DNA of 64,000 nt from the IMG/VR virus record IMGVR_UViG_3300023192_002962, positions 21,738 through 85,737 of that record; one strand, written 5' to 3'. The stretch comes from a virus. Below the pieces are notes generated by a model. That model made no database searches. It had not been told where the DNA came from and saw only the letters and a program-made list of their open reading frames with translations. This document shows positions 1 to 64,000 of this stretch, one piece after another. How positions within the stretch are numbered: the first letter of the stretch is position 1; each line of letters opens with the position of its first letter. The position numbers and the translations under genes were made by a program.

Positions 1-49
1 CTCACAAAAACCTATTTTCACTATTGGTGACGATGTTAGTAGAGAAAGT

Positions 50-466
50 ATGAAGCAACCTCTTACGGGGAGACTTCCTATTTTAAATACTCATGATGGT
101 CGTTTTGTAAACACTAATACTGATAAGAATCCTTCATATACGAATAGAAATCTTTCGTTTAGTAAGGAAGGTAAGATCTACGAACAGGCATTTACTCTTT
201 TATCCGCTACATCAGCTGTGTCTGTTGAGCAGTTATCTATATCACTTTCTGCTATAGATAAAAAGGATGGAAAAGTAAAGTTTTTAAAAGCATGCTATGA
301 AGTTGAAGAAAGTGGCTCAAATCCCACTATGCATCCTAGACCACAGGTAATGGAATTCTTAACTGATTCGTTATTTGAACTAGGAGAATCAGGTGGAATA
401 GGTAGAGTTACTAAAAGCAACGAAAAAATAGTAAGTGATATAAAACCTGTACGATTCGTAGTCTAA
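50..466 (+). CDS. Hypothetical protein, probably head/neck-associated
   Basis: 138-aa ORF directly upstream of the neck genes. The segment YEVEESGSNP..HPRPQVMEFLTDSL resembles the E..G.N...R..V...L motif of small phage head-region proteins (recollection, not searched). Confidence 0.5.
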   Translation: MKQPLTGRLPILNTHDGRFVNTNTDKNPSYTNRNLSFSKEGKIYEQAFTLLSATSAVSVEQLSISLSAIDKKDGKVKFLKACYEVEESGSNPTMHPRPQVMEFLTDSLFELGESGGIGRVTKSNEKIVSDIKPVRFVV

Positions 467-483
467 CATAGAAGACTAGGCTC

Positions 484-1851
484 ATGGCGTTTAACGTTAC
501 TGAAGTTATAGCCTATAATGATTCGCAGGTTGCATTCAATGGGATGAATGCTTCTGATGTACCTGTAGATCTTGTTCCTGGATTGGACATCGTATTTAAT
601 TCAGATGTTGCATCATCTTCAGTTCTTTCCTATGCTATAAGTTTATTTCAAACTCTTCCCGACGGAACTAGTACCACTCCCGTAGATATATCTTTATCAC
701 AGCCCGCAACTAATACGGTCAGGATAAATTCTAGTTCTCAATTAATCCCAAATTCCTCATATAATGTTTATATACCAAGTGGTACGTTTGGAATTACTTC
801 AAGCGAGGGAGAGGCATTATCATCTAGTTTTACATTTTCTTTTAATACAGGGACGGCTATAGTTGAGGTAGAAGACCCAGACGTAGATGTAACTCCCGAG
901 ATAGATGTAGATCTGATGGAAGAAATTCCTGAAGATTTATTTTTTGTATCAAGTTTACCAGACCCCGATAGTATCTTACAGTATGGTTCAGGCATAGTAA
1001 GTGTTAATTTTAATGGAAGATTACCTGCGGATACTGGAGTAAATATAAGCGCTATGCATCCGTTGGGGTATATATTTGAAACGGCATCATTATGGGTTAA
1101 GTATATGCAAGCACCTATTATAAGTGGTGGAGATATTCTTATATCCTCAAAAATTAATGAAGACGAATTATCTGAAGAATTTGGAACTGGTTGGGAAACA
1201 CGGTTAACTAAAATTGGAGTAGATCCGATTTCCTCAAATAGTATCCCTTATGTTAGTAAGGAGCCCGGAGAACACATTTACTTTTTAGATTTTGATGTTA
1301 ATAGAATTTTTAATGTGAGTTTTGATATTGACGTTAATGAACTTAAATCAGATTTTAATTTCATGGGATTTTTATATCCATTCTACGGAAGTACAAGGGA
1401 ATTAAGATTAGATATTGGGCCATTTGTTAATGAATATAATGATTTTACATTGGCTTTAATTATACATAGGCACAGTATAACGGCCGATCAGCTATGGCCA
1501 CATACTATGCCACTTGTAGTTCCTACAAGAGTTTCTGAATATGTGGCAGCAAGAGCTAAAAAGGATATACTAGCTACATTTTTTACATCTGGAGAACGTA
1601 TGTCTGCTTTAGGGGATTTGCGTATATCAGGAAAAGATGTATCATCCTATTTAGCGGAACAACTTCAAGCTTTGGATTTAAGGATAGTAGCTCTGGAAAG
1701 TGCTATTAGTAAAGGAGATCACAGTACAAGTCCATATACTTACTATAGTCATAAAAGCTTACCTGTGTCGACTACCAGTGCTGCTTTTGGAGCCGATAAT
1801 GGGACTGATTTTAGCTCTAGACCATTGGGTAGATCTCTTGAGGGTAAATAG
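484..1851 (+). CDS. Head-to-tail adaptor (neck) protein with an N-terminal bacterial Ig-like (SbsA/Big_5-type) domain
   Basis: The first ~125 aa fit an Ig-like pattern (DIVFNSDV...TVRINSSSQLIPNSSYNVYIPSG...GEALSSSFTFSFNTG). The C-terminus is helical and adaptor-like (YPFYGSTRELRLDIGPF...VSEYVAARAKKDIL). The gene sits before closure, terminator and sheath genes. Confidence 0.6.
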   Translation: MAFNVTEVIAYNDSQVAFNGMNASDVPVDLVPGLDIVFNSDVASSSVLSYAISLFQTLPDGTSTTPVDISLSQPATNTVRINSSSQLIPNSSYNVYIPSGTFGITSSEGEALSSSFTFSFNTGTAIVEVEDPDVDVTPEIDVDLMEEIPEDLFFVSSLPDPDSILQYGSGIVSVNFNGRLPADTGVNISAMHPLGYIFETASLWVKYMQAPIISGGDILISSKINEDELSEEFGTGWETRLTKIGVDPISSNSIPYVSKEPGEHIYFLDFDVNRIFNVSFDIDVNELKSDFNFMGFLYPFYGSTRELRLDIGPFVNEYNDFTLALIIHRHSITADQLWPHTMPLVVPTRVSEYVAARAKKDILATFFTSGERMSALGDLRISGKDVSSYLAEQLQALDLRIVALESAISKGDHSTSPYTYYSHKSLPVSTTSAAFGADNGTDFSSRPLGRSLEGK

Positions 1852-1853
1852 CC

Positions 1854-2321
1854 ATGGGATTGTCTTTATGGAAAGGCGCAAATGACGATACCTCTGCGGA
1901 GAAGTTAACGTTTAAAAGGATACTTGGTAAATATGGCCATAATGTTCTGTACAGGAGATATGATGTAGGAAATCCTAGTGCGTTTTTTGATGAAACCACT
2001 GGCCAGGGAAAGGGAGGACCTTCTTGGGACTATTATGATGAAGTTATAAAAATTAGACATGATCCAATGAGCATAAGAGGAGCTGTTGGTATTACAATAC
2101 AAAAGTCAAAAATATATGTTGAGGCTCACGTTAAACCAAAAAGATCGGATGTAATAATAGAGTTGGATTATGATTTAAAACCTGATGAGAAACCATATGA
2201 AATTTATCATATGACTCACAGAGAAGCTTTTGAAATTGATGAAATTGATGTTAAAAGAGGAATAAGTGGAAAGATAATTTATTACTTGTGTTCGGTTATA
2301 CCTCACTTAGGGGATTATTAA
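1854..2321 (+). CDS. Head-closure (stopper) protein, putative
   Basis: 155 aa. The pattern FKRILGKYGHNVLYRRY...GGPSWDYYDEVIKIR and a beta-rich C-terminus fit this class. Located between adaptor and terminator. Confidence 0.55.
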   Translation: MGLSLWKGANDDTSAEKLTFKRILGKYGHNVLYRRYDVGNPSAFFDETTGQGKGGPSWDYYDEVIKIRHDPMSIRGAVGITIQKSKIYVEAHVKPKRSDVIIELDYDLKPDEKPYEIYHMTHREAFEIDEIDVKRGISGKIIYYLCSVIPHLGDY

Positions 2322-2322
2322 A

Positions 2323-3003
2323 ATGGCACATAATAAACTACCTCCTACTGATATTCCTAATCAAAACACAATTGACATAACTTTGTATAACGATGGTGTA
2401 AAAGGTGTGCAAATGCCTTTGACCATAAACGGGATCGATATAGTTGGAAATTCTAGTCCGTTAGCATATCTAGAAAGACTAAAAAAAGCGTTACATTTAT
2501 TAAAAGAGGACGTTGAATTCGATGCTGCTTACCCAGAGTGGGTTATAAACAAAGAAACTACCATGAAAGTTGAAAACGGAATCGTATGGTCAATAAACCA
2601 AATGTTGCCAGTAAACTTGGATGGTAAGGCGAGAAGAAATCCCGAAACAGGGACAAGAGAGGTAAAACCTCGACTTAGGAAGGATATAACACTTGACGAT
2701 GGAACGGCTTTACGCATATATGGACAAAAATTTACAGTATATTTTAGATTTGATATTTTTGCAAAATCTCCAGGTGGAGCAGAAGACTTGATTGACTGGT
2801 TTCAATTTGGATTTATGGATCACTTTGGGGGCTTGTTTGGGTCCCATAGAACAGTTTTTAATCAAAGATATAAAGATCGAGAAGTAGAAAAACTTAATCA
2901 GGATCTAGCAGTTAGAAGTTTAGAGTATATAGTAGATTTAGAACGATATACAGCAGTTCCAACTAGTTTAGTAGATTCGATAAGAATTAGTGTATCAATT
3001 TAA
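2323..3003 (+). CDS. Tail terminator/completion protein, putative
   Basis: 226 aa immediately before the sheath gene. FTVYFRFDIFAKSPGGAEDLIDWF...LAVRSLEYIVDLE fits a terminator-type fold pattern. Confidence 0.55.
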   Translation: MAHNKLPPTDIPNQNTIDITLYNDGVKGVQMPLTINGIDIVGNSSPLAYLERLKKALHLLKEDVEFDAAYPEWVINKETTMKVENGIVWSINQMLPVNLDGKARRNPETGTREVKPRLRKDITLDDGTALRIYGQKFTVYFRFDIFAKSPGGAEDLIDWFQFGFMDHFGGLFGSHRTVFNQRYKDREVEKLNQDLAVRSLEYIVDLERYTAVPTSLVDSIRISVSI

Positions 3004-3031
3004 TTAAAAAAATAAAAGGGAGTAATAGAAA

Positions 3032-5695
3032 ATGGCAACCCCAAAAACAACAAGACAAATTCTAGACGGTAACTTAACCCGTGCTGTACCGAGTGGGGTC
3101 TTTAATAGACGAATTCTCGTATTGGGAACATCAAAAGATGGTCCAATGTATACTCCGGTAAGTGTATCGTCTGCAGATGATGCTGCTCAAAATTTTGGAC
3201 CTTTTGGTTCTGGATCATTGACTAGGGGCATCAAAGAAGCATTTGATGGACAGATTGGTTTCTCCAAGTCTCCCGATGTATGGGGTATGAGAGTTGGTGG
3301 AATTAAAGCTAAAAGAGCATCAGGAGACTTAGATGACGCTCTAACTAATGCAGTTTTAAAAATTGAAGCTATAAATGAAGGTGATATGTATAATGATGTC
3401 AGTGTAAAATTCCAAGAAGGAAACTGCATCATATCAAATCCTAAAACAGGATTATCATCTTCCTATTCAGTAGATTTTGAGGACTGGAGTAATCCAGATG
3501 TTCAAGTGCATACATTAGACGAATTAGCAGCCAATATAGCAGCAGATTCAAATTTAAACGGTATTATATCTGCAATTGTTTATGATTATAGTGTGAATTT
3601 TGAAGTTCAATTAGATTCTACATCTGCCGCAGTAACTAACGCAGAAGCAGGAGAAACTAAAATAAATCTTGGCTTATTAGTGGATGGCGATGTTGTAGAC
3701 GGAAACTTATACCTCTCAGCTAATGCCAACGGCAATACTGCTTGGAACGGCGCCGCCGCTTTGGGCGAAGAACAGAACCCTATAAGAGAGATTACATCAG
3801 TTTATAGTATTAATGCTTCAGATAATATTGCATGCCTTAAAGGCAATTCGGCTGTTAAAGTAAGTGAAGGTTCAGTCGCAAAAGGAAAAGCAGATGCATT
3901 TAACTCTATTCTTAGAAACAATCTTTCAGCAAATGGTTTATTAGATAATGGAGCCACTTCTGAAGGTTATTGGAGAGTTAGAGGAGCTCAAGCGGTATTT
4001 TTAGATAACGACTTAGCTGCTATTGGAACTGAAATAACATCAATAGTAGAAGACGATGTAATTAGATTAAAACTTAATGTTGGAGCCACTTGTGTTTATG
4101 ATGGCTCTGCTGCAGGAAGCACAGGAACTGGTCAGTTAACATGGGTAGATGGTACAAAGAATATAAAAGTAACTATTGTTAATAAGAGCGATAATGAGCA
4201 ACACTCTTTTTATTTTGCAGGCGCTACAGGTGCAGGCGGAATATTTGCGGGTGGAACCACAGGAAACGGTAATATTGAGGTAGAATATACTGGTGCATCT
4301 GGAACAACAACATCAGGGTTTGTTACTCTGTCTACACATGAAGCTGATTTAATGCTTGGCTCTGGTCCATTTGAAGCTTATTTGGACTTTGATACAGAGC
4401 TTGTAGAGCTGGAGGGTAAAGAGGTACTATCAGCTGCAACTGAAGATACCCAGTATTTTGTAAGAGGAAATGAAATAGTATTTGGAGCGGCCCAGACTCA
4501 TGAGTTAGCATTCAAGTATGCTCAAGTAACTTACTATGACGAGGGTACTACCCTTGTTGTAAACGACGGACAGGCAGGAAAATTAACATTGACAGGTTCA
4601 TGTGGTCCAGGTTATGCATGTGGTGCGTTAACTGGAGCAGATGCTATTTTTGGTTTTTCTTATACATACTATCCAGGAAGCCCTACTACAGCTACAGTTG
4701 CTTTAACAGGTGGTGTTGATGGAACTAATCTTACAAGCTCAGATCTATATAACGATTTAGATGAAGCTTACACTCACCTAAATCAAGATTTCTTTGATAT
4801 ATTTACTGTGATGGGTGCTAGATTTGATACTTCAAAATCAGATTATGATTCTGTAACAGGAGTTCCTGTTATCATGAATGCTGGATTTGCAGATCAAATG
4901 AGAATATTTTTGAATAGTTTCAATGGTGAACTAATAGGAGTTATGGGTTTTGAACCTCTACAAGGTACAGGAGTAGGTGGCCGAATCCTAGCATCTGATG
5001 TTTCCAAAAGAGTTGATTATATGACAACCCCTAATATTGTGGGAGATCCTTTACGAGCAGCTAATATTCTTAATGGATTTCACCAACCATTTATGTTTGC
5101 AGTGGAAGCCGAGGTTATTATGAACTATAGAGGAAATCTTTATGGAACTGATGCAGCTGCGGTAACTAGTGGCTTACTTGCTGCAATTCCTACAGAAGAA
5201 GCAATCTATAGATTTAATCTTCCTGGAGCGCAAGGTTTAGTATGGAGATATGATTCTGTTGATGCCTCATCTGGTAAAGAACAGATTGATATATTGTCTG
5301 ATTCACGTTTACCGGTAGGAATAGTAAGTGGTACAAATATTAAGTTATCTGAGTCTAGGTCAATGGGTAGATCTGGATCAGATTTTGAGAATATAATGAC
5401 TGTTCTTATTCTGCAAGAAGTTTTACAAATATGTAGAGATGTAGCTAGGGATTATATAGGAAAGGTAAGTAGTGCACAACTGCTTCAAGCTTTCCAGAGT
5501 CAACTTGATAGAACTATAGGCGATACCATGGTGCCACGAGCTTTAAGAGGATTTAAGGCTCCAGTAGAAATGACACCAGGTGAAAGAGTAGTAGGTAAGT
5601 TAACTATTCCTCTGACCCTTAGTCCTCAGTTTGAACTTCGTGATGTACATTACATAGTTCAGCTAACAGCTGATGAAATTACTGCTTCAGCATAG
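3032..5695 (+). CDS. Tail sheath protein with large internal insertion
   Basis: N-terminal ILVLGTSKDGPMYTPVSVSSADDAAQNFG, central ALTGGVDG and C-terminal ENIMTVLILQEV...VGKVSS...LTIPLTLSPQFELRDVHYIVQL are sheath hallmarks. It has a GGGAG SD and is followed by the tube gene. Confidence 0.92.
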   Translation: MATPKTTRQILDGNLTRAVPSGVFNRRILVLGTSKDGPMYTPVSVSSADDAAQNFGPFGSGSLTRGIKEAFDGQIGFSKSPDVWGMRVGGIKAKRASGDLDDALTNAVLKIEAINEGDMYNDVSVKFQEGNCIISNPKTGLSSSYSVDFEDWSNPDVQVHTLDELAANIAADSNLNGIISAIVYDYSVNFEVQLDSTSAAVTNAEAGETKINLGLLVDGDVVDGNLYLSANANGNTAWNGAAALGEEQNPIREITSVYSINASDNIACLKGNSAVKVSEGSVAKGKADAFNSILRNNLSANGLLDNGATSEGYWRVRGAQAVFLDNDLAAIGTEITSIVEDDVIRLKLNVGATCVYDGSAAGSTGTGQLTWVDGTKNIKVTIVNKSDNEQHSFYFAGATGAGGIFAGGTTGNGNIEVEYTGASGTTTSGFVTLSTHEADLMLGSGPFEAYLDFDTELVELEGKEVLSAATEDTQYFVRGNEIVFGAAQTHELAFKYAQVTYYDEGTTLVVNDGQAGKLTLTGSCGPGYACGALTGADAIFGFSYTYYPGSPTTATVALTGGVDGTNLTSSDLYNDLDEAYTHLNQDFFDIFTVMGARFDTSKSDYDSVTGVPVIMNAGFADQMRIFLNSFNGELIGVMGFEPLQGTGVGGRILASDVSKRVDYMTTPNIVGDPLRAANILNGFHQPFMFAVEAEVIMNYRGNLYGTDAAAVTSGLLAAIPTEEAIYRFNLPGAQGLVWRYDSVDASSGKEQIDILSDSRLPVGIVSGTNIKLSESRSMGRSGSDFENIMTVLILQEVLQICRDVARDYIGKVSSAQLLQAFQSQLDRTIGDTMVPRALRGFKAPVEMTPGERVVGKLTIPLTLSPQFELRDVHYIVQLTADEITASA

Positions 5696-5723
5696 ATAGA
5701 CTAATAATCTAATATATAAAATT

Positions 5724-5755
5724 AAAGGGGTCAGTTTTGGCCCCTTTTCTATTTT
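5724..5755 (+). terminator. Intrinsic terminator after the sheath gene
   Basis: Stem AAAGGGGTCA / TGGCCCCTTT (one G-U pair) with loop GTTT, followed by TCTATTTTT. Confidence 0.75.
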
Positions 5756-5833
5756 TATATGACATATCTTTATTGTAACAAAGTACTAAGATTACCAGGA
5801 GTAACTCCCTAACTTTATTTAGGAGATAGTTCA

Positions 5834-6439
5834 ATGCCTTTTCAAGCAAACGAAACTGATTCAGGATTAATTTCTACTTTTTCAGGTTCAGATATTAAAT
5901 GTGTTTTTGGTAATATTGAAATAGGAAACCTTCAAGGTATATCCTGGTCAACCAATCGGGAAGTTCGTCCTATATTTGTGTGCGGCGATCCTAATGCCCT
6001 TTCTTATTCTAAGAATAAACGAGGACATGCAGGTTCAATCGTACTTACAGTATTTGATAGAGCTGCCTTGAGGGATATTCAAGACGTTGCACGCGTTTAT
6101 CGAAAAGATCAAGGGTTCGTTCCCGGAACATCAGCTAGAATAGTAGAGGCTCAAAATCCATTTGAGGCTAATTATAGACAGGCTGTATATGCGGACGAAA
6201 TTCCTCCATTTGATTCCACTTTGTATGGAATGAATGAGTTCGGAAGACAAATGGCTATGCGAATATATGATATGACAATAATCTCAGAAGGTGCCGGTGT
6301 ATCAATTGATGACGGTATCCAAGAGGCTCAGTTCACCTATGTAGCTCGGCATATAGATGCCTGGCGATCATTGACTAGCGAGAGCGGTGCACAAGATGTT
6401 ATTGATATATCAAATATATTTGATACTTTTGGCACCTAA
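5834..6439 (+). CDS. Tail tube protein
   Basis: TFSGSDIKCVFG..IGNLQGISWSTNREVRPIFVCG...SYSKNKRGHAGSIVLTVFDR...IPPFD..L...NEFG...GVSIDD....QFTYVAR is a typical large-myovirus tube pattern. It follows the sheath and has a strong AGGAG SD. Confidence 0.88.
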   Translation: MPFQANETDSGLISTFSGSDIKCVFGNIEIGNLQGISWSTNREVRPIFVCGDPNALSYSKNKRGHAGSIVLTVFDRAALRDIQDVARVYRKDQGFVPGTSARIVEAQNPFEANYRQAVYADEIPPFDSTLYGMNEFGRQMAMRIYDMTIISEGAGVSIDDGIQEAQFTYVARHIDAWRSLTSESGAQDVIDISNIFDTFGT

Positions 6440-6471
6440 CACACAACAGTAAATAGCGAGGTAAATAGCTG

Positions 6472-7851
6472 GTGGCGGATACACGAGACATTAGAAGGGA
6501 CGGATTATTCTCCACCAGCTATTTACCGGATAATTTAGGATCGGGTAAACATACCGGTAGGATCGACCCAGAAACTAATGTTGCTCACCCAGTATCCCCT
6601 AATACTAAGGTTGCTTATTCAGGGGCAGATATATTTGCCTTTATAACTTCCTATGGTATTAACATAGCCCAGAATAGCCCTCTCATACCCCTTAAAAATC
6701 TTCTTGCTATGAGTTATTCTGTTCATAGAGAAAAAATGCCAGTCAGAAGACTAGGCTCCGAGGTGGCCCACGATTACACTCTAGGAACCAAGACTATAGC
6801 AGGCTCATTAGTATTACTTAATTTTGATAGAACAGCTTTATCTGAACTTATACTAGGTAGTGATATATATGGAGACAGTACTATTGTATCTACTTATGAC
6901 GATATTCCACCTTTTGATATAACTCTTATGTTTCAAGAGGAGATACAAGGGAGCTATGGAACCACATTTAGTAAAGAAAAAACAGCAGGTAATAATAGAG
7001 TCTCTCATGGAGAAAATGTACAGTATTCTGTTCTTAAAATAAATGGAATAAGACTTGTGGATGAAGGAATGGTTGTAGGAACTGATGAAGCATATTTAGA
7101 AACTACGTTTCAGTATGTTGCTGAGAGTGTTGAGCCCTTAGATCCTGTAGTTATAAATACTAGAAATATTCAGTTAGCTGGACAAATTTTGGACGCAGAC
7201 CAATTGGGAACGGTAGACGGTATATGGTATAAAGGAAAGGATAAATTTACATATGTTATAGAGGAACTCCCACCTATTGCAGATCTTCCCAGAATAAATC
7301 CACATGATGGTATACAACGAGGCGGGCTTAATCTGCTTACAGCGACTGATGATCTGGCATTAATAACATCTGGAGCACCAGCTTCTTGGATAAATATGCC
7401 AGAGCTTCCAATTGTTCCCATAGTATTTAACCTTGCAGATAACACAAGTCAGTTTGATTGGAAAAACGGAGGGATAGATCTTAGTTCATTTGGATCTGTT
7501 TTAACCCAGGGTGCTACCTATGGCTGGGAAGGATCAGCTTCTGGGAAATGGCCCATTAAGCCTATGGATCATCATTATATAGGTAAGGTTGTTTTCCCAG
7601 TAACACCTGACGAAGCTCAAGAATTGTTTGATTCGGGAAATGGAAGTCTAGTAGACGAAAAGTTAATTTTTATACCAAGAACAGTCGATACCCAGGATTC
7701 ATCTAAAGATGCTGAGAGTCGAGCTGAACAAAAGAATAATACTCTAGATATGTGTAGAACTTACTTTGCAAGTAAATGTTTAGCAGCGTTCGACGCAACG
7801 GGTAAAATATTTAGTCATTGTGTTGATCCTGATCGAATAGTGGATACATAA
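6472..7851 (+). CDS. Tube-fold baseplate/tube-initiator protein with a ~230-aa C-terminal extension
   Basis: YSGADI...LLAMSYSVHREKMPVRRLG...GTKTIAGSLVLLNFDR...IPPFDITL aligns by eye with the tube protein. GTG start with GAGGT SD. Confidence 0.78.
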   Translation: MADTRDIRRDGLFSTSYLPDNLGSGKHTGRIDPETNVAHPVSPNTKVAYSGADIFAFITSYGINIAQNSPLIPLKNLLAMSYSVHREKMPVRRLGSEVAHDYTLGTKTIAGSLVLLNFDRTALSELILGSDIYGDSTIVSTYDDIPPFDITLMFQEEIQGSYGTTFSKEKTAGNNRVSHGENVQYSVLKINGIRLVDEGMVVGTDEAYLETTFQYVAESVEPLDPVVINTRNIQLAGQILDADQLGTVDGIWYKGKDKFTYVIEELPPIADLPRINPHDGIQRGGLNLLTATDDLALITSGAPASWINMPELPIVPIVFNLADNTSQFDWKNGGIDLSSFGSVLTQGATYGWEGSASGKWPIKPMDHHYIGKVVFPVTPDEAQELFDSGNGSLVDEKLIFIPRTVDTQDSSKDAESRAEQKNNTLDMCRTYFASKCLAAFDATGKIFSHCVDPDRIVDT

Positions 7852-7852
7852 A

Positions 7853-8575
7853 ATGCCTGCCAATGACTATTCTATTCAGCCTACGTCTGGTTCATATGTA
7901 AGTGGACTAGAAGCTGCTGTGTATATTACATCTAGTGATCCTACTATTCATCAAAGTATTACTAACCGTAAACTTGATATAATTACTTTGGAATTTACTG
8001 AGACACAAGAAAAACTGCCAATTTATGGCTATAAGTCAGAAGAGTGGGATACGGTGCTTAGAGGGGAAAAGCTAGTACAAGGTACTTTTTCTTTAAATAT
8101 GAAATCTGCTCTTCAATTGACAAAGAACCTTGGTGGAACTGTATACTCTAGAGTTCAAGATTCTATAACTAATTTACCTCTGGCTAGACATGCTGATGCT
8201 AAGGGTTTTGATTATTGGTATGGCTCTGAAAGCACAGAGTACACTGATCTTTTTGGAAACTTAGTTTTACGAGATAGACCTGTGTTTACACAACGAAAAC
8301 AAATACCAAAAATATCATTTGATATTAAACTAGTATATTCATCAATAAAAATGAAATTGTTTTCTATGGATTTTTCCAATCCCGATGAAGAGGACATAGT
8401 AAATAAGTACATGCCTTTTCTTTATAGTAAATCTATAACAATTAAAAATGTTATGGTGAATTCTATTCAACAGTCTATTGCTCCCGATGGGGCACCAATT
8501 GGTGAATTTTATTCCTTTATAGGCAAGAATGTAATTGAAAAAAGTGAAACTCCTAAGGTTATAAAAAGGAAGTAG
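7853..8575 (+). CDS. Tube-fold baseplate protein
   Basis: YVSGLEAAVYI...TLEFTETQEKLPIYGYKSEEWDTVLRGEKLVQGTFSLN repeats the tube signature. Confidence 0.7.
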   Translation: MPANDYSIQPTSGSYVSGLEAAVYITSSDPTIHQSITNRKLDIITLEFTETQEKLPIYGYKSEEWDTVLRGEKLVQGTFSLNMKSALQLTKNLGGTVYSRVQDSITNLPLARHADAKGFDYWYGSESTEYTDLFGNLVLRDRPVFTQRKQIPKISFDIKLVYSSIKMKLFSMDFSNPDEEDIVNKYMPFLYSKSITIKNVMVNSIQQSIAPDGAPIGEFYSFIGKNVIEKSETPKVIKRK

Positions 8576-8577
8576 AT

Positions 8578-9042
8578 ATGTATTTTTCAGGCAACGACGT
8601 AACTCTCTATATTAGTAAAGGAGGTGGTTTAAGTAAAGAGCTGTTAGATGCAGTTTCTGTGCAATTTTCTATAAATCATCCCACATCACCAGTATACTCT
8701 CATGGAGATAGACAATTTAAAACACAAATGATAGGAACAAAATTAATTCACGGATCAATTTCTTTAAATTACAAAGAAGGAACTAATCTATTAGCTTTGA
8801 CAGATAAAGGGTATTCTGAATTGTATATAATGTATGCAAAAACTGCTTATGACAATACAGTAATTAAGGGTAAAAGGTATAAAGGGGCGGGGGAGTATAC
8901 AGCAGAAACTTCCTATTGCTTAAAAGGAATAGAGATTACCGCAAGGCAACATGTTGTTACACCAAATGCTGAGAATATAGTAAACAACTACCAATTTATA
9001 GCTAGATCTTTCATTGGAAATTTATTAGAAGAAACCATGTAA
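8578..9042 (+). CDS. Tube-fold baseplate protein
   Basis: YFSGNDVTLYI...SVQFSINHPTSPVYSHGDRQF..QMIGTKLIHGSISLNY...NNYQFIAR repeats the tube signature. Confidence 0.7.
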   Translation: MYFSGNDVTLYISKGGGLSKELLDAVSVQFSINHPTSPVYSHGDRQFKTQMIGTKLIHGSISLNYKEGTNLLALTDKGYSELYIMYAKTAYDNTVIKGKRYKGAGEYTAETSYCLKGIEITARQHVVTPNAENIVNNYQFIARSFIGNLLEETM

Positions 9043-9056
9043 TTTTAAAATAAACC

Positions 9057-9128
9057 TTGCATAGCTTAATCAAATATTCGTAAATTTACATACCATAGAA
9101 ATAGTTAATTAATTATATTAATTAGGAG
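9057..9128 (+). promoter_or_regulatory. Putative sigma70-like promoter, AT-only inverted repeat and SD upstream of the first chaperone
   Basis: TTGCAT (9057-9062), an 18-nt spacer, then TAAATT (9081-9086). Inverted repeat TAATTAAT-tat-ATTAATTA at 9106-9124. AGGAG at 9124-9128. This is one of the few sizeable intergenic gaps. Confidence 0.4.
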
Positions 9129-9136
9129 AAATTCAC

Positions 9137-9505
9137 ATGACAGAAAAAATAGAAGATATGATACCAGATTCATATCCACTTGGAACAGACGGACCTTCTC
9201 AAACAGAAGTAGATTTGTTAAAGAAGAAGTATGGTAAAGTTAGAGCATGCTTTACAGGAAGTAAGGTATATATAGTTAGAATGATGAGTAGATCAGAACA
9301 CATGGTTCTTCAGAATGAGATCTTTGAGAGAACCGAAGCTAATGATCCAGACTTAGATGTTGACTTTATGATTGCAAAAGATTTTACGATGTGGCCAAAG
9401 GATATTGATTGGGATAAAGAACCAGGAGGAGCAGTACCTGTACTGTCTCAAGAAGTTTCAAAATTGTCAGGATTTGTTAAGGATAAGGAAAGTATAGAAT
9501 TGTAA
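9137..9505 (+). CDS. Tail assembly chaperone (paralogue 1)
   Basis: 122 aa with LKKKYGKV...YIVRMMSRSE...PGGAVPVLSQEVSKLSGF, located between the tube genes and the tape-measure-like gene. Strong SD. Confidence 0.72.
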   Translation: MTEKIEDMIPDSYPLGTDGPSQTEVDLLKKKYGKVRACFTGSKVYIVRMMSRSEHMVLQNEIFERTEANDPDLDVDFMIAKDFTMWPKDIDWDKEPGGAVPVLSQEVSKLSGFVKDKESIEL

Positions 9506-9538
9506 ACATCACCCGTATAGTGTGTTTCTTCCTGGTAC

Positions 9539-9573
9539 AAAAAAGGGTATGATTTTAATTCATACCCTTTTTT
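9539..9573. terminator. Perfect 14-bp hairpin, probable bidirectional intrinsic terminator
   Basis: AAAAAAGGGTATGA (9539-9552), loop TTTTAAT, TCATACCCTTTTTT (9560-9573). Confidence 0.85.
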
Positions 9574-9591
9574 ATTAGACATACCTTTTAT

Positions 9592-10200
9592 ATGGATATA
9601 TCAAAGAAAATAGCCGAATGGAAAGCCAAATATGGTTCAGTCTTTATAGTTTCTATTGAAGATAAGTCCATTTATTATAGAACATTAACTGCTTGGGAAA
9701 TCCAAAGTATAATTGATCTCACTAAACAAAACAAAGCTTCCTTAGATATAGAAGAGTCTACGTGTTTATTTGGAGTATTAGCTCCTAGTCCTTTACCTAC
9801 CTTTAGTAAACCTGGCAGTATTTCCAGTTTAAGCGAAGAGATTTGGAATAAATCAACTCTGTCAGCTGATATTATGGCAAAAACTATAAAGGATAGTAGA
9901 GAGTGGAGTGAAAGTAGCGTAGACCAAAATTATAATTTAATTATAGCAAGTGTTATGTGTAAGCTAATGCCCTCGTTAGACTTAGCTCATCTCTTGGAGT
10001 TACCTACCACTAAACTTGTAAGGCTGGGAGCAATAGTAGAAAAGATAACAGGAGAACAATTCTTAGAAGGAGAATTACTTAGTAAACAGGGAACTAAGAA
10101 AAGCATGGGTTCTGATAGAGTTACTAATGAAATGGCAGATAAAACAGCAAATCTGTTGGCGAATGCTCTTAAACAGCAAAGAACAAAGGCTAAGATATAA
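9592..10200 (+). CDS. Tail assembly chaperone (paralogue 2)
   Basis: IAEWKAKYGSVF...IYYRTLTAWE...PGSISSLSEEIWNKS parallels ORF 9137. Its stop overlaps the start of the next giant gene (TAATG). No clear SD. Confidence 0.68.
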   Translation: MDISKKIAEWKAKYGSVFIVSIEDKSIYYRTLTAWEIQSIIDLTKQNKASLDIEESTCLFGVLAPSPLPTFSKPGSISSLSEEIWNKSTLSADIMAKTIKDSREWSESSVDQNYNLIIASVMCKLMPSLDLAHLLELPTTKLVRLGAIVEKITGEQFLEGELLSKQGTKKSMGSDRVTNEMADKTANLLANALKQQRTKAKI

Positions 10201-13200
10201 TGGCAACTGACGATTATATTGATGATTTAGTGAATCCCGAGGAACAGGGTGAAAGTACAATAGCAAAAGGCATAGGCCAAGCGGCTACTACTTTAGGTAT
10301 GTTTATGGGGATCCATATGGCAGCCATGTTCATAGTCACTAAAGGTAAAATGAGAGCTTTTTCTGCTCTACAAAAATCAACCATCCCACGTATAAGAGCT
10401 GCAGCAACCCGTGCTGCTACAACAACTCATTCTTTAACTGATTTCATTGCAACAGTAGGTCAAGGAAAAGGAACTGTTTCCCGTTTAGCGCAAAGTGTTT
10501 ATGCGTCAAGTACTTCTAAAACAGCAGAAACACTAAGGGCAGGATGGAAAGATATATCAGCCTATGAAAAAATTGGAAAATTTAGAGAGCTTTCGAGGGC
10601 AAATAAAACTACTATTGTTGAACGATCTGCTGGTAAATATTTGAGGGAAGCAGCGGTATTTATGCCGTCATTCTATATAGCTGAGCATAATATAGGTATA
10701 TTACATGATGGCCCAGAGAAGGAAGCAAAACCAGCCTGGTATAATTTACCAGGGCATGCTATAGGATTTGCAAAGTTTGTACCTCATATGTTGGCAATAG
10801 ACTTAGGATTTAGAGGAGTATTGCATGGTGCAAAAATAGCAGCATCGCCTCTTAGGGGAATGTTAGATCCTTTAGAACATTCTATAGCAAATTCCCCCAT
10901 AGCTGACGCTGCTGTAGATGCATACAAATGGGCTGAACGTGGAGCATACAGAGAAAAGCAGATAGCAGGAATGAAGATAGGAGATATTATTGATCACATG
11001 GGTGTTGCAAAAGATGCCTTTGTTAAGTCTTTAAAAAGTCCTACTCGTACAAAAATGTGGAGACGAGATAAAGAAGTATTTTCTGGATATGAGAGAACTA
11101 CAAATTCATTGTATAAAGTATATACTCATCATAGACAGCACATAAAAGTTCTAAGAAGCCAGCTTTACACAAAGAAATTAGAGCGTTATGATAAACGTAT
11201 ACAAAAAGCAGGTCTGACCACTGAAGAATCCTTTAGACATAATTTTTCTGATTTTGTTAAATTTATGGACGAGCCTGGGATTTCTGGAAGAACAGACTAT
11301 CAAGAGGCACTTTATAAAAGTAATAGAGCTGCCAGTGGGAATGAATTACTCGGTAAACAATATTATAATGAGAATGCAAAGACTCCATTTATTGCTAGGA
11401 TTCTTGGGTTAAAAAGAGCTAAAGCATCTGATTATAAAGCTGGTGAAAAAACACTTGGAAAAATTTACGATACTGCTAGTAAAGATAAATGGAATGAAGG
11501 CACAGATACTATTTTAGGAAAAAGGAAAAAAGATTTTGTTAGTAAACTTCTATCTAATAATACCTTTATTCAGGAAAGATCAGGACAATCTGTAAATTTA
11601 GACTATTTAGATCCTAGATATTGGGCTACAAAAGGTCTAAATAGTTTTCCTACGATTCTGGGATACGGCGTAATTGATTTGTTTCCCTTTAAGGTTATGA
11701 CAAGGAGACCTGGGGATAGAGTAATGCTTGCTTCAGGACAAGTTCCATTAACTCCTTCCCAGCAAACGGACGCTTTTGGACGAAAATTGTTCCAGAAAGA
11801 ATCACGAGCAGGCGAACTACACGTAACTTATAAAAATGTATATAATTTCTCTTCAGAATTCAATGATGGAAGTCGAGGTCTAATCATGAGAAGAGCTGGA
11901 GATAAACATTATAGTTTATGGGACTTTCAAGGATCTCAAGGAGCGAATGTTGCTGATGGTTGGGTTCAGGTAGGTAAAAATATAAAATTAGCTTTAAGAA
12001 GTGATTCTCCTAAAGGACAAAGAGTGCATTACGAAGGTTTAGTTTCTGCTACAGATAAGAATACTAGGATGCCGGGAGAATTTAGTTCTAATCCATTTAT
12101 GAGATTTATGCAGGAGAAGCTTAGTCTTTTGGATAATAAAGGCTCTTTTCCTAGTATATTTAGAAACTTACAAATGGTAATGCCCGAAGGGATGCAAAAT
12201 TTCTTTAATGTTAGTGATGCAGTAAGGGGTTCTAGATCTAGAAAAATTTTAGAAGATCTAAAAAAATTATCACAGCATAAGGTTGACGATATTGTACAGT
12301 CTAGTCATAAGCAAATGCAAATGTTAGACATTGTTAATCGTACTAAGGCGTTATCAGAAAGAGTAAGGAGAAGAAGTTTTGACAGTACGTTGTCGGATGA
12401 CTATTTTTTTAATGATATTATTAAGTTCTTAGATACGAATATGCCTGGTGATTTTTTAAAGGGTAAGAAAATACGTAGCGTAGATGATATATTTGATCTA
12501 GCTTCACACATTAGAAGAAATGTTGGAGAGAGTAATCTTAATATGTCTGAACGAGAATTGCTAAGAGTGGATGCTTTACTTAACGAAGCTCGTTTATCCA
12601 AAGACGTACTGAGAAGAGAAGTACATCCTGAGTTACCCGTAGAAAAACTTAAAAGATTTATATATGATTATTCAGTAAACTTCTCACGTACTAATAACTT
12701 AGGAAAACACGGTATAGAGGAAAGGATGCTTAACAAGGCGATTAAGGCCTTTGAAAATCAGCGTATAACAAAACAACAATTAACAGATCTAGAAGTTAGT
12801 ATATTTTCTACTGACTTTAGAGAGGTAATTAGAGATACAGATTTTTCTAAGGGTCGGCTACTCGAAAAAATAGGGAAAGATGATGTTTCAAAAGTAATAG
12901 ATAGTATAAAAAAGGGTTTAGTAAATAAATTCTCAGGAGCAGCAGATGGTCGTTCTGTGATAGACACAGCTCTTGCTAACACTGGTATGTTTGAAACAGC
13001 TTACTCAAAAGCGATAGATACCGGAATTCCTGATTTAATTGATACATTACAGCTCACCATGGATAGTAACCCGTGGGTTGCCTACCCTACTGGTTTTAAA
13101 GAAGTGCTTGGACTAGGATTACGATGGGGTATATCTACGGTTGATAAACTTGTAAGTTCGTTTGGTTTAGGATGGGATAAAGGAAGATTTAGTACACCAG

Positions 13201-16200
13201 GAGAAGTGATTGGATTACAAGGTAGAAGACTTGCCACATTTAGTGCAGCTTTATTGGGGTATAGTGCCGTAGACAGCGTTACAGATGCCTCTGGCGCATT
13301 TGATGGGACATTTTTAGATGAAGGACTAACAGTTGGATTAGCCGATCAGGCAGTACGTTTACGAATGCTAGCTGCTAAAACTTATGACGTACTTGGAGTA
13401 GATAATGCGGCTAGGTATATGGAAGGTCTTATGCCTGGTTCTATGAATGTGTTACCAGGGCTTGCTATTGGCGGCCTGGCCGGAGGCATGGTGGGCTCCG
13501 GGATTCCAGGAGCTATTGTTGGAGCCATGGTTAATGCCTATTTAGGGCCTCAATTAAAAGAAGGTCCTTTAAGTTTTTTATCTATAGCGCCCCCACTTGC
13601 TCCATTTGTTTCAGATTTAACAAAAAGCTATGATGAAGTTCAAGATATATATGAAGGAAAAGAATTACTTGCTAGAAGAAAAGGAGCTGGATGGACATTA
13701 GGACAAACTCCTATAGAAGGTGGCCGCATAGAAGGATGGGAGCTTCATTGGTACCCAAAGCTAAAATCCCAATATAAAGCAACTCCAGTTCTTTATGGCT
13801 CTAAGGTAGAACAATTCTTAGCAAAAGATGTACCCTTATTAGATTTTTCTATAATGGATATAATCGATCCTCAATATTTAACATACAAGCATTATGAAAA
13901 TAGACCATACTTAATACCGGATACCCCCTTTACAGAAGTTCCAATTATTGGACCAGTACTGGGTGCTACTCTAGGTAGGGCTTATAATTTAGTGCATCCT
14001 TTAGGTCAGGTGGATCCAATGCATGTGCAAGAGGCTGCATCGGCCTTTATGAAAGGAAACAGTTATGATTGGAAAGGTGGTGCACAGGACACGTTTGGTC
14101 CTCAATACCGAGGACTAGGGCCTGCAGGTGTTGGTTTAGCGGACAGGCAACCAGGACAACCTAATATAGGTAATATAGTTCTTTCTCCTTATGATATTAA
14201 ACCATTGTTGGCAGAATCAGTATATAAAGGATGGATAGAGTGGATGGGGTTACCTGGATTTATAACATCAGCAGTAGCCTGGGGAGGGGATGAACCTTTT
14301 ACTAATGTTCCTATTGCCCCTGCTGCTACTGATATGGATTCTTTTGCTAGATCTTATTGGGATTCTAATGCTGGAGATATGGCGTTAACTAATGAATTGT
14401 TTAGAAGATTTGTTCCTAGACCTAGAACTAGTTATGAAACTGTAGATCTTATACATAATGCTATGCCTGGTTGGATACCTGAACATTTACGGACTGGAGA
14501 TCCCTATTGTTTACTACCGGATACTTTAGTAGAAACTACTAATGGTTTAACTAGGTCTGAAGATATTACAGATGGTATGCTTGTTAAAACTATGTATGGA
14601 AGATTTTATCCAGTAAGTAATACTGTAAGTAGGCCTGTTGAGGAGGAAATATATTGTATAACTTTGCCTGGATTAAAAGATTTTGAACTAAAAGTAACAG
14701 GGGAGCATCCTTTTTATATAAAGCAAGGCGATGAGTATAAGTGGGTTTTAGCTAAAAATCTTACAACAGAGCATAGAGTAACTTATCCTTTGTTACAAAT
14801 ACAATTAAATAATATAATAGACACTAATATTGAAATAGATGTTGAAGCTAAAATGGCTAAGCTCCTAGGTTTATTAGCTAGATGGACTAAATGGGGAAGT
14901 ACCTTAGAGTATAGAGATGAAATCCCCGATAACATAACTAAAGAAATTGATAGTCTTGTAAAGCTATTGTCAATAGATTTAGAATTAATTAAGACAATAG
15001 TTTATGAACATCAGAGTGATGGAATGGCTGTTCCTTTAGTAACTTCAGATTTAGCTATAGTTTTAAATTATCTAGAACCGTTTAGAGTAAAATCTAGTAC
15101 TAATGAAATAAAATATAGATTTCATTCTCAAAAAGCTGCTTATAATACGTGGACTGGTCTGTTACAAAATAAAATATTTTCGTTTATTAATAATGATACT
15201 TTGACTATACGGAATCAATTTGCTGCAGAGATTGCATATTTATTGGATATAGATATTAAGGTTACTGAATTTGAAAAGCCCTATTGTTCATTTAGCTTAG
15301 TTGATAGTAAAGTAGGCCCATTAGCAATCTTGTCTATAGAGAATATACGTAAAGAATATTATGAAGGCAATGTACACACTATAGAAGTATCAGATGATGT
15401 TACCTATTGTCTTCCGGGAGCTATTGTTCATAATAGTAAAATTACCCATGGAGAATTATATTTACCAGGGGAAGGATATGAAGCAGCTTTTAATCCAGAT
15501 CTAACATTCCCTGTAGGAATGTCCCGACTCGGACGTTCGGCTTATGACCAAGCACTGGGCATGATAGGACTGTCTAATATCGCAGAAGACCAAGAGGAGA
15601 TTTTAGAAAAGGGTACGGCTATTCACAAAATGGTACAGAATCAGCTAATGATGATGGGCGCTACTACTAGAATTGAAGCGTTAGTTACAGATCCTAGCGC
15701 TAATCTCAGATCTTATGTGGATGTAATGTTAAAAGATCCTAGAGGTAACGAAATGCCTCTTGAAATTAAGAGTATATCTGCCAAAGGCTTTGAAAGATTA
15801 GATAGACCAAAATATTCGCATAAAATTCAGTTAAATTCTTATCTAGCAGTTATGGGAGTTAACAGGGGTAAATTTTTATATGTATCTCGAGAAGATCCAA
15901 CAAAAACAAAGCAATTTAGTTTACAATTTGATCCTGATATGTGGGAACAAACATTAGGTAAGTTACGTGAAGCCAGATATCTTGCTCAAGAGTTCTTATC
16001 TCAAGGTTACGGTAGGGCTGCTGAAGGATACTCATATCTGGATAGAGCTAGAGTTTTATTAAACTCAGCTCCTTATTCAAAAGAGTACCGTGAAACATTC
16101 TCATTGCTTGAAGAACAAAAAGTTAGTGGACATTTGTCAGAACAAGAATCAGCACAACTGAGTAATTTAGAAGGTTATCACAAGGCAATGATGAGAAAGT

Positions 16201-18068
16201 ATGAGATGTATCCTAGAAGGTTTACATTAGATAAACTTTTAGATCCGGATGCGGAGTATCAAAATCTATCCTCCAATGAATATATAGAACCAGCAGATAC
16301 TTATTCATTAGCTGAAAGAATAGCTGGTGCTTCATGGGAGTATGCTACCCATCTTAGATCTCCTATACATTCAAAATTATTTGGAAGATACTCTCCAGAG
16401 GAACAGTATGATAGATTTGTAATGTATGGTGTTCCTTTTCAATCATGGGCAAGACCTTATGATACTTTTTTGAAACCCTATGCTAGGGGACTAAGGTCCG
16501 TTACTGATCCATTGCAAGGAGCTATGTCTTTTGCAACGGGAGGATTAATATTTGGAGGAGGCCCTGGGGCCTTAGCTGGAGCAGCAATAGGTGCTGCTTA
16601 TGGGTCGATGCACGGAATGTATAGAGCAATTACTGGTGACACGTATCGCCCACAGAACTTTAAAGATAAGGTAGAGATGCAAGAGTACTTTGATACAATT
16701 GAGTATATGAAAGCTGAGCAAATGTATATGGCTACAGGAAATCCAGATTATAGACGACAAATGGTAGGGACAATGAGAGGTTGGATTGAAACAAGTGGTG
16801 GTCAGTTTATGACAGTACCAAATAGTGGAGGTATACAGGGCCATTATGGATATGATCCTGGAAGTTTGTTTGGAACCTCATCAGGACCAGCAGCCAGAGC
16901 TGCAAGGTTAATGAATAATCCATATGCCCAAGGAATTGGGACTGATCAAGGGTTCGGATCACCGTGGAAGGGATTGGCTAATGTTTATCGTCGATTATTT
17001 AAAAGTGAAAAAACAATAAAAATATTTAGAGGAGTTGATAAGTGGCATAGAGGACAAATGGTACAACAGGGTAACTTTGTCGGAGGAGGAAAATATACTC
17101 AAAGTAGTCGTGCCCCTGCATCTCCGATGTATATACCTAAATCTGAAACAGCACTATATACTTCCGGTAGTGCTAAAGATGCAATGTCTTACGGAAGACG
17201 AGGCAGACGACCTGGAGCTCCTGAACCAACGTTGCTTGAATTTGCTGTTCCAGAAACATATGTTAGCAAAGCTGCAGTACAAATTAAAGGTCGTGATTTT
17301 AGTCATTATGTTTTTGACGAGGGCATACCTAAACGTTTTTTAAGGAGAGTCTATTCCCCAAAAACAAGCCCCCAGAGTAGAGCCTTAAAAAAAACACAGA
17401 ATCCAGCAGCTAAGAGTATAGGTGGAGACAAAGGTTTTGGATCTCCGTGGCAGGGAACAGATGACCAAGAAGCTCTTAACTATGATGCAAATATTAATGT
17501 ATTCAGCGGCTTCTCTGCTTTAGCTGCTTGGGATAGACCTTTTTGGACAGCATTCTTAGAGACTCCTGAAGATAAAAGAGATAGAATATTAGATCAGGTA
17601 GATACACGAATGGGTGATATGCTAAAAATTGCATGGGGCAGAGGTGAAGAAGTTGCAATGCCTTCAATGGATGTGTTTTTTAGTAATTATAAAAAACCGT
17701 CAGCATTAGAACCAATAATGGGACCTGATACTGATATATCTGATTATATTACCGTTACTGCCAACTCAAGCGGACTAGATGCTCATGATTTTGGTTTTGG
17801 ATGGAGAGATCAATTAAGACGAATTCAAGATTCTGCTAATGCGATTTTACCGATTAATATTCATGGAAAAGACACTCCTGCCTTTGAAGCATCGGCAGTG
17901 TCACAGGGGGACATAAGTACCGCTTTAACAAAAGTACTAACAAGGATGGGATATGAAGGAGCTAGAATACAAGTAAACTCTATGATGTCCGAAAGAGATG
18001 ATACCATTCTTAAACTTAATATAAGACGAGATTCAAGTATAGATATTATAAAGGCGTTATATGGCTAG
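10200..18068 (+). CDS. Giant tape-measure-like/ejection protein (2622-aa precursor) with intein, PD-(D/E)XK nuclease and ART-like domains
   Basis: Follows the chaperones. Mostly helical and basic, with Gly/Ala hydrophobic segments (LPGLAIGGLAGGMVGSGIPGAIVGAM; GAMSFATGGLIFGGGPGALAGAAIGAAYG). Embedded domains are listed separately. Confidence 0.75.
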   Translation: MATDDYIDDLVNPEEQGESTIAKGIGQAATTLGMFMGIHMAAMFIVTKGKMRAFSALQKSTIPRIRAAATRAATTTHSLTDFIATVGQGKGTVSRLAQSVYASSTSKTAETLRAGWKDISAYEKIGKFRELSRANKTTIVERSAGKYLREAAVFMPSFYIAEHNIGILHDGPEKEAKPAWYNLPGHAIGFAKFVPHMLAIDLGFRGVLHGAKIAASPLRGMLDPLEHSIANSPIADAAVDAYKWAERGAYREKQIAGMKIGDIIDHMGVAKDAFVKSLKSPTRTKMWRRDKEVFSGYERTTNSLYKVYTHHRQHIKVLRSQLYTKKLERYDKRIQKAGLTTEESFRHNFSDFVKFMDEPGISGRTDYQEALYKSNRAASGNELLGKQYYNENAKTPFIARILGLKRAKASDYKAGEKTLGKIYDTASKDKWNEGTDTILGKRKKDFVSKLLSNNTFIQERSGQSVNLDYLDPRYWATKGLNSFPTILGYGVIDLFPFKVMTRRPGDRVMLASGQVPLTPSQQTDAFGRKLFQKESRAGELHVTYKNVYNFSSEFNDGSRGLIMRRAGDKHYSLWDFQGSQGANVADGWVQVGKNIKLALRSDSPKGQRVHYEGLVSATDKNTRMPGEFSSNPFMRFMQEKLSLLDNKGSFPSIFRNLQMVMPEGMQNFFNVSDAVRGSRSRKILEDLKKLSQHKVDDIVQSSHKQMQMLDIVNRTKALSERVRRRSFDSTLSDDYFFNDIIKFLDTNMPGDFLKGKKIRSVDDIFDLASHIRRNVGESNLNMSERELLRVDALLNEARLSKDVLRREVHPELPVEKLKRFIYDYSVNFSRTNNLGKHGIEERMLNKAIKAFENQRITKQQLTDLEVSIFSTDFREVIRDTDFSKGRLLEKIGKDDVSKVIDSIKKGLVNKFSGAADGRSVIDTALANTGMFETAYSKAIDTGIPDLIDTLQLTMDSNPWVAYPTGFKEVLGLGLRWGISTVDKLVSSFGLGWDKGRFSTPGEVIGLQGRRLATFSAALLGYSAVDSVTDASGAFDGTFLDEGLTVGLADQAVRLRMLAAKTYDVLGVDNAARYMEGLMPGSMNVLPGLAIGGLAGGMVGSGIPGAIVGAMVNAYLGPQLKEGPLSFLSIAPPLAPFVSDLTKSYDEVQDIYEGKELLARRKGAGWTLGQTPIEGGRIEGWELHWYPKLKSQYKATPVLYGSKVEQFLAKDVPLLDFSIMDIIDPQYLTYKHYENRPYLIPDTPFTEVPIIGPVLGATLGRAYNLVHPLGQVDPMHVQEAASAFMKGNSYDWKGGAQDTFGPQYRGLGPAGVGLADRQPGQPNIGNIVLSPYDIKPLLAESVYKGWIEWMGLPGFITSAVAWGGDEPFTNVPIAPAATDMDSFARSYWDSNAGDMALTNELFRRFVPRPRTSYETVDLIHNAMPGWIPEHLRTGDPYCLLPDTLVETTNGLTRSEDITDGMLVKTMYGRFYPVSNTVSRPVEEEIYCITLPGLKDFELKVTGEHPFYIKQGDEYKWVLAKNLTTEHRVTYPLLQIQLNNIIDTNIEIDVEAKMAKLLGLLARWTKWGSTLEYRDEIPDNITKEIDSLVKLLSIDLELIKTIVYEHQSDGMAVPLVTSDLAIVLNYLEPFRVKSSTNEIKYRFHSQKAAYNTWTGLLQNKIFSFINNDTLTIRNQFAAEIAYLLDIDIKVTEFEKPYCSFSLVDSKVGPLAILSIENIRKEYYEGNVHTIEVSDDVTYCLPGAIVHNSKITHGELYLPGEGYEAAFNPDLTFPVGMSRLGRSAYDQALGMIGLSNIAEDQEEILEKGTAIHKMVQNQLMMMGATTRIEALVTDPSANLRSYVDVMLKDPRGNEMPLEIKSISAKGFERLDRPKYSHKIQLNSYLAVMGVNRGKFLYVSREDPTKTKQFSLQFDPDMWEQTLGKLREARYLAQEFLSQGYGRAAEGYSYLDRARVLLNSAPYSKEYRETFSLLEEQKVSGHLSEQESAQLSNLEGYHKAMMRKYEMYPRRFTLDKLLDPDAEYQNLSSNEYIEPADTYSLAERIAGASWEYATHLRSPIHSKLFGRYSPEEQYDRFVMYGVPFQSWARPYDTFLKPYARGLRSVTDPLQGAMSFATGGLIFGGGPGALAGAAIGAAYGSMHGMYRAITGDTYRPQNFKDKVEMQEYFDTIEYMKAEQMYMATGNPDYRRQMVGTMRGWIETSGGQFMTVPNSGGIQGHYGYDPGSLFGTSSGPAARAARLMNNPYAQGIGTDQGFGSPWKGLANVYRRLFKSEKTIKIFRGVDKWHRGQMVQQGNFVGGGKYTQSSRAPASPMYIPKSETALYTSGSAKDAMSYGRRGRRPGAPEPTLLEFAVPETYVSKAAVQIKGRDFSHYVFDEGIPKRFLRRVYSPKTSPQSRALKKTQNPAAKSIGGDKGFGSPWQGTDDQEALNYDANINVFSGFSALAAWDRPFWTAFLETPEDKRDRILDQVDTRMGDMLKIAWGRGEEVAMPSMDVFFSNYKKPSALEPIMGPDTDISDYITVTANSSGLDAHDFGFGWRDQLRRIQDSANAILPINIHGKDTPAFEASAVSQGDISTALTKVLTRMGYEGARIQVNSMMSERDDTILKLNIRRDSSIDIIKALYG
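14508..15434 (+). mobile_element. Class-1 intein (309 aa, residues 1437-1745) with degenerate LAGLIDADG core
   Basis: Starts CLLPDTLVETTNG after extein GDPY. Block B is VTGEHPFY. Ends VHTIEVSDDVTYCLPGAIVHN followed by +1 Ser. The endonuclease-like blocks (MAKLLGLLARW; AAYNTWTGLLQ) lack the catalytic DG. Confidence 0.93.
15600..15960 (+). other. RecB/Cas4-like PD-(D/E)XK nuclease domain inside the 2622-aa protein
   Basis: GTAIH (G1805-H1809), YVD (D1841), LEIKS (E1855, K1857), HKIQLNSY (Q1877-x3-Y1881), GKFLYVSRED. The motif set is complete and in order. Confidence 0.85.
17016..17354 (+). other. ADP-ribosyltransferase-fold-like domain inside the 2622-aa protein
   Basis: IFRG (R2277), LYTSGSAKDAMSYG (S2322), TLLEFAVP and YVFDEGIPKRFLRRVY follow the R-S strand order of pertussis/pierisin-type ARTs. 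The usual catalytic Glu position reads S-H-Y. Confidence 0.5.
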
Positions 18069-21000
18069 AATAAATGATATAGAACAAGAACCAATATTTT
18101 CTCCTACCTATAAAGATCCGGAGAGAAGGGCATTAAGCTTAGGTATTCTTTTATCTCTTCCTACATTATTAGGAATAGTACAAAGTAGAGCTAAATTAAT
18201 AAAAGGTGGTGTCTTTCAGAGTATAGCGAAGGCCAAGAGTGTACTACTTAAACGGATTGAGGCACTAGCTAATACTCGGCAAGCCGCTCTTGGTGAAATT
18301 GGTTCCTCAATCTCAGAACAACTTAAGGCAAATACTGATTTAATAAATAATCTTATTAGTGATCATAGTGCTGCAGAATTACATTTTGGAATTGCGGGTG
18401 GTCGTCCTTATAAAGTTACTGGACCGGGTAGCTTGTTACAACAGGAGCTATTCACAGGATCAGCCACCTGGGACACTGCGCAGCATAATCTATTAATAAA
18501 ATCGAAGGACGTAGCTCATGCTAAGTATAAAACTGCGCTAAGTGATTGGTGGTTTGGTAATATGCAATTTACAGATAAAAGAGGAGCTTATGGGCAGGTC
18601 CGGGACAGTATCCTCTCTTTTCAGGGAAACTATCTGAAGCATACTCCTCGTAAATTGGAGGAGTATCTTGTAAATGTTCACGATGTTGTGCATAGAATAT
18701 TATTACCGAGATGGCAGAATGGGTATGCTCCAGGAACATCGTATGATATAAATTTAAAAGGCGCATTAATTGAAAAAGATATTCCTATACATAAAGATTT
18801 AGTACAGGCAGCTAATGACTTGGCTGAAGCCCGAAGAAAGCTTGCTGACTTTCATGGCAATTATCAATGGTCAGGAGAACAAGTACATAAAAGATTAATA
18901 GAACTTGCTGCACAAGAAACTAAATCCCAAATAGGTGAGGGTTCTGGTTTTGGACCTTGGAGTAAACCTTCGAGATTTTCTGCATTCGATAAGGGCGCAT
19001 TAAATCCTGAGTTTATGTCTATGTTAAAAAATGATGAGTCGTATCGTCTAAATTTTTATAAAAACTTAGAAGCTCTTTATAATAGAGTAAAAGGGAATAC
19101 AATAAATCTTCCTCCTTGGGCAACAGGGGTTTCTAGTGAAAATCCATTTATTTTAAGTGATACGATGACTGCGGAATCTACTGACTTTAGAAATAAGTTA
19201 TTCCCAGGTAGAGAAAATTATAGTTTTACAAATGCCTCGGTAACAGAATTAACAGAAAAATTAGAAAGCAGAAATACTGGTTTAACTAAAGAACAAATGA
19301 AACATGTTTTGAGTCCGGAGAGATGGGGAGCTTATCATGACTTTCATAAAAAATCATTCGAGAGCATTGATCCTGTTTTTGCTGAACAGGTCCATGGACA
19401 ACGAGGAAAAGCCCAACATCTAATAGCAGTAAGAGATTCTTTTCAAGCAGAAGTTAATAAGATAAAACGGAATGTAGTTGACCTGCTCAGTATGGAAAGA
19501 ACATCAGGGAATCCAGCATACACTGCCCATATAGAGGCTTTAGCAGAGGCAGCAGGTATGGAGAGAAATCAGTATATTACTTTTATAGAGGGGTTAAAAA
19601 TAAAAGCTGAAATTGGAGCTGATCTTAGCGGAAGAATGCCCTTTAAACATGCTAAGATTATAATCATCAGACCAGGACATACACCCATTCCATTAAACAT
19701 TCCATTATCAGAATATGGAGCTTTTTTACCAAAAGCAAATTCTAAAATAAACACTTCTCCTTTGTTTTTAGATGCATTTGTACAGCCTACCATACAAAAT
19801 CTTACATCTATAGATGTAGCTATGATGAAAAAAATGCAAGTTAATGTTTCACATTATTTCAGAGATCTAGTACAGTCAGGGTATCAAAGTTCTGAAAAGG
19901 TACAGGGTCTTCATAAAAGTTATTGGGGATCATTTACGTCACTAGTACATACTGAAGTTGCTGGAATTAATCAGAACTTTTTTAGACGACAGAAAGTAGT
20001 TTCTTCAACTCTGGATATCCTAAGAGGTGCAGTAAAAGAAAGTGGAGTAGGATCAAGAAGATGGTACGCTAAGTTTACTGCAGGCTGGGAAGCATTACAA
20101 GAGATACAAAATATAAGTAAGAGACAATCCACAATTTTAGGTTTAGATTTTGAATTCAATGCTTCTAAAACCTTAGGCTTTGATGCAATTCAAGGACTAG
20201 TGGCAAAGGAAACTACTCGTCCTTATCAGGCTGCTTATCAAATAACTAGAGGGTCTAAAAAACAATTATTTAATCATTGGATTAGACCAGATAACTGGGA
20301 TAATATACGGAATAATGTAAAACGATTTATGATTCAACAAGAAGGTATGGGGGGAATGATTGAGTATTCTAAATTAGAGGCTATAATGCAAGGAGCACAG
20401 GATCCTCTTTCTAAAGGAGAGGCAGTTGTAGATTTTAGTATTGGATTTGATGAGCAGGAGAAAAATTGGAGATTTTTTACCGATGAACAAAAAATAGATA
20501 AATCTATATTTAAAAAAGGATCTATTCAATCTGTTAGAGTTCATACGGAAGCCGGTTCTTTTGTTGAAATAGCTAGAGAAATATTTAGATCACCTGATGG
20601 AGGTATCAAGTTTTTAACTCATGGAGGAGAAGAGGCAGATCTTATCTTATGGAATAAAAGAATAACTGGTATATTAGAAGAAATTAAACGAGGAAGAGAC
20701 TTTGGCATAAGTGAGGGTGAGATAGGGTTGCTAAAAAGATTACATAAGGAAACCTCATTAACTAGTTTGTTAGCAAGAGGAGCATCTTTTGATACCCACT
20801 CAATGGCAATGGTTGTTTTAGCAGAGGAGGCAGGCAGCACTAAGTTTGGATTAACTGATATTTTTCATAAGCTTCTTACCTTATCTGTAGATACTAAATT
20901 AGTTACTAGAGATGACGTAAGTAATGCTTTGAAAGCAATTGGAGGAGAAATAAAAGAGGGAAAATTGACAAAAGCAGGTAAAGCTGCATTAAAGGAATTT

Positions 21001-24000
21001 CCATTAACCGTACGTAATTCAATAAAACAACATATTCAAGCAAGTCCTCATGTTGTAAAAGAGCTATTATCTATGGGATTAGCAGGGCATCATAATCCGG
21101 CCTTTGATAATATGATTACAGATTTCAATTCTCTACTGTCAGTACAGCATTATCAAAGAACAAAAATTTACAATCCAGAACTGTTTACTCGATGGGTACA
21201 AGCATATGAGGTTGCTAAACGAATAACAACCGGAAGATCGTTATCTTCGTTCCAGGCTATAGACGTAGTCAGACAACATGAAATGTTTGATCCTGATAGA
21301 ATAAAAAGAGAGGGTGAATTTAAATTATCTTTATTTGGTGGAACTCCTGCATCAGCCGCACAAGCTCATGGCTATTTAACTGGACCAGAAACCTATTTGC
21401 CTTTTGGAAGATTAGCTAATTTACAGAAGCAGACTCAACAAGTTATGAGTGGAAGATTACTTCCTACTTTAGATTATACGGCAAGTAAAGATGTTATGAT
21501 TGAAACAGCTAAACCTATTTTAGGCCATAGACTGTTAAGTACATCTCAACAATTTTATGCTGAGGAAGATGCAAGGCTGGGAGTGTCTGCTAATAGATTT
21601 GGACTACAAGTAGCGCCCTCAGACCGAGGTGCACCTGGTCTTACTACTAGACGTACTTTATCCGTACTCTATTTATTAGGAGATAATAGAATTGTAGGAG
21701 AGGACTCTGGGCTTTGGGCTAGCAAAGAAGCTATGAAAAATGCTATTAATTTTCCTAGAAGCGCTTTTGAGGCAGTAAAGGTAGATATTCCAACAGGATT
21801 GCTTAGTAGTACAAATTTAGATAAAATGAATATGTCTCTTTATGATTTTATGCAGTCAATAGGTATTAGCGAAAGAGTTATAGAAATAACAAAGCGTAAA
21901 ATAGGAGAAGATATGTCGCTTAGGGCCTTTATAGAGGCCCATAGTCAGCAAGGTGGAGTTGCAAAAGAGCTATATAGTTCTGAAGAAGCTATAATTAGGG
22001 AAGCTACTGAACATTTTAATAAAACAGGAAAGGACTACATAAGACCTGGAGATCATATAGCGATAGGAAAAGGTCCAGTAAATTTACAAGTAGAACAGAC
22101 CGGTCAAAGATTAACTACTATTACTAGAAGTCCTATTAGTAATCCATTTAATTCAGATGCTCTTATAAAATCTATCACTTATGATACTGAAAAAAATCAA
22201 TTTATATTTAATCTTCTAGGAATAAGTAGACCTAGTATTTCTAAGTGGACATTTCAATTAAAGACAGCAAAGCCAATGCTAGTTGGGGTTGCTAACAATA
22301 CTTTAGTAGGAAAAGGAATTGATTTAATAGTTGCAATGAAAAAACCGGATGCTGCTCAGACGTTAAACATTCAAATACGTAGAGTATTACAGCATATGTA
22401 CAGAGAACGACTACCAATAGAGGTACAAGTAAAGAGAATGAAAGAAGTTCTGATGAAATCATTTAATTTGGATTCTGCAGAGCTAGATGCTATGTTTACT
22501 ATTCGCAAAAGTCCTATTTTGGATGCTAGTCAACGAGAATTATATAAGAGTTCGTTTTTAGCTACTGTTGAATTGAAAGATCCAACTGTTGCAAAGTTAG
22601 ATAGTACTAATATTTATCCTAAAGTAGCTGCTCTATTAAAAGAGCAAGGTTTAACTATTAGAAGTATGCAAAAGATTTTTGTTGAGCAACATGCCGATGT
22701 CTTACAAGAAATATTCACTGATCTTAAACTTCCTGAAATTAAATCAGAACTTAGTAGTTTATATAGAAAAGCTATAAATTTACATAAAGAAAGCTTAAAT
22801 AAATGGATAAAATCTAATCAACATATGAATATTGCAGGTCACGAGGGGTTTCATAGATTTATAGCTGCATCAAAAATGAGAGAAATATTAGGGAAGGGCT
22901 TGGCTTTTCACGACATGGCACTACTACCAAACAGAAGTGCTATGTTAGATGTATTAAATAAAAATAAGCAGCTAGGGCAAAGGCAAATACTTAAAGATGT
23001 TTTTACAAAAATAACAGAGCATGAAGTTGTAAATGAAATGTTCTTTGCTAATGCAGCATTTTTAGTTGTTGATGAAGGAGTTTTACTGGAAGATTTATCT
23101 GATGTATCTAAATATAAAGGTACACTTAAGAATTTTTACGATACCCCTACGCAGAAATCAGGAAGTTTTTCTTTATGGGAGATGTTAGTACGGATGGAGG
23201 CAGTTAAGGGCTCTAAGTTTGCTAATAAGTATATGATTCCTGAAATGATATCCTCCATGGGTTGGTATAATACTAATATCAGTTCATCATTAAGTGTTCA
23301 TAGTAAGTTTCTAGATATGTTAAAGGAGGGGTACAATGCTCCTTCTACTATAACTAGTGATCAGATTTATACCCCAGGAATGGCGGCCTTAGGACACGAT
23401 ATATCTATTTATAGATCTTCTATGCTAGGTGTATCGGAATTAGATGAATTAGTTAAAGAAGGTCTTTTTATTAAAAAAGATATAGAAGTTTTATTAAGTG
23501 ATTCTAAACTAATGCTTATTTTGAAGCAACAGTTAGGTGAGGCTTTTGTGGATAGTCATGAGTTTCAGACAAGAAGAGAATCATATATATCAGCGTTACG
23601 AGATCGTATTCAACGAGGTACAGGAAAGGGTTTTCTTTCTGGGGAAAACTTAGGTAAGATGAATATATTTAAAACAGATAAAGGTGTCAATTATATTAAA
23701 TTTGGTCTTCCTGATATAATGGCTGCTATTGAAAAAAGTGAATCTATCAGCCCTGAATTAAAAACACGCTTAAGAAAAACAGATTTATTTAGAAATGAGA
23801 AAAGTGTATTCTTTTCAAAACTAAGAGTTGCTCTGGAAGGAGTAGAAAGTAATCAAATGGAACGCTCTATGTTAGCCAAAATAGATTGGCTTAATGTTGA
23901 CAAAGGATTTCCTAATACTGCATTAGAAGATACATTAGCGAAACTAGAAGTTGCACTATCTGATCATGATAATCCTAAGAAACTTAGAGATCTTTTAGTT

Positions 24001-26880
24001 AATTTAGGAGAGCTTAAGGCGAGCTCAGCTTCAAAGCTGAAGGACAAGAACCTATGGGAACTTGCTAATAACTATAAACAAAGAGTAGTTTCTGGCCGAG
24101 AAGGACGACTAGCAGAAGTAATGTTTCCTCATTTAAAACATGAGTTTCCATTACCAGTAGGAGATCAGTATCTAATTACAGATGAAAGTGCTGCAAAATT
24201 AAAAGTAGCTAGTGCTATAGAAAGTTATCAAACACAAATAGATAAAATTGTAAAAGATCTTGAGCAAGAAGGAAGATCTCTTAAATCCTATGAAATTAAT
24301 GATAGGCTTTCTGAAATACAATCTTCCCACGAAGCATTTATGAGGAAGTTAGCTACAGGCCATATTAGTGCATTGAAAGGATTATCAAGTGCATCCTGGA
24401 AAAGTCAAAGAGCTTATGCTCCAATTATGTATGCCAAAGCAGTGGATGTTGGTATTTTATTAGAGCAAGGACTAGGTGGACTATTAGCTGACATCAAAGA
24501 TAAAAACATAAAAGGAATGGATATAAACTTCTTTGATAAGAAGATTGCATCCCCTAGCAATCCTATAATGGAAGCTATTAGAAGTAATAAATTTAGAACA
24601 CTCATTAAAGAAGCTCTTCTTTATCAGGGTAGTGATCCAACAACCGGTGAAGCTATTCTCAGCCTGGTAGGGGAAGAAGAAGCTAGAAATATACAAAGAT
24701 TGTCTTCTGAAATATTCAAACACTCTAAGGACAGCGTTACCTGGGGTGAATATTTAGGAAATATTTTAGGAATAGAACATAAACTAGGACTGAGTAATAA
24801 ACTTTTGAATAATTTATCATTATATAAGGAGATAGGTACAACAGGTTATAAGCATTACTTTGCTAAAGGTTTTGGTATAGGCGAAGGCATTATGTCCCAT
24901 AGTATGTTTGCATCCTTTCTTGAAAAAGGAAATCCAGGAGCTTTATCCATGGTACGGAAACCAGACTTGTTTAGAAGTGTACTAGCGGGTAAGTCTCCTA
25001 TTAGAGAGATGTTTGCACGAGCTCCTTTATTTGAGAACTGGTTTGGTGCACGGTTACGTAATGTTTACTTAATGCCTGATAAAATTTTTGAGCAGATGCA
25101 CCTTGATCCTAGAGATACTAAACGAATGGTGGCTGTGAGTGCACTGGATATCTTTCTACACGGTGGTGACTTTGATGGGGACTTGGCTAATTTTATGATA
25201 AATAACTCTAGTATGTATCGTAGAGAGTATTTTGGAAAAGATGCAGCATGGACCGGAGAAGTTAATGATGTGCAAAGAGTTAAGCAATGGTTGAATTTTA
25301 GAGTGCAACAAGCCGGTAGGGGTGCTCTTACAATCCAGGGACAGGACTATATTGGAATAGAAGAAACAGCAGATGGAAGACTACTTGTTCGGCACGATTC
25401 TAAGGAAAAGTTTGATTTTACTAAAAAAATGGAATTTTTAACCGAACAGATGGATGATCCTATGAAAAACATGTCTCATGCTGAAAAAAATAGAGTGTAT
25501 ATGGTACAACAAGTACTAACACCTGTCTTTGGACAAAAAGCAAAAATGTTTCATCATTCTTTTCTTCCTACAGGTGGGATTGATCCTGCAATGAAAAACG
25601 AAGTAGTGCAACGTATACAGGAAACTATACGGAAACATTATAAAGATCCTAAAATTTTGCAGGATTTGTTAACTGAATTAGGACATTTACAAGATATAAA
25701 ACCGTTGTCTCATGCTGAGTTAAAACTACAAGCTTCAAGGTACTTGGATAGTATAACTAATGCATGGGAAAGACTCCAACGAGAATCAACAATACCTTTA
25801 TATGAACAAGTTATAACACAAGATGGAACTAAGCAAAACCCTAAAATTTCAACTACAGTAAGACCAGGTACTATGAAGAAATCACGATTTGCTATGTTCT
25901 TTGATTGGCACAATAAGGCCATGATCCACGGTGTCCCAATAGAGAAAGCGAAAGCAGGACAACTTAATGATTGGTATAATATGACTGTTCAGTTTTCAAA
26001 GTTAATGTCTGGAGACAATCTTAGAGATACTAAGAATATTCATAGGTATTTCTGGGACACAAGTCCATTTACAGAGCTTAATCTGAGCACATGGTTTGTT
26101 AATCCAGGAGCGGATCATGGTATTCCGGAACATAAAGTATTGGAGATACAAGGCTTAGCGTTTATGGAAACACAAGAGACGTTTGAAGATATAATGAGAC
26201 TTAAGCAAGCGGAGCGAGCTGTGTCTAAATCTTCTCTTCTCGGAGGACTTAAGTCCGCAGCATACTGGACGCTTTCAAAAAATCCTAGAAATGCAATATA
26301 TGGAGCTCAGGTTGATCTATTAAGTGAGCAGAAAAATTGGATACACAGCGGACTGACTTCTTTGCTTGGAGTTGAACGAGCTGGTATGATTACAGATGCA
26401 GAAAGTGCGGCGTTTTTTACTATGCGATCATTTGAAGAAAGAATGGCCGGAAATAGGGCCGGTACAGAATCAATGATTAATTGGTTAAAACAGTATATGT
26501 CAGAAGGAAAAATAAATAAATGGGGAAAGAGAGCATCCGTAGGAGTTCTGGCAGCGATCTTATTTGATCCAAATGCAAATTCTTTATTGCTTCCTGATTT
26601 AGAAGTTAATGGGGAAAAATATGACATACCTTCATTTAGGGAGCTAAGTAAATCTTACAGGAATAGACTCATGAAGATCAGAAGTACCTCCCCTCCTGTA
26701 ATAGATAAACTTCTTAGAACATTTGGTTTACCGAATAGTGTTGGTGCTCGAGCTGTGCACGGACCCCCTTTACCTCCTAGACCTAATAGGGTCTCGTACT
26801 CTTATAGAGAACGTAGAGATAAAATATTAGGTATTAAAGAATATGCCAGAAAAGTTAATGGTATAATGTTAGGACAATAA
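18061..26880 (+). CDS. Putative virion-associated single-chain two-barrel RNA polymerase (fused beta/beta'-like) with a DEDDh exonuclease domain, 2939 aa
   Basis: Ordered motifs: YLPF..ANLQKQ (1119-1124), GEDS (E1214/D1215), K1395/K1401/K1404 then GIDLIV, WEMLVRMEAVKG (~1707), FARAP (R2320), GGDFDGD (D2370/D2372/D2374). The gene lies in the tail module and overlaps the previous gene by 8 nt. Confidence 0.8.
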   Translation: MARINDIEQEPIFSPTYKDPERRALSLGILLSLPTLLGIVQSRAKLIKGGVFQSIAKAKSVLLKRIEALANTRQAALGEIGSSISEQLKANTDLINNLISDHSAAELHFGIAGGRPYKVTGPGSLLQQELFTGSATWDTAQHNLLIKSKDVAHAKYKTALSDWWFGNMQFTDKRGAYGQVRDSILSFQGNYLKHTPRKLEEYLVNVHDVVHRILLPRWQNGYAPGTSYDINLKGALIEKDIPIHKDLVQAANDLAEARRKLADFHGNYQWSGEQVHKRLIELAAQETKSQIGEGSGFGPWSKPSRFSAFDKGALNPEFMSMLKNDESYRLNFYKNLEALYNRVKGNTINLPPWATGVSSENPFILSDTMTAESTDFRNKLFPGRENYSFTNASVTELTEKLESRNTGLTKEQMKHVLSPERWGAYHDFHKKSFESIDPVFAEQVHGQRGKAQHLIAVRDSFQAEVNKIKRNVVDLLSMERTSGNPAYTAHIEALAEAAGMERNQYITFIEGLKIKAEIGADLSGRMPFKHAKIIIIRPGHTPIPLNIPLSEYGAFLPKANSKINTSPLFLDAFVQPTIQNLTSIDVAMMKKMQVNVSHYFRDLVQSGYQSSEKVQGLHKSYWGSFTSLVHTEVAGINQNFFRRQKVVSSTLDILRGAVKESGVGSRRWYAKFTAGWEALQEIQNISKRQSTILGLDFEFNASKTLGFDAIQGLVAKETTRPYQAAYQITRGSKKQLFNHWIRPDNWDNIRNNVKRFMIQQEGMGGMIEYSKLEAIMQGAQDPLSKGEAVVDFSIGFDEQEKNWRFFTDEQKIDKSIFKKGSIQSVRVHTEAGSFVEIAREIFRSPDGGIKFLTHGGEEADLILWNKRITGILEEIKRGRDFGISEGEIGLLKRLHKETSLTSLLARGASFDTHSMAMVVLAEEAGSTKFGLTDIFHKLLTLSVDTKLVTRDDVSNALKAIGGEIKEGKLTKAGKAALKEFPLTVRNSIKQHIQASPHVVKELLSMGLAGHHNPAFDNMITDFNSLLSVQHYQRTKIYNPELFTRWVQAYEVAKRITTGRSLSSFQAIDVVRQHEMFDPDRIKREGEFKLSLFGGTPASAAQAHGYLTGPETYLPFGRLANLQKQTQQVMSGRLLPTLDYTASKDVMIETAKPILGHRLLSTSQQFYAEEDARLGVSANRFGLQVAPSDRGAPGLTTRRTLSVLYLLGDNRIVGEDSGLWASKEAMKNAINFPRSAFEAVKVDIPTGLLSSTNLDKMNMSLYDFMQSIGISERVIEITKRKIGEDMSLRAFIEAHSQQGGVAKELYSSEEAIIREATEHFNKTGKDYIRPGDHIAIGKGPVNLQVEQTGQRLTTITRSPISNPFNSDALIKSITYDTEKNQFIFNLLGISRPSISKWTFQLKTAKPMLVGVANNTLVGKGIDLIVAMKKPDAAQTLNIQIRRVLQHMYRERLPIEVQVKRMKEVLMKSFNLDSAELDAMFTIRKSPILDASQRELYKSSFLATVELKDPTVAKLDSTNIYPKVAALLKEQGLTIRSMQKIFVEQHADVLQEIFTDLKLPEIKSELSSLYRKAINLHKESLNKWIKSNQHMNIAGHEGFHRFIAASKMREILGKGLAFHDMALLPNRSAMLDVLNKNKQLGQRQILKDVFTKITEHEVVNEMFFANAAFLVVDEGVLLEDLSDVSKYKGTLKNFYDTPTQKSGSFSLWEMLVRMEAVKGSKFANKYMIPEMISSMGWYNTNISSSLSVHSKFLDMLKEGYNAPSTITSDQIYTPGMAALGHDISIYRSSMLGVSELDELVKEGLFIKKDIEVLLSDSKLMLILKQQLGEAFVDSHEFQTRRESYISALRDRIQRGTGKGFLSGENLGKMNIFKTDKGVNYIKFGLPDIMAAIEKSESISPELKTRLRKTDLFRNEKSVFFSKLRVALEGVESNQMERSMLAKIDWLNVDKGFPNTALEDTLAKLEVALSDHDNPKKLRDLLVNLGELKASSASKLKDKNLWELANNYKQRVVSGREGRLAEVMFPHLKHEFPLPVGDQYLITDESAAKLKVASAIESYQTQIDKIVKDLEQEGRSLKSYEINDRLSEIQSSHEAFMRKLATGHISALKGLSSASWKSQRAYAPIMYAKAVDVGILLEQGLGGLLADIKDKNIKGMDINFFDKKIASPSNPIMEAIRSNKFRTLIKEALLYQGSDPTTGEAILSLVGEEEARNIQRLSSEIFKHSKDSVTWGEYLGNILGIEHKLGLSNKLLNNLSLYKEIGTTGYKHYFAKGFGIGEGIMSHSMFASFLEKGNPGALSMVRKPDLFRSVLAGKSPIREMFARAPLFENWFGARLRNVYLMPDKIFEQMHLDPRDTKRMVAVSALDIFLHGGDFDGDLANFMINNSSMYRREYFGKDAAWTGEVNDVQRVKQWLNFRVQQAGRGALTIQGQDYIGIEETADGRLLVRHDSKEKFDFTKKMEFLTEQMDDPMKNMSHAEKNRVYMVQQVLTPVFGQKAKMFHHSFLPTGGIDPAMKNEVVQRIQETIRKHYKDPKILQDLLTELGHLQDIKPLSHAELKLQASRYLDSITNAWERLQRESTIPLYEQVITQDGTKQNPKISTTVRPGTMKKSRFAMFFDWHNKAMIHGVPIEKAKAGQLNDWYNMTVQFSKLMSGDNLRDTKNIHRYFWDTSPFTELNLSTWFVNPGADHGIPEHKVLEIQGLAFMETQETFEDIMRLKQAERAVSKSSLLGGLKSAAYWTLSKNPRNAIYGAQVDLLSEQKNWIHSGLTSLLGVERAGMITDAESAAFFTMRSFEERMAGNRAGTESMINWLKQYMSEGKINKWGKRASVGVLAAILFDPNANSLLLPDLEVNGEKYDIPSFRELSKSYRNRLMKIRSTSPPVIDKLLRTFGLPNSVGARAVHGPPLPPRPNRVSYSYRERRDKILGIKEYARKVNGIMLGQ
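20130..21130 (+). other. DEDDh (DnaQ-like) 3'-5' exonuclease domain with insertions
   Basis: ExoI ILGLDFE (D696, E698), ExoII FLTHGGEEAD (D860), FDTHSMA..FGLTDIF, ExoIII HNPAFD (H1011-x4-D1016). Confidence 0.7.
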
Positions 26881-26881
26881 T

Positions 26882-27088
26882 ATGAGACGAGTAGTTGAAA
26901 TAACTCTGCCTACTATTCCCTACGATAAGGATATTTCTGATATAGTAGGTTATCTCCGAATGGTGCTGTCTGAATTAACAAAAACATCTGTAGAAATCCA
27001 AATAAATGATATAGATTTTACAAACAAAATTGGTGTTTTTAATAATAATCGACGTCGTTCATTCCCTAATAGACAAAATAATATATAA
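26882..27088 (+). CDS. Small hypothetical protein
   Basis: 68 aa filling the gap between two giant genes and coupled to the next by TAATG. Its DIS...L..VL-x9-IQIN pattern resembles the C-terminus of the 2622-aa protein. Confidence 0.6.
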   Translation: MRRVVEITLPTIPYDKDISDIVGYLRMVLSELTKTSVEIQINDIDFTNKIGVFNNNRRRSFPNRQNNI

Positions 27089-30000
27089 TGGCTACTAATC
27101 CTACTGATGTTACATTTATAGACCCTGTAGACAAGTCTACTGTAAGACGTAAGTCGTCCGGTGAATTTAGTCAGATTGATCAACTAAAGGATATTTTTGA
27201 GAAACTACGAAAGATTATTTATGAAATAGAAGCAGGGCCAGATGGTTTCAATGCCATGGGTCCTTCTTTAGATAGTACGTTTACTACTACAAGTACAGCA
27301 ACAACCGGCTCTATGACTATGCAAGTAGATAGAGGTTTAGGGGCCCAGCAGTTAAGAGTTAGCATTATTTCTACTATGATAGATTCTTTGCTAATTCCAA
27401 ATAGTGTTCATTATACCCCTTTATTAGAATTTAAAGCCAAGATTCTTGATGAATCTTTGATTAAAAATAATGCAGATGTTACTTCATACTTTTCAGAAGA
27501 ATGGCAGGTACTATTGCATTATATTTATTTATTAGAAACAATATACTCAGCACATGCGGATAGTCTTTATCTTGAATTAATTCCTCTTAAGAATGTAGGA
27601 GGACCTGGAGCTTATGGTTTAGGAAGTATGAACATGAGCGCCATGGAGGTTCTTAAGTCTAATATTCTGCCTCCTTCTATAGTTTCTATAAAGGTAACTT
27701 CTACTAAAGACTATCTCAAGGATGGAACATACCAGAATATTTTAAAAAGTAGACATATTGAACCTTTTTATATGACACCTGAGTTAGCAGATAAACTGTT
27801 AACAGGTTATACTCTAGAAACTCCTCCCCATACCAGAGAAATGCCACCCATGTTTGCAGATCATCATATTAATGTATTTGATGGTACTGGTACAAAGAAG
27901 TATTACGCAGCACAGGGCGGTGTAGCGCATAATGCTATAATTTTTATGTTATCTTTTAGTAAAGCTCCTTCCAAGTGGCTGGAAAATGCTATGGATAATG
28001 AGGATGAATTTATAACTCTAGGGGAAGATATTGGAGCAGGGCCGGCTGATTCGCATTTAGATGTAATCTTATGGAAAGATGCAGCTTCCAGAGATGACCC
28101 AGTAAATAGACAGGCCATTCGAAAGATAATAACGACAATATTAGCTAACGGAAGAAAAAATATGTCTACTTTAGATGTGGATGATTATGTAATGTCAGTT
28201 GAGTCCCGGAAAGAATTCGAATTGTTTATTGACACTTACTTCGTTGAGTTAACTTTGGAGGAGGCCACAACACCTCCCCCTAATGGTAAATTTTTTATAA
28301 ATGGAACATGGTTTACGGATACACCTTTGTACCTACATACTTGGGCAAACGCTAATACTCCAGGAAGTCCAAATTCTGGCAAATTTTGGACAACTACAAA
28401 TTATGATTATTTACGTAAGACTTCATTGTTTGATAAGTTTTTTATAGGAACTAAATCGTTACGTCAATTAGCTAATGACGCTGGTAATTATCCTACAATA
28501 GGAGAACGCAGAGAAAAGTTTGTAGAATTTATAAACTCTTGGCACCTACTTGATAAACCAAACTCTATTAGAGCACTACAGAGCTTAATTGTGGATCATT
28601 TTAAAAACAATAGAAGTGCTTTTGCAGATTTAATAAGTTTTGGTGAGTTAAGAAATTTGGTTTTAGACTATTCGTTACATAATATCTCTCCGACTCATCC
28701 TTTGTACGTGCTTGACTCCTATTATAATATGCAGTCAATTACTTTAATAACCCCTACGGCTAAAATAGAAATAGCAACTCAAGATTCTATAGGACAAGAC
28801 TTATCCGGTCAAATACAATCTATAGAAAATTCAGAAGTAACTATTAATGTAACTGATAGCTTAACTGTTTCGAAAGTTCCAGGTTCAGAAAGCATTTCTC
28901 CTATAATAGACCAAAATGAAATAGAAACTTCAGACAAGGATATCTTACCATTTAAAGGTCTATTAGTGATGTCTACTATTTCAGCGGCTAATAGTGGAAT
29001 CGTGTATGAAGTATTAGACAGGTTTGGAACTATATGGAACCAAGGAGAAACTGCAATAACGTTTGCGATAAAAGATTCAAAAGGTAGTTTAGATCCTGGG
29101 AAATTGGGACTCAAAGGGCTGAAGTATGCCACTATCTTTCCGTTCTTTGATGAAAATGGTAATTCATTTCCTTATTCAAAAAATTATGCAACTATGACTT
29201 GGATAGAAGAAACTAAAAGTCTTTACTTCATTACTCATGATGAATATGGGTTAACACAATTTGATTATCATGCAGTAGCTTCAATTACTTTAGAGGATTC
29301 TAGTTTTACAGATGAACAGGTACCACAATGGAGAGTTGTTTTTGAGGCATATGAAGCAACAGGTGCCCATGTTTTTGATTTATATGGAGGACAGTTACTT
29401 GTATTTAATATTCCAAATATTCCGCAGGGGGCATTAATAACAGATAGAGTACAGCTCGGTATTACCTCTGTACCTAGTTATCCAGAAAAGGTTAAGAGTA
29501 AGTTATTTATTCAAGAGACCGAGCCTGTTACGCTAATGACTATTCCTGTTACTCAAAAGTTCGATGTTGAATACGATCTCTGGGGCGGCGACGGCTTTAA
29601 GAACCCCGATGGTAGTACACCGGTTGTTATGGACCCATCATGGTTTGAGGATAAGGATACTGAAGAAGAAGCATTAGATGATGGTGGTGGAACTATTTCT
29701 CCATCAATAACAACAACTTTCAGTATTGGCAGTAAGGAAGTACCAATTGATGAATATTTAAGAGTACTAGAAAAAATTCAATTTAATAAGCCCTCAGTTG
29801 CAACAGACATTTCAGATATAATACAATATAATACGGAAACGGGTGAATCATTAACCAGATCTACTTCACTACCAGCTAAAGCTTTACAAACGGATAGTCA
29901 ATTTAAATACGTAAGACCTGCTAATCCAGAGGACACTGGAGTAATGTATATTGGTGATATACTTTTTCATATACCTCCAGTTAATCTGAGGTTCAGCACT

Positions 30001-33000
30001 GTTAACCAAACAATGTCGATTCCTACTATGAGAACAAAAGGGGATCCTATTAATACAAGTAATAATAATATACCTAAGGTAGATATAACAGTATATTTTA
30101 AAGGAACAGAGCAAATAAATAACACTCTTAGACCTTTGCTTGCTCTTTCCCAAGTTATGCCAACTACCTCTGTTCAAAATACTACCATTTTTGATTCGTG
30201 GATAGGTAGGAGAGATAAACTTTCTGACAGTACCTTAGACGAAATAGATAGATTTTTACCATTACCGTGCTATTTAGAGAGCATAAACGTCGGTACTATT
30301 CCCGGTTTTCCGAATACACTGCAGGCACACATTACTTTGATTCAAATGGACATTTCACCAATGGTTCCAGTTTTAACCTATTGGAAATATACATCCGATG
30401 CTCTAAATCAAGCTATGATGAAAACAACAAGGCAATCTATAAGTAATACAATCTTAACTATAAAGGACAAAGAGACTCCAGGGCTTACCAAGAATCCTAA
30501 AAATGATAGTGAAATCAAAGTACTTAATTCAGTGGGTCAATTGTTAACAATAAAACTCCCGGATAAAATGGATCAAGTCGATGACGACAAAATTACCGTC
30601 TATCCCCAAGAATCATTTCCCTTTAGAAAACTATATAGAAATAGATTATTAGAGGAAGAGAATACTTTTAGTAGAGTAGTGAAAGATCCCTTCTTACATT
30701 GGAATAAATATCTTCCTGCAGAAAATTCTACTTTGTATTTGACATATAAATCCCCAAGATATTTTAATGATGAATGGTATAGTTTTAAAAGTAGATTTGA
30801 TCTATTAGCTCAAAATATGAATGGAGTCAGATTATTATTTCAAATAACAGGTGCAGGCCTGACAGAAGAAGCAAGTATATCAAATCTGTTTAGAAAAACT
30901 GAAGATTTTGGACTACGAGAGGCCATAGAATATATGGTAGGAGCATTATCTTGGGTAAAAGACTGGGACGCCACAATTAGTATTCTTAATAGAGAATGGA
31001 AAAAAACTGTTGTAGGTATGGCTCGAAGATTTGGATCTGAGCCATTAATGATAACATTCAATAATTTGGATGGTACAGAGGAAACAGTAAATTTAGCCGA
31101 CTGGGTAGATTCTACTAGTGTTGATTTAGAATATGTTGATGAAGACGGAAATATAAAACAACCAGTTAGAGATATTATAAACTCACTGGTTAAGAGATTT
31201 GCAGAAGACCTGCAGCCTGATAAACGAGCAAAAAATGGAAATGTTTTACCGGCGTCTCTTGATTTTGTTGAAACTATTATTCAAAATATCCTAATTAATC
31301 CTATATTTGATGAAGAAACTCCGACCAATCCTCTAAACTATGAAGATATACAAATAGGACTTGGATGGTCTGAGTCTCCGTCTGTAGAAAATATAGATCT
31401 TTTAGTTAAACAAGGTTTATTTCCGACTATGACTAAGGAAGGCAAAAAACAAAGAGGAAAAGTTGTTAGATATCATTTTCAATCCGTGATTCAATCAATA
31501 AGTTGGTCATATGCAAATAATTTATCTCCTATGTTTTTAGCCTCTTCTACGTTGCCGACTTATCAGCATATGGGAACAGCTAATGCTATGGTAACTATAT
31601 CTCTTAGAACACGAGATGAACGATTAATAAAAATATTAACAGATATGAAAGAAGCAGCTAATGCAATTGGTTCACAAATATTATCTGGAAATACAGAGTT
31701 GGTAGGTTTTGATGTTATTTCACTATCAGGGGCTATGGATAAAGTATACTCCGGCCATTTATTAAACTCCTTTGGCTTTAAACATTGCAGTATTGCAAGT
31801 ATGGAACATAGAAATATGGAAGGTTTTCCCGGGTGGTGGGAAGTAAATATTGATTTAATTGAAAATAATACTGTTCTAAGATCATGGGAAAACTTATCTC
31901 TTGTTCCATCAATAGGTTCAAATACTATCAATATACTTAAAAAAGCTTTATTTGCTATTCCTTTTGTTGTTGATTCAGGTGCGGAATTTGATCCTACACT
32001 AGCCGGTCTTCAAGGTACAGGAAAAGAAATCACAATAAAAAAAGATATTGGTGGTAAGAAGACGTATAATAATAGAACCCGCTCCGTCACGACAGCTAAG
32101 AACGTTGTAACAATAAAGACAACAATTCCAGAGAAACCTCCTTCAGAAAAATTAAATTTTGATGAAATAGCACTACAAGAACTTCCATTGGAAAGTATAA
32201 TAGATCACTTAGTAAGAAGGGTAGTTCATGTCAGGACAGGCAAGAACTATGCTAAAGTAACATTAAAAGAAGTTGAAAGATCTGGTACTATAAAAGCAAC
32301 TTATAAGGAGTGGACAATAAATTTTGATAAGGATGGAAATGAACTAAAAGGACGATATAGCAAAGATGAAATAGCTAGAGTAGAGGAAAAATGGGCATGG
32401 AAAGTATTCCAAAGTAAAAGAAAACCAAGCTATAAGGGTAATGTTGTTCTTGATCACTCGAAAGCTCTGGGTCCTTGGTTAGAAAAGTTGGCTGATATAA
32501 CTAAGTTGTTTTCAGAGTATGACAAATATCTTAAAGGTGCAGATGTTAATTATCCTCAGTATACTAACGAAGCACAAGGGTTACCCGATAGACAAATAGC
32601 ATTTGGTCTTCAAGCAGCCGTCGAAGATGCAATAGGTGCTTGTATTGAGATGACTTGTTATTTATTTGATTCAGCAGCATATAACTTAGTCGAGAGATCT
32701 TATAGAGAGGTTGAAGACAGAATTGCAAAGTTTATAAAGATGTATCCTGAGGCATTTTCATCTTCTGGAACTTTACCTTTAAGAGAGGCAATATTCAGTG
32801 CAGTGAAATATGGTCCATCTCTGGCCAAATATGATTATTCCGTCCAGCCTTCCACCACATTTTTTACAAAAGGACTCAGATATCATATTGTTAAAGGATT
32901 TTTTATAGACCCCATTAATGCCTCTATTAATTTAAATACTGATGCATTAACTATTGAAGCGGGTATGTTTAGTAATACTTTATCTAATAAATTAACACCA

Positions 33001-36000
33001 TTAATACGTAGGCAAGATTTCAGAGAACTGATAGATCAACAGGCGGAGGCATTTGGATTTTCATCTACTAATAAACCAGATTTAGCAGCATTGTATGCAG
33101 AGTTAAATAGATCTATTGCTCCAAATTATCCGGATCTAAATTTACCAGATATATATCTTACGTCAACCGGCACACAGTTAATGTCACCAACGTTTTGTTT
33201 TGTTGATATTGATCCAGATCTTGAAATAGTTGAAATGGAAAAATCACTTGTAATGCTAAGAACAGTATTCTCAACTCAAATTGCTGCTTTATGGGGAGTT
33301 ATTAATAAAAGAGCATACGATGACATACAAGCTTATATGGTTACTAATAATGGACAGAATACTCCTATGTTTGATACAGCGTTAAATACTATGAGTGCTC
33401 TTGAGATTGCGTTAGCAGGGAAGGGGGAAAGAAAACGAGGATTAGTAATTCCGGCTTGGTTATTAGATCAGACTGACCCCCTTGCTCCTAGAAAAGATAA
33501 GTTAGACATAAAGAACTTAAAAGCTGCCAATATTTTTAAGATAATGGGTGATCTTGTTAAAAAAATAGAACTTGAACAGACACAAAATAATGAGAATCCC
33601 GATCCATTGGCAAGAACACCATTAACAGTTCCATTGACAGAGGGGTATCAGGGTTTAGCTAAATCGGATCTTATGAAGATAATGAGTCTTACAGCATTAG
33701 TGGATTATGTTATTACTCTAATGGCAGTGGCTCCTTATGTAACTGATCAGGTAGAGGCGACTAAATGGCTAGGAGCCACTGATGGTCTTAATTTTGTAGA
33801 AGCATCAAAAGCATTATCAAAACATGTTGCAGGATTTCTAGAGGAGGACAAACCAAATGTCGAAAAGTTAGCAAGTATTTTTAAAAACACAGTACTTCTG
33901 ACAGGAATAGAGGACCTAAAGATAGACTCAGAAATTAGAATAAAACGAACTATAGATTTAATTCTTAAAAAGAAAAATAAAGCTTCATCTATGCTGACCA
34001 TAGCATCTACCGGAGATTGGAGTGCTTTTAATTCATTTATGGGTATTGGAAACGTAGATGGTGATTTTAAGAGAACTGAATTACTAACAAAATTTAATGA
34101 GTATATGCAGACAAAAAGAAAAGGTACAATGGATAGAGTGTATCCTGCTTTTAAGCTGTTTATCTTAGAGGAAGATTCCCCTGTATGGCATTCTTTTGAT
34201 GACTTCTATACATATGATGCTGCTAGTGAAATTTCAATCATAGAGAGTAAACATGCTGCTAGTAAAACTGCATTGTTAAAACTATCTAATGTTACTGGAA
34301 AATTAACTGGTAAAAAATATAATGATCTTATTAATGAAGGGTACATTCCTTTACCGGGCGCTAATGTAAATTTAAAAGTAGGCGCAGAAATAATGATATT
34401 ATTAGGATATGGTGCAGACTATCGACAGCTTAGAATGAAGTTTAAAGGGGCAATCACAGAAATTAATCCAGGTGCTATACTAGAACTAACGGCACAATCG
34501 TGGGGAGCAGGTTTACTTAATCAAGTTGGTTCTCTTGGTGGAATTGAGCATACAACACTAAATGGAGCTTCTACACTAGGTGGAGTTCTGTTGGATATAC
34601 TAACTCAAACACCTGGGTTAGGGAAACTAGGAAGATGGGGTCTCAGGGACTGGGATAAAAATGATCCCAAACATTTTACTTATACATCTTTAAAGAGAAT
34701 ATATTATGCCAGAGCAATGAATTCTGCTTTGGGTTGGATTCCTAGTAAGGATTTTGCAGTTGTTAGTAATATATCTGATATACTGGGGGGCTTTTTGGAA
34801 GATAGATCTGAGGGTTTACCTTTTACTGGAAAAGGGGTTCTAGAAAAATATAGACAAAATGATGTAATTGTCCGCTCTGTTGGTAATGCTATTTTTGATA
34901 ATATTATAATTAATAATAATAAATTAGACGGGTATGGTCTTTTTCAGTGGGTGTCCAGGGTTACAAAGATATCCAGTTGGGGATTCTCTTGGCATATTTA
35001 TGCTCAATCAGCATGGGATGCTTTACATGAAGTTACATTGTTTTTAGGCGATTATATAGTGACGACTCTACCATTCGATGAGGGAAATGATGTATTCAGT
35101 AATCCTCCGCGTGAAACTTTATATGTAGGCCCTAGAGAACATTTATATAATGCATCTTCTTTTAAACCAACATTTAATATCAGAGATATAATGGCTGAAA
35201 TAATTAAGGACTATAACAATAGTTCAACTATTGTTGCTAATGCTACTGAGCTGGCTAAAGACTTTTCAACGAATTTAGATAATGCGTTGGCTAAACTTAA
35301 GGAATTAGAGGATGGAGCAGAGTTTCCCGTTGGAGAGCCTCAAGTTGCCAATGTACCAATGTATTGTACAGAATGGTATGACGGGCATGAAGAAGATCCA
35401 GCAACTTCTCCAGGAGATGAATATACCGTACTTTATACTATTCCGACTCCTTATGATGTAGGCGCTTCTGGGGCAACTTTTACATTTTTTGTACCCGAAA
35501 AAGATAGTTTAGACAAGGATCAAGCCTCAAATCTAATAAATCCTGGATCCCCTTATCCGGCTGTGCACGTTCTTGGTGATTTTGTAAAAGATCATGGAAT
35601 TCCTGGTTGGGGAGGAATGATAGAAGTAACTCGAGTTAAAGCTACAGATAGAGTTACCGGTCAGCAGTTTAATGCGGAAGTAGAATATACTAATGTAGGA
35701 GATGGATCTACAGCAGGATGGTGGGTTACTGTCAAAGATTTACCTGAAGTAGGAGCTACCTTTAGTCAAACGGTTTCTGAGGAATATTCTGACATTGAAA
35801 TATTTGGAGCGTCAGGAAACTATTATGAATGGAATGCAGCTCCATTTTCTTCTGCCGGATCAACAGGTTCTAATGGGTTTAACCCAGAGCACTACATAGG
35901 AAGAGGCAAAGTTCTCTTATCAACTCCAGGAAATAAGCCAATACAAGATGGAAGTTTAGACGTATTTTTAATAACGTGTAATAGTGGGGGCCCTGAGTGT

Positions 36001-39000
36001 GAGGAACAAATCTTTGAAGTAGGAACGCTAGGGTATACAGGAAGCGGGGGCGCAACAGGATTTCAAGTAATAAGTACTGTAGATATTTTGGGCCCAACTT
36101 ATGCAGGGTCAACTCAGACTTTTCCTCACGGAACTAGGGAGTATATAGAAAGATCTTATATACTAGAAATATACGATACTCCAAGTATATTCTTATATGA
36201 TGAAAAATCAAGTGATGTTACTGGAGCTTCTTATGATTATGAACTTAGAGCTCCTATTAATTCAGATTCAACAAGCTTCTCTTATCAGACTAAGTATAAA
36301 GTAGCAACTAAATCTTTAGACTTAGGATGTAGTTATGCTAGGGAGTCTCATAACGAAGATGTAGGAGCAGGGACTTATTCTGGATGGGAGTATGATATTT
36401 ATCCTGAGGGAGATTTACTATTAGAGATTCCTAACTGTCGACCAGTGTCCGGAGACTGTCCATGGTTAGATGAAGCAGAACCACCAGGTATGGATCAATA
36501 TGGTCCACATATAGAAATTTCTGAGGAGGATTATGGATTAATTATTGAGGATAAAGCTTTTCTTAAGATACCACGTAGTCCGTGGTTTAATCAATATATC
36601 GCTGATGCTTTTCCGGCGCAATCATCTACCTATTCTTGGCATGTACCAAATTTAGATCCAGATCCAGACGAGAGAGTATGGTTATCCAGATGTGGGGTTG
36701 CTATTTCTAATGATTGGTTAGATTATAATGGAACATCAGAAAGTAATGCTGATCCTACATGGTGGGCTCCAGAAAAACGTTGGGACTGGATATTACCCAA
36801 TTCATTTCCGTCTCAAATAGCTGAATCCGACGCAGGGTATATTGCGCCATATAGTTCTAGTATTTTTTGGAACTGGATAGCTGCAAATAATGCAATGTGG
36901 ACCACATATTTTACAAGTGGATTTACTTCCCAATGGACAGGTAATGGTATTATTTTTCCAGATCCTCAAGACTTGTGGACATCTGTTTCTCAAATAAATA
37001 CAGGAGGAGTAGGTGCTTGTGATGCTAGTACTGTATGGCAGACAGTAAATGAATGTACAGAGCTTAGCTTTACTAAATTTCCACCAATAACTTGTTCTGA
37101 GCATACAACATATGGCGCAGGAGCGCCACCTCCTGATTGTGCTGGAAAATGTTCTGGTGAAATAGGATATGGTTCTTTATTAGATGAATGTGGGGTATGC
37201 ATGGATCCGGGCTGTACAAATACAGGTCCAGGCGCTACGTTTACTGAAAATCCATGTAATGGAGATGAATATCCTGGAAATGTAAATGAGGAAGGAACTG
37301 GATGGAATCAAATATGTGCAGATTGTGGAGGGTTAGCTAATGGTGATTGGTTTAATAATCAATGCGGGGATTGTGTAGCACCTGAGTCCTTTGGGGCAAC
37401 TGCCTGTATTAGACACTGTAATGGAAGATATTATTATACAGATGGAGCTGATTCTATTGATCAAGCTAGTTTGATATCAGGAACTACAGGTCCCCAGATT
37501 GATACTTGTGGAGTGTGCATGTATTCATATGGCGAAGGGGCACAGAATCCAAGTTTACAAACATGGTCTACTAATACAGATTGGCAATTCTGGGGAGGAA
37601 CAGGCATTAATCACGGAGCTGGCTTTGGGTGGAACAAACCCTGTGCTGATTGTGCACTTGAACCTGGGGGCACAGCGCTTCATGATAGATGTTATCAATG
37701 TGTCGGAGCAACTACTGGAGGTACCTATGCCGCAGATACGGTTGTTCCTTGTGTTACGGATTGTGCAGGTAACTGGGGCGGTACAGCTGAATTTGATGAT
37801 TGTGGTGTTTGTGTTTATGATACTGCTAGTGGTGACGGCACTGGATGGAATCAAACATGTGTAGACTGTGCTGGAGAACCAGGAGGTACTGCATACTATG
37901 ATAACTGTGGAGTTTGTGTTGGTCTAAGTACTACAGGTCCTTACCCGGCAGGGGCAACTGCTCCATGTATTGCAGATTGTGCAGGAAATTGGGGAGGGGC
38001 TCTGTTAGATACCTGTATTGGAAATAATGCTACTGAAGAAGAGGACTGTGTGAATAATGGGGGTTTTTGGTCACCTTTAGGATATGATATATGTGGTAAC
38101 TGTGGGAAATCTGTAACAGATGTAACTCCTCAGGCATTTTGTAATAATGGTACTCAGTATAACGATTGGTATACTGGATGCGGAGCAAATATTAATGACT
38201 ATTTATTTCCAGGAATAGGAGTTTATGAAGAAACTAATGGATGGGCATTTTACGCTGTGTATAATGAGGACGATCCGACTGGTTCTGATCCATTGGATAC
38301 AATTCACAATTCGTTCCATTCTTCCTACGGAGGAAATGGTGCAACTTTTTCAGGTGAAGATACAGCTAGAGCTGCTGCATATGACTGGTGGGAGAATTTA
38401 TCTAATCAATCTTATGGACTGCCTCAGAGTCCTTTTGGAGATTGTACTTGTTGGGGCGGTAATGAAGATAGTGACTGTGATGGAAATTGTCAGTATGATA
38501 GATCCTTTAGTTATAATAACTCTTATGACGATAGTGCTTCTCAGTTTGATGATTGTAATGTATGTGTACGTGCCTCTACTTATAACTCTGGGTCATGTGC
38601 TGATTGTTCTGGTGTAGATAATGGTAGTGCCTATACTGATGATTGTGGGAATTGTGTATCAACTCCTGATGCAGGGTGTGCAAAAGGATGTGACGGCATA
38701 TGGTATGATGATAGCTCTCAACCTGAATACGATGATTGTACTATTTGTACAGGTACATTTCCAGCAGGTGTTCCTACTTACAACGATGAATCATGCTATG
38801 ATTGTGGAGGAAATGTTAATGGAAATTTGCATATTAATAGATGTGGGCATTGTGGTGATCCATCTGATACAGGTGAGACAACTTATAATAGGTGTGAAAT
38901 GGCTTGTGACGGAACATGGCAAACTAGAGTTTATGAGGATGATAGTGGTATAGGGGAAGATAGAGTCTTTTATTATCAAACTGGTTATTATAATCCATCG

Positions 39001-42000
39001 TATCCAGCTAGATTGGATTGGTGTGATATTTGCCACTTTGAAGGTTCTGAAGAACCGGGTTGGGACTTCCCAGATCGGCCGGAGTGGAATGAAAATTGTA
39101 CAGATTGTGCGGGTGTTTTAAACAAACGACAACATTTACTTCATAATCAAGATAATGAATTTACTGCTACTGAGAATAAATGTGATGAATGTGTGTCTTT
39201 AGATACTTGGAGTATGACAAGTTGTGCTCCTGAAGGTACTGATAATTGCCAAAAACGGTGTGATGGAACTTGGTCTATAGCAAGTGGAACTGGAACTTGG
39301 CCACCATATGATACAAATGAATGTCCTAAACCGATATTCAATGATGGAGCAACTGCAGATAATATAGATAATTGTGGAGTATGTGGAGGAACAGGTGTTC
39401 CATTTGGAGATACCTTAGGTGCTGATATGACCTATTATGGATGTGGATGTGAGGAAGCCTGTCGAGGAGATGTACCTTGGCAACTAAGAACGGTATATGA
39501 AGCAAGGCATAAAGATCCGATTAAAGTTGTAGTCAGGTATTCCTATATAACTGATTTTATAGATGACGCATTAGAATTAGATATTGCAATCTCATATTAT
39601 GTTAAAAAAAAGTGTGCACAATTTGCATTTGAGCTTCCTCGAATTCCTACTAATATAGGAGTAAGTACAATAGAACAATTAGGATTTATTACAATGGATC
39701 CTCATAATATTCAAGCAAAAATCACTATAAATCCTGCAGATTATGGACAGGAAAGTCCTGATGGAGGATCATCTCCCTATGAGATAACTATGAATTCGTT
39801 TAGCCAATTTGGTCAATTAACTCCAGAGGGCGAGGTAACTGTTAATGAAATTGATCCAAATAATCCACCTGAGTTGTTAGATGCAAATCCAAATGTGATA
39901 GGAGCAAGTACAACATTAGCGCTTATTAATAAATATACAGTGGTACCAAAAGTTCATAGACAATTAAATCATGCTATTTCATATTTATCCTCTACTCCAG
40001 TCCCTGTGGATTACAACTTTTATTTTAAAACACTTGGTTCGTGGGTAGAGGTGACTTATAACTTAATTAATCATGTAGCAGCTAATCCTTTACAGATAGC
40101 AGGGGCCCAGCAAGCAGTGCAAGAAATACAAGCTAATATTAGCAACGTAGCCGAGTTAAAGGAGTTGGTTGCCAAAAATGAACAAGAAGTTTTAACATTA
40201 GCTAAACATAGTATTTCTAAAATAATAAAAGATATTTATAATCTTCAGGGGTATGGGCCTGGTTCATACTTAAATGGAGGATGGGAGTGGAGAGAGTTTG
40301 TTCCAATCTTTGTAAAACAGTTGATAGGGAATGGTTTTCACCGCTATGCAGCGATAGTATCAAAATGGGCAAGTGTAGGTTTCTGGAGTCCCTTCTTATC
40401 TAAAAAAATTCTGATATGGGGCATAGATATTAACGTATGGGGAAAGGTAATCCGAGAGATTGGCTGGTATGGGGATAGTCCTGTTCCTTTTACATATACT
40501 AAAGTTCATGAGATTTTAGTAGGTGATTATGAAAAAAACTTTATTGATAAAACTATGATGAGTAGTATTGAAATAGATGAATACTCTGTTGGGCTACTAG
40601 AGTATGTAAATAAGCTAAAAAAACTAAATTCAGAAGACTGTGAGTGGATGACTCCTGTTGTCGATCCTGCTACTAACGCTAACGTGTCTAAGTATAACAA
40701 GCAGATGTACAATTTTCGAATAAGTAAAGATAAAATGGTTTCTGAATCAGTAAAGGTTGATGAGAATGTGGATACTGGAGGTTATAGAAATACATCAGGC
40801 TTCTATCACAAGGACAAACCAGAAATGAAAAAGCTCGGAATGGAATTTAAATATCTTGGTGGTATTAAAGGAGATATTACGTTTGCGGGCATTGATCTTA
40901 CCCTAACAATCTCATCTGTCGGGGTTCTTCAGCATTTAACGGACATGTATCATAATATATTTTTACTGTCGAAGCAAGATCTGGCCATGAAAGAAGATAT
41001 AATTGACATAATGAAAAATCAAATAGAAGGCAGAGCAGCAGGTCTGGAGAGTTATAATATAGAAGAACCTGGTTATAGTGATATGTCTCTTGTTCTTATT
41101 GAACTAGAAGATAGAATAAGAGAAATTAGAGGATTAAATAATATATTTAGTTATAAGTCAGTAGTTCAACATCACTTCGTAGATAGTTATAATGATATTT
41201 TGCAGAATAATATTATTGCTACAGCTGATGAAATGTTTAATCATGTTTCTATACATTATTTAGCAGAACCCTCTAAGGCTAAAACAAATACGTCTGCTGA
41301 GTATTATAAAACAGAAGCTATGGTAAGCTATGACCAGGATGCTGATTATTTGAGAACTTATACCTCTTATATGAAAAATATGGATCCTAATATGTTTAAA
41401 GACTGGTCGAGTGCAAATGTTTACTTAGGAGACCATAGAGCTAATGATGAGTTTGCTCAGGAGCAAATATTGGATGCATTTACACCAGAAGCTTCAAACA
41501 TAGCACAAAATGTACTAAGAAATGTTATTAAACCTATGTATCAAGGAACGTTAAGTATGTTGGGTAACCCTAATATAAGACCATGGGATGTAGTATACAT
41601 CTATGATGATAATATAGCTATGTATGGTCCAGTAGAAGTAGAACAAGTAGTTAATACAATATCGGTAGATGGAGGATATATAACTACTATTATTCCTAAC
41701 CTCTTGATTTATGATAAAGATTCAATGAGAGCAATTGAGCAACAACTAATGAGTCATATCCAGCAGTTTGGATTTAAAAATATGGCAGCTTTGGGGGCGT
41801 ACTCCCTCATAAGACTAGGCGCCGCCAGAGTAGGATGGAAATGGGTCTATAATACGTTTTTGAAAGCATCTTCGGAAGGAGCAGGACTCTCTGTTTATAA
41901 CGCAACTGCAAAGCTATGGGAACTATCTGCTAAGCAGGTTGCAGATGGAGGCTCTCGGTCGGCATTTGCATCAGCTAAACTAGCTAATAAGGCTCAGACT

Positions 42001-42519
42001 AAAGTAATAGGAAGACTTAAGGCAAAGTTAAAATCGCAAATGGCACTAGGAAGTTCAGGCAAACTTTTAGATGACGCCGGTAACCTTGTAGTTGGTAAGG
42101 AAAAAGAGGTTTCGAAACTTGTTCAACAAATTTCAAAACTGAGAGCAAAAGCACTAATATCTAAAACTACAATAAAAACTACTATAGCTTCTTTTACTAA
42201 AAGAGGAGGTTTAGCTTCTTGGGGAATAAAGGCATTTAATTATGCAGGTTGGGCATATCTGGCCTGGGAAGTACTGAGTACAGTATGGAATATAATGGAC
42301 AAAACAGCCTATTATAAAATAAATGTTGCTCAATTATTAGCTGGTGAAAATCAGTTCACATGGGTTCCTTTAACTTATAAAGGCGAAGACTATGTTGCCG
42401 GGTTAGAGGGAATTATAGGCACTCCTAGAAGTACATCTACTATTATACACGGTGAGTTAAAAGGAAAAGAAGGAAGGAATAGAGCTATATATATACTAGG
42501 ACAAATGTGGGATGCATAG
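27088..42519 (+). CDS. Giant baseplate hub/central tail fusion protein (5143 aa) with Cys-rich insertion
   Basis: Contains tube-like modules (IGDILFHIPPVNL..., ~29940; SISWSYANNLSPM..PTYQHMG, ~31470), a hub N-part (MDRVYPAFKLF...LKVGAEIMILLGYG...KFKGAITEI, ~34130) and a gpD/gp27-like C-part (YQGTLSMLGNPNIRPWDVVYIYD...EVEQVVNTIS..GGYITTI, ~41540). The tail is basic and hydrophobic. Confidence 0.75.
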   Translation: MATNPTDVTFIDPVDKSTVRRKSSGEFSQIDQLKDIFEKLRKIIYEIEAGPDGFNAMGPSLDSTFTTTSTATTGSMTMQVDRGLGAQQLRVSIISTMIDSLLIPNSVHYTPLLEFKAKILDESLIKNNADVTSYFSEEWQVLLHYIYLLETIYSAHADSLYLELIPLKNVGGPGAYGLGSMNMSAMEVLKSNILPPSIVSIKVTSTKDYLKDGTYQNILKSRHIEPFYMTPELADKLLTGYTLETPPHTREMPPMFADHHINVFDGTGTKKYYAAQGGVAHNAIIFMLSFSKAPSKWLENAMDNEDEFITLGEDIGAGPADSHLDVILWKDAASRDDPVNRQAIRKIITTILANGRKNMSTLDVDDYVMSVESRKEFELFIDTYFVELTLEEATTPPPNGKFFINGTWFTDTPLYLHTWANANTPGSPNSGKFWTTTNYDYLRKTSLFDKFFIGTKSLRQLANDAGNYPTIGERREKFVEFINSWHLLDKPNSIRALQSLIVDHFKNNRSAFADLISFGELRNLVLDYSLHNISPTHPLYVLDSYYNMQSITLITPTAKIEIATQDSIGQDLSGQIQSIENSEVTINVTDSLTVSKVPGSESISPIIDQNEIETSDKDILPFKGLLVMSTISAANSGIVYEVLDRFGTIWNQGETAITFAIKDSKGSLDPGKLGLKGLKYATIFPFFDENGNSFPYSKNYATMTWIEETKSLYFITHDEYGLTQFDYHAVASITLEDSSFTDEQVPQWRVVFEAYEATGAHVFDLYGGQLLVFNIPNIPQGALITDRVQLGITSVPSYPEKVKSKLFIQETEPVTLMTIPVTQKFDVEYDLWGGDGFKNPDGSTPVVMDPSWFEDKDTEEEALDDGGGTISPSITTTFSIGSKEVPIDEYLRVLEKIQFNKPSVATDISDIIQYNTETGESLTRSTSLPAKALQTDSQFKYVRPANPEDTGVMYIGDILFHIPPVNLRFSTVNQTMSIPTMRTKGDPINTSNNNIPKVDITVYFKGTEQINNTLRPLLALSQVMPTTSVQNTTIFDSWIGRRDKLSDSTLDEIDRFLPLPCYLESINVGTIPGFPNTLQAHITLIQMDISPMVPVLTYWKYTSDALNQAMMKTTRQSISNTILTIKDKETPGLTKNPKNDSEIKVLNSVGQLLTIKLPDKMDQVDDDKITVYPQESFPFRKLYRNRLLEEENTFSRVVKDPFLHWNKYLPAENSTLYLTYKSPRYFNDEWYSFKSRFDLLAQNMNGVRLLFQITGAGLTEEASISNLFRKTEDFGLREAIEYMVGALSWVKDWDATISILNREWKKTVVGMARRFGSEPLMITFNNLDGTEETVNLADWVDSTSVDLEYVDEDGNIKQPVRDIINSLVKRFAEDLQPDKRAKNGNVLPASLDFVETIIQNILINPIFDEETPTNPLNYEDIQIGLGWSESPSVENIDLLVKQGLFPTMTKEGKKQRGKVVRYHFQSVIQSISWSYANNLSPMFLASSTLPTYQHMGTANAMVTISLRTRDERLIKILTDMKEAANAIGSQILSGNTELVGFDVISLSGAMDKVYSGHLLNSFGFKHCSIASMEHRNMEGFPGWWEVNIDLIENNTVLRSWENLSLVPSIGSNTINILKKALFAIPFVVDSGAEFDPTLAGLQGTGKEITIKKDIGGKKTYNNRTRSVTTAKNVVTIKTTIPEKPPSEKLNFDEIALQELPLESIIDHLVRRVVHVRTGKNYAKVTLKEVERSGTIKATYKEWTINFDKDGNELKGRYSKDEIARVEEKWAWKVFQSKRKPSYKGNVVLDHSKALGPWLEKLADITKLFSEYDKYLKGADVNYPQYTNEAQGLPDRQIAFGLQAAVEDAIGACIEMTCYLFDSAAYNLVERSYREVEDRIAKFIKMYPEAFSSSGTLPLREAIFSAVKYGPSLAKYDYSVQPSTTFFTKGLRYHIVKGFFIDPINASINLNTDALTIEAGMFSNTLSNKLTPLIRRQDFRELIDQQAEAFGFSSTNKPDLAALYAELNRSIAPNYPDLNLPDIYLTSTGTQLMSPTFCFVDIDPDLEIVEMEKSLVMLRTVFSTQIAALWGVINKRAYDDIQAYMVTNNGQNTPMFDTALNTMSALEIALAGKGERKRGLVIPAWLLDQTDPLAPRKDKLDIKNLKAANIFKIMGDLVKKIELEQTQNNENPDPLARTPLTVPLTEGYQGLAKSDLMKIMSLTALVDYVITLMAVAPYVTDQVEATKWLGATDGLNFVEASKALSKHVAGFLEEDKPNVEKLASIFKNTVLLTGIEDLKIDSEIRIKRTIDLILKKKNKASSMLTIASTGDWSAFNSFMGIGNVDGDFKRTELLTKFNEYMQTKRKGTMDRVYPAFKLFILEEDSPVWHSFDDFYTYDAASEISIIESKHAASKTALLKLSNVTGKLTGKKYNDLINEGYIPLPGANVNLKVGAEIMILLGYGADYRQLRMKFKGAITEINPGAILELTAQSWGAGLLNQVGSLGGIEHTTLNGASTLGGVLLDILTQTPGLGKLGRWGLRDWDKNDPKHFTYTSLKRIYYARAMNSALGWIPSKDFAVVSNISDILGGFLEDRSEGLPFTGKGVLEKYRQNDVIVRSVGNAIFDNIIINNNKLDGYGLFQWVSRVTKISSWGFSWHIYAQSAWDALHEVTLFLGDYIVTTLPFDEGNDVFSNPPRETLYVGPREHLYNASSFKPTFNIRDIMAEIIKDYNNSSTIVANATELAKDFSTNLDNALAKLKELEDGAEFPVGEPQVANVPMYCTEWYDGHEEDPATSPGDEYTVLYTIPTPYDVGASGATFTFFVPEKDSLDKDQASNLINPGSPYPAVHVLGDFVKDHGIPGWGGMIEVTRVKATDRVTGQQFNAEVEYTNVGDGSTAGWWVTVKDLPEVGATFSQTVSEEYSDIEIFGASGNYYEWNAAPFSSAGSTGSNGFNPEHYIGRGKVLLSTPGNKPIQDGSLDVFLITCNSGGPECEEQIFEVGTLGYTGSGGATGFQVISTVDILGPTYAGSTQTFPHGTREYIERSYILEIYDTPSIFLYDEKSSDVTGASYDYELRAPINSDSTSFSYQTKYKVATKSLDLGCSYARESHNEDVGAGTYSGWEYDIYPEGDLLLEIPNCRPVSGDCPWLDEAEPPGMDQYGPHIEISEEDYGLIIEDKAFLKIPRSPWFNQYIADAFPAQSSTYSWHVPNLDPDPDERVWLSRCGVAISNDWLDYNGTSESNADPTWWAPEKRWDWILPNSFPSQIAESDAGYIAPYSSSIFWNWIAANNAMWTTYFTSGFTSQWTGNGIIFPDPQDLWTSVSQINTGGVGACDASTVWQTVNECTELSFTKFPPITCSEHTTYGAGAPPPDCAGKCSGEIGYGSLLDECGVCMDPGCTNTGPGATFTENPCNGDEYPGNVNEEGTGWNQICADCGGLANGDWFNNQCGDCVAPESFGATACIRHCNGRYYYTDGADSIDQASLISGTTGPQIDTCGVCMYSYGEGAQNPSLQTWSTNTDWQFWGGTGINHGAGFGWNKPCADCALEPGGTALHDRCYQCVGATTGGTYAADTVVPCVTDCAGNWGGTAEFDDCGVCVYDTASGDGTGWNQTCVDCAGEPGGTAYYDNCGVCVGLSTTGPYPAGATAPCIADCAGNWGGALLDTCIGNNATEEEDCVNNGGFWSPLGYDICGNCGKSVTDVTPQAFCNNGTQYNDWYTGCGANINDYLFPGIGVYEETNGWAFYAVYNEDDPTGSDPLDTIHNSFHSSYGGNGATFSGEDTARAAAYDWWENLSNQSYGLPQSPFGDCTCWGGNEDSDCDGNCQYDRSFSYNNSYDDSASQFDDCNVCVRASTYNSGSCADCSGVDNGSAYTDDCGNCVSTPDAGCAKGCDGIWYDDSSQPEYDDCTICTGTFPAGVPTYNDESCYDCGGNVNGNLHINRCGHCGDPSDTGETTYNRCEMACDGTWQTRVYEDDSGIGEDRVFYYQTGYYNPSYPARLDWCDICHFEGSEEPGWDFPDRPEWNENCTDCAGVLNKRQHLLHNQDNEFTATENKCDECVSLDTWSMTSCAPEGTDNCQKRCDGTWSIASGTGTWPPYDTNECPKPIFNDGATADNIDNCGVCGGTGVPFGDTLGADMTYYGCGCEEACRGDVPWQLRTVYEARHKDPIKVVVRYSYITDFIDDALELDIAISYYVKKKCAQFAFELPRIPTNIGVSTIEQLGFITMDPHNIQAKITINPADYGQESPDGGSSPYEITMNSFSQFGQLTPEGEVTVNEIDPNNPPELLDANPNVIGASTTLALINKYTVVPKVHRQLNHAISYLSSTPVPVDYNFYFKTLGSWVEVTYNLINHVAANPLQIAGAQQAVQEIQANISNVAELKELVAKNEQEVLTLAKHSISKIIKDIYNLQGYGPGSYLNGGWEWREFVPIFVKQLIGNGFHRYAAIVSKWASVGFWSPFLSKKILIWGIDINVWGKVIREIGWYGDSPVPFTYTKVHEILVGDYEKNFIDKTMMSSIEIDEYSVGLLEYVNKLKKLNSEDCEWMTPVVDPATNANVSKYNKQMYNFRISKDKMVSESVKVDENVDTGGYRNTSGFYHKDKPEMKKLGMEFKYLGGIKGDITFAGIDLTLTISSVGVLQHLTDMYHNIFLLSKQDLAMKEDIIDIMKNQIEGRAAGLESYNIEEPGYSDMSLVLIELEDRIREIRGLNNIFSYKSVVQHHFVDSYNDILQNNIIATADEMFNHVSIHYLAEPSKAKTNTSAEYYKTEAMVSYDQDADYLRTYTSYMKNMDPNMFKDWSSANVYLGDHRANDEFAQEQILDAFTPEASNIAQNVLRNVIKPMYQGTLSMLGNPNIRPWDVVYIYDDNIAMYGPVEVEQVVNTISVDGGYITTIIPNLLIYDKDSMRAIEQQLMSHIQQFGFKNMAALGAYSLIRLGAARVGWKWVYNTFLKASSEGAGLSVYNATAKLWELSAKQVADGGSRSAFASAKLANKAQTKVIGRLKAKLKSQMALGSSGKLLDDAGNLVVGKEKEVSKLVQQISKLRAKALISKTTIKTTIASFTKRGGLASWGIKAFNYAGWAYLAWEVLSTVWNIMDKTAYYKINVAQLLAGENQFTWVPLTYKGEDYVAGLEGIIGTPRSTSTIIHGELKGKEGRNRAIYILGQMWDA
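37135..39465 (+). repeat. About 14 degenerate Cys-rich peptide repeats (DC-x-G...D-x-C-G-V-C) within the hub protein
   Basis: Examples: DCAGNWGGTAEFDDCGVC, DCAGEPGGTAYYDNCGVC, DCSGVDNGSAYTDDCGNC, DCGGNVNGNLHINRCGHC. Includes a 216-nt-period duplication (TGG at 37630 and 37846). Confidence 0.9.
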
Positions 42520-42542
42520 ACAGAAGGTGACATATCTATAAC

Positions 42543-43316
42543 ATGGGAACAGCAAACGACCTTACTTCAAAATTTGACCATAAAGCAGCTAAGTCTGTTA
42601 CTATGCGATATCCAGTTAGAATTGCATCAAATAGAGCAGTATGGCATAATGAATCCAATGTAATTGTAGTGCAGGGAGATGATTTTGACAAAACTAAAGT
42701 GGTACATTTTTGTTTGCTTATGAATCCTCCACCAAATTCTCACTCTAAGGAGGAAGAAATAAATCCAGATGAAGTAGAAGTATTGGAGCTACTGTTTGCA
42801 ACGCATAAACCTAATGATGATCCAAAAAGAACGTTACCTACAAAAGGGGTTCCATTAGAGATAGATGGTTTTGCGTTTATATTAAATACCCATTCCAGAC
42901 AGACCCCCGCTAAACCGGCTACCATTAAAGCTTCACCTTCAGAAAAAGATCTATCGACAGATCGTGCTGATGGGACAGCATCTTATTTGAATGTTGCGGG
43001 ATACGGATTAAATATTACAGGAGGAGGAGATATATCAATAATAGGCAAAAATTCCTCTATGAACCTTGAGGATAGAATAACAATGACCGCACCTGTTTCA
43101 ACAAATGAATTGACAGGGAATATATTAACTACACAAAATTTTTTAACAGAATATTGCATGATACCACAGAATGTTTTACCTACCTGGATTGTAGGCATGG
43201 ACCCGATTATTAATGTATTAGAAATTTTAGATGCATACAACGAAGTTAACAAATATGTACAAATATGTGATGGGTTAATGGATATTTATGAAGCATTCGG
43301 GGATCAGCTTGCATAG
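42543..43316 (+). CDS. Baseplate central spike/puncturing protein (gpV/gp5-like), putative
   Basis: Directly after the hub gene. A run of short beta-strands (GTASYLNVAGYGLNITGGGDISIIGKNSSMNLEDRITMTAP) follows a beta-rich N-terminus. Confidence 0.45.
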   Translation: MGTANDLTSKFDHKAAKSVTMRYPVRIASNRAVWHNESNVIVVQGDDFDKTKVVHFCLLMNPPPNSHSKEEEINPDEVEVLELLFATHKPNDDPKRTLPTKGVPLEIDGFAFILNTHSRQTPAKPATIKASPSEKDLSTDRADGTASYLNVAGYGLNITGGGDISIIGKNSSMNLEDRITMTAPVSTNELTGNILTTQNFLTEYCMIPQNVLPTWIVGMDPIINVLEILDAYNEVNKYVQICDGLMDIYEAFGDQLA

Positions 43317-43347
43317 GATAAACAATTTAGCTGGGGGAAAAGAAGAG

Positions 43348-43500
43348 ATGAAATTTACAAAAGAATGGTTATCTTCATTATTAGAAGAGAATATGACTAA
43401 TTTAAAAACAGGAAAAAAAAGCGTAACGATAAATTATAAAAAACTTGAAGAAGAAATTGAGAAGTGGAGAAAGAAAACTAAACGTACTGAAGAAAGTTAA
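43348..43500 (+). CDS. Small Lys-rich hypothetical protein (~50 aa)
   Basis: The track ORF begins at 43288 and overlaps the spike gene. ATG 43348 after GGGGGAAAAGAAGAG is the more plausible start (MKFTKEWLSSLLEE...). Confidence 0.5.
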   Translation: MKFTKEWLSSLLEENMTNLKTGKKSVTINYKKLEEEIEKWRKKTKRTEES

Positions 43501-43680
43501 ATGAGTGTAAATAAAGAATATAGACTTTTAACTAAAGTACCAATAGGTACAAAGATGATTGTTAACAAAACAGGTAAGTCTGTAAAACTTGATGAAATAA
43601 GATACTTTCCTACTCGGTATAAATGTGATGATGGTAATTACTATTATACACATGATGTGGATATATTATGGCATATATAA
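43501..43680 (+). CDS. Small hypothetical protein (59 aa), missed by the ORF track
   Basis: Hand translation: MSVNKEYRLLTKVPIGTKMIVNKTGKSVKLDEIRYFPTRYKCDDGNYYYTHDVDILWHI*. It starts right after the previous stop and overlaps the ferredoxin start by 13 nt. Confidence 0.6.
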   Translation: MSVNKEYRLLTKVPIGTKMIVNKTGKSVKLDEIRYFPTRYKCDDGNYYYTHDVDILWHI

Positions 43681-43967
43681 TAGTAGATCCATGTGTAAGT
43701 ACTTGCGATACAGCTTGTGTGGAAGTTTGTCCCGTGGATTGTATTCATGGTCCTGAAGACACAGAGGGTTTAGGTGCAGAAGCAAAAGAACCTGGATTTA
43801 ATCCAGAAGGTAAACAACTCTATATCAATCCAGAAGAATGTATTGATTGTGGAGCTTGTGAACCTGAGTGCCCAGTAGAAGCTATTTACGAAGAAGATTC
43901 TGTTCCAAAGGAATGGGAAAAATTTATAGATAAAAATTATGAGTTTTTTGGACAAGAAAGACCCTAA
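43668..43967 (+). CDS. fdxA: Dicluster (7Fe, FdxA/FdI-type) ferredoxin
   Basis: N-terminal C9-x3-C13-x3-C17-x3-C21-P-x2-C25 and C-terminal CIDCGACEPECP, with QLYINPEEC and EAIYEED context. About 20-aa insertion between the clusters. Confidence 0.9.
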   Translation: MAYIIVDPCVSTCDTACVEVCPVDCIHGPEDTEGLGAEAKEPGFNPEGKQLYINPEECIDCGACEPECPVEAIYEEDSVPKEWEKFIDKNYEFFGQERP

Positions 43968-43982
43968 ATTGGAGAAATAAAA

Positions 43983-44165
43983 ATGATTAAATATATAATA
44001 ATAGCAGGTTTGTTTTGTACTTTTTCAACTGCAGCTGAAGTAGATGTTGCACTACCTGAAGTAGTACAATCACAGACTGATGATGATAAATATGTAGTAG
44101 ATGCTAGAAGACGTGGTGGTAAAGGAAACAAAAAACGTAGACGTGGAGGCAATGGTTTAAGATAA
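43983..44165 (+). CDS. Small secreted peptide: signal peptide, acidic spacer, polybasic C-terminus
   Basis: MIKYIIIAGLFCTFSTAA|EVDVALPEVVQSQTDDDKYVVDA|RRRGGKGNKKRRRGGNGLR. GGAG SD, and TAATG coupling to the next gene. Confidence 0.7.
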   Translation: MIKYIIIAGLFCTFSTAAEVDVALPEVVQSQTDDDKYVVDARRRGGKGNKKRRRGGNGLR

Positions 44166-44908
44166 TGAAATTAGCTTTTAATGAGCATGGTCAAATTATA
44201 TCCAGTAGTGGAGCTCTTGCTAATATTGAAGGAGGAGCCCTGGCAGAAATGTACAGGCTTAATTCTTTTTTTGGTATAGTGCGAGGAGATTATATTTTTG
44301 ATGTTAAATTTGGCAACTCGGCAGCTCAATATACAGGTAAAGCCTTAAATTCTGAGGTACTTAATTCGTTTGCTAGTACTTTAAAAAAGGCTTTGGATAA
44401 TTCAGATTTGCTTAACGATAGAACTTATGAAATAACTACTTCTCAAACAGGAAGAGATTCTCTATCAGTAAATATTACAGATCAAACTACTGGACATAGC
44501 TATGCTTGGAGATATGATGTTAGAACTAATAGATTAACTAAAGTTGTAGAAGTAGATACTCCTTCTGTGGCAAAAACATATCAAGCATTTACAGAGACAT
44601 TTACAGTAGATGGTTTTACTAGGCTTTTGAACATAGAAGCCTTATATACGAAAACATTAGTTGATAATGGATTAGGAATATTTGATAATATTGAAATTTT
44701 ACATAACGTTTACATACAGGAGTCTAATTCTGCAGAAAGAAGGTTGGCATTCAGTAGTGAACTAGAAATTGACATGTTAAATTACACTGTTCAATTTTAT
44801 ACAGCCCCACCTGAAGGTTATAGAATAACTGTAGAATTGTGGCCTTCACTAATGGCTAATCTTTCAGGACTAGATAGCCCTTATTTAACAAGAAAATATG
44901 GAGTATAA
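44165..44908 (+). CDS. Baseplate wedge gp25-like protein with C-terminal extension
   Basis: KLAFNEHGQII..SGALANIEG....YRLNSFFGIVRGDY..DVKFG pattern. Located before baseplate J. Confidence 0.65.
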   Translation: MKLAFNEHGQIISSSGALANIEGGALAEMYRLNSFFGIVRGDYIFDVKFGNSAAQYTGKALNSEVLNSFASTLKKALDNSDLLNDRTYEITTSQTGRDSLSVNITDQTTGHSYAWRYDVRTNRLTKVVEVDTPSVAKTYQAFTETFTVDGFTRLLNIEALYTKTLVDNGLGIFDNIEILHNVYIQESNSAERRLAFSSELEIDMLNYTVQFYTAPPEGYRITVELWPSLMANLSGLDSPYLTRKYGV

Positions 44909-44910
44909 TT

Positions 44911-46095
44911 ATGTCATATATTTTACAAAATAAAGATGAAATAGACGAACGACTAGTAGAATTATTTAAAGTTGCAGGATTTTCTAACGCTAGTAGCCCA
45001 GGTACTCCGGAGCATGCCCTTTATAAAGTACTAGTAGAAGAACTGTATAATGCATATGGAGTGCTTGATTCTGCTTATAGAGGAGCGCTTCCTTTAAACG
45101 CATCAGGTGCTAATTTGGATTTATGGTCAACGTTCTTTGGAAGTACAAGACAATTAGCAACTTATGCTAAAGATTCAACTTTAACTAATGTTTATTTTTA
45201 TTTTCCTGAGGATTTTGATATTTCTGTAATCCAAGCGGATATAGATATATCAACAGGAACATTAATAAGTGCAAATGGAGTTAATAAATTTTATACTGTT
45301 ACCGAGGACGCTGTTTTGACTACACTTGCTACTGAAGCCCGAATTGTCTATGTTAAAGTACAGGCACAAGAGAGTGGGGAAAATAACAATGTAAATAGTG
45401 ACGAGTTAAATACACATACTTTGGATGTAAGTGGCTTATTAGTGTCTAATAAATTTCCTATTACTTCTGGATTGTTTCCACAAACAGATTCGGATTTAAG
45501 AGTATCTATGCAGAATATTTTTGGTAAATTACTTAGTACCAACCTTGCTTCCATGCAATTTCATGTACTAAATCTTCCAGGTATATCTAATGTTAATATT
45601 TTTCCATTAATACGAGGAACAGGTACATTCAGTTTATTTATAGATTCTGTAGCTCCTGTTGTATCTTTAGAGCTTTTAAATCAAGTTCAAGAAATTATAG
45701 ATCAAAATAAAGCTCTAGGGACTATAGGATATGTTGACTATCCAGAATATAGAAGTATTACCATTGAATTTGAAGTCCTTGCTAAAGAGGGGTTAGATTC
45801 AGAGGCACTAATTTCAGAGTTAGAGTCATCTGAATCTCAAGTTATTGTAGATTTGATAAATAATATTCCCCGCGGTGATTCGTTTAGACCAAGTGAAATG
45901 GTAAGAATTATTCTTGATAATAGTAAAGTATTAAATGCAACCGTAAAAACCTTAAAAATTGGAAATTATAGCGTTATAGACCAAACAATAAAAGATAATG
46001 AAACAGTAGCTCCAACACCAAAACATATTGATATCACTCAAAAATGGTTTTGCTCTACTGATCTTTGCTCATATTGCGCTGTTTCTTTTGGATAA
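44911..46095 (+). CDS. Baseplate J-like (gp6-type) wedge protein
   Basis: ASGANLDLWSTFFGSTRQLATYA, VKVQAQESGENNNV, QTDSDLR and LPGISNVNIFPLIRGTGTFSLFI are baseplate-J hallmarks. Confidence 0.85.
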   Translation: MSYILQNKDEIDERLVELFKVAGFSNASSPGTPEHALYKVLVEELYNAYGVLDSAYRGALPLNASGANLDLWSTFFGSTRQLATYAKDSTLTNVYFYFPEDFDISVIQADIDISTGTLISANGVNKFYTVTEDAVLTTLATEARIVYVKVQAQESGENNNVNSDELNTHTLDVSGLLVSNKFPITSGLFPQTDSDLRVSMQNIFGKLLSTNLASMQFHVLNLPGISNVNIFPLIRGTGTFSLFIDSVAPVVSLELLNQVQEIIDQNKALGTIGYVDYPEYRSITIEFEVLAKEGLDSEALISELESSESQVIVDLINNIPRGDSFRPSEMVRIILDNSKVLNATVKTLKIGNYSVIDQTIKDNETVAPTPKHIDITQKWFCSTDLCSYCAVSFG

Positions 46096-49000
46096 ATGAG
46101 ACCTAATTCAAAAAAAGAGTACTATATTTCTCCACGAACTAACGTATCGTTGTCGCAGCTGCCTTCTTTTATGAAGAAGGGTACGGACAGTACTTTGTTT
46201 ACATTATCTAATCCTCAGAATATCGAGTTTGATAGATTTTATCATGATATAACAGAATCAGCACTAAATTTAAATCCAACGACATTAGACTTATCTTTGC
46301 CTGATTTTATATATACTTTTTCAGATCTAGCTATAGGGTCGGGGGTAACTGGAGCAAATTCTGAATTAGAGGAAGTATCCTTATATGATTTTAATTTTAA
46401 TTTACCTACCAGATCAGCTACAGCAGCTTCAGTTGTAGATGCTGTCATTGGAGTAACAGGGGCTAATTATATTGATATGCATCATGTGGCTCCAATTACT
46501 TATACGTTAGATGATTATAACTATACGGTAGCTAAAGGGTATATTGGGCTCCGAGAAGGATCTTGGCTTACCAATGATCTTATTTCAGTATTTGATGCTG
46601 AGTTAAATTTAATAGAATCTTTTGGATTGCCTGCTGTTGAACAAAATCTAAGCAGTGCTTCCGATGAATGGATAGAATTAGATGAAAACCTTAGTTATTC
46701 TTTAGACAATAAGTTTATTGTAAAAGACAGTCTTACTGTTGTAAATCCTCATACAGGTACTATTGTAGATGAAGCTGGTTATACTTTTAGTAACAGTACG
46801 TTAACTTTTTATGAAGCTCCTGAGTTTACATTAGTAGTGGAGTATTCTTATGTTCCTTCTCCAGTTTTGCATTCATTATATTATTCTACACATTTTCATG
46901 ATATTTCAGTTTCTCAGGCCTCATCAGCAGCTAATCCTACTGGATTCTTATTTTTAATAACTGACCAACCTGATCTTAGTGCAGGAGTTTCAGCAGGGGC
47001 AGATTATTCACATCCAACAGGCACTACTAGAAGTATAAATTCGTATGATAATACACTAAGTGAAGCCGATGACATTAAAATTAATTTTACTGCAACAGAC
47101 GTATCAGTTGACCAAGAAGTAAGTGTTACCTTTAAATACTATGCAACTTATTCTTATGATTTATTTGATGGCACCTTGGCATATTGGGGTTACGCCAACG
47201 ATCCTTATAATCATCTATTAGTTGTTAATGATTTTATAGATCCTGTTAAAGATACAATATTAATAAATGGAATAAAAGTAATAAATGTAATCACAGAAGA
47301 AGATATTACAGCTGGTTTTACTTTTACGAATGTGGAGGGCAGCACAGGAGCTTATCTTACTAGGGTAGATTTGACAATAACAGGTTCTCCAGATACTTTT
47401 GAAATACAGATTCCTTATATTCGAGAAATTACCCAAACAGAAGCAGCTACCATTTATTCTGAGCCCATGACAGATATATTTACTGTAACAGATGTATCAG
47501 CTTCTTCGACATTTTATTTGAATTTTTCATATGTATATGGAGGAACATCAGATTACCACTCTTATATAACTTTTCCTACAACGTTATCTAAGCAATTTAC
47601 TATGGATACAGCAGGAGCAACCTTAACCATAGGGTCAACATTTGATGTTTCATATGAGGGGTTGTCTAATTGGTCCGTTAAGCAAAAAAGATTATGGGCA
47701 GATAATGGTATTACTATTGATCATTCAGTATTTAAATCAGGAGCAGGGGCATCAACAACATCTACTTATACTTACCAGGACTCCGTTAACAATATAGAAA
47801 TTATTAGTTTAGAAACGGAAACAAATTATCACGCTTCAACTGTTTACTATCCAGAAAAAATACATAGTGTGGACAGTTACTTTGATTTAATTACTTATTC
47901 TTTAAATGATAAAGAAGGCAAAATAGAGCTCTACACAGCTTCACAGGATTTACATGATATTTATAATTTATATTTTATAGAATATGGAGTTACCGGTCTT
48001 GATGGAACTTCTACTTATTATGCTAGTGCAGTTCCCACCCATAGTTCTATTCGGAAACGACCAGTAGGTCTACAGTTATTTCACGACTCAATAGCGTTAT
48101 TAGAAGAAGATATATCATCCGGCGACTTTAATTTAGAGTTCAAAGATGTACATACCCTTAATTCTTTAGCTACCCTAAATACGTTCACTACAGGAGCTAC
48201 ATCAGATACAATTAACTCATTTACTTTTAATAGTGATAATGATTGTCAGTTGTTCAGCGGAGGAACTGGCTATACTATTCCATTATACTATGATTATCTT
48301 ACCAGAATTGTAGATGAAGACACATCAACAGAATCTTTATACTTTCGGGAAGAGTATGCAGGAGCTACCGTAACGGGGGGAACTGGTTTAGTTTACAGCT
48401 TTTCAGACCGAGAAACATCAGTAGTTGAACATAGTGTTGATCATTGGGGTAGAATTTTTGGAAGCGATAGATGGCCAAAAGAAACTTTAAAAGATTATTT
48501 GAATAGGTTAACTAATATAACTGAGGCTAAAGGAGCCTCATCGTTTCAAAAATCATTAGATGGAATATCAGCTACTTTAGGGTCTCCTTCTTACAATATT
48601 AGTACCAGAAATTCATTTGATTTAAGGTATCCTGCTGCAGTTAGTACGGAATCACAAACAGTATTTTTGCAAGGACCTACTGCTACAATATCCACCAATT
48701 ATCCCATTAATGAGTTTATATCAGCTACAATATATCATTCAGACGGAGAAAATTATTCGATTACATTAGCTGATTTAGTCTATACAGTTGGTTCTACAGG
48801 CACAGACCTTTCCTTAATTACTGGAGGAGCAACTACAGGAGACTCTGTTAATATAAAATATAAACCTTATGCTACTCTATCTATAAATGGCGAAGGGTCA
48901 ACAGGGCCATTTACATTAATCTATGAAAACGAGACACATGATAGTACGGCGGTATTAACCATAGATAAACAAGCAATTGATCGGGTATTAGCTTATGAGG

Positions 49001-50781
49001 ACTCTCTTATTACTACTTATAGTTGTTCAGACTTCGTACCAGGAGGTACATTTGCATCATCCTACGGATGTGCTGGGACATATGGAGGAACTACTGTTAG
49101 TGACTCATGCCAAATTTACTGCAATAATGGACAATATACGGCAGAAATAAGCTACTATGCAAACACTACAGATGATATTTTTGATCCAGTATTATATGAA
49201 GAAACTAATATTCATTATTTTACTGATGTGGTTTCAGGATTAGCTCCGTTAACCGAGAATTCATCTCATATTGTAATAAATGATCTTATAAATTCTTCTT
49301 ACATAGCAGAGAACTCTGTAAATAATATACCTGGAGCAACAGCTTCTGACCTTATTAATATGGGAAAAGGACCATTTTTATATAAATGGGGTGAGTTTTT
49401 CTGGGATAATTATAACTGGAAAGATGGTGAATCTTTAAAACTAGGCCTAAAGACCATATTTGATGCACATACAGCTACGCTATCTGTTACCGACCCAAAA
49501 TTCTCCAACGGAGTTGCTTCAGGGAACCATCTAAAATTTCTGGGATTTGATAAAGATAAAAAAGGAGTAGTACAGACTGGTCAATTTTATTATAAGGATA
49601 AACAATATTATTTAGGTTCTGCTATGCAAGTAACGGCGTTTCCGGTTGATAGTGGATATCAACCTATGGTATTGTGGGAGGAAGGCGCAACATTTTCTAT
49701 AGACCTTCCTATAACAGATACCCCTATTGTTGTTCAAAGGGATGAGCCGTCAATTTTATATTCGGCTCAAAATTCTGTAGATATAAACAGTATTAACAGT
49801 AATCCATACAAAGAAGATCTTGGAGATAAAAGTACCGTTGTTACCGCATTATCAGGAAATAACGACTTAAATGTAGTCGAAGTACCTTATGATTTTGGAG
49901 GAGGAACAACTGATAGGGGGTTTGAGGTATTTGTAACCGGAGCTACAGGAGGAACAGGGGCCTCTGCTGACTATGTTGAGTTTTTAGATGGTGTTATATT
50001 TTCGGAAAGTGGATCTAATCATATTGAGTTAACTGATGCACAGGTAATTTATATAACTAACGACATAGAATCAGATCAACATGTATGGTATATTTATAAT
50101 TCTGATAGATATGTTGCTACTCCAGGACCTGAGGATTCTCCCCCAAATTCTTCGATAATTGGGACAGATAAATCACTACGGCACTCTGTTGATGTATCAC
50201 TTTCTTCCCTTATTACACCACTTTCTGATGTATATCCTGAAGTGTCTGAAATTATACAAGATATATCAGGAGCTACTAACGAATACTTTATGATTGACGA
50301 TTTTACTGAAAAAAGAATAAAAATAGAAGATCAGGGTTGGTTGGCAGGCAGTTCTGCTAATCACCATATATTTTCATTTGATACAGAAGAGGGAAACGAG
50401 TACACAATAAAGAGTATTAATATGGATTTTCATACACAAGATTTAGGTAATAAGATTTTAGCTCTAGGAGATGAATTATTACCAGTTAAAGCAATAACAA
50501 CTAAACTTAGTTCGTCTATTATAGATTCGGTTCATCATACAATGAAGATTACTATTGAGGCTAAGGACGAAGAAAATGGATATGTACCTAATGCTTTATT
50601 TACGTTAACAGGAGCAACTTTTACAGAGAACTCTTGTATAACTAAAGCCGACGGTTTATGCATTATAAATACTGACATTCAGATGGGCGCTTCAGGCGCT
50701 ACTGGTGACATATCTATAACGGTGAGCTATAAAGATCTTCCATTTGATACATTTACAATTACTAACATAGGAGAGGTATAA
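46096..50781 (+). CDS. Large baseplate wedge protein (gpI/gp7-like core with many beta-sandwich additions)
   Basis: VDHWGRIFGSDRWPKETLKDYLNRL matches the D..G...G..R...E....Y..RL motif. It follows J, is Thr/Ser/Tyr-rich and has an Ig-like C-terminus. Confidence 0.6.
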   Translation: MRPNSKKEYYISPRTNVSLSQLPSFMKKGTDSTLFTLSNPQNIEFDRFYHDITESALNLNPTTLDLSLPDFIYTFSDLAIGSGVTGANSELEEVSLYDFNFNLPTRSATAASVVDAVIGVTGANYIDMHHVAPITYTLDDYNYTVAKGYIGLREGSWLTNDLISVFDAELNLIESFGLPAVEQNLSSASDEWIELDENLSYSLDNKFIVKDSLTVVNPHTGTIVDEAGYTFSNSTLTFYEAPEFTLVVEYSYVPSPVLHSLYYSTHFHDISVSQASSAANPTGFLFLITDQPDLSAGVSAGADYSHPTGTTRSINSYDNTLSEADDIKINFTATDVSVDQEVSVTFKYYATYSYDLFDGTLAYWGYANDPYNHLLVVNDFIDPVKDTILINGIKVINVITEEDITAGFTFTNVEGSTGAYLTRVDLTITGSPDTFEIQIPYIREITQTEAATIYSEPMTDIFTVTDVSASSTFYLNFSYVYGGTSDYHSYITFPTTLSKQFTMDTAGATLTIGSTFDVSYEGLSNWSVKQKRLWADNGITIDHSVFKSGAGASTTSTYTYQDSVNNIEIISLETETNYHASTVYYPEKIHSVDSYFDLITYSLNDKEGKIELYTASQDLHDIYNLYFIEYGVTGLDGTSTYYASAVPTHSSIRKRPVGLQLFHDSIALLEEDISSGDFNLEFKDVHTLNSLATLNTFTTGATSDTINSFTFNSDNDCQLFSGGTGYTIPLYYDYLTRIVDEDTSTESLYFREEYAGATVTGGTGLVYSFSDRETSVVEHSVDHWGRIFGSDRWPKETLKDYLNRLTNITEAKGASSFQKSLDGISATLGSPSYNISTRNSFDLRYPAAVSTESQTVFLQGPTATISTNYPINEFISATIYHSDGENYSITLADLVYTVGSTGTDLSLITGGATTGDSVNIKYKPYATLSINGEGSTGPFTLIYENETHDSTAVLTIDKQAIDRVLAYEDSLITTYSCSDFVPGGTFASSYGCAGTYGGTTVSDSCQIYCNNGQYTAEISYYANTTDDIFDPVLYEETNIHYFTDVVSGLAPLTENSSHIVINDLINSSYIAENSVNNIPGATASDLINMGKGPFLYKWGEFFWDNYNWKDGESLKLGLKTIFDAHTATLSVTDPKFSNGVASGNHLKFLGFDKDKKGVVQTGQFYYKDKQYYLGSAMQVTAFPVDSGYQPMVLWEEGATFSIDLPITDTPIVVQRDEPSILYSAQNSVDINSINSNPYKEDLGDKSTVVTALSGNNDLNVVEVPYDFGGGTTDRGFEVFVTGATGGTGASADYVEFLDGVIFSESGSNHIELTDAQVIYITNDIESDQHVWYIYNSDRYVATPGPEDSPPNSSIIGTDKSLRHSVDVSLSSLITPLSDVYPEVSEIIQDISGATNEYFMIDDFTEKRIKIEDQGWLAGSSANHHIFSFDTEEGNEYTIKSINMDFHTQDLGNKILALGDELLPVKAITTKLSSSIIDSVHHTMKITIEAKDEENGYVPNALFTLTGATFTENSCITKADGLCIINTDIQMGASGATGDISITVSYKDLPFDTFTITNIGEV

Positions 50782-50783
50782 TA

Positions 50784-53222
50784 ATGTCTTATTTTATAAT
50801 TCCACCAGAACAATATTTCGATGATACGGCTGCAAATCTTGCCACACCGGAGAGATTTAATGCTATATTTAACATAATTAATCAAGAAGCAGTAAGTAGA
50901 CATGGGTTTATTTATCCAATTATGCTGAATGTATCTCATCCAACTATTTCTTTAGATAGTGAGGGGGTTCCAAGCCCCTTGGTAATATCTTTTCAAGAGG
51001 TTGGAAGTGCACTGGCTCCAGTAGATGGGGAAGGTGCTACTTTGTATAACATAACCTATGAATGGTCTCTAGCTACTGATAGTGTAGGGGGTTTCACGGG
51101 AGCAACTGGTGATAGTTCAGTTTCTATAGATTTACAAGGTTCAACTTATGATTCTGCTACCGATACGGTAGGTGTAGACTTAACACTAACATATCTAAAT
51201 ATAAATCAATCTGAATATAAAGTGTTTTCTACTAGCTACTCTGTTCCTTTTGTAGAAAAAGGATTAGATGGAGAAGCTGCAATAACTACTCCTATGCCTT
51301 TAATATATGCACCTTTTAATCATCAACCATTAAGTTGGTTGGAGCCTAATAGCGATCAAAATGCTATGGCTAAAATACTTGCATTCAATCAATCTTTTGT
51401 TCCACCTGGTTGGGGAGCGTATAATGTAACGTGGAGTTTAGTGGATTCAGGAGGTAATGATTATAGTAATTATATTTCATCTTTTGATAATACTAAAGTA
51501 GAACTGCAAATACCGGATGCAGACAAACATTTTATATTAACATTAACTATAACTAATAATGGGGGCATAAATGAGTACTCCACTACCGTTGATATATTTA
51601 CCTATGGACCAGGAGTGTTTTTCTTACAATGGGGTTCGTCTGATGATATTCCCCAAAATCCACATTTTGTAAGTTTAGAGGGAATTACAATTCCACATTC
51701 TGATTCCTTATTTCCTATAGAATCAGGCTCAATGAAAGTAAAATGGGGATATGATAATACCGATTTTGGAGAAGTAGGAATAGCTAATTATTCTGGTTAT
51801 TTAGGGGGACCTAACAGTCCTAATTCTGAAGCACTTTCAACAGCCTTTACAGCTGCTGGATTAACTCCGCCTACCTCCGAGGACGAGTGGAATTCATATG
51901 CTTTAATAAATATAGAACAAGCTGCTAATAATATAGTAGATAATCTAGCTACTTGGTTTATCTTTATTGGTGGTCAAGGAATGGTACAGCAGGCAAAAAT
52001 TGAAGCAGATGTAAGTAGTTCTAATGCTTATTTTTCAGCAATTATTCCAGAATTTGTTAAATCACATACTTATTTAATATCCGGTTTAGCGGTAGGGCAA
52101 GCTCCTAATGGATTTTTTGACCAAAATGTTTCCATAGGGTCTAAATTTGAAAGATCAATAATCCACCTTAAACACTATGAGGTAGGAAATGCAGGCAATT
52201 TAACATATGTAGGCAATCATGATCAAACTAGAATAGTTACCCCTAGTAAATCTATATTTCCTATATCTACTATATTTAAAGGTGTCCCAAATAACATTTA
52301 TTTTCATGCAAGTGTAGCATCAGCTATAGGCAGTTCCTATTCGGGATTAATGACTTCATATGGAGGATTAGTTCCTAGTACAGCTAATTCTGGGATAATC
52401 TCATTAACGTCGGCACGCACTATTTCAGGGGTTGTTGTTGCAGGAGAGCAGTTTGGAGTAGACGTTGATATAACTTTGAATAGTGGATCAGAAAATCCAA
52501 TAGGGTATTTAGTATCGTATCGGGAATTTGGTGCTGCTGACATTATAGATGAATCTTTAGTTCCAAGTTTTAGTGCAAATAGCGCAGATTACTCTGTATT
52601 GTTTATAAAAAGTAGACACTTCAGTCTTCCAGCAAAACTAGGAAGAAAGGTTAAGGTTTGGGTAAAGAGTGTCATGGGAGATGGTTCCATGTCAGTCTAT
52701 GTAGCCAGTTCAGAAGTAGTAGTTCAATTTCCATCTTCATTTGAGCAGTCCTTACTACGTGTACATTTAGGTAGAAGTAATGGAACGACTCCTGCAAGCT
52801 CAGGAGACTGGGAAAATACCTGGGAAGACGAAGGCGCAACTTATGATTTTAGTCAACATACTACTCATTTTGCTACTTTTGCCAAAAAGACAGAATTACA
52901 AGGTGTTAATGTATGGGTTCAAGGCTTAGAAAGCAGTAGCAGTCAATGGGATATAATTATATCTATTGGCGGATCTGGGGCCAGTGAGCACTATGATGTT
53001 GCCACGAATATAGATTCTTCTTCTCCTGGATTTTTTTCTAACACGACTCCTACTTTATATTATTTAGATGATTTATCTGTTACCAAGGAGGCAGGTACGC
53101 CAATTGGTATAAATTTGAGATTTAATGGAGCTACTGGAACAGAAATAGGAGACTTAGGAGACAAAGATTATGATATAACAGTTGAGCTAACATATTCATA
53201 CCCGTTTGAAGAGACTGCTTAA
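50784..53222 (+). CDS. Tail/baseplate structural protein with Ig/FN3-like domains
   Basis: 812 aa, beta-rich. N-terminal LATPERFNAIFNIINQE helix is similar to neighbouring distal tail proteins. Confidence 0.5.
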   Translation: MSYFIIPPEQYFDDTAANLATPERFNAIFNIINQEAVSRHGFIYPIMLNVSHPTISLDSEGVPSPLVISFQEVGSALAPVDGEGATLYNITYEWSLATDSVGGFTGATGDSSVSIDLQGSTYDSATDTVGVDLTLTYLNINQSEYKVFSTSYSVPFVEKGLDGEAAITTPMPLIYAPFNHQPLSWLEPNSDQNAMAKILAFNQSFVPPGWGAYNVTWSLVDSGGNDYSNYISSFDNTKVELQIPDADKHFILTLTITNNGGINEYSTTVDIFTYGPGVFFLQWGSSDDIPQNPHFVSLEGITIPHSDSLFPIESGSMKVKWGYDNTDFGEVGIANYSGYLGGPNSPNSEALSTAFTAAGLTPPTSEDEWNSYALINIEQAANNIVDNLATWFIFIGGQGMVQQAKIEADVSSSNAYFSAIIPEFVKSHTYLISGLAVGQAPNGFFDQNVSIGSKFERSIIHLKHYEVGNAGNLTYVGNHDQTRIVTPSKSIFPISTIFKGVPNNIYFHASVASAIGSSYSGLMTSYGGLVPSTANSGIISLTSARTISGVVVAGEQFGVDVDITLNSGSENPIGYLVSYREFGAADIIDESLVPSFSANSADYSVLFIKSRHFSLPAKLGRKVKVWVKSVMGDGSMSVYVASSEVVVQFPSSFEQSLLRVHLGRSNGTTPASSGDWENTWEDEGATYDFSQHTTHFATFAKKTELQGVNVWVQGLESSSSQWDIIISIGGSGASEHYDVATNIDSSSPGFFSNTTPTLYYLDDLSVTKEAGTPIGINLRFNGATGTEIGDLGDKDYDITVELTYSYPFEETA

Positions 53223-54820
53223 TGAATTTTAAATTCATAGATAAAATGACATTAGATGACTCTGGTTTCAATGTTGGTCCTGTTCCGATAACAGCTTTTT
53301 TGGGAGGAGATACAGAATCCCATCAGGTTAATATAACAAAAGGTATAGACTACAATAGTATGTTTGGTTTTGATAAAACTACTAAACAAATTTTGCCTAT
53401 GGGTTCAACAGGTGCATTTATAATTCCAGGACAAAAGTTAGCAATCGGAGCAGCTGTAGACATTCTGTTAGGACCAGTAGATGCCAATTTAACGTCTACT
53501 TTAACTGACGCAACCGCAGATGAATTTATTATTTATGATTTATTAACTAATAAACCGTTTACCTCTTTTGCAAAAGTTAATTCTAATACAGTACATTTAG
53601 GCGCTTATGATTACCAAAACAATGTTTTAGTGTATAGAACTAGTACTGATGAGGAAAGATTTTTAAAGGTCTCTCCTCGTTATACAGTTGGAAGTGATTG
53701 GAGTATTGTTGATAATACTATTGAGTTAACACATTCCGATTTTGTAGTAGACAACCAACTTACCTTTATGAATAATCCTTTATCTCAAGTTGAACTATTA
53801 TGGTGTGATAAAGAAGATTACAAAAATTGGACACTATATTTACCTAGAAAAATAGAATTAGGTCCAAATTCTACTATACTTATTACTCCTACAGGAGCTG
53901 GACCATCTTCTAAACGACATAAATATATAGAAAAAGAACATATTAATAAAGTAAGATCTAGATTGTTACAAACCAACCATAGAGGCCTAGATATAACAGG
54001 AGACGGAAGTTTTAGTAATAATACAGAGTCAATTAATTATGAGTATGGTTATATAAAACTATATGATAAAAAAGAAAAGCATTATAACAAAGTGGTGTGG
54101 GATATAGATCCTAAACGAGGCTATCTTCTTTTAGAAGATCCGGCAAAAGATGGACTTCTAATAGATTATAAAGTTGATGATTCTTGGTTCCCCTTTGATT
54201 CAGAGGTAATTAATATGAATCCTTTACGTAATAACGTATTGACATATTATGTATGGATTCATAACACTACACATAGATTGTATTATAGTAATTCTAATAA
54301 TAAATCACTTTTGTTTGAGAATAATACTTTTAGTAATACAGTTGTTTTAACAAATAAATACAGTCATTTATTTACTGTATCCACTGTCTATAAAGATTCC
54401 CAGGCTATAGATATAAGACAACACGGAGGAGTTTTAAAAAATCAAGACGGTGCAGCTTTTGATATAAAATCACATACAACTCTCGGCTATTGGGGTTACG
54501 AACCAACACCATTAAATATAGTTTTGGTAGATTTGCCAGACAATATACTAGAAAATATGATAGATCAATTTAACGAAAAAGGAGCAACAGCATATGACTT
54601 AGCTATTCCCGCTAGTATGCAGGAGGATAGACAGACGGCAGTAGTTTATTTAAATGAATTTGAAGATGAAAATGGAGTTAATTTAATACAAAATGAGATT
54701 TTTGAAGCAGTAGGTAAGTATATGCCATTAGGGATTGCGGTTATTGTCCGAGACCAATACACAAATGTATTGTTTGGAACAGAGGACTCAGCGTTACTTA
54801 CTACTAGTCATGGTTTATAG
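53222..54820 (+). CDS. Baseplate/distal tail structural protein
   Basis: 532 aa. The C-terminal IDIRQHGGVL...LNIVLVDLP...IFEAVGKYMPLGIAVIVR pattern recalls conserved large-phage baseplate proteins. Confidence 0.5.
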   Translation: MNFKFIDKMTLDDSGFNVGPVPITAFLGGDTESHQVNITKGIDYNSMFGFDKTTKQILPMGSTGAFIIPGQKLAIGAAVDILLGPVDANLTSTLTDATADEFIIYDLLTNKPFTSFAKVNSNTVHLGAYDYQNNVLVYRTSTDEERFLKVSPRYTVGSDWSIVDNTIELTHSDFVVDNQLTFMNNPLSQVELLWCDKEDYKNWTLYLPRKIELGPNSTILITPTGAGPSSKRHKYIEKEHINKVRSRLLQTNHRGLDITGDGSFSNNTESINYEYGYIKLYDKKEKHYNKVVWDIDPKRGYLLLEDPAKDGLLIDYKVDDSWFPFDSEVINMNPLRNNVLTYYVWIHNTTHRLYYSNSNNKSLLFENNTFSNTVVLTNKYSHLFTVSTVYKDSQAIDIRQHGGVLKNQDGAAFDIKSHTTLGYWGYEPTPLNIVLVDLPDNILENMIDQFNEKGATAYDLAIPASMQEDRQTAVVYLNEFEDENGVNLIQNEIFEAVGKYMPLGIAVIVRDQYTNVLFGTEDSALLTTSHGL

Positions 54821-54885
54821 GAGTATATATTATCGCAACACTACAATCATATAGAATAAAGGAAATACAAGAGCTTATTATATCA

Positions 54886-56904
54886 GTGTTTGGTCAAATG
54901 AATATAACTGATCCTGACGAAAGAAATAATATTGCATTAGATATAGCTACGAGACTTAATACAGGTAATCCGTTGTCTTCCTCATATTCTAAAAGCGATA
55001 CAGCTAATTCTGCGAAATACAGAGCAGATATTAGAGCAATTTTAATTGATGTTATAACGGAATTATTATATATTAGGAATTTGCAAACAGAAGTAAATGA
55101 CCTTGAAGCAGACTCCCGTGATTCAATAAGGTACGCTTCCAATAGAGTAGATAGAATACTTAGCAAACTTCATGCACTGGGAAGTAATGTATTAGAAACA
55201 TTTGAAGAGGGGTTAGTTTCAGGTAAATTTAGTGGGACTTTAATTAAGGATGGTAAACTAAGACTCGACGAAGCTCAGATTACGGCTGCCTTAAAATCTA
55301 TTGATATACTAAAGGTTATTCCAGCTGAGTCTATTACTAATAACACCAAAGTTATTATAACTGGAGATCCCAATGTGCTAGGAGTTAGAGGGACAGGATC
55401 AGATACCTTATGGATAGAATGCATCACTCCCAGAAGAATTGAGCTTAATTGGATAGATAGACCATACTGGGAGTCAACGCAAGATTCTGGATCCTCTATT
55501 AGAATACAAGGACTATTGATTGCTATAGATATAGAATTACAGGACGCTATAACCCCTGCTGCTATTACGGTTAAAGGTACTGATGATATAAGACTATTCA
55601 GGGTTTATGCTGGAGATTCTTTTGGGGGTACAAGACTTTTATCAGCTAATGGAAATCCAGTAGAAGATGTAACGGCGAGTAATACCTCTTATGTGGATGA
55701 TATTGTTTTATCATCTGACTCTGTATATAGTAAATTTAAATTACTATTAAATGTACCATATCCATTTAAAGAAATTGACGGAAAACAAGTTTATAAAATA
55801 GGATTACACAATATAAAAATATCTTCAGAAATAACTAGTGATTTAATTTCAGGAAGTTTTAGTACATTTCCATTTATTGCTAACAATTTATCATTATTCA
55901 AAGCTAAACTGTACGCAAAACAAAAATTATACCCAGCATCTTTTACAGAATATAGTCTATGTTTTTATACAGGCAAACTTAAACAAGAGATAGCTGTTTT
56001 ACCAAAACGTACTCAAAAAGTTTATTCTCAATTAACATCTGATTCAGAAGGTAAGTTTACCTTACCTTTTCCTATTATTTCTGGGCCCAGTGCTGATGAG
56101 ATGACCATTTGGACAAGTGATAATGTAGAAATAACGGATACTTTAGTGCTCGACAACAATGGATACGAAATACAATTAGAGAGCTATCCAAATACAACTG
56201 CTTTATTTGATTATTGGACATTCCCTTATACGTCTTATACAGGGGACAACACTACAGCCGAACACTGGACATCTCAAGATGACGTTCCTATAATTCAAAG
56301 AACTCCACCTTCATCAAATCCTGATAGAATGCTAGGAGTAGATGAAGGAATATTTGCAGGAACATATCTAAATAAAGTTTATCATGATAAAGCTGACGGA
56401 AGGATATTTCCGTTAGATCGAGTTCCTCATATAAATGTTCGTTATATGGATGGTCACGATACATTTGCATTTGAGGTTAATGGTGATGGAATCGGGATAG
56501 ACGATATTACACCTTATCTTAATCCTCTTAATACTATTATATTCGACGAAGATGAGACCAAATTACAATTTTATTATAAAGATAGAAAAATATATACAAG
56601 TTTTAATATGTTAGATCCGGTAGCTTATTCTACTGCTAATGCTAATAATACTTTTCCTTCTATAAACTCTGTTGTAGTAAAGTATGCTACAAAAGCAGAT
56701 TCTGTATCTTTAACAATCAAGTTATACGGAGAAGGTCCTTTAGTTGATATGTATAATCTAGAGCTTATAGGACTAGACTTAGGACTTGAATCCACATCAA
56801 CATTGAGTGTTGGAGCAGACCCAGGTACTGCTGAAAGTTCTACTACGTCTGGATCGTACCAAGGGACATCTAGTGGAGGTTCTAATATGGCTGGATCCTA
56901 TTAA
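54886..56904 (+). CDS. Distal tail structural protein (start may lie upstream, at ATC 54832)
   Basis: 672 aa from GTG. The frame is open back to 54808, and an AGGAG SD at 54819-54823 lies 8 nt before ATC GCA ACA. N-terminal helical segment followed by beta domains. Confidence 0.6.
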   Translation: MFGQMNITDPDERNNIALDIATRLNTGNPLSSSYSKSDTANSAKYRADIRAILIDVITELLYIRNLQTEVNDLEADSRDSIRYASNRVDRILSKLHALGSNVLETFEEGLVSGKFSGTLIKDGKLRLDEAQITAALKSIDILKVIPAESITNNTKVIITGDPNVLGVRGTGSDTLWIECITPRRIELNWIDRPYWESTQDSGSSIRIQGLLIAIDIELQDAITPAAITVKGTDDIRLFRVYAGDSFGGTRLLSANGNPVEDVTASNTSYVDDIVLSSDSVYSKFKLLLNVPYPFKEIDGKQVYKIGLHNIKISSEITSDLISGSFSTFPFIANNLSLFKAKLYAKQKLYPASFTEYSLCFYTGKLKQEIAVLPKRTQKVYSQLTSDSEGKFTLPFPIISGPSADEMTIWTSDNVEITDTLVLDNNGYEIQLESYPNTTALFDYWTFPYTSYTGDNTTAEHWTSQDDVPIIQRTPPSSNPDRMLGVDEGIFAGTYLNKVYHDKADGRIFPLDRVPHINVRYMDGHDTFAFEVNGDGIGIDDITPYLNPLNTIIFDEDETKLQFYYKDRKIYTSFNMLDPVAYSTANANNTFPSINSVVVKYATKADSVSLTIKLYGEGPLVDMYNLELIGLDLGLESTSTLSVGADPGTAESSTTSGSYQGTSSGGSNMAGSY

Positions 56905-58421
56905 TGTATCACAATTCTAATACTAGTAATGTTGTAACTCCTGTAAATGGTGATCCTAAAGATTCACTTCAAGAAATAATTTTTATTTTGCCAAATGGCT
57001 CTATATGGACAGGTCCTGTACATAAGATGAATAAGAATGAGTGGATGACTGGCTCCTTTCATACTAATGTTTCTGTACCTTTGTTTGCTTATCAAACTAC
57101 GCTAGATTTTCCAAAACAGGGTTCAGTCGCAACAAGCACTCCGTTAAACAAAGTTTTGGAAACCCTCGGTATACGAACAGAAGTAACAGAGAGTAACTTG
57201 CTAAGAATTGGTAACGTTATTACAACAGCTAGGTTATTATTAGAACAAGAAAATCAAGTTGTACATATTCTAGCTGATAAATTAGAACAATTTATATCAA
57301 AGAGCATTATACAAGAAGAAACAAATGGAAGTGGAAGTTTAACTGATAGTTTTTCTACGCCTTTTCAATTAGAATCCGATTCTCCTCAAAATTTAACCGA
57401 ACAGATTAAATCTATTGAATATATTCCAAATAATGATGAGGATCACTTAGTATATTTTGGCAATGCAGAAACACTAGGGTTATCTGAAACATGGACTAGT
57501 TTAAAGACCAATTCGATTGCTGTTGATATGGTTTCTAGACGAAATCTATCCATAGAAACAATAGCTCAAACAAGCAGTGGCAATGGTGTGGATATTCCTT
57601 CCGAGGAGTTTAGAACTGTGCCTGATGGAGTCCAAAAAGGATTCAACGGACACTTAAAAATTTCAATGAATGGTTCCCCTTTTGTCAATAAAATTAAATT
57701 AAATACTCAGAGTGATGTTACCATAAGAAATATAAGATTTAATAGTGTAGAGTCCGACGATGAATTATCAGGTTCAGCATTTTCTGGAGAACTTAGTTTA
57801 GTTCCAACTGCCGCTGATATTATATATATGGATATAGATTTTGTTTCTCCAGTACCTTTTACAACTTATGGAATATACGATCAAGAGGAGAATGCAGTAA
57901 CAGATTTAATTTTTATGCCAAATTCAGACTACAATATGGAGTTCTCTCCATCAGGATTAAATGCTATTTATGAAAGGTCAAGATTAATATTGGACCCAAT
58001 ATATTTATTATCAGAAACTTATAGGGATACAACTGAATATACTTTAGGAGACTATTACTGTAAAGGCGGGAGTTTAAAAAGTATTTATATGATTACCCAA
58101 GAAACTATTCCAGATGAATTTGAACCTGGAACGTTCATTAAATATTTTCTTATACTTAATGAAAAGGAATATCCTATCACTCCTCAAAATAAAATTGGGG
58201 ATAATCCTTCTACATATGTACTTAATAGTACTCTGGGTAGTGAAATAAAAAACACACTGGTTCAAAAGGGGGATATGGCTTTCATAGAGGGAGATAATAC
58301 AATAACATGGCAAATAAAGGTAATTTTAACCAGACCAAGTACTCAGACTAATATGACTCCCAGTTTATCTGCGATTAATTTTACATATACAACAACTAGT
58401 TATGATAATCTGGTAGAATAA
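56904..58421 (+). CDS. Distal tail structural protein
   Basis: 505 aa. C-terminal VILTRPSTQTNMTPSLSAINFTY motif is shared with its neighbours. Small N-terminal GPVHKM..MTG..HT module. Confidence 0.55.
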   Translation: MYHNSNTSNVVTPVNGDPKDSLQEIIFILPNGSIWTGPVHKMNKNEWMTGSFHTNVSVPLFAYQTTLDFPKQGSVATSTPLNKVLETLGIRTEVTESNLLRIGNVITTARLLLEQENQVVHILADKLEQFISKSIIQEETNGSGSLTDSFSTPFQLESDSPQNLTEQIKSIEYIPNNDEDHLVYFGNAETLGLSETWTSLKTNSIAVDMVSRRNLSIETIAQTSSGNGVDIPSEEFRTVPDGVQKGFNGHLKISMNGSPFVNKIKLNTQSDVTIRNIRFNSVESDDELSGSAFSGELSLVPTAADIIYMDIDFVSPVPFTTYGIYDQEENAVTDLIFMPNSDYNMEFSPSGLNAIYERSRLILDPIYLLSETYRDTTEYTLGDYYCKGGSLKSIYMITQETIPDEFEPGTFIKYFLILNEKEYPITPQNKIGDNPSTYVLNSTLGSEIKNTLVQKGDMAFIEGDNTITWQIKVILTRPSTQTNMTPSLSAINFTYTTTSYDNLVE

Positions 58422-61379
58422 ATGTATAGCTCTAGACAACTACAGATTATTGAAAATTTAACTAGAGAGTTCCTGTCAGACAAAGGCAGATTACCCACTA
58501 AACAAGAATTAGAAAAACATCTTAATAGAACTAAAGAGTATGCTCCTTTTGTTTCTCCAAAAGTACCTTTGAAGAATGCCCTTAGTAATGCTTCATATAT
58601 AACGAAAACTTTAAGAGACCTTTTGCTAGATAGTAATTCAATACAAGAATTAATCAAAAAATTAATAGGTAAAATTGAAAGAATATTAACAACTAGTAAA
58701 GCTGAATTAGAATCTATACAGAAAAGAGCAGCTAGATTACTAGAATTATATGAAAGTACTGATTTTAAAACTTCTATATATAATGATTTTCCGGGGGTAC
58801 CCGATGAAGAATCTTATAATGTTCATTATGATGCGTCCGGTATAAAAATATTACCATCTACTAGCGAAGAATTAACTTATACTCATGGTATAAATAGCTA
58901 TAGTGCTGATGGAACTAATGTAACTTTACAAATAATAAGTACTTCAAATCCATTAGCTGTTTTAGCAAATGGTGTATCTGAAGGGGCAAAAGGTATATCT
59001 ATTGCTGTTTCTCTTAGTAATGCTCCAGTATATGTATCATCCATTTATATACAATGTGCTCCTATTACTATAGAAATATTAGTAAATAATATTTCTATAG
59101 TTACAAAAGATGTTATTGGAAGTGAAACGTTTATAATAGGAGATGAAGTAACTTCTTTAGAAATTCGAGCATATGATACAACCCCACAAGTAATGGTAAC
59201 AATAGATACTTTTCAAATATTTAAATCTGTTTATGGAACAGACGAGGGTTTTGATACTGGAGTTTATATTTCTCCAAAACTAGATTTGGGAAAAGAGAAT
59301 GGAAGAACTATTTTTTCTCCAAGTGTTTATATACCAGCAAATGCAGGTATAGTGTGGTATTATTCAACAGATTATGGGGTTTCTGGACCAAGTGCAGATT
59401 GGACTATTGTTGAAAAAGATGAAAATGAAGTAATGCATTTGTGGTGGAATTCTTTGGGACAAACAGGATCAATAATTAACACTACAAGTACCTCAGGTAA
59501 TCTAGCAAATATAGCAAGCTTAGCTCAGTTAGCTTCGCCTGGAGCAAGTGGAGCAAGTGGAGCAAGTGGAGCAAGTGGAGCAAGTGTACCTTTTTCTATT
59601 TTAGAATATCAGGACTTAAAAGTACAAGCAGGACTTGGTAATATTATTTTTATAGCTGATGTGGATCTTAAATTGTATAGGTTTACTACACATATGGAGA
59701 TAGACGAGGCAGGGTATCTATTTGAATTTACTAACCCAACTACAGATGAAGGAAAACTTATTACAAATGTAAGTATAGTGTCTTCAACATTTACACATAA
59801 CGAAATAACAGGAAGTACTGATGTAGTATCAATTGAAGTTCCAGCAGGCAAACATAAGGTTAATATAGAACTACTTGAAGATGATAGATTTCTAGAAATG
59901 GTGAATAATGATGGTAATTTAGATTTTTCAAATATAGTAGATAAAATATCAAATAAATTTGGAGTTGAATTTAATCCTAGAAATATATTTAACAAAGATT
60001 ATTTAGGAAGAACTCCTACTGTAAGTATACAGCCTAATACATTAACCGACGTGGATTATACAACTATTCACTACATGAGACCTCTGGATAGATTTAATTC
60101 AATGTGTATTTTACCTTCTACAATAGTGCAGGTAGAAAATTGGTCAAGTTCCCCCGAATTATATTCTATTGTTCCCATTTCTGATGTATATACAAAGAAT
60201 GCCGAATATAGTGCCATAAAAGAAACTCACACATATGGAGGATCAGGCGGTAATTGGTATTATCTAAACGAGTTATACCATAGTCCAACCGGAGCTACAG
60301 GTATTGACGTCACTACATATGTTGGTTCTACTGGAGGTATTTGTTATGGATATGATAGTAATCCTATTCTTGATCCTACTACAGATCTATGTGCTAGTCA
60401 TGATTACGATTTTCTAATAGTGCCAGATACTACTGCCTCCCGTCAAGATGAATTCTATTACAGAGGACTAGACCCAGTAGCTGTATTTGAATTAGAATGG
60501 TCTGCTAAACCTGGAGCTACTGCTAGTATTGCAGCGTCTAGTTATAATACAACAGACTATTGGACCTGTAATTCATGTGTAACAGGAGCTACGTTTTTAC
60601 TAAGTAGAGAGCCTGATGAGGCTCCTACAGCAATAGAATCAGCTGGAATTACTTATGGAGTCACATATTCTGGTCCGACCGGACCTGGGGAAAATGGTGG
60701 AACAATACATTTAGCAGAAGCCCCTCTTTCTTCATCGATGACCTTTATCGTAGACTATGATGCTACTGCAAGTATTAGAGACCATGTTGCAGGTACGTCT
60801 CTTGTTATGGTACAAAATTTACCAGCATTTCCTGATGGAGCTACTGCCGTAGAGGGTCTAGAGTTAGGTATAAGTTTAACTGAATTTAGTGGAACTGAGG
60901 CTGCACCAGAAGATTTTACATTACATCATGATGTTTTTTCCGTTATATCTTTAGAATATTTGAGTGGGGAAGGGGTTACAGCTACTCTAACTGGCTGGAC
61001 TAGTGGAGCAGAAGGAGCCATAGGTGGAGCTTTATTGGCTATAAATGGTCAGACTATAACAGTTAATACTCAAAATTTAACACTAGATCAAACTCTATTC
61101 ATAACCTATGATACTATGGACTTATCACAAGGCTATCCTTTTGGTTTAAGTTACAATTATTTTAATCCAGTGTCTTATCATTTTTCGTATGATTACGTTG
61201 AAAAAGAGTATCTAACTGCTACTGAAATTTATGGTAGTACTGGAATGTTAGCGCATTTTTATGACATATCTTATTATATACCGGAAACGGATGATGATGG
61301 GATTTATTTAAAAGCAGTTATGCAGGGCACTGACTCAGAAACCCCTATAATAAGAAGGATTAGATTTAATAATGAATAG
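58422..61379 (+). CDS. Distal tail/fibre-type structural protein
   Basis: 985 aa with an N-terminal coiled-coil, beta domains, a (GAS)5 repeat and C-terminal LKAVMQGTDSETPIIRRIRF. Confidence 0.6.
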   Translation: MYSSRQLQIIENLTREFLSDKGRLPTKQELEKHLNRTKEYAPFVSPKVPLKNALSNASYITKTLRDLLLDSNSIQELIKKLIGKIERILTTSKAELESIQKRAARLLELYESTDFKTSIYNDFPGVPDEESYNVHYDASGIKILPSTSEELTYTHGINSYSADGTNVTLQIISTSNPLAVLANGVSEGAKGISIAVSLSNAPVYVSSIYIQCAPITIEILVNNISIVTKDVIGSETFIIGDEVTSLEIRAYDTTPQVMVTIDTFQIFKSVYGTDEGFDTGVYISPKLDLGKENGRTIFSPSVYIPANAGIVWYYSTDYGVSGPSADWTIVEKDENEVMHLWWNSLGQTGSIINTTSTSGNLANIASLAQLASPGASGASGASGASGASVPFSILEYQDLKVQAGLGNIIFIADVDLKLYRFTTHMEIDEAGYLFEFTNPTTDEGKLITNVSIVSSTFTHNEITGSTDVVSIEVPAGKHKVNIELLEDDRFLEMVNNDGNLDFSNIVDKISNKFGVEFNPRNIFNKDYLGRTPTVSIQPNTLTDVDYTTIHYMRPLDRFNSMCILPSTIVQVENWSSSPELYSIVPISDVYTKNAEYSAIKETHTYGGSGGNWYYLNELYHSPTGATGIDVTTYVGSTGGICYGYDSNPILDPTTDLCASHDYDFLIVPDTTASRQDEFYYRGLDPVAVFELEWSAKPGATASIAASSYNTTDYWTCNSCVTGATFLLSREPDEAPTAIESAGITYGVTYSGPTGPGENGGTIHLAEAPLSSSMTFIVDYDATASIRDHVAGTSLVMVQNLPAFPDGATAVEGLELGISLTEFSGTEAAPEDFTLHHDVFSVISLEYLSGEGVTATLTGWTSGAEGAIGGALLAINGQTITVNTQNLTLDQTLFITYDTMDLSQGYPFGLSYNYFNPVSYHFSYDYVEKEYLTATEIYGSTGMLAHFYDISYYIPETDDDGIYLKAVMQGTDSETPIIRRIRFNNE
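59541..59585 (+). repeat. Perfect tandem repeat (GGAGCAAGT)x5 encoding (Gly-Ala-Ser)5
   Basis: 45 nt read directly from the sequence, with five identical 9-nt units. Confidence 0.97.
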
Positions 61380-61650
61380 TAATAAGACAAGTAAAACTAC
61401 AATAAGAAGTGGGTATCCTCTTGAGAGCGATAAGATGAATCAGACTATAGAACATTTTCTTTATGATATAGCAGTTATCTTATCAACCCCGATGCCTGGA
61501 CTAATTAATAACGAGAGTATGGATTTGTATTTTGGTGCAACAGGTTATGTAAATGAATACGTAGAAAACCTAAATCAAAGTCAACTGGGTATCCAAAAGA
61601 TAGGAGACCTCATAGAAAAAGACCATACATCTAATTGGAGACAAGTCTAA
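61372..61650 (+). CDS. Small structural protein consisting mainly of the shared N-terminal helix motif
   Basis: 92 aa containing SGYPLESDKMNQTIEHFLYDIAVIL. Overlaps both neighbours. Confidence 0.55.
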   Translation: MNSNKTSKTTIRSGYPLESDKMNQTIEHFLYDIAVILSTPMPGLINNESMDLYFGATGYVNEYVENLNQSQLGIQKIGDLIEKDHTSNWRQV

Positions 61651-62774
61651 TGAGTTATGATCCATTTGACTATGGCGATCAACTAAACCCTGAAAAGCTA
61701 AATAATAAATTAGAGCAAATAAATAAATTATTGTCTCGTGCCTATGTACACAATAATGAACTACGTAAACGAGTTGAAACTTTAAATATAGCTTTTTCTT
61801 TAGCCAATGAGGATTTAGCAGGGGCTACTATAGGAACCTCTACAGGTTATACTGAAGCTTCAGTAGGAGCGAGTGGTCATGAGGTAATTATAGGAGGCAA
61901 GCATTTTTCTGCTGATTATACCAGTACTAGTGTCACTGTTATAGACACCAACAACACACAAGACGATAACTATAGTCTTATTCTTTCTAATACCGATACT
62001 GTAAGTAGAATACCACTTACTCTTAATTTATTCAATGAGTTAGAGCCAAGCTTAGGAACTATATTAACGTCTTCTTTAGATGATTTTGATCAAACTAAAC
62101 TCTGGACAATGTTAAGCCCATCTGCTGTTTGGGCAGATACTAGTGCTTCTGCAACGGGTACTATTTATATTGAAGTACCTGCTACTTTAACACCTTTACT
62201 AAATAGAATCACTATTAAACCTATCACAGGTACAGGATATAAACTACAGTATGAAGATTTTGGAGGAGTTTATCATTTTGTTGACCCAACCATGAGTAAT
62301 GGCTATCATACTGGAATGAATACTTATCATATAGATGGAAGTAAATTTTCCGGTGTACTAGAGGTTATATTAAATGGTACTAATATATCTTCGTCTTACC
62401 ATTATGGTCTCTCTACTATTAACATGGACTATAGAAAGTATGTAAGCACAGGGGATGCAACCATTGATCTTGCTCTAACTTCTAGTGTTGCTAAAAATTT
62501 AACATATGTAAATGCAAATTTTGAAGATAGTAATGATGTAGCTGCAGAGAATGCAATTATACGGATATCAGCAGGAGCAACGGGTGTAGCGTTTGACGAT
62601 AATATTATATATGACTCTACTTATCATCAATATCCATTACTAACATCATCGTATCCTCTAGAGGATCATTCAAATACTATAGTAAATACAGTTTATATAA
62701 AAGTTACGTTAAAGCAGAAGACAGAGAATACGCCTGCACTTAAAGATTTAACTATAAGATATGAGGAGGTATAA
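61650..62774 (+). CDS. Distal tail structural protein (~374 aa)
   Basis: ATG 61650 in a TAATG overlap with GGAG 9 nt upstream is preferred to the track's TTG at 61635. N-terminal GDQLNPEKLNNKLEQI and C-terminal IKVTLKQKTENTPALKDLTIRY. Confidence 0.6.
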   Translation: MSYDPFDYGDQLNPEKLNNKLEQINKLLSRAYVHNNELRKRVETLNIAFSLANEDLAGATIGTSTGYTEASVGASGHEVIIGGKHFSADYTSTSVTVIDTNNTQDDNYSLILSNTDTVSRIPLTLNLFNELEPSLGTILTSSLDDFDQTKLWTMLSPSAVWADTSASATGTIYIEVPATLTPLLNRITIKPITGTGYKLQYEDFGGVYHFVDPTMSNGYHTGMNTYHIDGSKFSGVLEVILNGTNISSSYHYGLSTINMDYRKYVSTGDATIDLALTSSVAKNLTYVNANFEDSNDVAAENAIIRISAGATGVAFDDNIIYDSTYHQYPLLTSSYPLEDHSNTIVNTVYIKVTLKQKTENTPALKDLTIRYEEV

Positions 62775-62778
62775 ATAA

Positions 62779-63186
62779 ATGGCAAATGGTCCAGATAATA
62801 ATGACCTATATCTGTTAGCTCTACTACTAAGAGAGGCATTAGAACAATCTTCTGCCATATCATCTGTTGATAGAGATTTAATAGCAGATGCTATCAATAT
62901 AATAAAGAACTTAGAAAGTAAATTAAATAATTTAGCAACTAAATCATACGTGGATCTAAAAATAGGCAACGTAGAAGATATGTTAGGGCCTTTGATAGCG
63001 CAAATAGCTTCTATAACTACAAAAGTATCTAAAATAATGCTACCCGATACTCCGAGGTACTATTTAGAACAAAATGAAATTGATTTTATTAAAAAAAGTA
63101 TGCCTCAAATTTCAAAAATGATGGTAGAATTAGAAAAGCTAAAAAATGATTTAATTATAAGTGCTTCACAGCAAAAGATAATCTAA
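62779..63186 (+). CDS. Helical/coiled-coil hypothetical protein
   Basis: 135 aa with heptad-like segments and an ATKSYVD motif. Strong GAGGAGG SD. Confidence 0.55.
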   Translation: MANGPDNNDLYLLALLLREALEQSSAISSVDRDLIADAINIIKNLESKLNNLATKSYVDLKIGNVEDMLGPLIAQIASITTKVSKIMLPDTPRYYLEQNEIDFIKKSMPQISKMMVELEKLKNDLIISASQQKII

Positions 63187-63193
63187 AATAATC

Positions 63194-64000
63194 ATGCAGG
63201 TTACGCTGAGAGGACATCATCGGGATACTTTCAAGCTTGCTCCCATAAATACACTAGAGGATGCTAGTACATTTATATACGGGGCAGTGGACGAAGATGG
63301 AACCCTTACACTAGAGCTAGAACTTATTGCTTGGAAGGTATGGATACGTCCAAGATTAAGTACTGTATTCAAGTTAGCCAGCGTAGATGTACCAGAAGTT
63401 CTTTACTATATACGAACTGCAAATCCCTTTATAGACTCACAAGGTGTAATTGACCTTGTACCTACAGCAGACCAAACTCTAATATCTATATTAGTGACAG
63501 ATGCGTTCAATACTTTTCCTCATGTTCGTTTATATGATACCCTAAGAATAACTTTAATTCAAGATAACTTATATTTTGGAGGCCCTTCAGGGCCAAGTGG
63601 GCCCCCTGATCTTAGTGTTTTTACGTTTGATGGAACTGAAACCTCTATACCTATTATACACAGTGGTTCGACTCAAGACTTTAATTATACCATTGATTTA
63701 TCAGGGCAATCATTTGAGTCTAATGGTACGTATGAATCTACTGAACTGTTAGATTATTATATAAGTTTAAGTCAAGTATCTGACAATCTGTTAGTTTTTC
63801 CGTCTGACCCCTTTACTATTGATAGCACAGATCCTACTATTACTCCAGGAAGTATTGCATTAACCAGTTCCTTTAGTACGGTTGCAACTAGCACTTCTAC
63901 TCCTAGTGTACTTTTAATCACTGCTGGTGGTGCCATGGCAGATACACTTTCCGGAATGGCAAAAGTAAAAGCACAACCTTTTATAGGAGGTAGTGCTAAT
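63194..64000 (+). CDS. Partial tail fibre/Ig-like structural protein (269 codons, runs off the window; not in the ORF track)
   Basis: Hand translation is open from ATG 63194 (MQVTLRGHHRDTFKLAPINTLED...) to the last base. IDSTDPTIT...ADTLSGMAKV resembles Ig-like repeat boundaries. Confidence 0.7.
   Translation, partial: MQVTLRGHHRDTFKLAPINTLEDASTFIYGAVDEDGTLTLELELIAWKVWIRPRLSTVFKLASVDVPEVLYYIRTANPFIDSQGVIDLVPTADQTLISILVTDAFNTFPHVRLYDTLRITLIQDNLYFGGPSGPSGPPDLSVFTFDGTETSIPIIHSGSTQDFNYTIDLSGQSFESNGTYESTELLDYYISLSQVSDNLLVFPSDPFTIDSTDPTITPGSIALTSSFSTVATSTSTPSVLLITAGGAMADTLSGMAKVKAQPFIGGSAN

Follow-up and report, generated by a model that had tools for sequence, protein, structure and literature searches.

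What occupies the space between two copies of a short motif inside a giant phage protein, and why is the motif there twice? The question arises in a 64,000-nt stretch of viral DNA (IMG/VR record IMGVR_UViG_3300023192_002962, positions 21,738 to 85,737; hereafter the window), for which a preliminary description made from the sequence alone had proposed a swappable effector slot holding an ADP-ribosyltransferase (ART)-like domain. Effectors delivered from the virion decide the first minutes of infection and, to our knowledge, few have been characterised beyond T4 Alt, the N4 vRNAP and the Dar proteins of phage P1. A motif-delimited position with unrelated enzyme domains would serve as a natural record of the proteins that these phages inject, and the motif a simple sequence handle with which further cargo domains could be harvested from metagenomes. 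Should the motif serve as a junction for processing or exchange, it would moreover be a compact natural means of fitting a contractile delivery machine with foreign domains.

The carrier protein and its gene context

Both motif copies lie in one long open reading frame, which ends in a conserved domain delimited by alignments.

10200..18068, + strand: carrier gene, a 2622-aa ORF (P0002), from the ORF list and its translation
17457..18065, + strand: conserved C-terminal domain, aa 2420-2622 (203 aa), common to gp145 of Bacillus phage 0305phi8-36

The gene is located between tail-sheath-like and baseplate-wedge-like genes, and the next gene after it is a 2939-aa ORF. When the C-terminal 523 aa of P0002 were searched with tblastn against deposited phages, the sole match in this collection was the C-terminus of gp145 (26% identity, E 4e-7); megablast of the whole P0002 gene against deposited phages gave no match, and viral contigs scanned with the P0002 protein yielded no relative. 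The gp145 gene stands between those for the tail chaperones and the tape measure protein, in an order that matches the P0002 locus, and according to its database annotation gp145 was identified in virions by mass spectrometry. Judged by sequence, P0002 is the counterpart of gp145. The scaffold family to which it belongs consists of tail-module proteins of 2,000-4,400 aa.

P0002 contains two Gly-rich hydrophobic segments (aa 1084-1111 and 2107-2133) and a RecB/Cas4-like nuclease (aa 1797-1930; phrog_1706, E 8e-17); an HExxH peptidase motif was sought in the protein and is absent. An AF2 model of aa 2225-2622 built with 34 relatives had a mean pLDDT of 58, and only aa 2434-2494, the helical part of the C-terminal domain, were modelled confidently (pLDDT 78-95).

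The repeated motif

The decapeptides DQGFGSPWKG and DKGFGSPWQG lie where they had been described, at 16944-16973 and 17427-17456 (frame 3, + strand), spaced by 483 nt (161 aa) and both inside the ORF at 10200-18068. A six-frame search of the window for GFGS.W returned exactly two matches, namely these decapeptides. The true repeat is longer than the decapeptide first noticed and spans 20 residues, 13 of them identical.

16914..16973, + strand: motif copy 1, NNPYAQGIGTDQGFGSPWKG, aa 2239-2258, the upstream, extra copy
17397..17456, + strand: motif copy 2, QNPAAKSIGGDKGFGSPWQG, aa 2400-2419, the resident copy, found in all family members examined

Since shuffling P0002 100 times gave best 20-mer self-matches of only 8-10 identical residues, the 20-residue repeat is beyond chance; the 10-mer alone (8/10 identical) was equalled by one of 30 shuffles. 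At the DNA level the two copies are identical in 43 of 77 aligned columns, with roughly 70% identity over the 60-nt motif, and many synonymous sites differ, which argues for an old repeat maintained at the protein level rather than a recent duplication. The consensus is NPxAxxIGxDxGFGSPWxG. In 34 family members its G, S, P and G do not vary, which is the highest conservation seen over the last 400 residues. All complete scaffold-family members have 201-229 residues between the last motif copy and the C-terminus, and the context upstream of copy 1 aligns with the sequence preceding the single motif of P0004 and P0005. Copy 1 was modelled with a pLDDT below 50 and is probably flexible; the conserved 20-residue motif as such is probably unstructured.

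Slot content across scaffold relatives

The nearest relatives of P0002, P0004 and P0005, carry one motif and no insert, i.e., an empty site, and most of the clade likewise has no ART insert. Other relatives have two or three motif copies enclosing unrelated inserts, the number of copies being the number of inserts plus one. The inter-motif segments fall into nine groups without mutual BLAST similarity. Elsewhere in the family they comprise a nucleotidyltransferase (one insert, phrog_1614, E 6e-6), HExxH domains (P0015 insert 2, P0024 and L010), a kinase-like domain (one insert, Atlas features 0.93, a lead only), an unknown domain and a short linker. A degenerate DNA pattern of the motif matched 8 viral contigs, including one more two-motif member with an HExxH insert. 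The swappable slot that had been proposed is supported by these relatives, because they have either a single motif copy or unrelated inserts between copies; we infer that exchange may involve recombination at the motif.

The history of the ART insert allows more than one account. The scaffold tree places the empty P0004/P0005 as the sister group of P0002 (support 100/99), and P0007/P0017, which carry a different insert, as that of P0006, whose insert is homologous to the one in P0002 (support 100/100). The embedded ARTs of P0002 and P0006 group together (support 98/54), so that one ancient gain followed by several losses fits as well as cassette exchange.

Several further candidates were considered. 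An impression by eye that the P0007 insert and the first half of P0015 insert 1 are decayed or H-Y-E-type ARTs was not borne out, each having an hhalign probability below 1% against the ART profile. P0015 also has an Atlas score of 0.82 to ART-PolyVal, a lead only, and phmmer searches with its two inserts against PDB sequences gave nothing meaningful. In P0035 the 15 motif-like repeats are TPR-like (..IEIDQNFA.PWNGLGNLF..), scored 1-8 bits each, and were treated as chance resemblance.

The insert and its domain family

In P0002 the segment between the motif copies comprises an N-terminal helix, a core and a basic tail.

16974..17396, + strand: insert, aa 2259-2399, N-terminal helix, predicted ART-fold core and basic tail
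17013..17354, + strand: predicted ART-fold core, aa 2272-2385, from the AF2 model and fold searches
17028-17030, + strand: candidate site residue R2277, from column counts
17160-17165, + strand: candidate site residues T2321/S2322, from column counts
17238-17240, + strand: candidate site residue E2347, from column counts
17304-17306, + strand: candidate site residue H2369, from column counts

AF2 modelled the insert with a pLDDT of 83 and a pTM of 0.72. When the model was compared with 48,161 chains by VIA-align, the best 50 rows all belonged to the ART superfamily (Z 8.8 to 4.6), headed by KptA (9ld3_A, 88 aligned residues, 3.1 A) with a Z of 8.8, close to the tool's stated range for models without a clear match, and including VPA0770 (7.8), TreX (7.7), ParT (7.1), RES (6.6), diphtheria toxin (6.4) and the heat-labile toxin LT (6.4). 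Foldseek against PDB, AFDB and Swiss-Prot was concordant for ART at probabilities of 0.9-1.0, with E values never below 3e-3 and TM-scores of 0.42-0.45, which are weak. Its top PDB matches were RES, Tpt1, cholera toxin and ParT (probability 0.9-1.0, E 4.6e-3 or weaker), and the Swiss-Prot models matched were Tpt1, Res, ParT and Chelt. The language-model (Atlas) features agreed, with Tox-ART-HYD1 at 0.91 and also Exotoxin A, PARP, TreTu and Arr. When PDB sequences were searched with a profile, cholix toxin was matched weakly (E 0.29), over the Y-T-S strand together with its helix and over the strand LLEF.VP. Because individual scores are weak, the fold call rests on the uniform hit list and not on one strong match; on this basis we confidently predict an ART fold, with its split beta-sheet, in line with the original suggestion. 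A chain of the cyanophage A4 pre-ejectosome is among the best 50 VIA-align rows.

Sequence profiles were silent on this point. Pfam-A and PHROGs gave no ART-family match for the insert at E up to 1, nor for its flanks, and neither ART-PolyVal (PF18760) nor other Pfam PolyVal families matched. When 50 members of the ART-domain family were searched against Pfam and PHROGs, the sole ART family encountered was Scabin-like (E 0.091, 1/50). The GC profile displays no break at the insert.

Homologues of the insert are that of P0006 and about 48 stand-alone proteins of 119-543 aa (representatives at 50% identity). The segments IFRG, LYTSGS..A..SY, LLEF and GIP..FLRRVY, noticed earlier as strand-like, are conserved blocks of this real domain family, in which R, G, W, P and G are invariant. 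The basic character described for the P0002 domain is evident from its pI of 10.1-10.5 and net charge of +11 to +18, and 49 of the 50 family members have a pI above 9. Stand-alone members derive from marine metagenomes in every case checked. At the two loci inspected, both on marine phage-like contigs, the P0031 gene is found two positions upstream of a P22-type portal gene, with an SU10-type capsid gene nearby, and the P0050 gene immediately precedes an SU10 adaptor gene. When longer proteins with the domain were sought by word-indexed searches, only P0087, a tandem double ART, was found. This is an ART-fold family without a Pfam-A or PHROG match, found so far only in phage-like contexts and with an atypical active site.

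Candidate active-site residues

R2277, in the [YF]RG block at the end of the model strand 18-25 (beta1), where ARTs have an Arg or His that contacts NAD, is invariant (50/50). Position 2322, in L-Y-T2321-S2322 on beta2, is T or S in 45 of the 50 members, and in the model the beta2 strand (65-68) is followed by a helix (71-79), in keeping with the Ser/Thr (STS) or Tyr that ARTs carry on beta2 ahead of a helix. At the start of beta5, where the R-S-E clade (cholera toxin, C3, VIP2 and T4 Alt type) has the catalytic Glu of its (E/Q)xE motif, P0002 has His2369, three residues before the conserved F2372; across the family this position is E in 9, D in 6 and another residue in 35 members (n=50). We take residue 2369 to be the catalytic position from strand order and from its presumed alignment to the ExE...GGIP segment of cholera toxin, rather than from residue-level superposition. 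The alignment columns agree with the earlier remark that the catalytic Glu is replaced. E2347, however, is kept in 41 of 50 members (82%) and is Lys in seven; P0048 lacks both, with Lys at 2347 and no Glu at the canonical position. Loss of activity therefore does not follow from His2369, and since the usual beta5 Glu is a His, the chemistry would be non-canonical. Because the canonical Glu is not conserved and E2347 is Lys in seven members, the domain could also be a binding module or pseudo-enzyme. The high positive charge and the neighbours KptA/Tpt1, RES and ParT point to a phosphate-bearing or nucleic-acid target no less than to the classical protein-arginine one.

Possible explanations

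The explanation that we favour, and consider fairly probable, is a polyvalent-type ejection protein with a motif-delimited variable slot that holds an ART-fold domain delivered to the host. P0002 would be a giant multi-domain virion protein in the tail module of an uncultured marine contractile-tailed phage. Its variable slot, ~370 residues from the C-terminus and bounded by copies of the 20-residue motif, would in this phage be filled by a minimal, very basic ART-fold domain, which presumably is carried in the virion, enters the host together with the DNA and may, early in infection, modify a host macromolecule at the expense of NAD+. The motif copies would represent module boundaries, and recombination between them or proteolysis at them could allow cassettes to be gained, lost or released in frame.

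The arrangement of motifs could have other origins. An old internal duplication may have left a tolerant linker, at which domains arrived by random illegitimate recombination and survived as the linker is permissive, and the motif could have an assembly role, e.g., docking to hub or tube, apart from cassette turnover. We hold this to be possible, but do not expect it. A 10-member clade in which two motifs enclose only a low-complexity linker of 65-128 aa would agree with such a duplication, as would the DNA identity of the motif copies, which is poor for homologous recombination. First copies across distant clades (PY.QG.G.D[MQ]GFGSPW.G[LI]) are more alike than they are to their own last copies, suggesting two anciently distinct copies. 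However, the exact placement of at least six unrelated inserts between motif copies is left unexplained, as is the motif between the two inserts of three-motif proteins. A copy number of inserts plus one would fit motif copies that are proteolytic processing sites of a polyprotein, cut at or near GFG/SPW during assembly or post-ejection by a phage protease, a host protease or the HExxH domain in the slot of relatives. Inter-motif and C-terminal domains would then be released separately, and the duplication would reflect the need of each module for its own site, not recombination. The recurrence of HExxH domains in the slot and the invariant motif G, S, P and G (n=34) are consistent with processing, but P0002 itself has no HExxH, and we know of no familiar protease specificity that GFGSPW fits. 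Both copies lie in segments of AF2 pLDDT below 50 between folded parts, which is weak evidence given the poor overall model. Metallopeptidase-mediated release of single domains has been proposed for polyvalent proteins (PMC5512222). On balance, processing sites appear rather unlikely.

A further alternative concerns the insert, which may be catalytically dead and serve as a structural, NAD/ADP-ribose- or nucleic-acid-binding module of a tail-lumen protein that binds, for example, the leading DNA end or host RNA. The His at the canonical Glu position, which varies across the family, points in this direction, as do the very basic domain, a feature of 49/50 members, and its best structural neighbour, the NAD lobe of KptA, an enzyme whose targets are nucleic-acid phosphates. 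On the other hand, the conservation of the beta1 Arg-Gly (50/50), the beta2 Thr/Ser (45/50) and E2347 (41/50) exceeds purely structural need, and enzymes without the classical Glu exist among ARTs, such as KptA and RES, which transfer to phosphate (PMC9503650). We regard a dead domain as doubtful. Decidedly improbable, in our estimate, is the combination of several of these elements, in which GFGSPW would be both a processing site freeing cassettes and a recombination point at which marine jumbo phages exchange effector domains (ART, nucleotidyltransferase, zincin and kinase) and bring them into a tail-lumen delivery scaffold, with a Glu-less ART aimed at a nucleic-acid or phosphate target and not at a protein side chain.

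Comparison with known systems

The best structural neighbours of the insert, KptA/Tpt1, RES and ParT (Z 8.8, 7.8/6.6 and 7.1), are all minimal ART folds like the insert. The match to KptA is confined to its C-lobe (NAD-binding, chain residues 91-180); the N-terminal RNA-binding lobe of KptA, which carries most of its catalytic residues, has no equivalent in the insert, where only ~13 residues (one helix) precede beta1. The conserved order Arg ... Thr/Ser ... Glu presumably differs from the RES signature, and, as a difference from the toxin neighbours, no antitoxin partner was seen adjoining P0002.

Polymorphic toxins (Rhs/CDI) exchange C-terminal cassettes after a conserved pre-toxin motif. 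The likeness to them drawn in the preliminary description holds insofar as a short conserved motif bounds varied, unrelated effector domains, ART folds among them, but fails in other respects. The P0002 slot is internal, bracketed on both sides and followed by the conserved 203-aa domain, and its carrier is a predicted phage virion protein rather than a secreted bacterial toxin. No immunity gene was seen next to the slot, and neither a second ART in the contig nor a further motif copy in the window was found that could represent an orphan cassette. We therefore use the comparison as an analogy only.

Another parallel is offered by tail-lumen or tape-measure-related carriers of exchangeable domains delivered to a target cell. 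Enzymatic motifs in mycobacteriophage tape measure proteins were reportedly described by Piuri and Hatfull in 2006. In Sle1 of Streptomyces contractile injection systems, according to the abstract of PMC13277306, the functional domain varies and is experimentally swappable; this abstract makes no mention of a repeated delimiting motif. These scaffolds are not detectably homologous to P0002, and their embedded domains differ.

T4 Alt is a virion-packaged ADP-ribosyltransferase that is injected with the DNA (PMC9503650), and the P0002 domain would resemble it as a virion-associated ART-fold domain presumed active at the very start of infection. Alt, however, belongs to the R-S-E enzymes of the Alt/VIP2 family, has an ExE catalytic motif and is a separate protein inside the head, whereas the P0002 domain is minimal (~115 aa) with His where the Glu is expected, forms part of a giant tail-module protein and has no sequence match to Alt-type families.

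Virion packaging of ARTs (PMC9503650) and polyvalent injected proteins (PMC5512222) have both been described. The polyvalent proteins of phages and conjugative elements described by Iyer, Burroughs, Anand, de Souza and Aravind in 2017 (PMC5512222) include ART, kinase and metallopeptidase domains. P0002 resembles them in its very large size and several domains, in its place among late/structural genes and in its predicted delivery together with the DNA. It combines two effector-type domains, the nuclease and the ART fold, with sheath-like and baseplate-wedge-like neighbours, and the scaffold family has a comparable domain repertoire, the relatives adding HExxH, nucleotidyltransferase and kinase-like domains. 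A slot with a repeated motif was not found in text searches of PMC5512222. The P0002 class would be a variant among the known virion-delivered polyvalent effector proteins, with a tail-module gp145 homologue as scaffold, in contrast to MuF, portal-linked or N4 vRNAP-type head proteins, and with its variable domains gathered in one slot bounded by a repeated linear motif.

A giant tail-module protein with a repeated motif

The source of the window is an 86-kb IMG/VR viral contig with a CheckV completeness estimate of ~46%, and all large ORFs of the window lie on the + strand. Matches around the ORF encoding P0002, the protein considered here, are tail-sheath-like, baseplate-wedge-like and head-protein-like, which indicates a contractile-tail structural module. 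Downstream follow ORFs of 2939 aa and then 5143 aa. The 2939-aa ORF begins 8 nt ahead of the P0002 stop codon (overlap at window 18061-18068), and these overlapping giant genes are therefore probably translationally coupled. Among the deposited genomes of the 'phages' collection, P0002 matches only gp145 of Bacillus phage 0305phi8-36 (E 4e-7, with 26% identity across the final ~225 residues); the phage record lists gp145 as a virion protein detected by mass spectrometry. The gene order in 0305phi8-36 is two tail chaperone genes, gp145, gp146 (putative tape measure) and a baseplate hub gene; because the order in the window matches it, P0002 is the gp145 counterpart.

Features of P0002 (window coordinates)
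10200-18068, + strand: giant ORF of P0002 (2622 aa), with repeat and insert near its C-terminus
13449-13532 and 16518-16598, + strand: two long Gly/Ala-rich hydrophobic segments in the P0002 sequence (aa 1084-1111 and 2107-2133)
14508-15434, + strand: intein-like segment of 309 aa (aa 1437-1745), starting at Cys after GDPY and ending at HN followed by Ser
15588-15989, + strand: RecB/Cas4-like PD-(D/E)xK nuclease (aa 1797-1930; phrog_1706, E 8e-17; phrog_2506 exonuclease, E 3e-11)
16914-16973, + strand: motif copy 1 (aa 2239-2258)
17397-17456, + strand: motif copy 2 (aa 2400-2419), with the insert (aa 2259-2399) between the copies

Pfam Intein_splicing and Hint_2 matches to the intein-like segment are weak and under threshold; precomputed intein Pfam domains are present in several P0002 homologues. 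The nuclease is kept in the aligned homologues. The hydrophobic segments, the second of which lies ~105 residues before motif copy 1, resemble the stretches with which tape measure and ejection proteins insert into membranes.

Both DxGFGSPWxG decapeptides named in the preliminary description were confirmed in the window sequence and its translation, at 16944-16973 and 17427-17456. The repeat spans 20 residues (NNPYAQGIGTDQGFGSPWKG vs. QNPAAKSIGGDKGFGSPWQG) with 13 identities, and the best 20-mer self-match in 100 shuffles of P0002 had at most 10; for the decapeptide alone, significance by such shuffles was only marginal. Many synonymous differences between the DNA of the two copies show that the repeat is old and has been kept at the protein level.

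ART fold of the insert

An exhaustive HMMER search, for which aa 2150-2622 served as the query, returned two classes of relatives: large proteins matching the flanks, and many small proteins (119-300 aa) matching query positions ~107-258 only, i.e., the insert. Five residues are invariant in an alignment of 50 insert-type domains (Arg and Gly of the [YF]RG block, a Trp, the Pro in the VP strand, and a further Gly), and the AlphaFold2 model built from this alignment is confident (pLDDT 83, pTM 0.72), with the strand order beta1 - beta2 - helix - beta3 - beta4 - beta5 - beta6. The best 50 matches listed in a structural search against representative chains all belong to the ART superfamily. They are led by the KptA NAD lobe, whose Z of 8.8 is close to the level that the tool warns can be reached without true kinship, followed by VPA0770/RES (7.8 and 6.6), TreX (7.7), ParT (7.1) and diphtheria toxin (6.4); TccC3, LT, PltA, DarT, PARP1, Scabin, pertussis toxin, MbcT and a cyanophage A4 pre-ejectosome chain are also among these 50. 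Foldseek against PDB, AFDB clusters and Swiss-Prot models recovered the same families with high probability, weak E-values and TM scores of ~0.42-0.45. Language-model features independently indicated Tox-ART-HYD1, Exotoxin A, PARP, TreTu and Arr, and a profile search against PDB sequences gave a weak cholix toxin match aligned over beta2-helix-beta3. Curated sequence families (Pfam, PHROG) yielded no match to this domain. Although no one number is overwhelming, the match lists are uniform and independent methods agree, so that an ART fold, as proposed earlier from the sequence, is the clear reading.

Contents and history of the slot

Four residues of the motif (G, S, P and G) do not vary among 34 aligned members of the scaffold family. 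In every complete member of this family, the last copy is followed by 201-229 residues. Many members have a single copy, and some show the variants GH.SPW.G or GFRSPY.G. Two or three copies occur in others, with inter-motif segments forming nine groups that mutually lack BLAST similarity.

Segments between motif copies in P0002 and its scaffold relatives
ART-fold insert: P0002, P0006
108-aa insert, nature not assigned: P0007, P0017
~500-aa insert with nucleotidyltransferase matches: P0015 insert 1, P0027 insert 2 (phrog_1614, E 6e-6 for P0015)
HExxH inserts: P0015 insert 2 (HERAH), P0024 (HERMH), L010 (HERSH)
Kinase-like insert: P0064 (Atlas features 0.93, lead only)
Unassigned insert: P0027 insert 1
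Short linker of 65-128 aa: distant clade, 10 members

An HExxH domain thus recurs in the slot. The slot is richest in P0015 (contig L017, IMGVR_UViG_3300005077_000002, 188.7 kb; matches 6753-9655), where three copies of the motif flank two large inserts; besides its nucleotidyltransferase matches, insert 1 shows a G[GS]...D.D-like signature. The L010 member (4730-6250, - strand, of IMGVR_UViG_3300023440_000001) is a 2657-aa protein with two motif copies 239 aa apart around its HERSH domain. In the homologue P0037 (894 aa), a helical WDRPF-like subdomain stands before the motif and not after it, so the motif can shift place relative to neighbouring parts.

Copy 1 of P0002 is preceded by sequence that aligns with the region upstream of the only motif in its nearest relatives, and copy 2 is followed by sequence that aligns with the region downstream of that motif. 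Such an arrangement is that of an insertion by which one motif was brought in or duplicated. A maximum-likelihood tree built from the flanking scaffold sequence pairs P0002 as sister with P0004/P0005, whose site is empty (support 100/99). P0006, the second ART carrier, comes out as sister to P0007/P0017 with their different insert (100/100), and lineages with an empty site are placed between the two branches. The domain tree places both embedded ARTs together with moderate support (98/54). One old gain of the ART followed by about three losses and one replacement fits these trees, as does transfer of the cassette between scaffold lineages. Under either history, the slot content has changed repeatedly. 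The swappable slot postulated in the preliminary description is thereby supported: one-copy homologues exist, and others hold mutually dissimilar inserts between copies.

Possible role of the motif

An AlphaFold2 model of the last 398 residues is poor (mean pLDDT 58) and places both motif copies, at values <50, between folded parts, which is weakly compatible with a linear motif. The gp145 protein of 0305phi8-36 lacks the motif and shares the C-terminal domain with P0002. It is attractive to regard the motif copies as processing sites that release each module, because HExxH domains recur in the slot and a metallopeptidase-release model has been proposed for polyvalent proteins (PMC5512222); against this, a search of P0002 found no HExxH of its own. 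Alternatively, the motif may be a docking element, or a junction favouring in-frame gain and loss. In P0035 (1421 aa), 15 TPR-like repeats (..AIEIDQNFA.PWNGLGNLF..) score 1-8 bits each against copy 1 and the next helix; their likeness to the turn between TPR helices is striking but probably due to chance.

Active site, charge and stand-alone relatives

R2277, located where beta1 ends, is present in all 50 aligned domains, and T2321/S2322 on beta2 are well kept, the second position being T or S in 45/50. E2347, in LLEF.VP (beta3), is Glu in 41/50 and Lys in 7/50. At the beginning of beta5, three residues ahead of the F..G[LI]P block that the family conserves, P0002 has His2369; the family has Glu there in 9 members, Asp in 6 and something else in 35. 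We take this to be the canonical catalytic-Glu position, in a register set by strand order and an alignment to cholera toxin rather than by superposition; in this register the classical Glu is replaced, as had been suspected. A few family members show a clear QxE or ExE there. It is conceivable that the domain is inactive. With a pI of 10.1-10.5 the insert is strongly basic, and so are 49/50 relatives. Since the ART-superfamily enzymes KptA and RES, which are also the nearest structural neighbours of the insert, transfer to phosphate and not to side chains (PMC9503650), a phosphate or nucleic-acid target is a reasonable guess for the predicted ART-fold domain.

Among the stand-alone relatives of the domain, P0031 is encoded on a Tara contig of 43 kb, where a P22-type portal gene lies two genes downstream of it and an SU10-type capsid gene is nearby. 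The gene for P0050 immediately precedes an SU10-type adaptor gene. In PMC9503650, a neighbourhood of this kind is read as a sign of virion packaging. P0087 (543 aa) is a tandem double ART domain, and in P0112 (502 aa) the ART domain is fused to the end of a region that contains an HExxH motif (THEKWH).

Comparison with known systems

The main points of the preliminary interpretation are supported; its analogy with polymorphic toxins extends to the notion that a junction is conserved, and no further. Enzymatic activity and delivery of the ART-fold domain are putative. Polyvalent virion-delivered effectors and virion-packaged ARTs have already been described (PMC5512222; PMC9503650; PMC7824862), and P0002 fits the polyvalent, virion-delivered effector concept. 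It differs from these proteins in that its scaffold is a gp145-type tail-module protein, its ART family lacks both a Pfam/PHROG match and the Glu of R-S-E, and the variable domains of its family occupy one motif-delimited slot. A functional parallel is offered by Streptomyces injection systems, where reconfigurable effectors are related to the tape measure (PMC13277306).

Follow-up and report, generated by a model that had tools for sequence, protein, structure and literature searches.

Virion-borne RNA polymerases (RNAPs) of the two-barrel type have been demonstrated experimentally in two systems, gp66 in the one case and gp96 with its relatives in the other (10.1101/2020.03.07.982082; 10.1101/2022.12.01.518664). 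The gp66 protein of phi14:2 (PDB 6VR4) is a crAss-like virion RNAP (10.1101/2020.03.07.982082). In gp96 of Thermus phage P23-45 (PDB 8H2M), a virion RNAP is fused with the tape measure protein of the tail; gp96 is devoid of the C-terminal clamp part (10.1101/2022.12.01.518664 / PMC10770324).

Here we analyze the 2,939-aa product (P0001) of a phage gene and conclude that it is probably a virion-delivered, single-chain two-barrel RNAP of the gp66/gp96 kind and an orphan with respect to sequence. The gene lies in a window of 64,000 nt (the whole stretch of DNA that was analyzed, to which all coordinates refer), taken from inside an 86-kb IMG/VR phage fragment that covers only 46% of the genome.

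Results

P0001 belongs to a trio of giant ORFs in the tape-measure slot

P0001 is encoded by positions 18061..26880 of the plus strand; it and two further giant ORFs make up a conserved trio that occupies the tape-measure slot. Its neighbors, both assigned to the trio by synteny and encoded on the same strand, are a 2,622-aa giant ORF upstream (10200..18068), which contains intein-like and PD-(D/E)XK/Cas4-like nuclease regions, and a 5,143-aa giant ORF downstream (27088..42519), two stretches of which match phrog_20474. The P0001 gene shares 8 nt with the upstream giant ORF, from its own ATG to the stop codon of the latter, and the same overlap and gene order recur in a homologous locus (L004). 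Sheath/tube-like genes lie upstream of P0001 and a Baseplate_J gene lies downstream, which, together with the three giants in the tape-measure slot, bears out the tail-module placement proposed in an earlier, sequence-only reading of the window. That reading had also proposed a single chain rather than split subunits and had expected annotation pipelines to overlook the protein; indeed, P0001 is one uninterrupted 2,939-aa ORF, and it carries no Pfam, PHROG or source name.

Judged from its genes, the phage is an uncultured one of the contractile-tail type. A crAss-like identity, first suggested by the three giant ORFs, was rejected in view of matches to Baseplate_J, a sheath-like gene, a T4-type terminase and a Mu-like portal. 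In view of its gene's place among the three giants in the tape-measure slot, the most likely fate of P0001 is packaging into the virion, followed by ejection.

Domain organization and family-wide conservation

Conservation was assessed in 15 non-redundant homologues, all metagenomic, with pairwise identities of 16–55%. IMG/VR scans for family members added one locus, and a second homologue search (word-indexed, 9-sequence alignment) returned the query's own cluster only. Mean column conservation across the family is ~35–40%.

The N-terminal region (aa 1–679; 18061..20097, plus strand as for all regions below), delimited by conservation profile and hydropathy, matches no family; its first ~50 aa are conserved and a hydrophobic segment spans aa 24–42. 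It is followed by a DEDDh-exonuclease-like region recognized at the motif level only (aa 680–1030; 20098..21150), with the motifs LDFEFN, GHNxxEADL and GHHxxxFD, in which D696, E698, D860, H1010 and D1016, at Exo I/II/III-type positions, are conserved in the family. PF00929 does not match aa 680–1030 and a PDB profile search with this region found nothing; the top DEDDh hhalign match was to Exo III, in register and non-significant (E 0.12).

A candidate beta-like module, delimited by conserved residues (aa 1095–1735; 21343..23265), contains LPF..NLQKQ (1113–1124), GEDS (1213–1216), K1395, K1404, GIDLIV (1419–1424), R1440/R1441 and SLWEM..EA (1704–1715). Predicted next are a clamp-like domain (aa 1752–2121; 23314..24423), corresponding to the first ~350 residues of beta'/Rpb1, and a beta'-type catalytic double-psi beta-barrel (DPBB; aa 2124–2424; 24430..25332) with a helical insert of ~125 aa. 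The barrel segment harbors Y2124/K2126, KGxGxGE (2269–2275), R2320-A-P2322 and G2369-DFDGD-L2375, the last with a putative Mg-binding triad, D2370/D2372/D2374 (25168..25182), that takes the form D[FYL]D[GR]D family-wide. A post-barrel helical region (aa 2425–2713; 25333..26199) is collinear with the bridge helix/trigger loop region of beta' and includes a conserved PIEKxK block (I2627, K2629, K2631). The C-terminal domain (aa 2800–2939; 26458..26877; DPNxNS..LLP..GEKYDIPS), delimited by the conservation profile, shows the highest conservation anywhere in the family and may possibly have a role in virion attachment.

The sequence-only reading had rested on motif strings likened to those of cellular RNAP and said to follow one another in the right order. 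All eight strings are present at the assigned positions within ORF 18061–26880, namely YLPF (aa 1112–1115), ANLQKQ (1119–1124), VGEDSGLWAS (1212–1221), SKWTFQLKTAK (1394–1404), GIDLIV (1419–1424), GSFSLWEMLVRMEAVKG (1701–1717), MFARAP (2317–2322) and LHGGDFDGD (2366–2374). The location given for DFDGD, window positions 25168–25182, was confirmed, and this is the sole DxDxD anywhere in P0001. In a motif-order test, in which eight E. coli beta/beta' blocks were aligned collinearly under BLOSUM62 with positions not preset, P0001 scored 138 versus 126 ± 10 for shuffles, which is not significant (z = 1.2); 33 of 300 shuffles equaled or exceeded its score, the neighboring giant ORFs scored 118–130, and only NLQKQ and DFDGD were found again at the positions originally assigned. 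Because this collinear score is non-significant, the likeness of the six-motif chain to cellular RNAP cannot be told statistically from chance.

The case for an RNAP is carried by family-wide conservation and fold evidence, not by motif resemblance. At least 93% of the 15 homologues retain R2320, P2322, G2369, D2370, D2372, G2373, D2374 and L2375 in the catalytic-barrel segment, and the same holds for K1395, K1404, R1440 and R1441 in the candidate beta-like module. D1215 recurs in 13 of 14 homologues and the LPF..NLQKQ block is mostly preserved, while E1214 is variable (E/Q/L). The family thus shows a conserved DxDxD triad preceded by an RxP element, which we took as the mark of the two-barrel superfamily; the gap from RxP to DxDxD is 49 aa in P0001 versus 34 aa in E. 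coli beta'.

Sequence searches for an RNAP relationship

A significant link to RNAP was not obtained by any sequence method. Pfam and PHROGs searches with P0001 and nine homologues returned nothing relevant, and when the entire record was searched in six frames, no match to PF00623, PF00562 or PF05183 appeared at E <= 10, with positive controls for PF00623/PF00562 matching in 14 of 14 genomes. PF00940 also went unmatched in a six-frame search of the record, a result that is uninformative because its control likewise matched nowhere. Searches of the PDB by phmmer and by profiles (3-, 12- and 14-sequence alignments) produced noise only, and tblastn with P0001 and three divergent relatives found no match in 50,697 GenBank phage records.

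Against RpoB and RpoC (21–23-sequence proteobacterial alignments), hhalign gave no significant match: on the beta' side, a 7-residue GDFDGD stretch alone aligned with NADFDGD (E 0.007–0.08, probability <6%), and the top match to RpoB, aa 1430–1478 with beta 1108–1164, was non-significant (E 0.12) and in register, directly after the K-K motif. Family HMMs matched nothing in the AR9, phiKZ, P23-45, SPbeta and phi14:2 genomes, and hhalign against the crAss-like gp66 gave a probability below 1%. Among named ESM-Atlas clusters, the one closest to aa 2095–2760 is a phage cluster of PF05183 (two-barrel RdRP; score 0.84), a sub-threshold language-model match that we treat as a lead only.

Predicted structure of the beta'-like half

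Two AlphaFold models were built independently. Model 2, comprising aa 2095–2760, reached a pLDDT of 70.6 and a pTM of 0.64, with the RAP loop and the strand following DFDGD at pLDDT <50; model 1 is poor (pLDDT 57, <50 at both barrels). Long helical stretches are seen in both. In a structural search of model 2 against 48,161 non-redundant PDB chains, 10 of the best 50 entries were RNAP largest subunits, aligned at the catalytic DPBB, and about eight others were non-RNAP DPBB proteins; a further structural search with this model added beta' of E. coli, Caulobacter and M. tuberculosis as well as human Rpb1. As about 30 clusters of RNAP largest subunits are expected, by our estimate, among the 48,161 chains, RNAP entries at 10 of 50 and 4 of 50 are far above expectation.

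The triad-bearing segment is predicted in model 2 as a DPBB like that of beta'/Rpb1, with aa 2124–2424 matching the catalytic barrel at E. coli beta' 353–502 and the structural match up to aa 2713 covering beta' 354–1257. In model 1, aa 1752–2121 match the N-terminal clamp of RNAP (AR9 7s00_d, residues 6–240; E. coli beta', residues 23–345), with additional clamp matches to Pol I, plastid beta' and the archaeal clamp. The two models match consecutive parts of the same proteins and therefore provide collinear coverage of beta' from ~20 to ~1257. Foldseek searches of PDB, BFVD and ESM Atlas with models 1 and 2 gave no match at E <= 0.001, the top matches for model 1 being weak ones to Pol I A190, and gp66 (6VR4) and QDE-1 were absent among the structural matches listed. 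Based on these models, we assign a clamp and a DPBB fold to the beta'-like half with modest confidence.

For aa 1095–1735, where model 1 is poor, no significant fold or profile match was found; this region was barely probed by the structural search because the match lists were filled by other domains. A two-chain prediction with aa 1095–1480 and aa 2115–2400 scored 0.00, the confidence in the chains' own folds being low, so that it speaks neither for nor against a pairing of the barrels. Of the two DPBBs that structure prediction had been expected to reveal, the beta'-type barrel was matched and the beta-like barrel is a candidate; the expected placement of D2370/D2372/D2374 beside E1214/D1215 and K1395–K1404 falls in parts where model 1 is unreliable.

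Comparison with known two-barrel polymerases

Like gp66, a giant single-chain two-barrel RNAP (2,180 aa) encoded in a giant-gene block beside tail genes, P0001 lacks Pfam-level similarity to cellular RNAP and has an RxP element, which in gp66 lies ~40 aa upstream of the DFDxD triad. The triad motif reads DFDID in gp66 but D[FYL]DGD in the P0001 family, and the two proteins show no hhalign or HMM similarity, so that P0001 is not placed in the gp66 family. Moreover, the P0001 phage carries baseplate and sheath genes, in contrast to the crAss-like phages, which are Crassvirales podoviruses. Compared to P23-45 gp96, P0001 has a full clamp-like domain (as predicted) and constitutes a separate ORF among three giants, with an N-terminal DEDDh-like motif set; a sequence relationship to gp96 is not detectable, and P0001 is not classed with the gp96 type. 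The P0001 phage has sheath-like and Baseplate_J genes, whereas P23-45 has a siphovirus tail.

In the jumbo phages AR9 and phiKZ (PDB 7S00/7S01, 7OGP), beta and beta' are each split into separate small genes, and the RNAP genes lie outside the tape-measure slot; P0001, by contrast, is fused and has no sequence similarity to these subunits. YonO of SPbeta is a small, non-virion enzyme. P0001 resembles YonO and QDE-1-type enzymes in its single chain and the D-bulky-D-G-D form of its triad, but it leaves PF05183 unmatched, and SPbeta yields no match to the family HMMs. With cellular beta' (RpoC/Rpb1), P0001 shares the collinear structural alignment over beta' ~20–1257, and with cellular RNAP in general the RAP and (N/G)(A/G)DFDGD signatures and, plausibly, beta-like lysine motifs; it differs in matching no Pfam beta/beta' model, in its large lineage-specific inserts and in being a single chain with no alpha, omega or sigma partners evident. 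The kinship with gp66, gp96 and YonO, rather than with the split phiKZ/AR9 enzymes, that the sequence-only reading had proposed is borne out as regards the one chain but not as regards sequence, by which P0001 is related to none of the three. By fold, the best matches of P0001 are AR9/phiKZ and cellular beta' subunits, and AR9/phiKZ had served that reading as the contrast.

Discussion

We consider it fairly probable that P0001 is a tail-module giant containing a diverged single-chain two-barrel RNAP, which is carried in the virion and serves to transcribe the first phage genes. Residues ~1095–2760 would represent a highly diverged single-chain RNAP of the cellular beta/beta' two-barrel type, in which a beta-like module with a lysine/arginine-bearing barrel (aa 1095–1735) would come first, followed by the beta'-like clamp (1752–2121) and the beta'-type catalytic barrel (2124–2424), where D2370/D2372/D2374 would hold the catalytic Mg2+; bridge-helix/trigger-loop-like helices up to ~2713 would end the polymerase part. 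The beta'-like half of this scheme is supported by fold prediction and by strictly conserved catalytic residues; we only infer the candidate beta-like half and the pairing of the barrels into a two-barrel active site. By analogy, P0001 would be packaged in the virion, ejected together with the DNA and engaged in DNA-dependent RNA synthesis in an early-transcription role, transcribing the first phage genes with no need for the host RNAP. A variant reading, possible if rather doubtful, sees here an unrecognized phage RNAP lineage in which a complete, clamp-bearing beta-beta' fusion shares its polypeptide with a DEDDh 3'-5' exonuclease and is delivered by a contractile tail from the tape-measure slot; for this variant, the models suggest a fold nearer to jumbo-phage/cellular beta' than to gp66 or QDE-1.

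We think it unlikely that only aa ~1750–2760 derive from an RNAP, aa 1095–1735 containing no beta-type barrel and the second barrel being provided in trans or missing, such that P0001 would not be self-sufficient. All fold evidence does fall on the beta'-like part, the beta-like part has neither a significant profile or fold match nor a motif chain better than chance, and a partner acting in trans could be encoded in the remaining genome, since just 46% of it is in hand. However, aa 1095–1735 are conserved as strongly as the beta'-like part, K1395, K1404 and R1440/R1441 are invariant and D1215 is nearly so, and the module lies directly N-terminal to the clamp, like beta in beta-beta' fusions, gp66, gp96 and QDE-1; its best hhalign match, albeit non-significant, is in register. 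That P0001 is a working two-barrel polymerase with a job other than early transcription, such as making replication primers, RNA copying of the QDE-1 type or producing a regulatory/anti-defence RNA or oligonucleotide, strikes us as distinctly unlikely. The D-bulky-D-G-D form is typical for RdRP-type two-barrel enzymes, PF05183 RdRP is the nearest named Atlas cluster and the fused DEDDh-like motif set is foreign to known transcriptases, but the full beta'-type clamp and the tail-module position fit both studied virion transcriptases, and PF05183 itself is unmatched.

A structural tape-measure/ejection protein with a non-catalytic RNAP-derived domain, or with an acidic motif binding a structural metal, would suit the tape-measure slot among giant structural-looking genes and the long helical stretches of the models. 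We nevertheless regard it as very unlikely: the three aspartates, the RxP element and the lysines are strictly conserved across lineages of ~20% identity, which argues for a maintained active site, and such triads are usually lost in exapted domains. Highly improbable, finally, is the absence of any RNAP relationship, with DFDGD being a motif specific to this family, which would then be some other enzyme, and the structural matches reflecting AlphaFold's recall of the RNAP fold from the motif, given that the segment behind the clamp-like match has no RNAP-like motif and was modeled separately, and that its match and that of the barrel run collinearly along the same target chains.

If our favored reading of P0001 as a virion-packaged two-barrel transcriptase is true, it would define a third lineage of virion-delivered two-barrel RNAPs, sequence-unrelated to gp66 and gp96, that sits in contractile-tail-type phages and has a full clamp and possibly an exonuclease fusion. 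Carrying an own cell-type transcriptase in the tail/ejection module would then appear to be a recurrent strategy among uncultured phages, and the family would add a new, very divergent data point on the evolution, fusion and splitting of beta and beta'. Moreover, each genome of this marine/metagenomic phage group, which is without a cultured representative in the 50,697 GenBank phage records, would have ~9 kb of "hypothetical" sequence accounted for. Enzymes of this sort are also candidates for rifampicin-insensitive transcription tools made of a single polypeptide. Should the exonuclease also prove to be fused as the variant reading has it, P0001 would be the first two-barrel transcriptase to include a DnaQ-type nuclease of its own, and that nuclease might act in RNA proofreading or processing or against the nucleic acid of the host.

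A giant gene within a probable contractile tail module

P0001 is encoded by one uninterrupted, 2,939-aa ORF (18061-26880, +) in an 86,116-bp source record, which spans the window at bases 21738-85737 and which CheckV estimates to be 46% complete; all sizeable ORFs of the window lie on the + strand. Its ATG overlaps the stop of an upstream 2,622-aa ORF (10200-18068, +) by 8 nt, identically at a homologue locus (L004), and a 5,143-aa ORF (27088-42519, +) follows downstream. This trio of giant ORFs is kept around every inspectable homologue (loci L004, L007, L009, L013 and L014). Upstream in the record are a head-maturation protease, a Mu-like portal and a T4-type large terminase split by an intein (bases 9649-11952 of contig G000, locus L002, upstream of the window; Intein_splicing 9.9e-11, Hint 6.8e-07). 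In the window, the order is a gene for an 887-aa protein with a sheath-like C-terminus (3032-5695), three adjacent ORFs (5834-6439, 6472-7851 and 8578-9042) that each match phrog_9206 ('major head protein') over its first ~150 positions, the giant trio, and a Baseplate_J protein (Pfam 4.3e-19) with large fibre-sized ORFs. With the sheath-like gene upstream and Baseplate_J downstream, the P0001 gene therefore occupies the tape-measure/hub slot, in line with the tail-module location proposed in the sequence-only reading, and the baseplate-bearing module is probably contractile. A crAss-like podovirus identity was rejected, given Baseplate_J, the sheath-like gene, the T4-type terminase and the Mu-like portal. 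The three phrog_9206-matching ORFs look like paralogues and, because they directly follow the sheath-like gene, may encode components of the tail or its tube instead of the capsid.

The 2,622-aa ORF shows weak intein/Hint Pfam matches (aa 1437-1745) and PD-(D/E)XK/Cas4-like exonuclease PHROG matches (aa 1797-1930, E 8e-17); together with the terminase, its intein-like region would give this phage at least two inteins. The 5,143-aa ORF lacks Pfam matches; two separate stretches of it, aa 952-1093 and ~aa 4689-4985, match the 1,954-position profile of phrog_20474 ('endolysin').

P0001 defines an apparently uncultured family with constrained motifs

A word-indexed search returned two P0001 relatives (~40% identity), an exhaustive HMMER search of 1.84 billion representatives added six full-length proteins (18-24% identity) and fragments, and nine more loci came from scanning IMG/VR and JGI metagenomes with patterns. 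Once duplicates were removed, the family comprised 15 members with pairwise identities of 16-55%. None is named or carries a Pfam domain, the annotation blank that had been foreseen. All derive from metagenome or IMG/VR contigs, among them CEPX- and JACKQG-prefixed assemblies and contigs of 70-115 kb; since no relative occurs among 50,697 GenBank phage records, the phage group appears to be uncultured as a whole.

Columns are ~35-40% conserved on average, whereas conservation reaches at least 93% for K1395, K1404, R1440 and R1441 in the candidate β-like part, for K2126, G2270, E2275, R2320 and P2322, for the triad block G2369-D2370-x-D2372-G2373-D2374-L2375, for I2627, K2629 and K2631 after the barrel, and for D860, H1010 and D1016 in an exonuclease-like region. 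The triad reads D[FYL]DGD across the family, with DFDRD in one member. Judged by this conservation, function constrains the β'-type motifs as well as the lysines in the presumed β-type barrel. Of the residues that the sequence-only reading expected to lie close together, the triad, K1395 and K1404 are thus conserved and D1215 is retained by 13 of 14 members, whereas E1214 varies (E/Q/L). The most conserved stretch of the family, above the catalytic barrel, is the last ~140 aa (26458-26877; DPNxNS..LLP..GEKYDIPS..); the first ~50 aa (18061-18210) are conserved as well, with a hydrophobic segment at aa 24-42. Both termini are candidate signals for incorporation into the virion or insertion into a membrane.

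The segment that immediately precedes the polymerase-like part, aa 680-1030 (20098-21150), contains the DnaQ-type DEDDh motifs LDFEFN, GHNxxEADL and GHHxxxFD, whose D696, E698, D860, H1010 and D1016 are conserved family-wide. A PDB profile search and PF00929 were non-significant for this region, and hhalign placed Exo III in register at a likewise non-significant E of 0.12; P0001 may carry a fused exonuclease.

Sequence comparisons do not link P0001 to known RNAPs

All eight strings quoted in the sequence-only reading were found where it had placed them, and DFDGD (aa 2370-2374; 25168-25182) is the sole DxDxD of P0001. Its claim that six motifs match cellular RNAP in order was not significant when eight E. 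coli β/β' blocks were chained by dynamic programming with their positions left free: the score (z = 1.2) was reached by 33 of 300 shuffles, and only the NLQKQ and DFDGD positions were re-found. Pfam and PHROGs returned nothing for P0001, nor did PDB when queried with single sequences or profiles; PF00623, PF00562 and PF05183, searched against all six frames of the record, gave no match even at E <= 10, with positive controls; and HMMs of both P0001 halves found nothing in the AR9, phiKZ, P23-45, SPbeta and phi14:2 genomes. hhalign probability was below 1% against gp66, the crAss-like phi14:2 vRNAP. Against RpoC/RpoB alignments (21-23 proteobacterial loci), only seven residues around GDFDGD paired with NADFDGD (E 0.007-0.08, probability below 6%), and the best match of the β-like part (aa 1430-1478 with β 1108-1164, E 0.12) was non-significant, albeit in register with the earlier mapping. 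By every formal sequence test, resemblance to RNAP does not exceed chance, and the motif order therefore cannot stand alone.

Predicted structures point to a β'-like half

We predicted two segments with AlphaFold from 20-row alignments. Model 1 (aa 1195-2394) reached a pLDDT of 57 overall, below 50 at both putative barrels, with moderately confident helical parts; model 2 (aa 2095-2760), whose alignment included the newly found loci, reached a pLDDT of 70.6 and a pTM of 0.64. Foldseek gave no significant match for either, the weak top matches of model 1 being Pol I A190 chains. VIA-align was run exhaustively against 48,161 non-redundant chains. Among the matches listed for model 2, all those covering model residues ~30-350 are double-psi β-barrel (DPBB) proteins: tobacco plastid β' (387-550; Z 5.2, 130 aligned residues), AR9 non-virion RNAP chain d (251-424; 5.2, 134), phiKZ nvRNAP (295-472; 4.8, 136), Pol III C160 (378-551; 4.6, 98), Vaccinia Rpo147 (287-1204; 4.2, 224), P23-45 gp96 (606-928; 4.1, 110; 17% identity), Pol I, Pol V and archaeal A' (various; 3.9-4.1, 145-264), and Cdc48-N, UFD1, Pex1/6-N and two designed DPBBs (various; 4.0-4.9, 80-96). 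Every Z falls in the tool's caution range (possibly common arrangement). In model 1, aa 1752-2121 matched the N-terminal clamp of RNAP largest subunits also matched by model 2.

RNAP largest subunits occupied 10 of the 50 best rows for model 2 and 4 of 50 for model 1, against a chance expectation of ~0.03 rows (from an estimated ~30 largest-subunit clusters among the 48,161 chains). The clamp match and the barrel match derive from two models, each built on its own from a different segment, and aa 1752-2121 followed by 2124-2424 are collinear with AR9 chain d 6-240 followed by 251-424, and with E. coli β' 23-345 followed by 353-502. Because of this row excess, the separate models and the collinearity in the same target chains, these model-based matches are unlikely to be due to chance. 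The barrel match sets NADFDGD-bearing segments opposite the DFDGD-bearing segment.

The candidate β-like barrel (aa ~1200-1440) has conserved K/K/RR/D residues, and low-confidence model 1 (pLDDT < 50 at the barrels) places strands around K1395-K1404 and then a helix from A1431 onwards, a predicted pattern compatible with β GDK...GNKG...VDIV...NIGQILE (E. coli 1063-1114). No fold match to aa ~1200-1440 appears among the VIA-align matches listed, which other domains fill, and an ESM-Atlas search of aa 1095-1760 returned nothing. Of the β+β' single chain proposed earlier, the β'-like half thus gained clamp and DPBB matches and conserved motifs, whereas the β-like half has no fold or significant profile match; we infer the β-like barrel and the two-barrel active site.

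A virion-delivered polymerase as the favoured reading

That P0001 is unrelated to RNAP is an unlikely rival reading; the clamp and barrel matches, improbable by chance, speak against it. It might instead be a β'-only protein needing a partner in trans, a reading that fits the unmatched β-like part and has to accommodate K1395, K1404, R1440 and R1441. An inactive structural derivative would suit a tape-measure/hub slot, and less readily a triad block constrained throughout the family.

A polymerase with another task, priming or RNA-templated synthesis, is a further alternative: the nearest named ESM-Atlas neighbour of aa 2095-2760 is a phage PF05183 (two-barrel RdRP) cluster (0.84), a lead only, while the tail-module position fits the virion transcriptases gp66 and gp96. 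Jointly, we consider a virion-delivered, highly diverged single-chain two-barrel RNAP for early transcription the best explanation, and a reasonably probable one. P0001 would then be a multidomain virion protein comprising an N-terminal region (aa 1-679), the DEDDh-exonuclease-like region (aa 680-1030, at motif level only), a β-like module (aa 1095-1735), a β'-like clamp (aa 1752-2121), the catalytic barrel (aa 2124-2424), bridge-helix/trigger-loop-like helices after the barrel to ~2713, and the very conserved C-terminal domain (aa 2800-2939).

Known counterparts nearest to P0001 in architecture and function are tape-measure-fused gp96, the P23-45 vRNAP, and the giant ejected protein gp66, and to that extent the suggested kinship with these rather than with split phiKZ/AR9 enzymes stood; by fold, however, AR9/phiKZ split β' pieces and cellular β' match best. 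P0001 is a sequence member of none of these families: its family is, at the sequence level, an orphan lineage seen only in metagenomes. It is marked by a contractile-tail-type gene module, a full clamp-like domain and, possibly, a fused exonuclease. By analogy with gp66 (10.1101/2020.03.07.982082) and gp96 (10.1101/2022.12.01.518664), and from its tail-module position, we infer that P0001 would be packaged together with its two giant neighbours and ejected with the genome, transcribing early genes without host RNAP.
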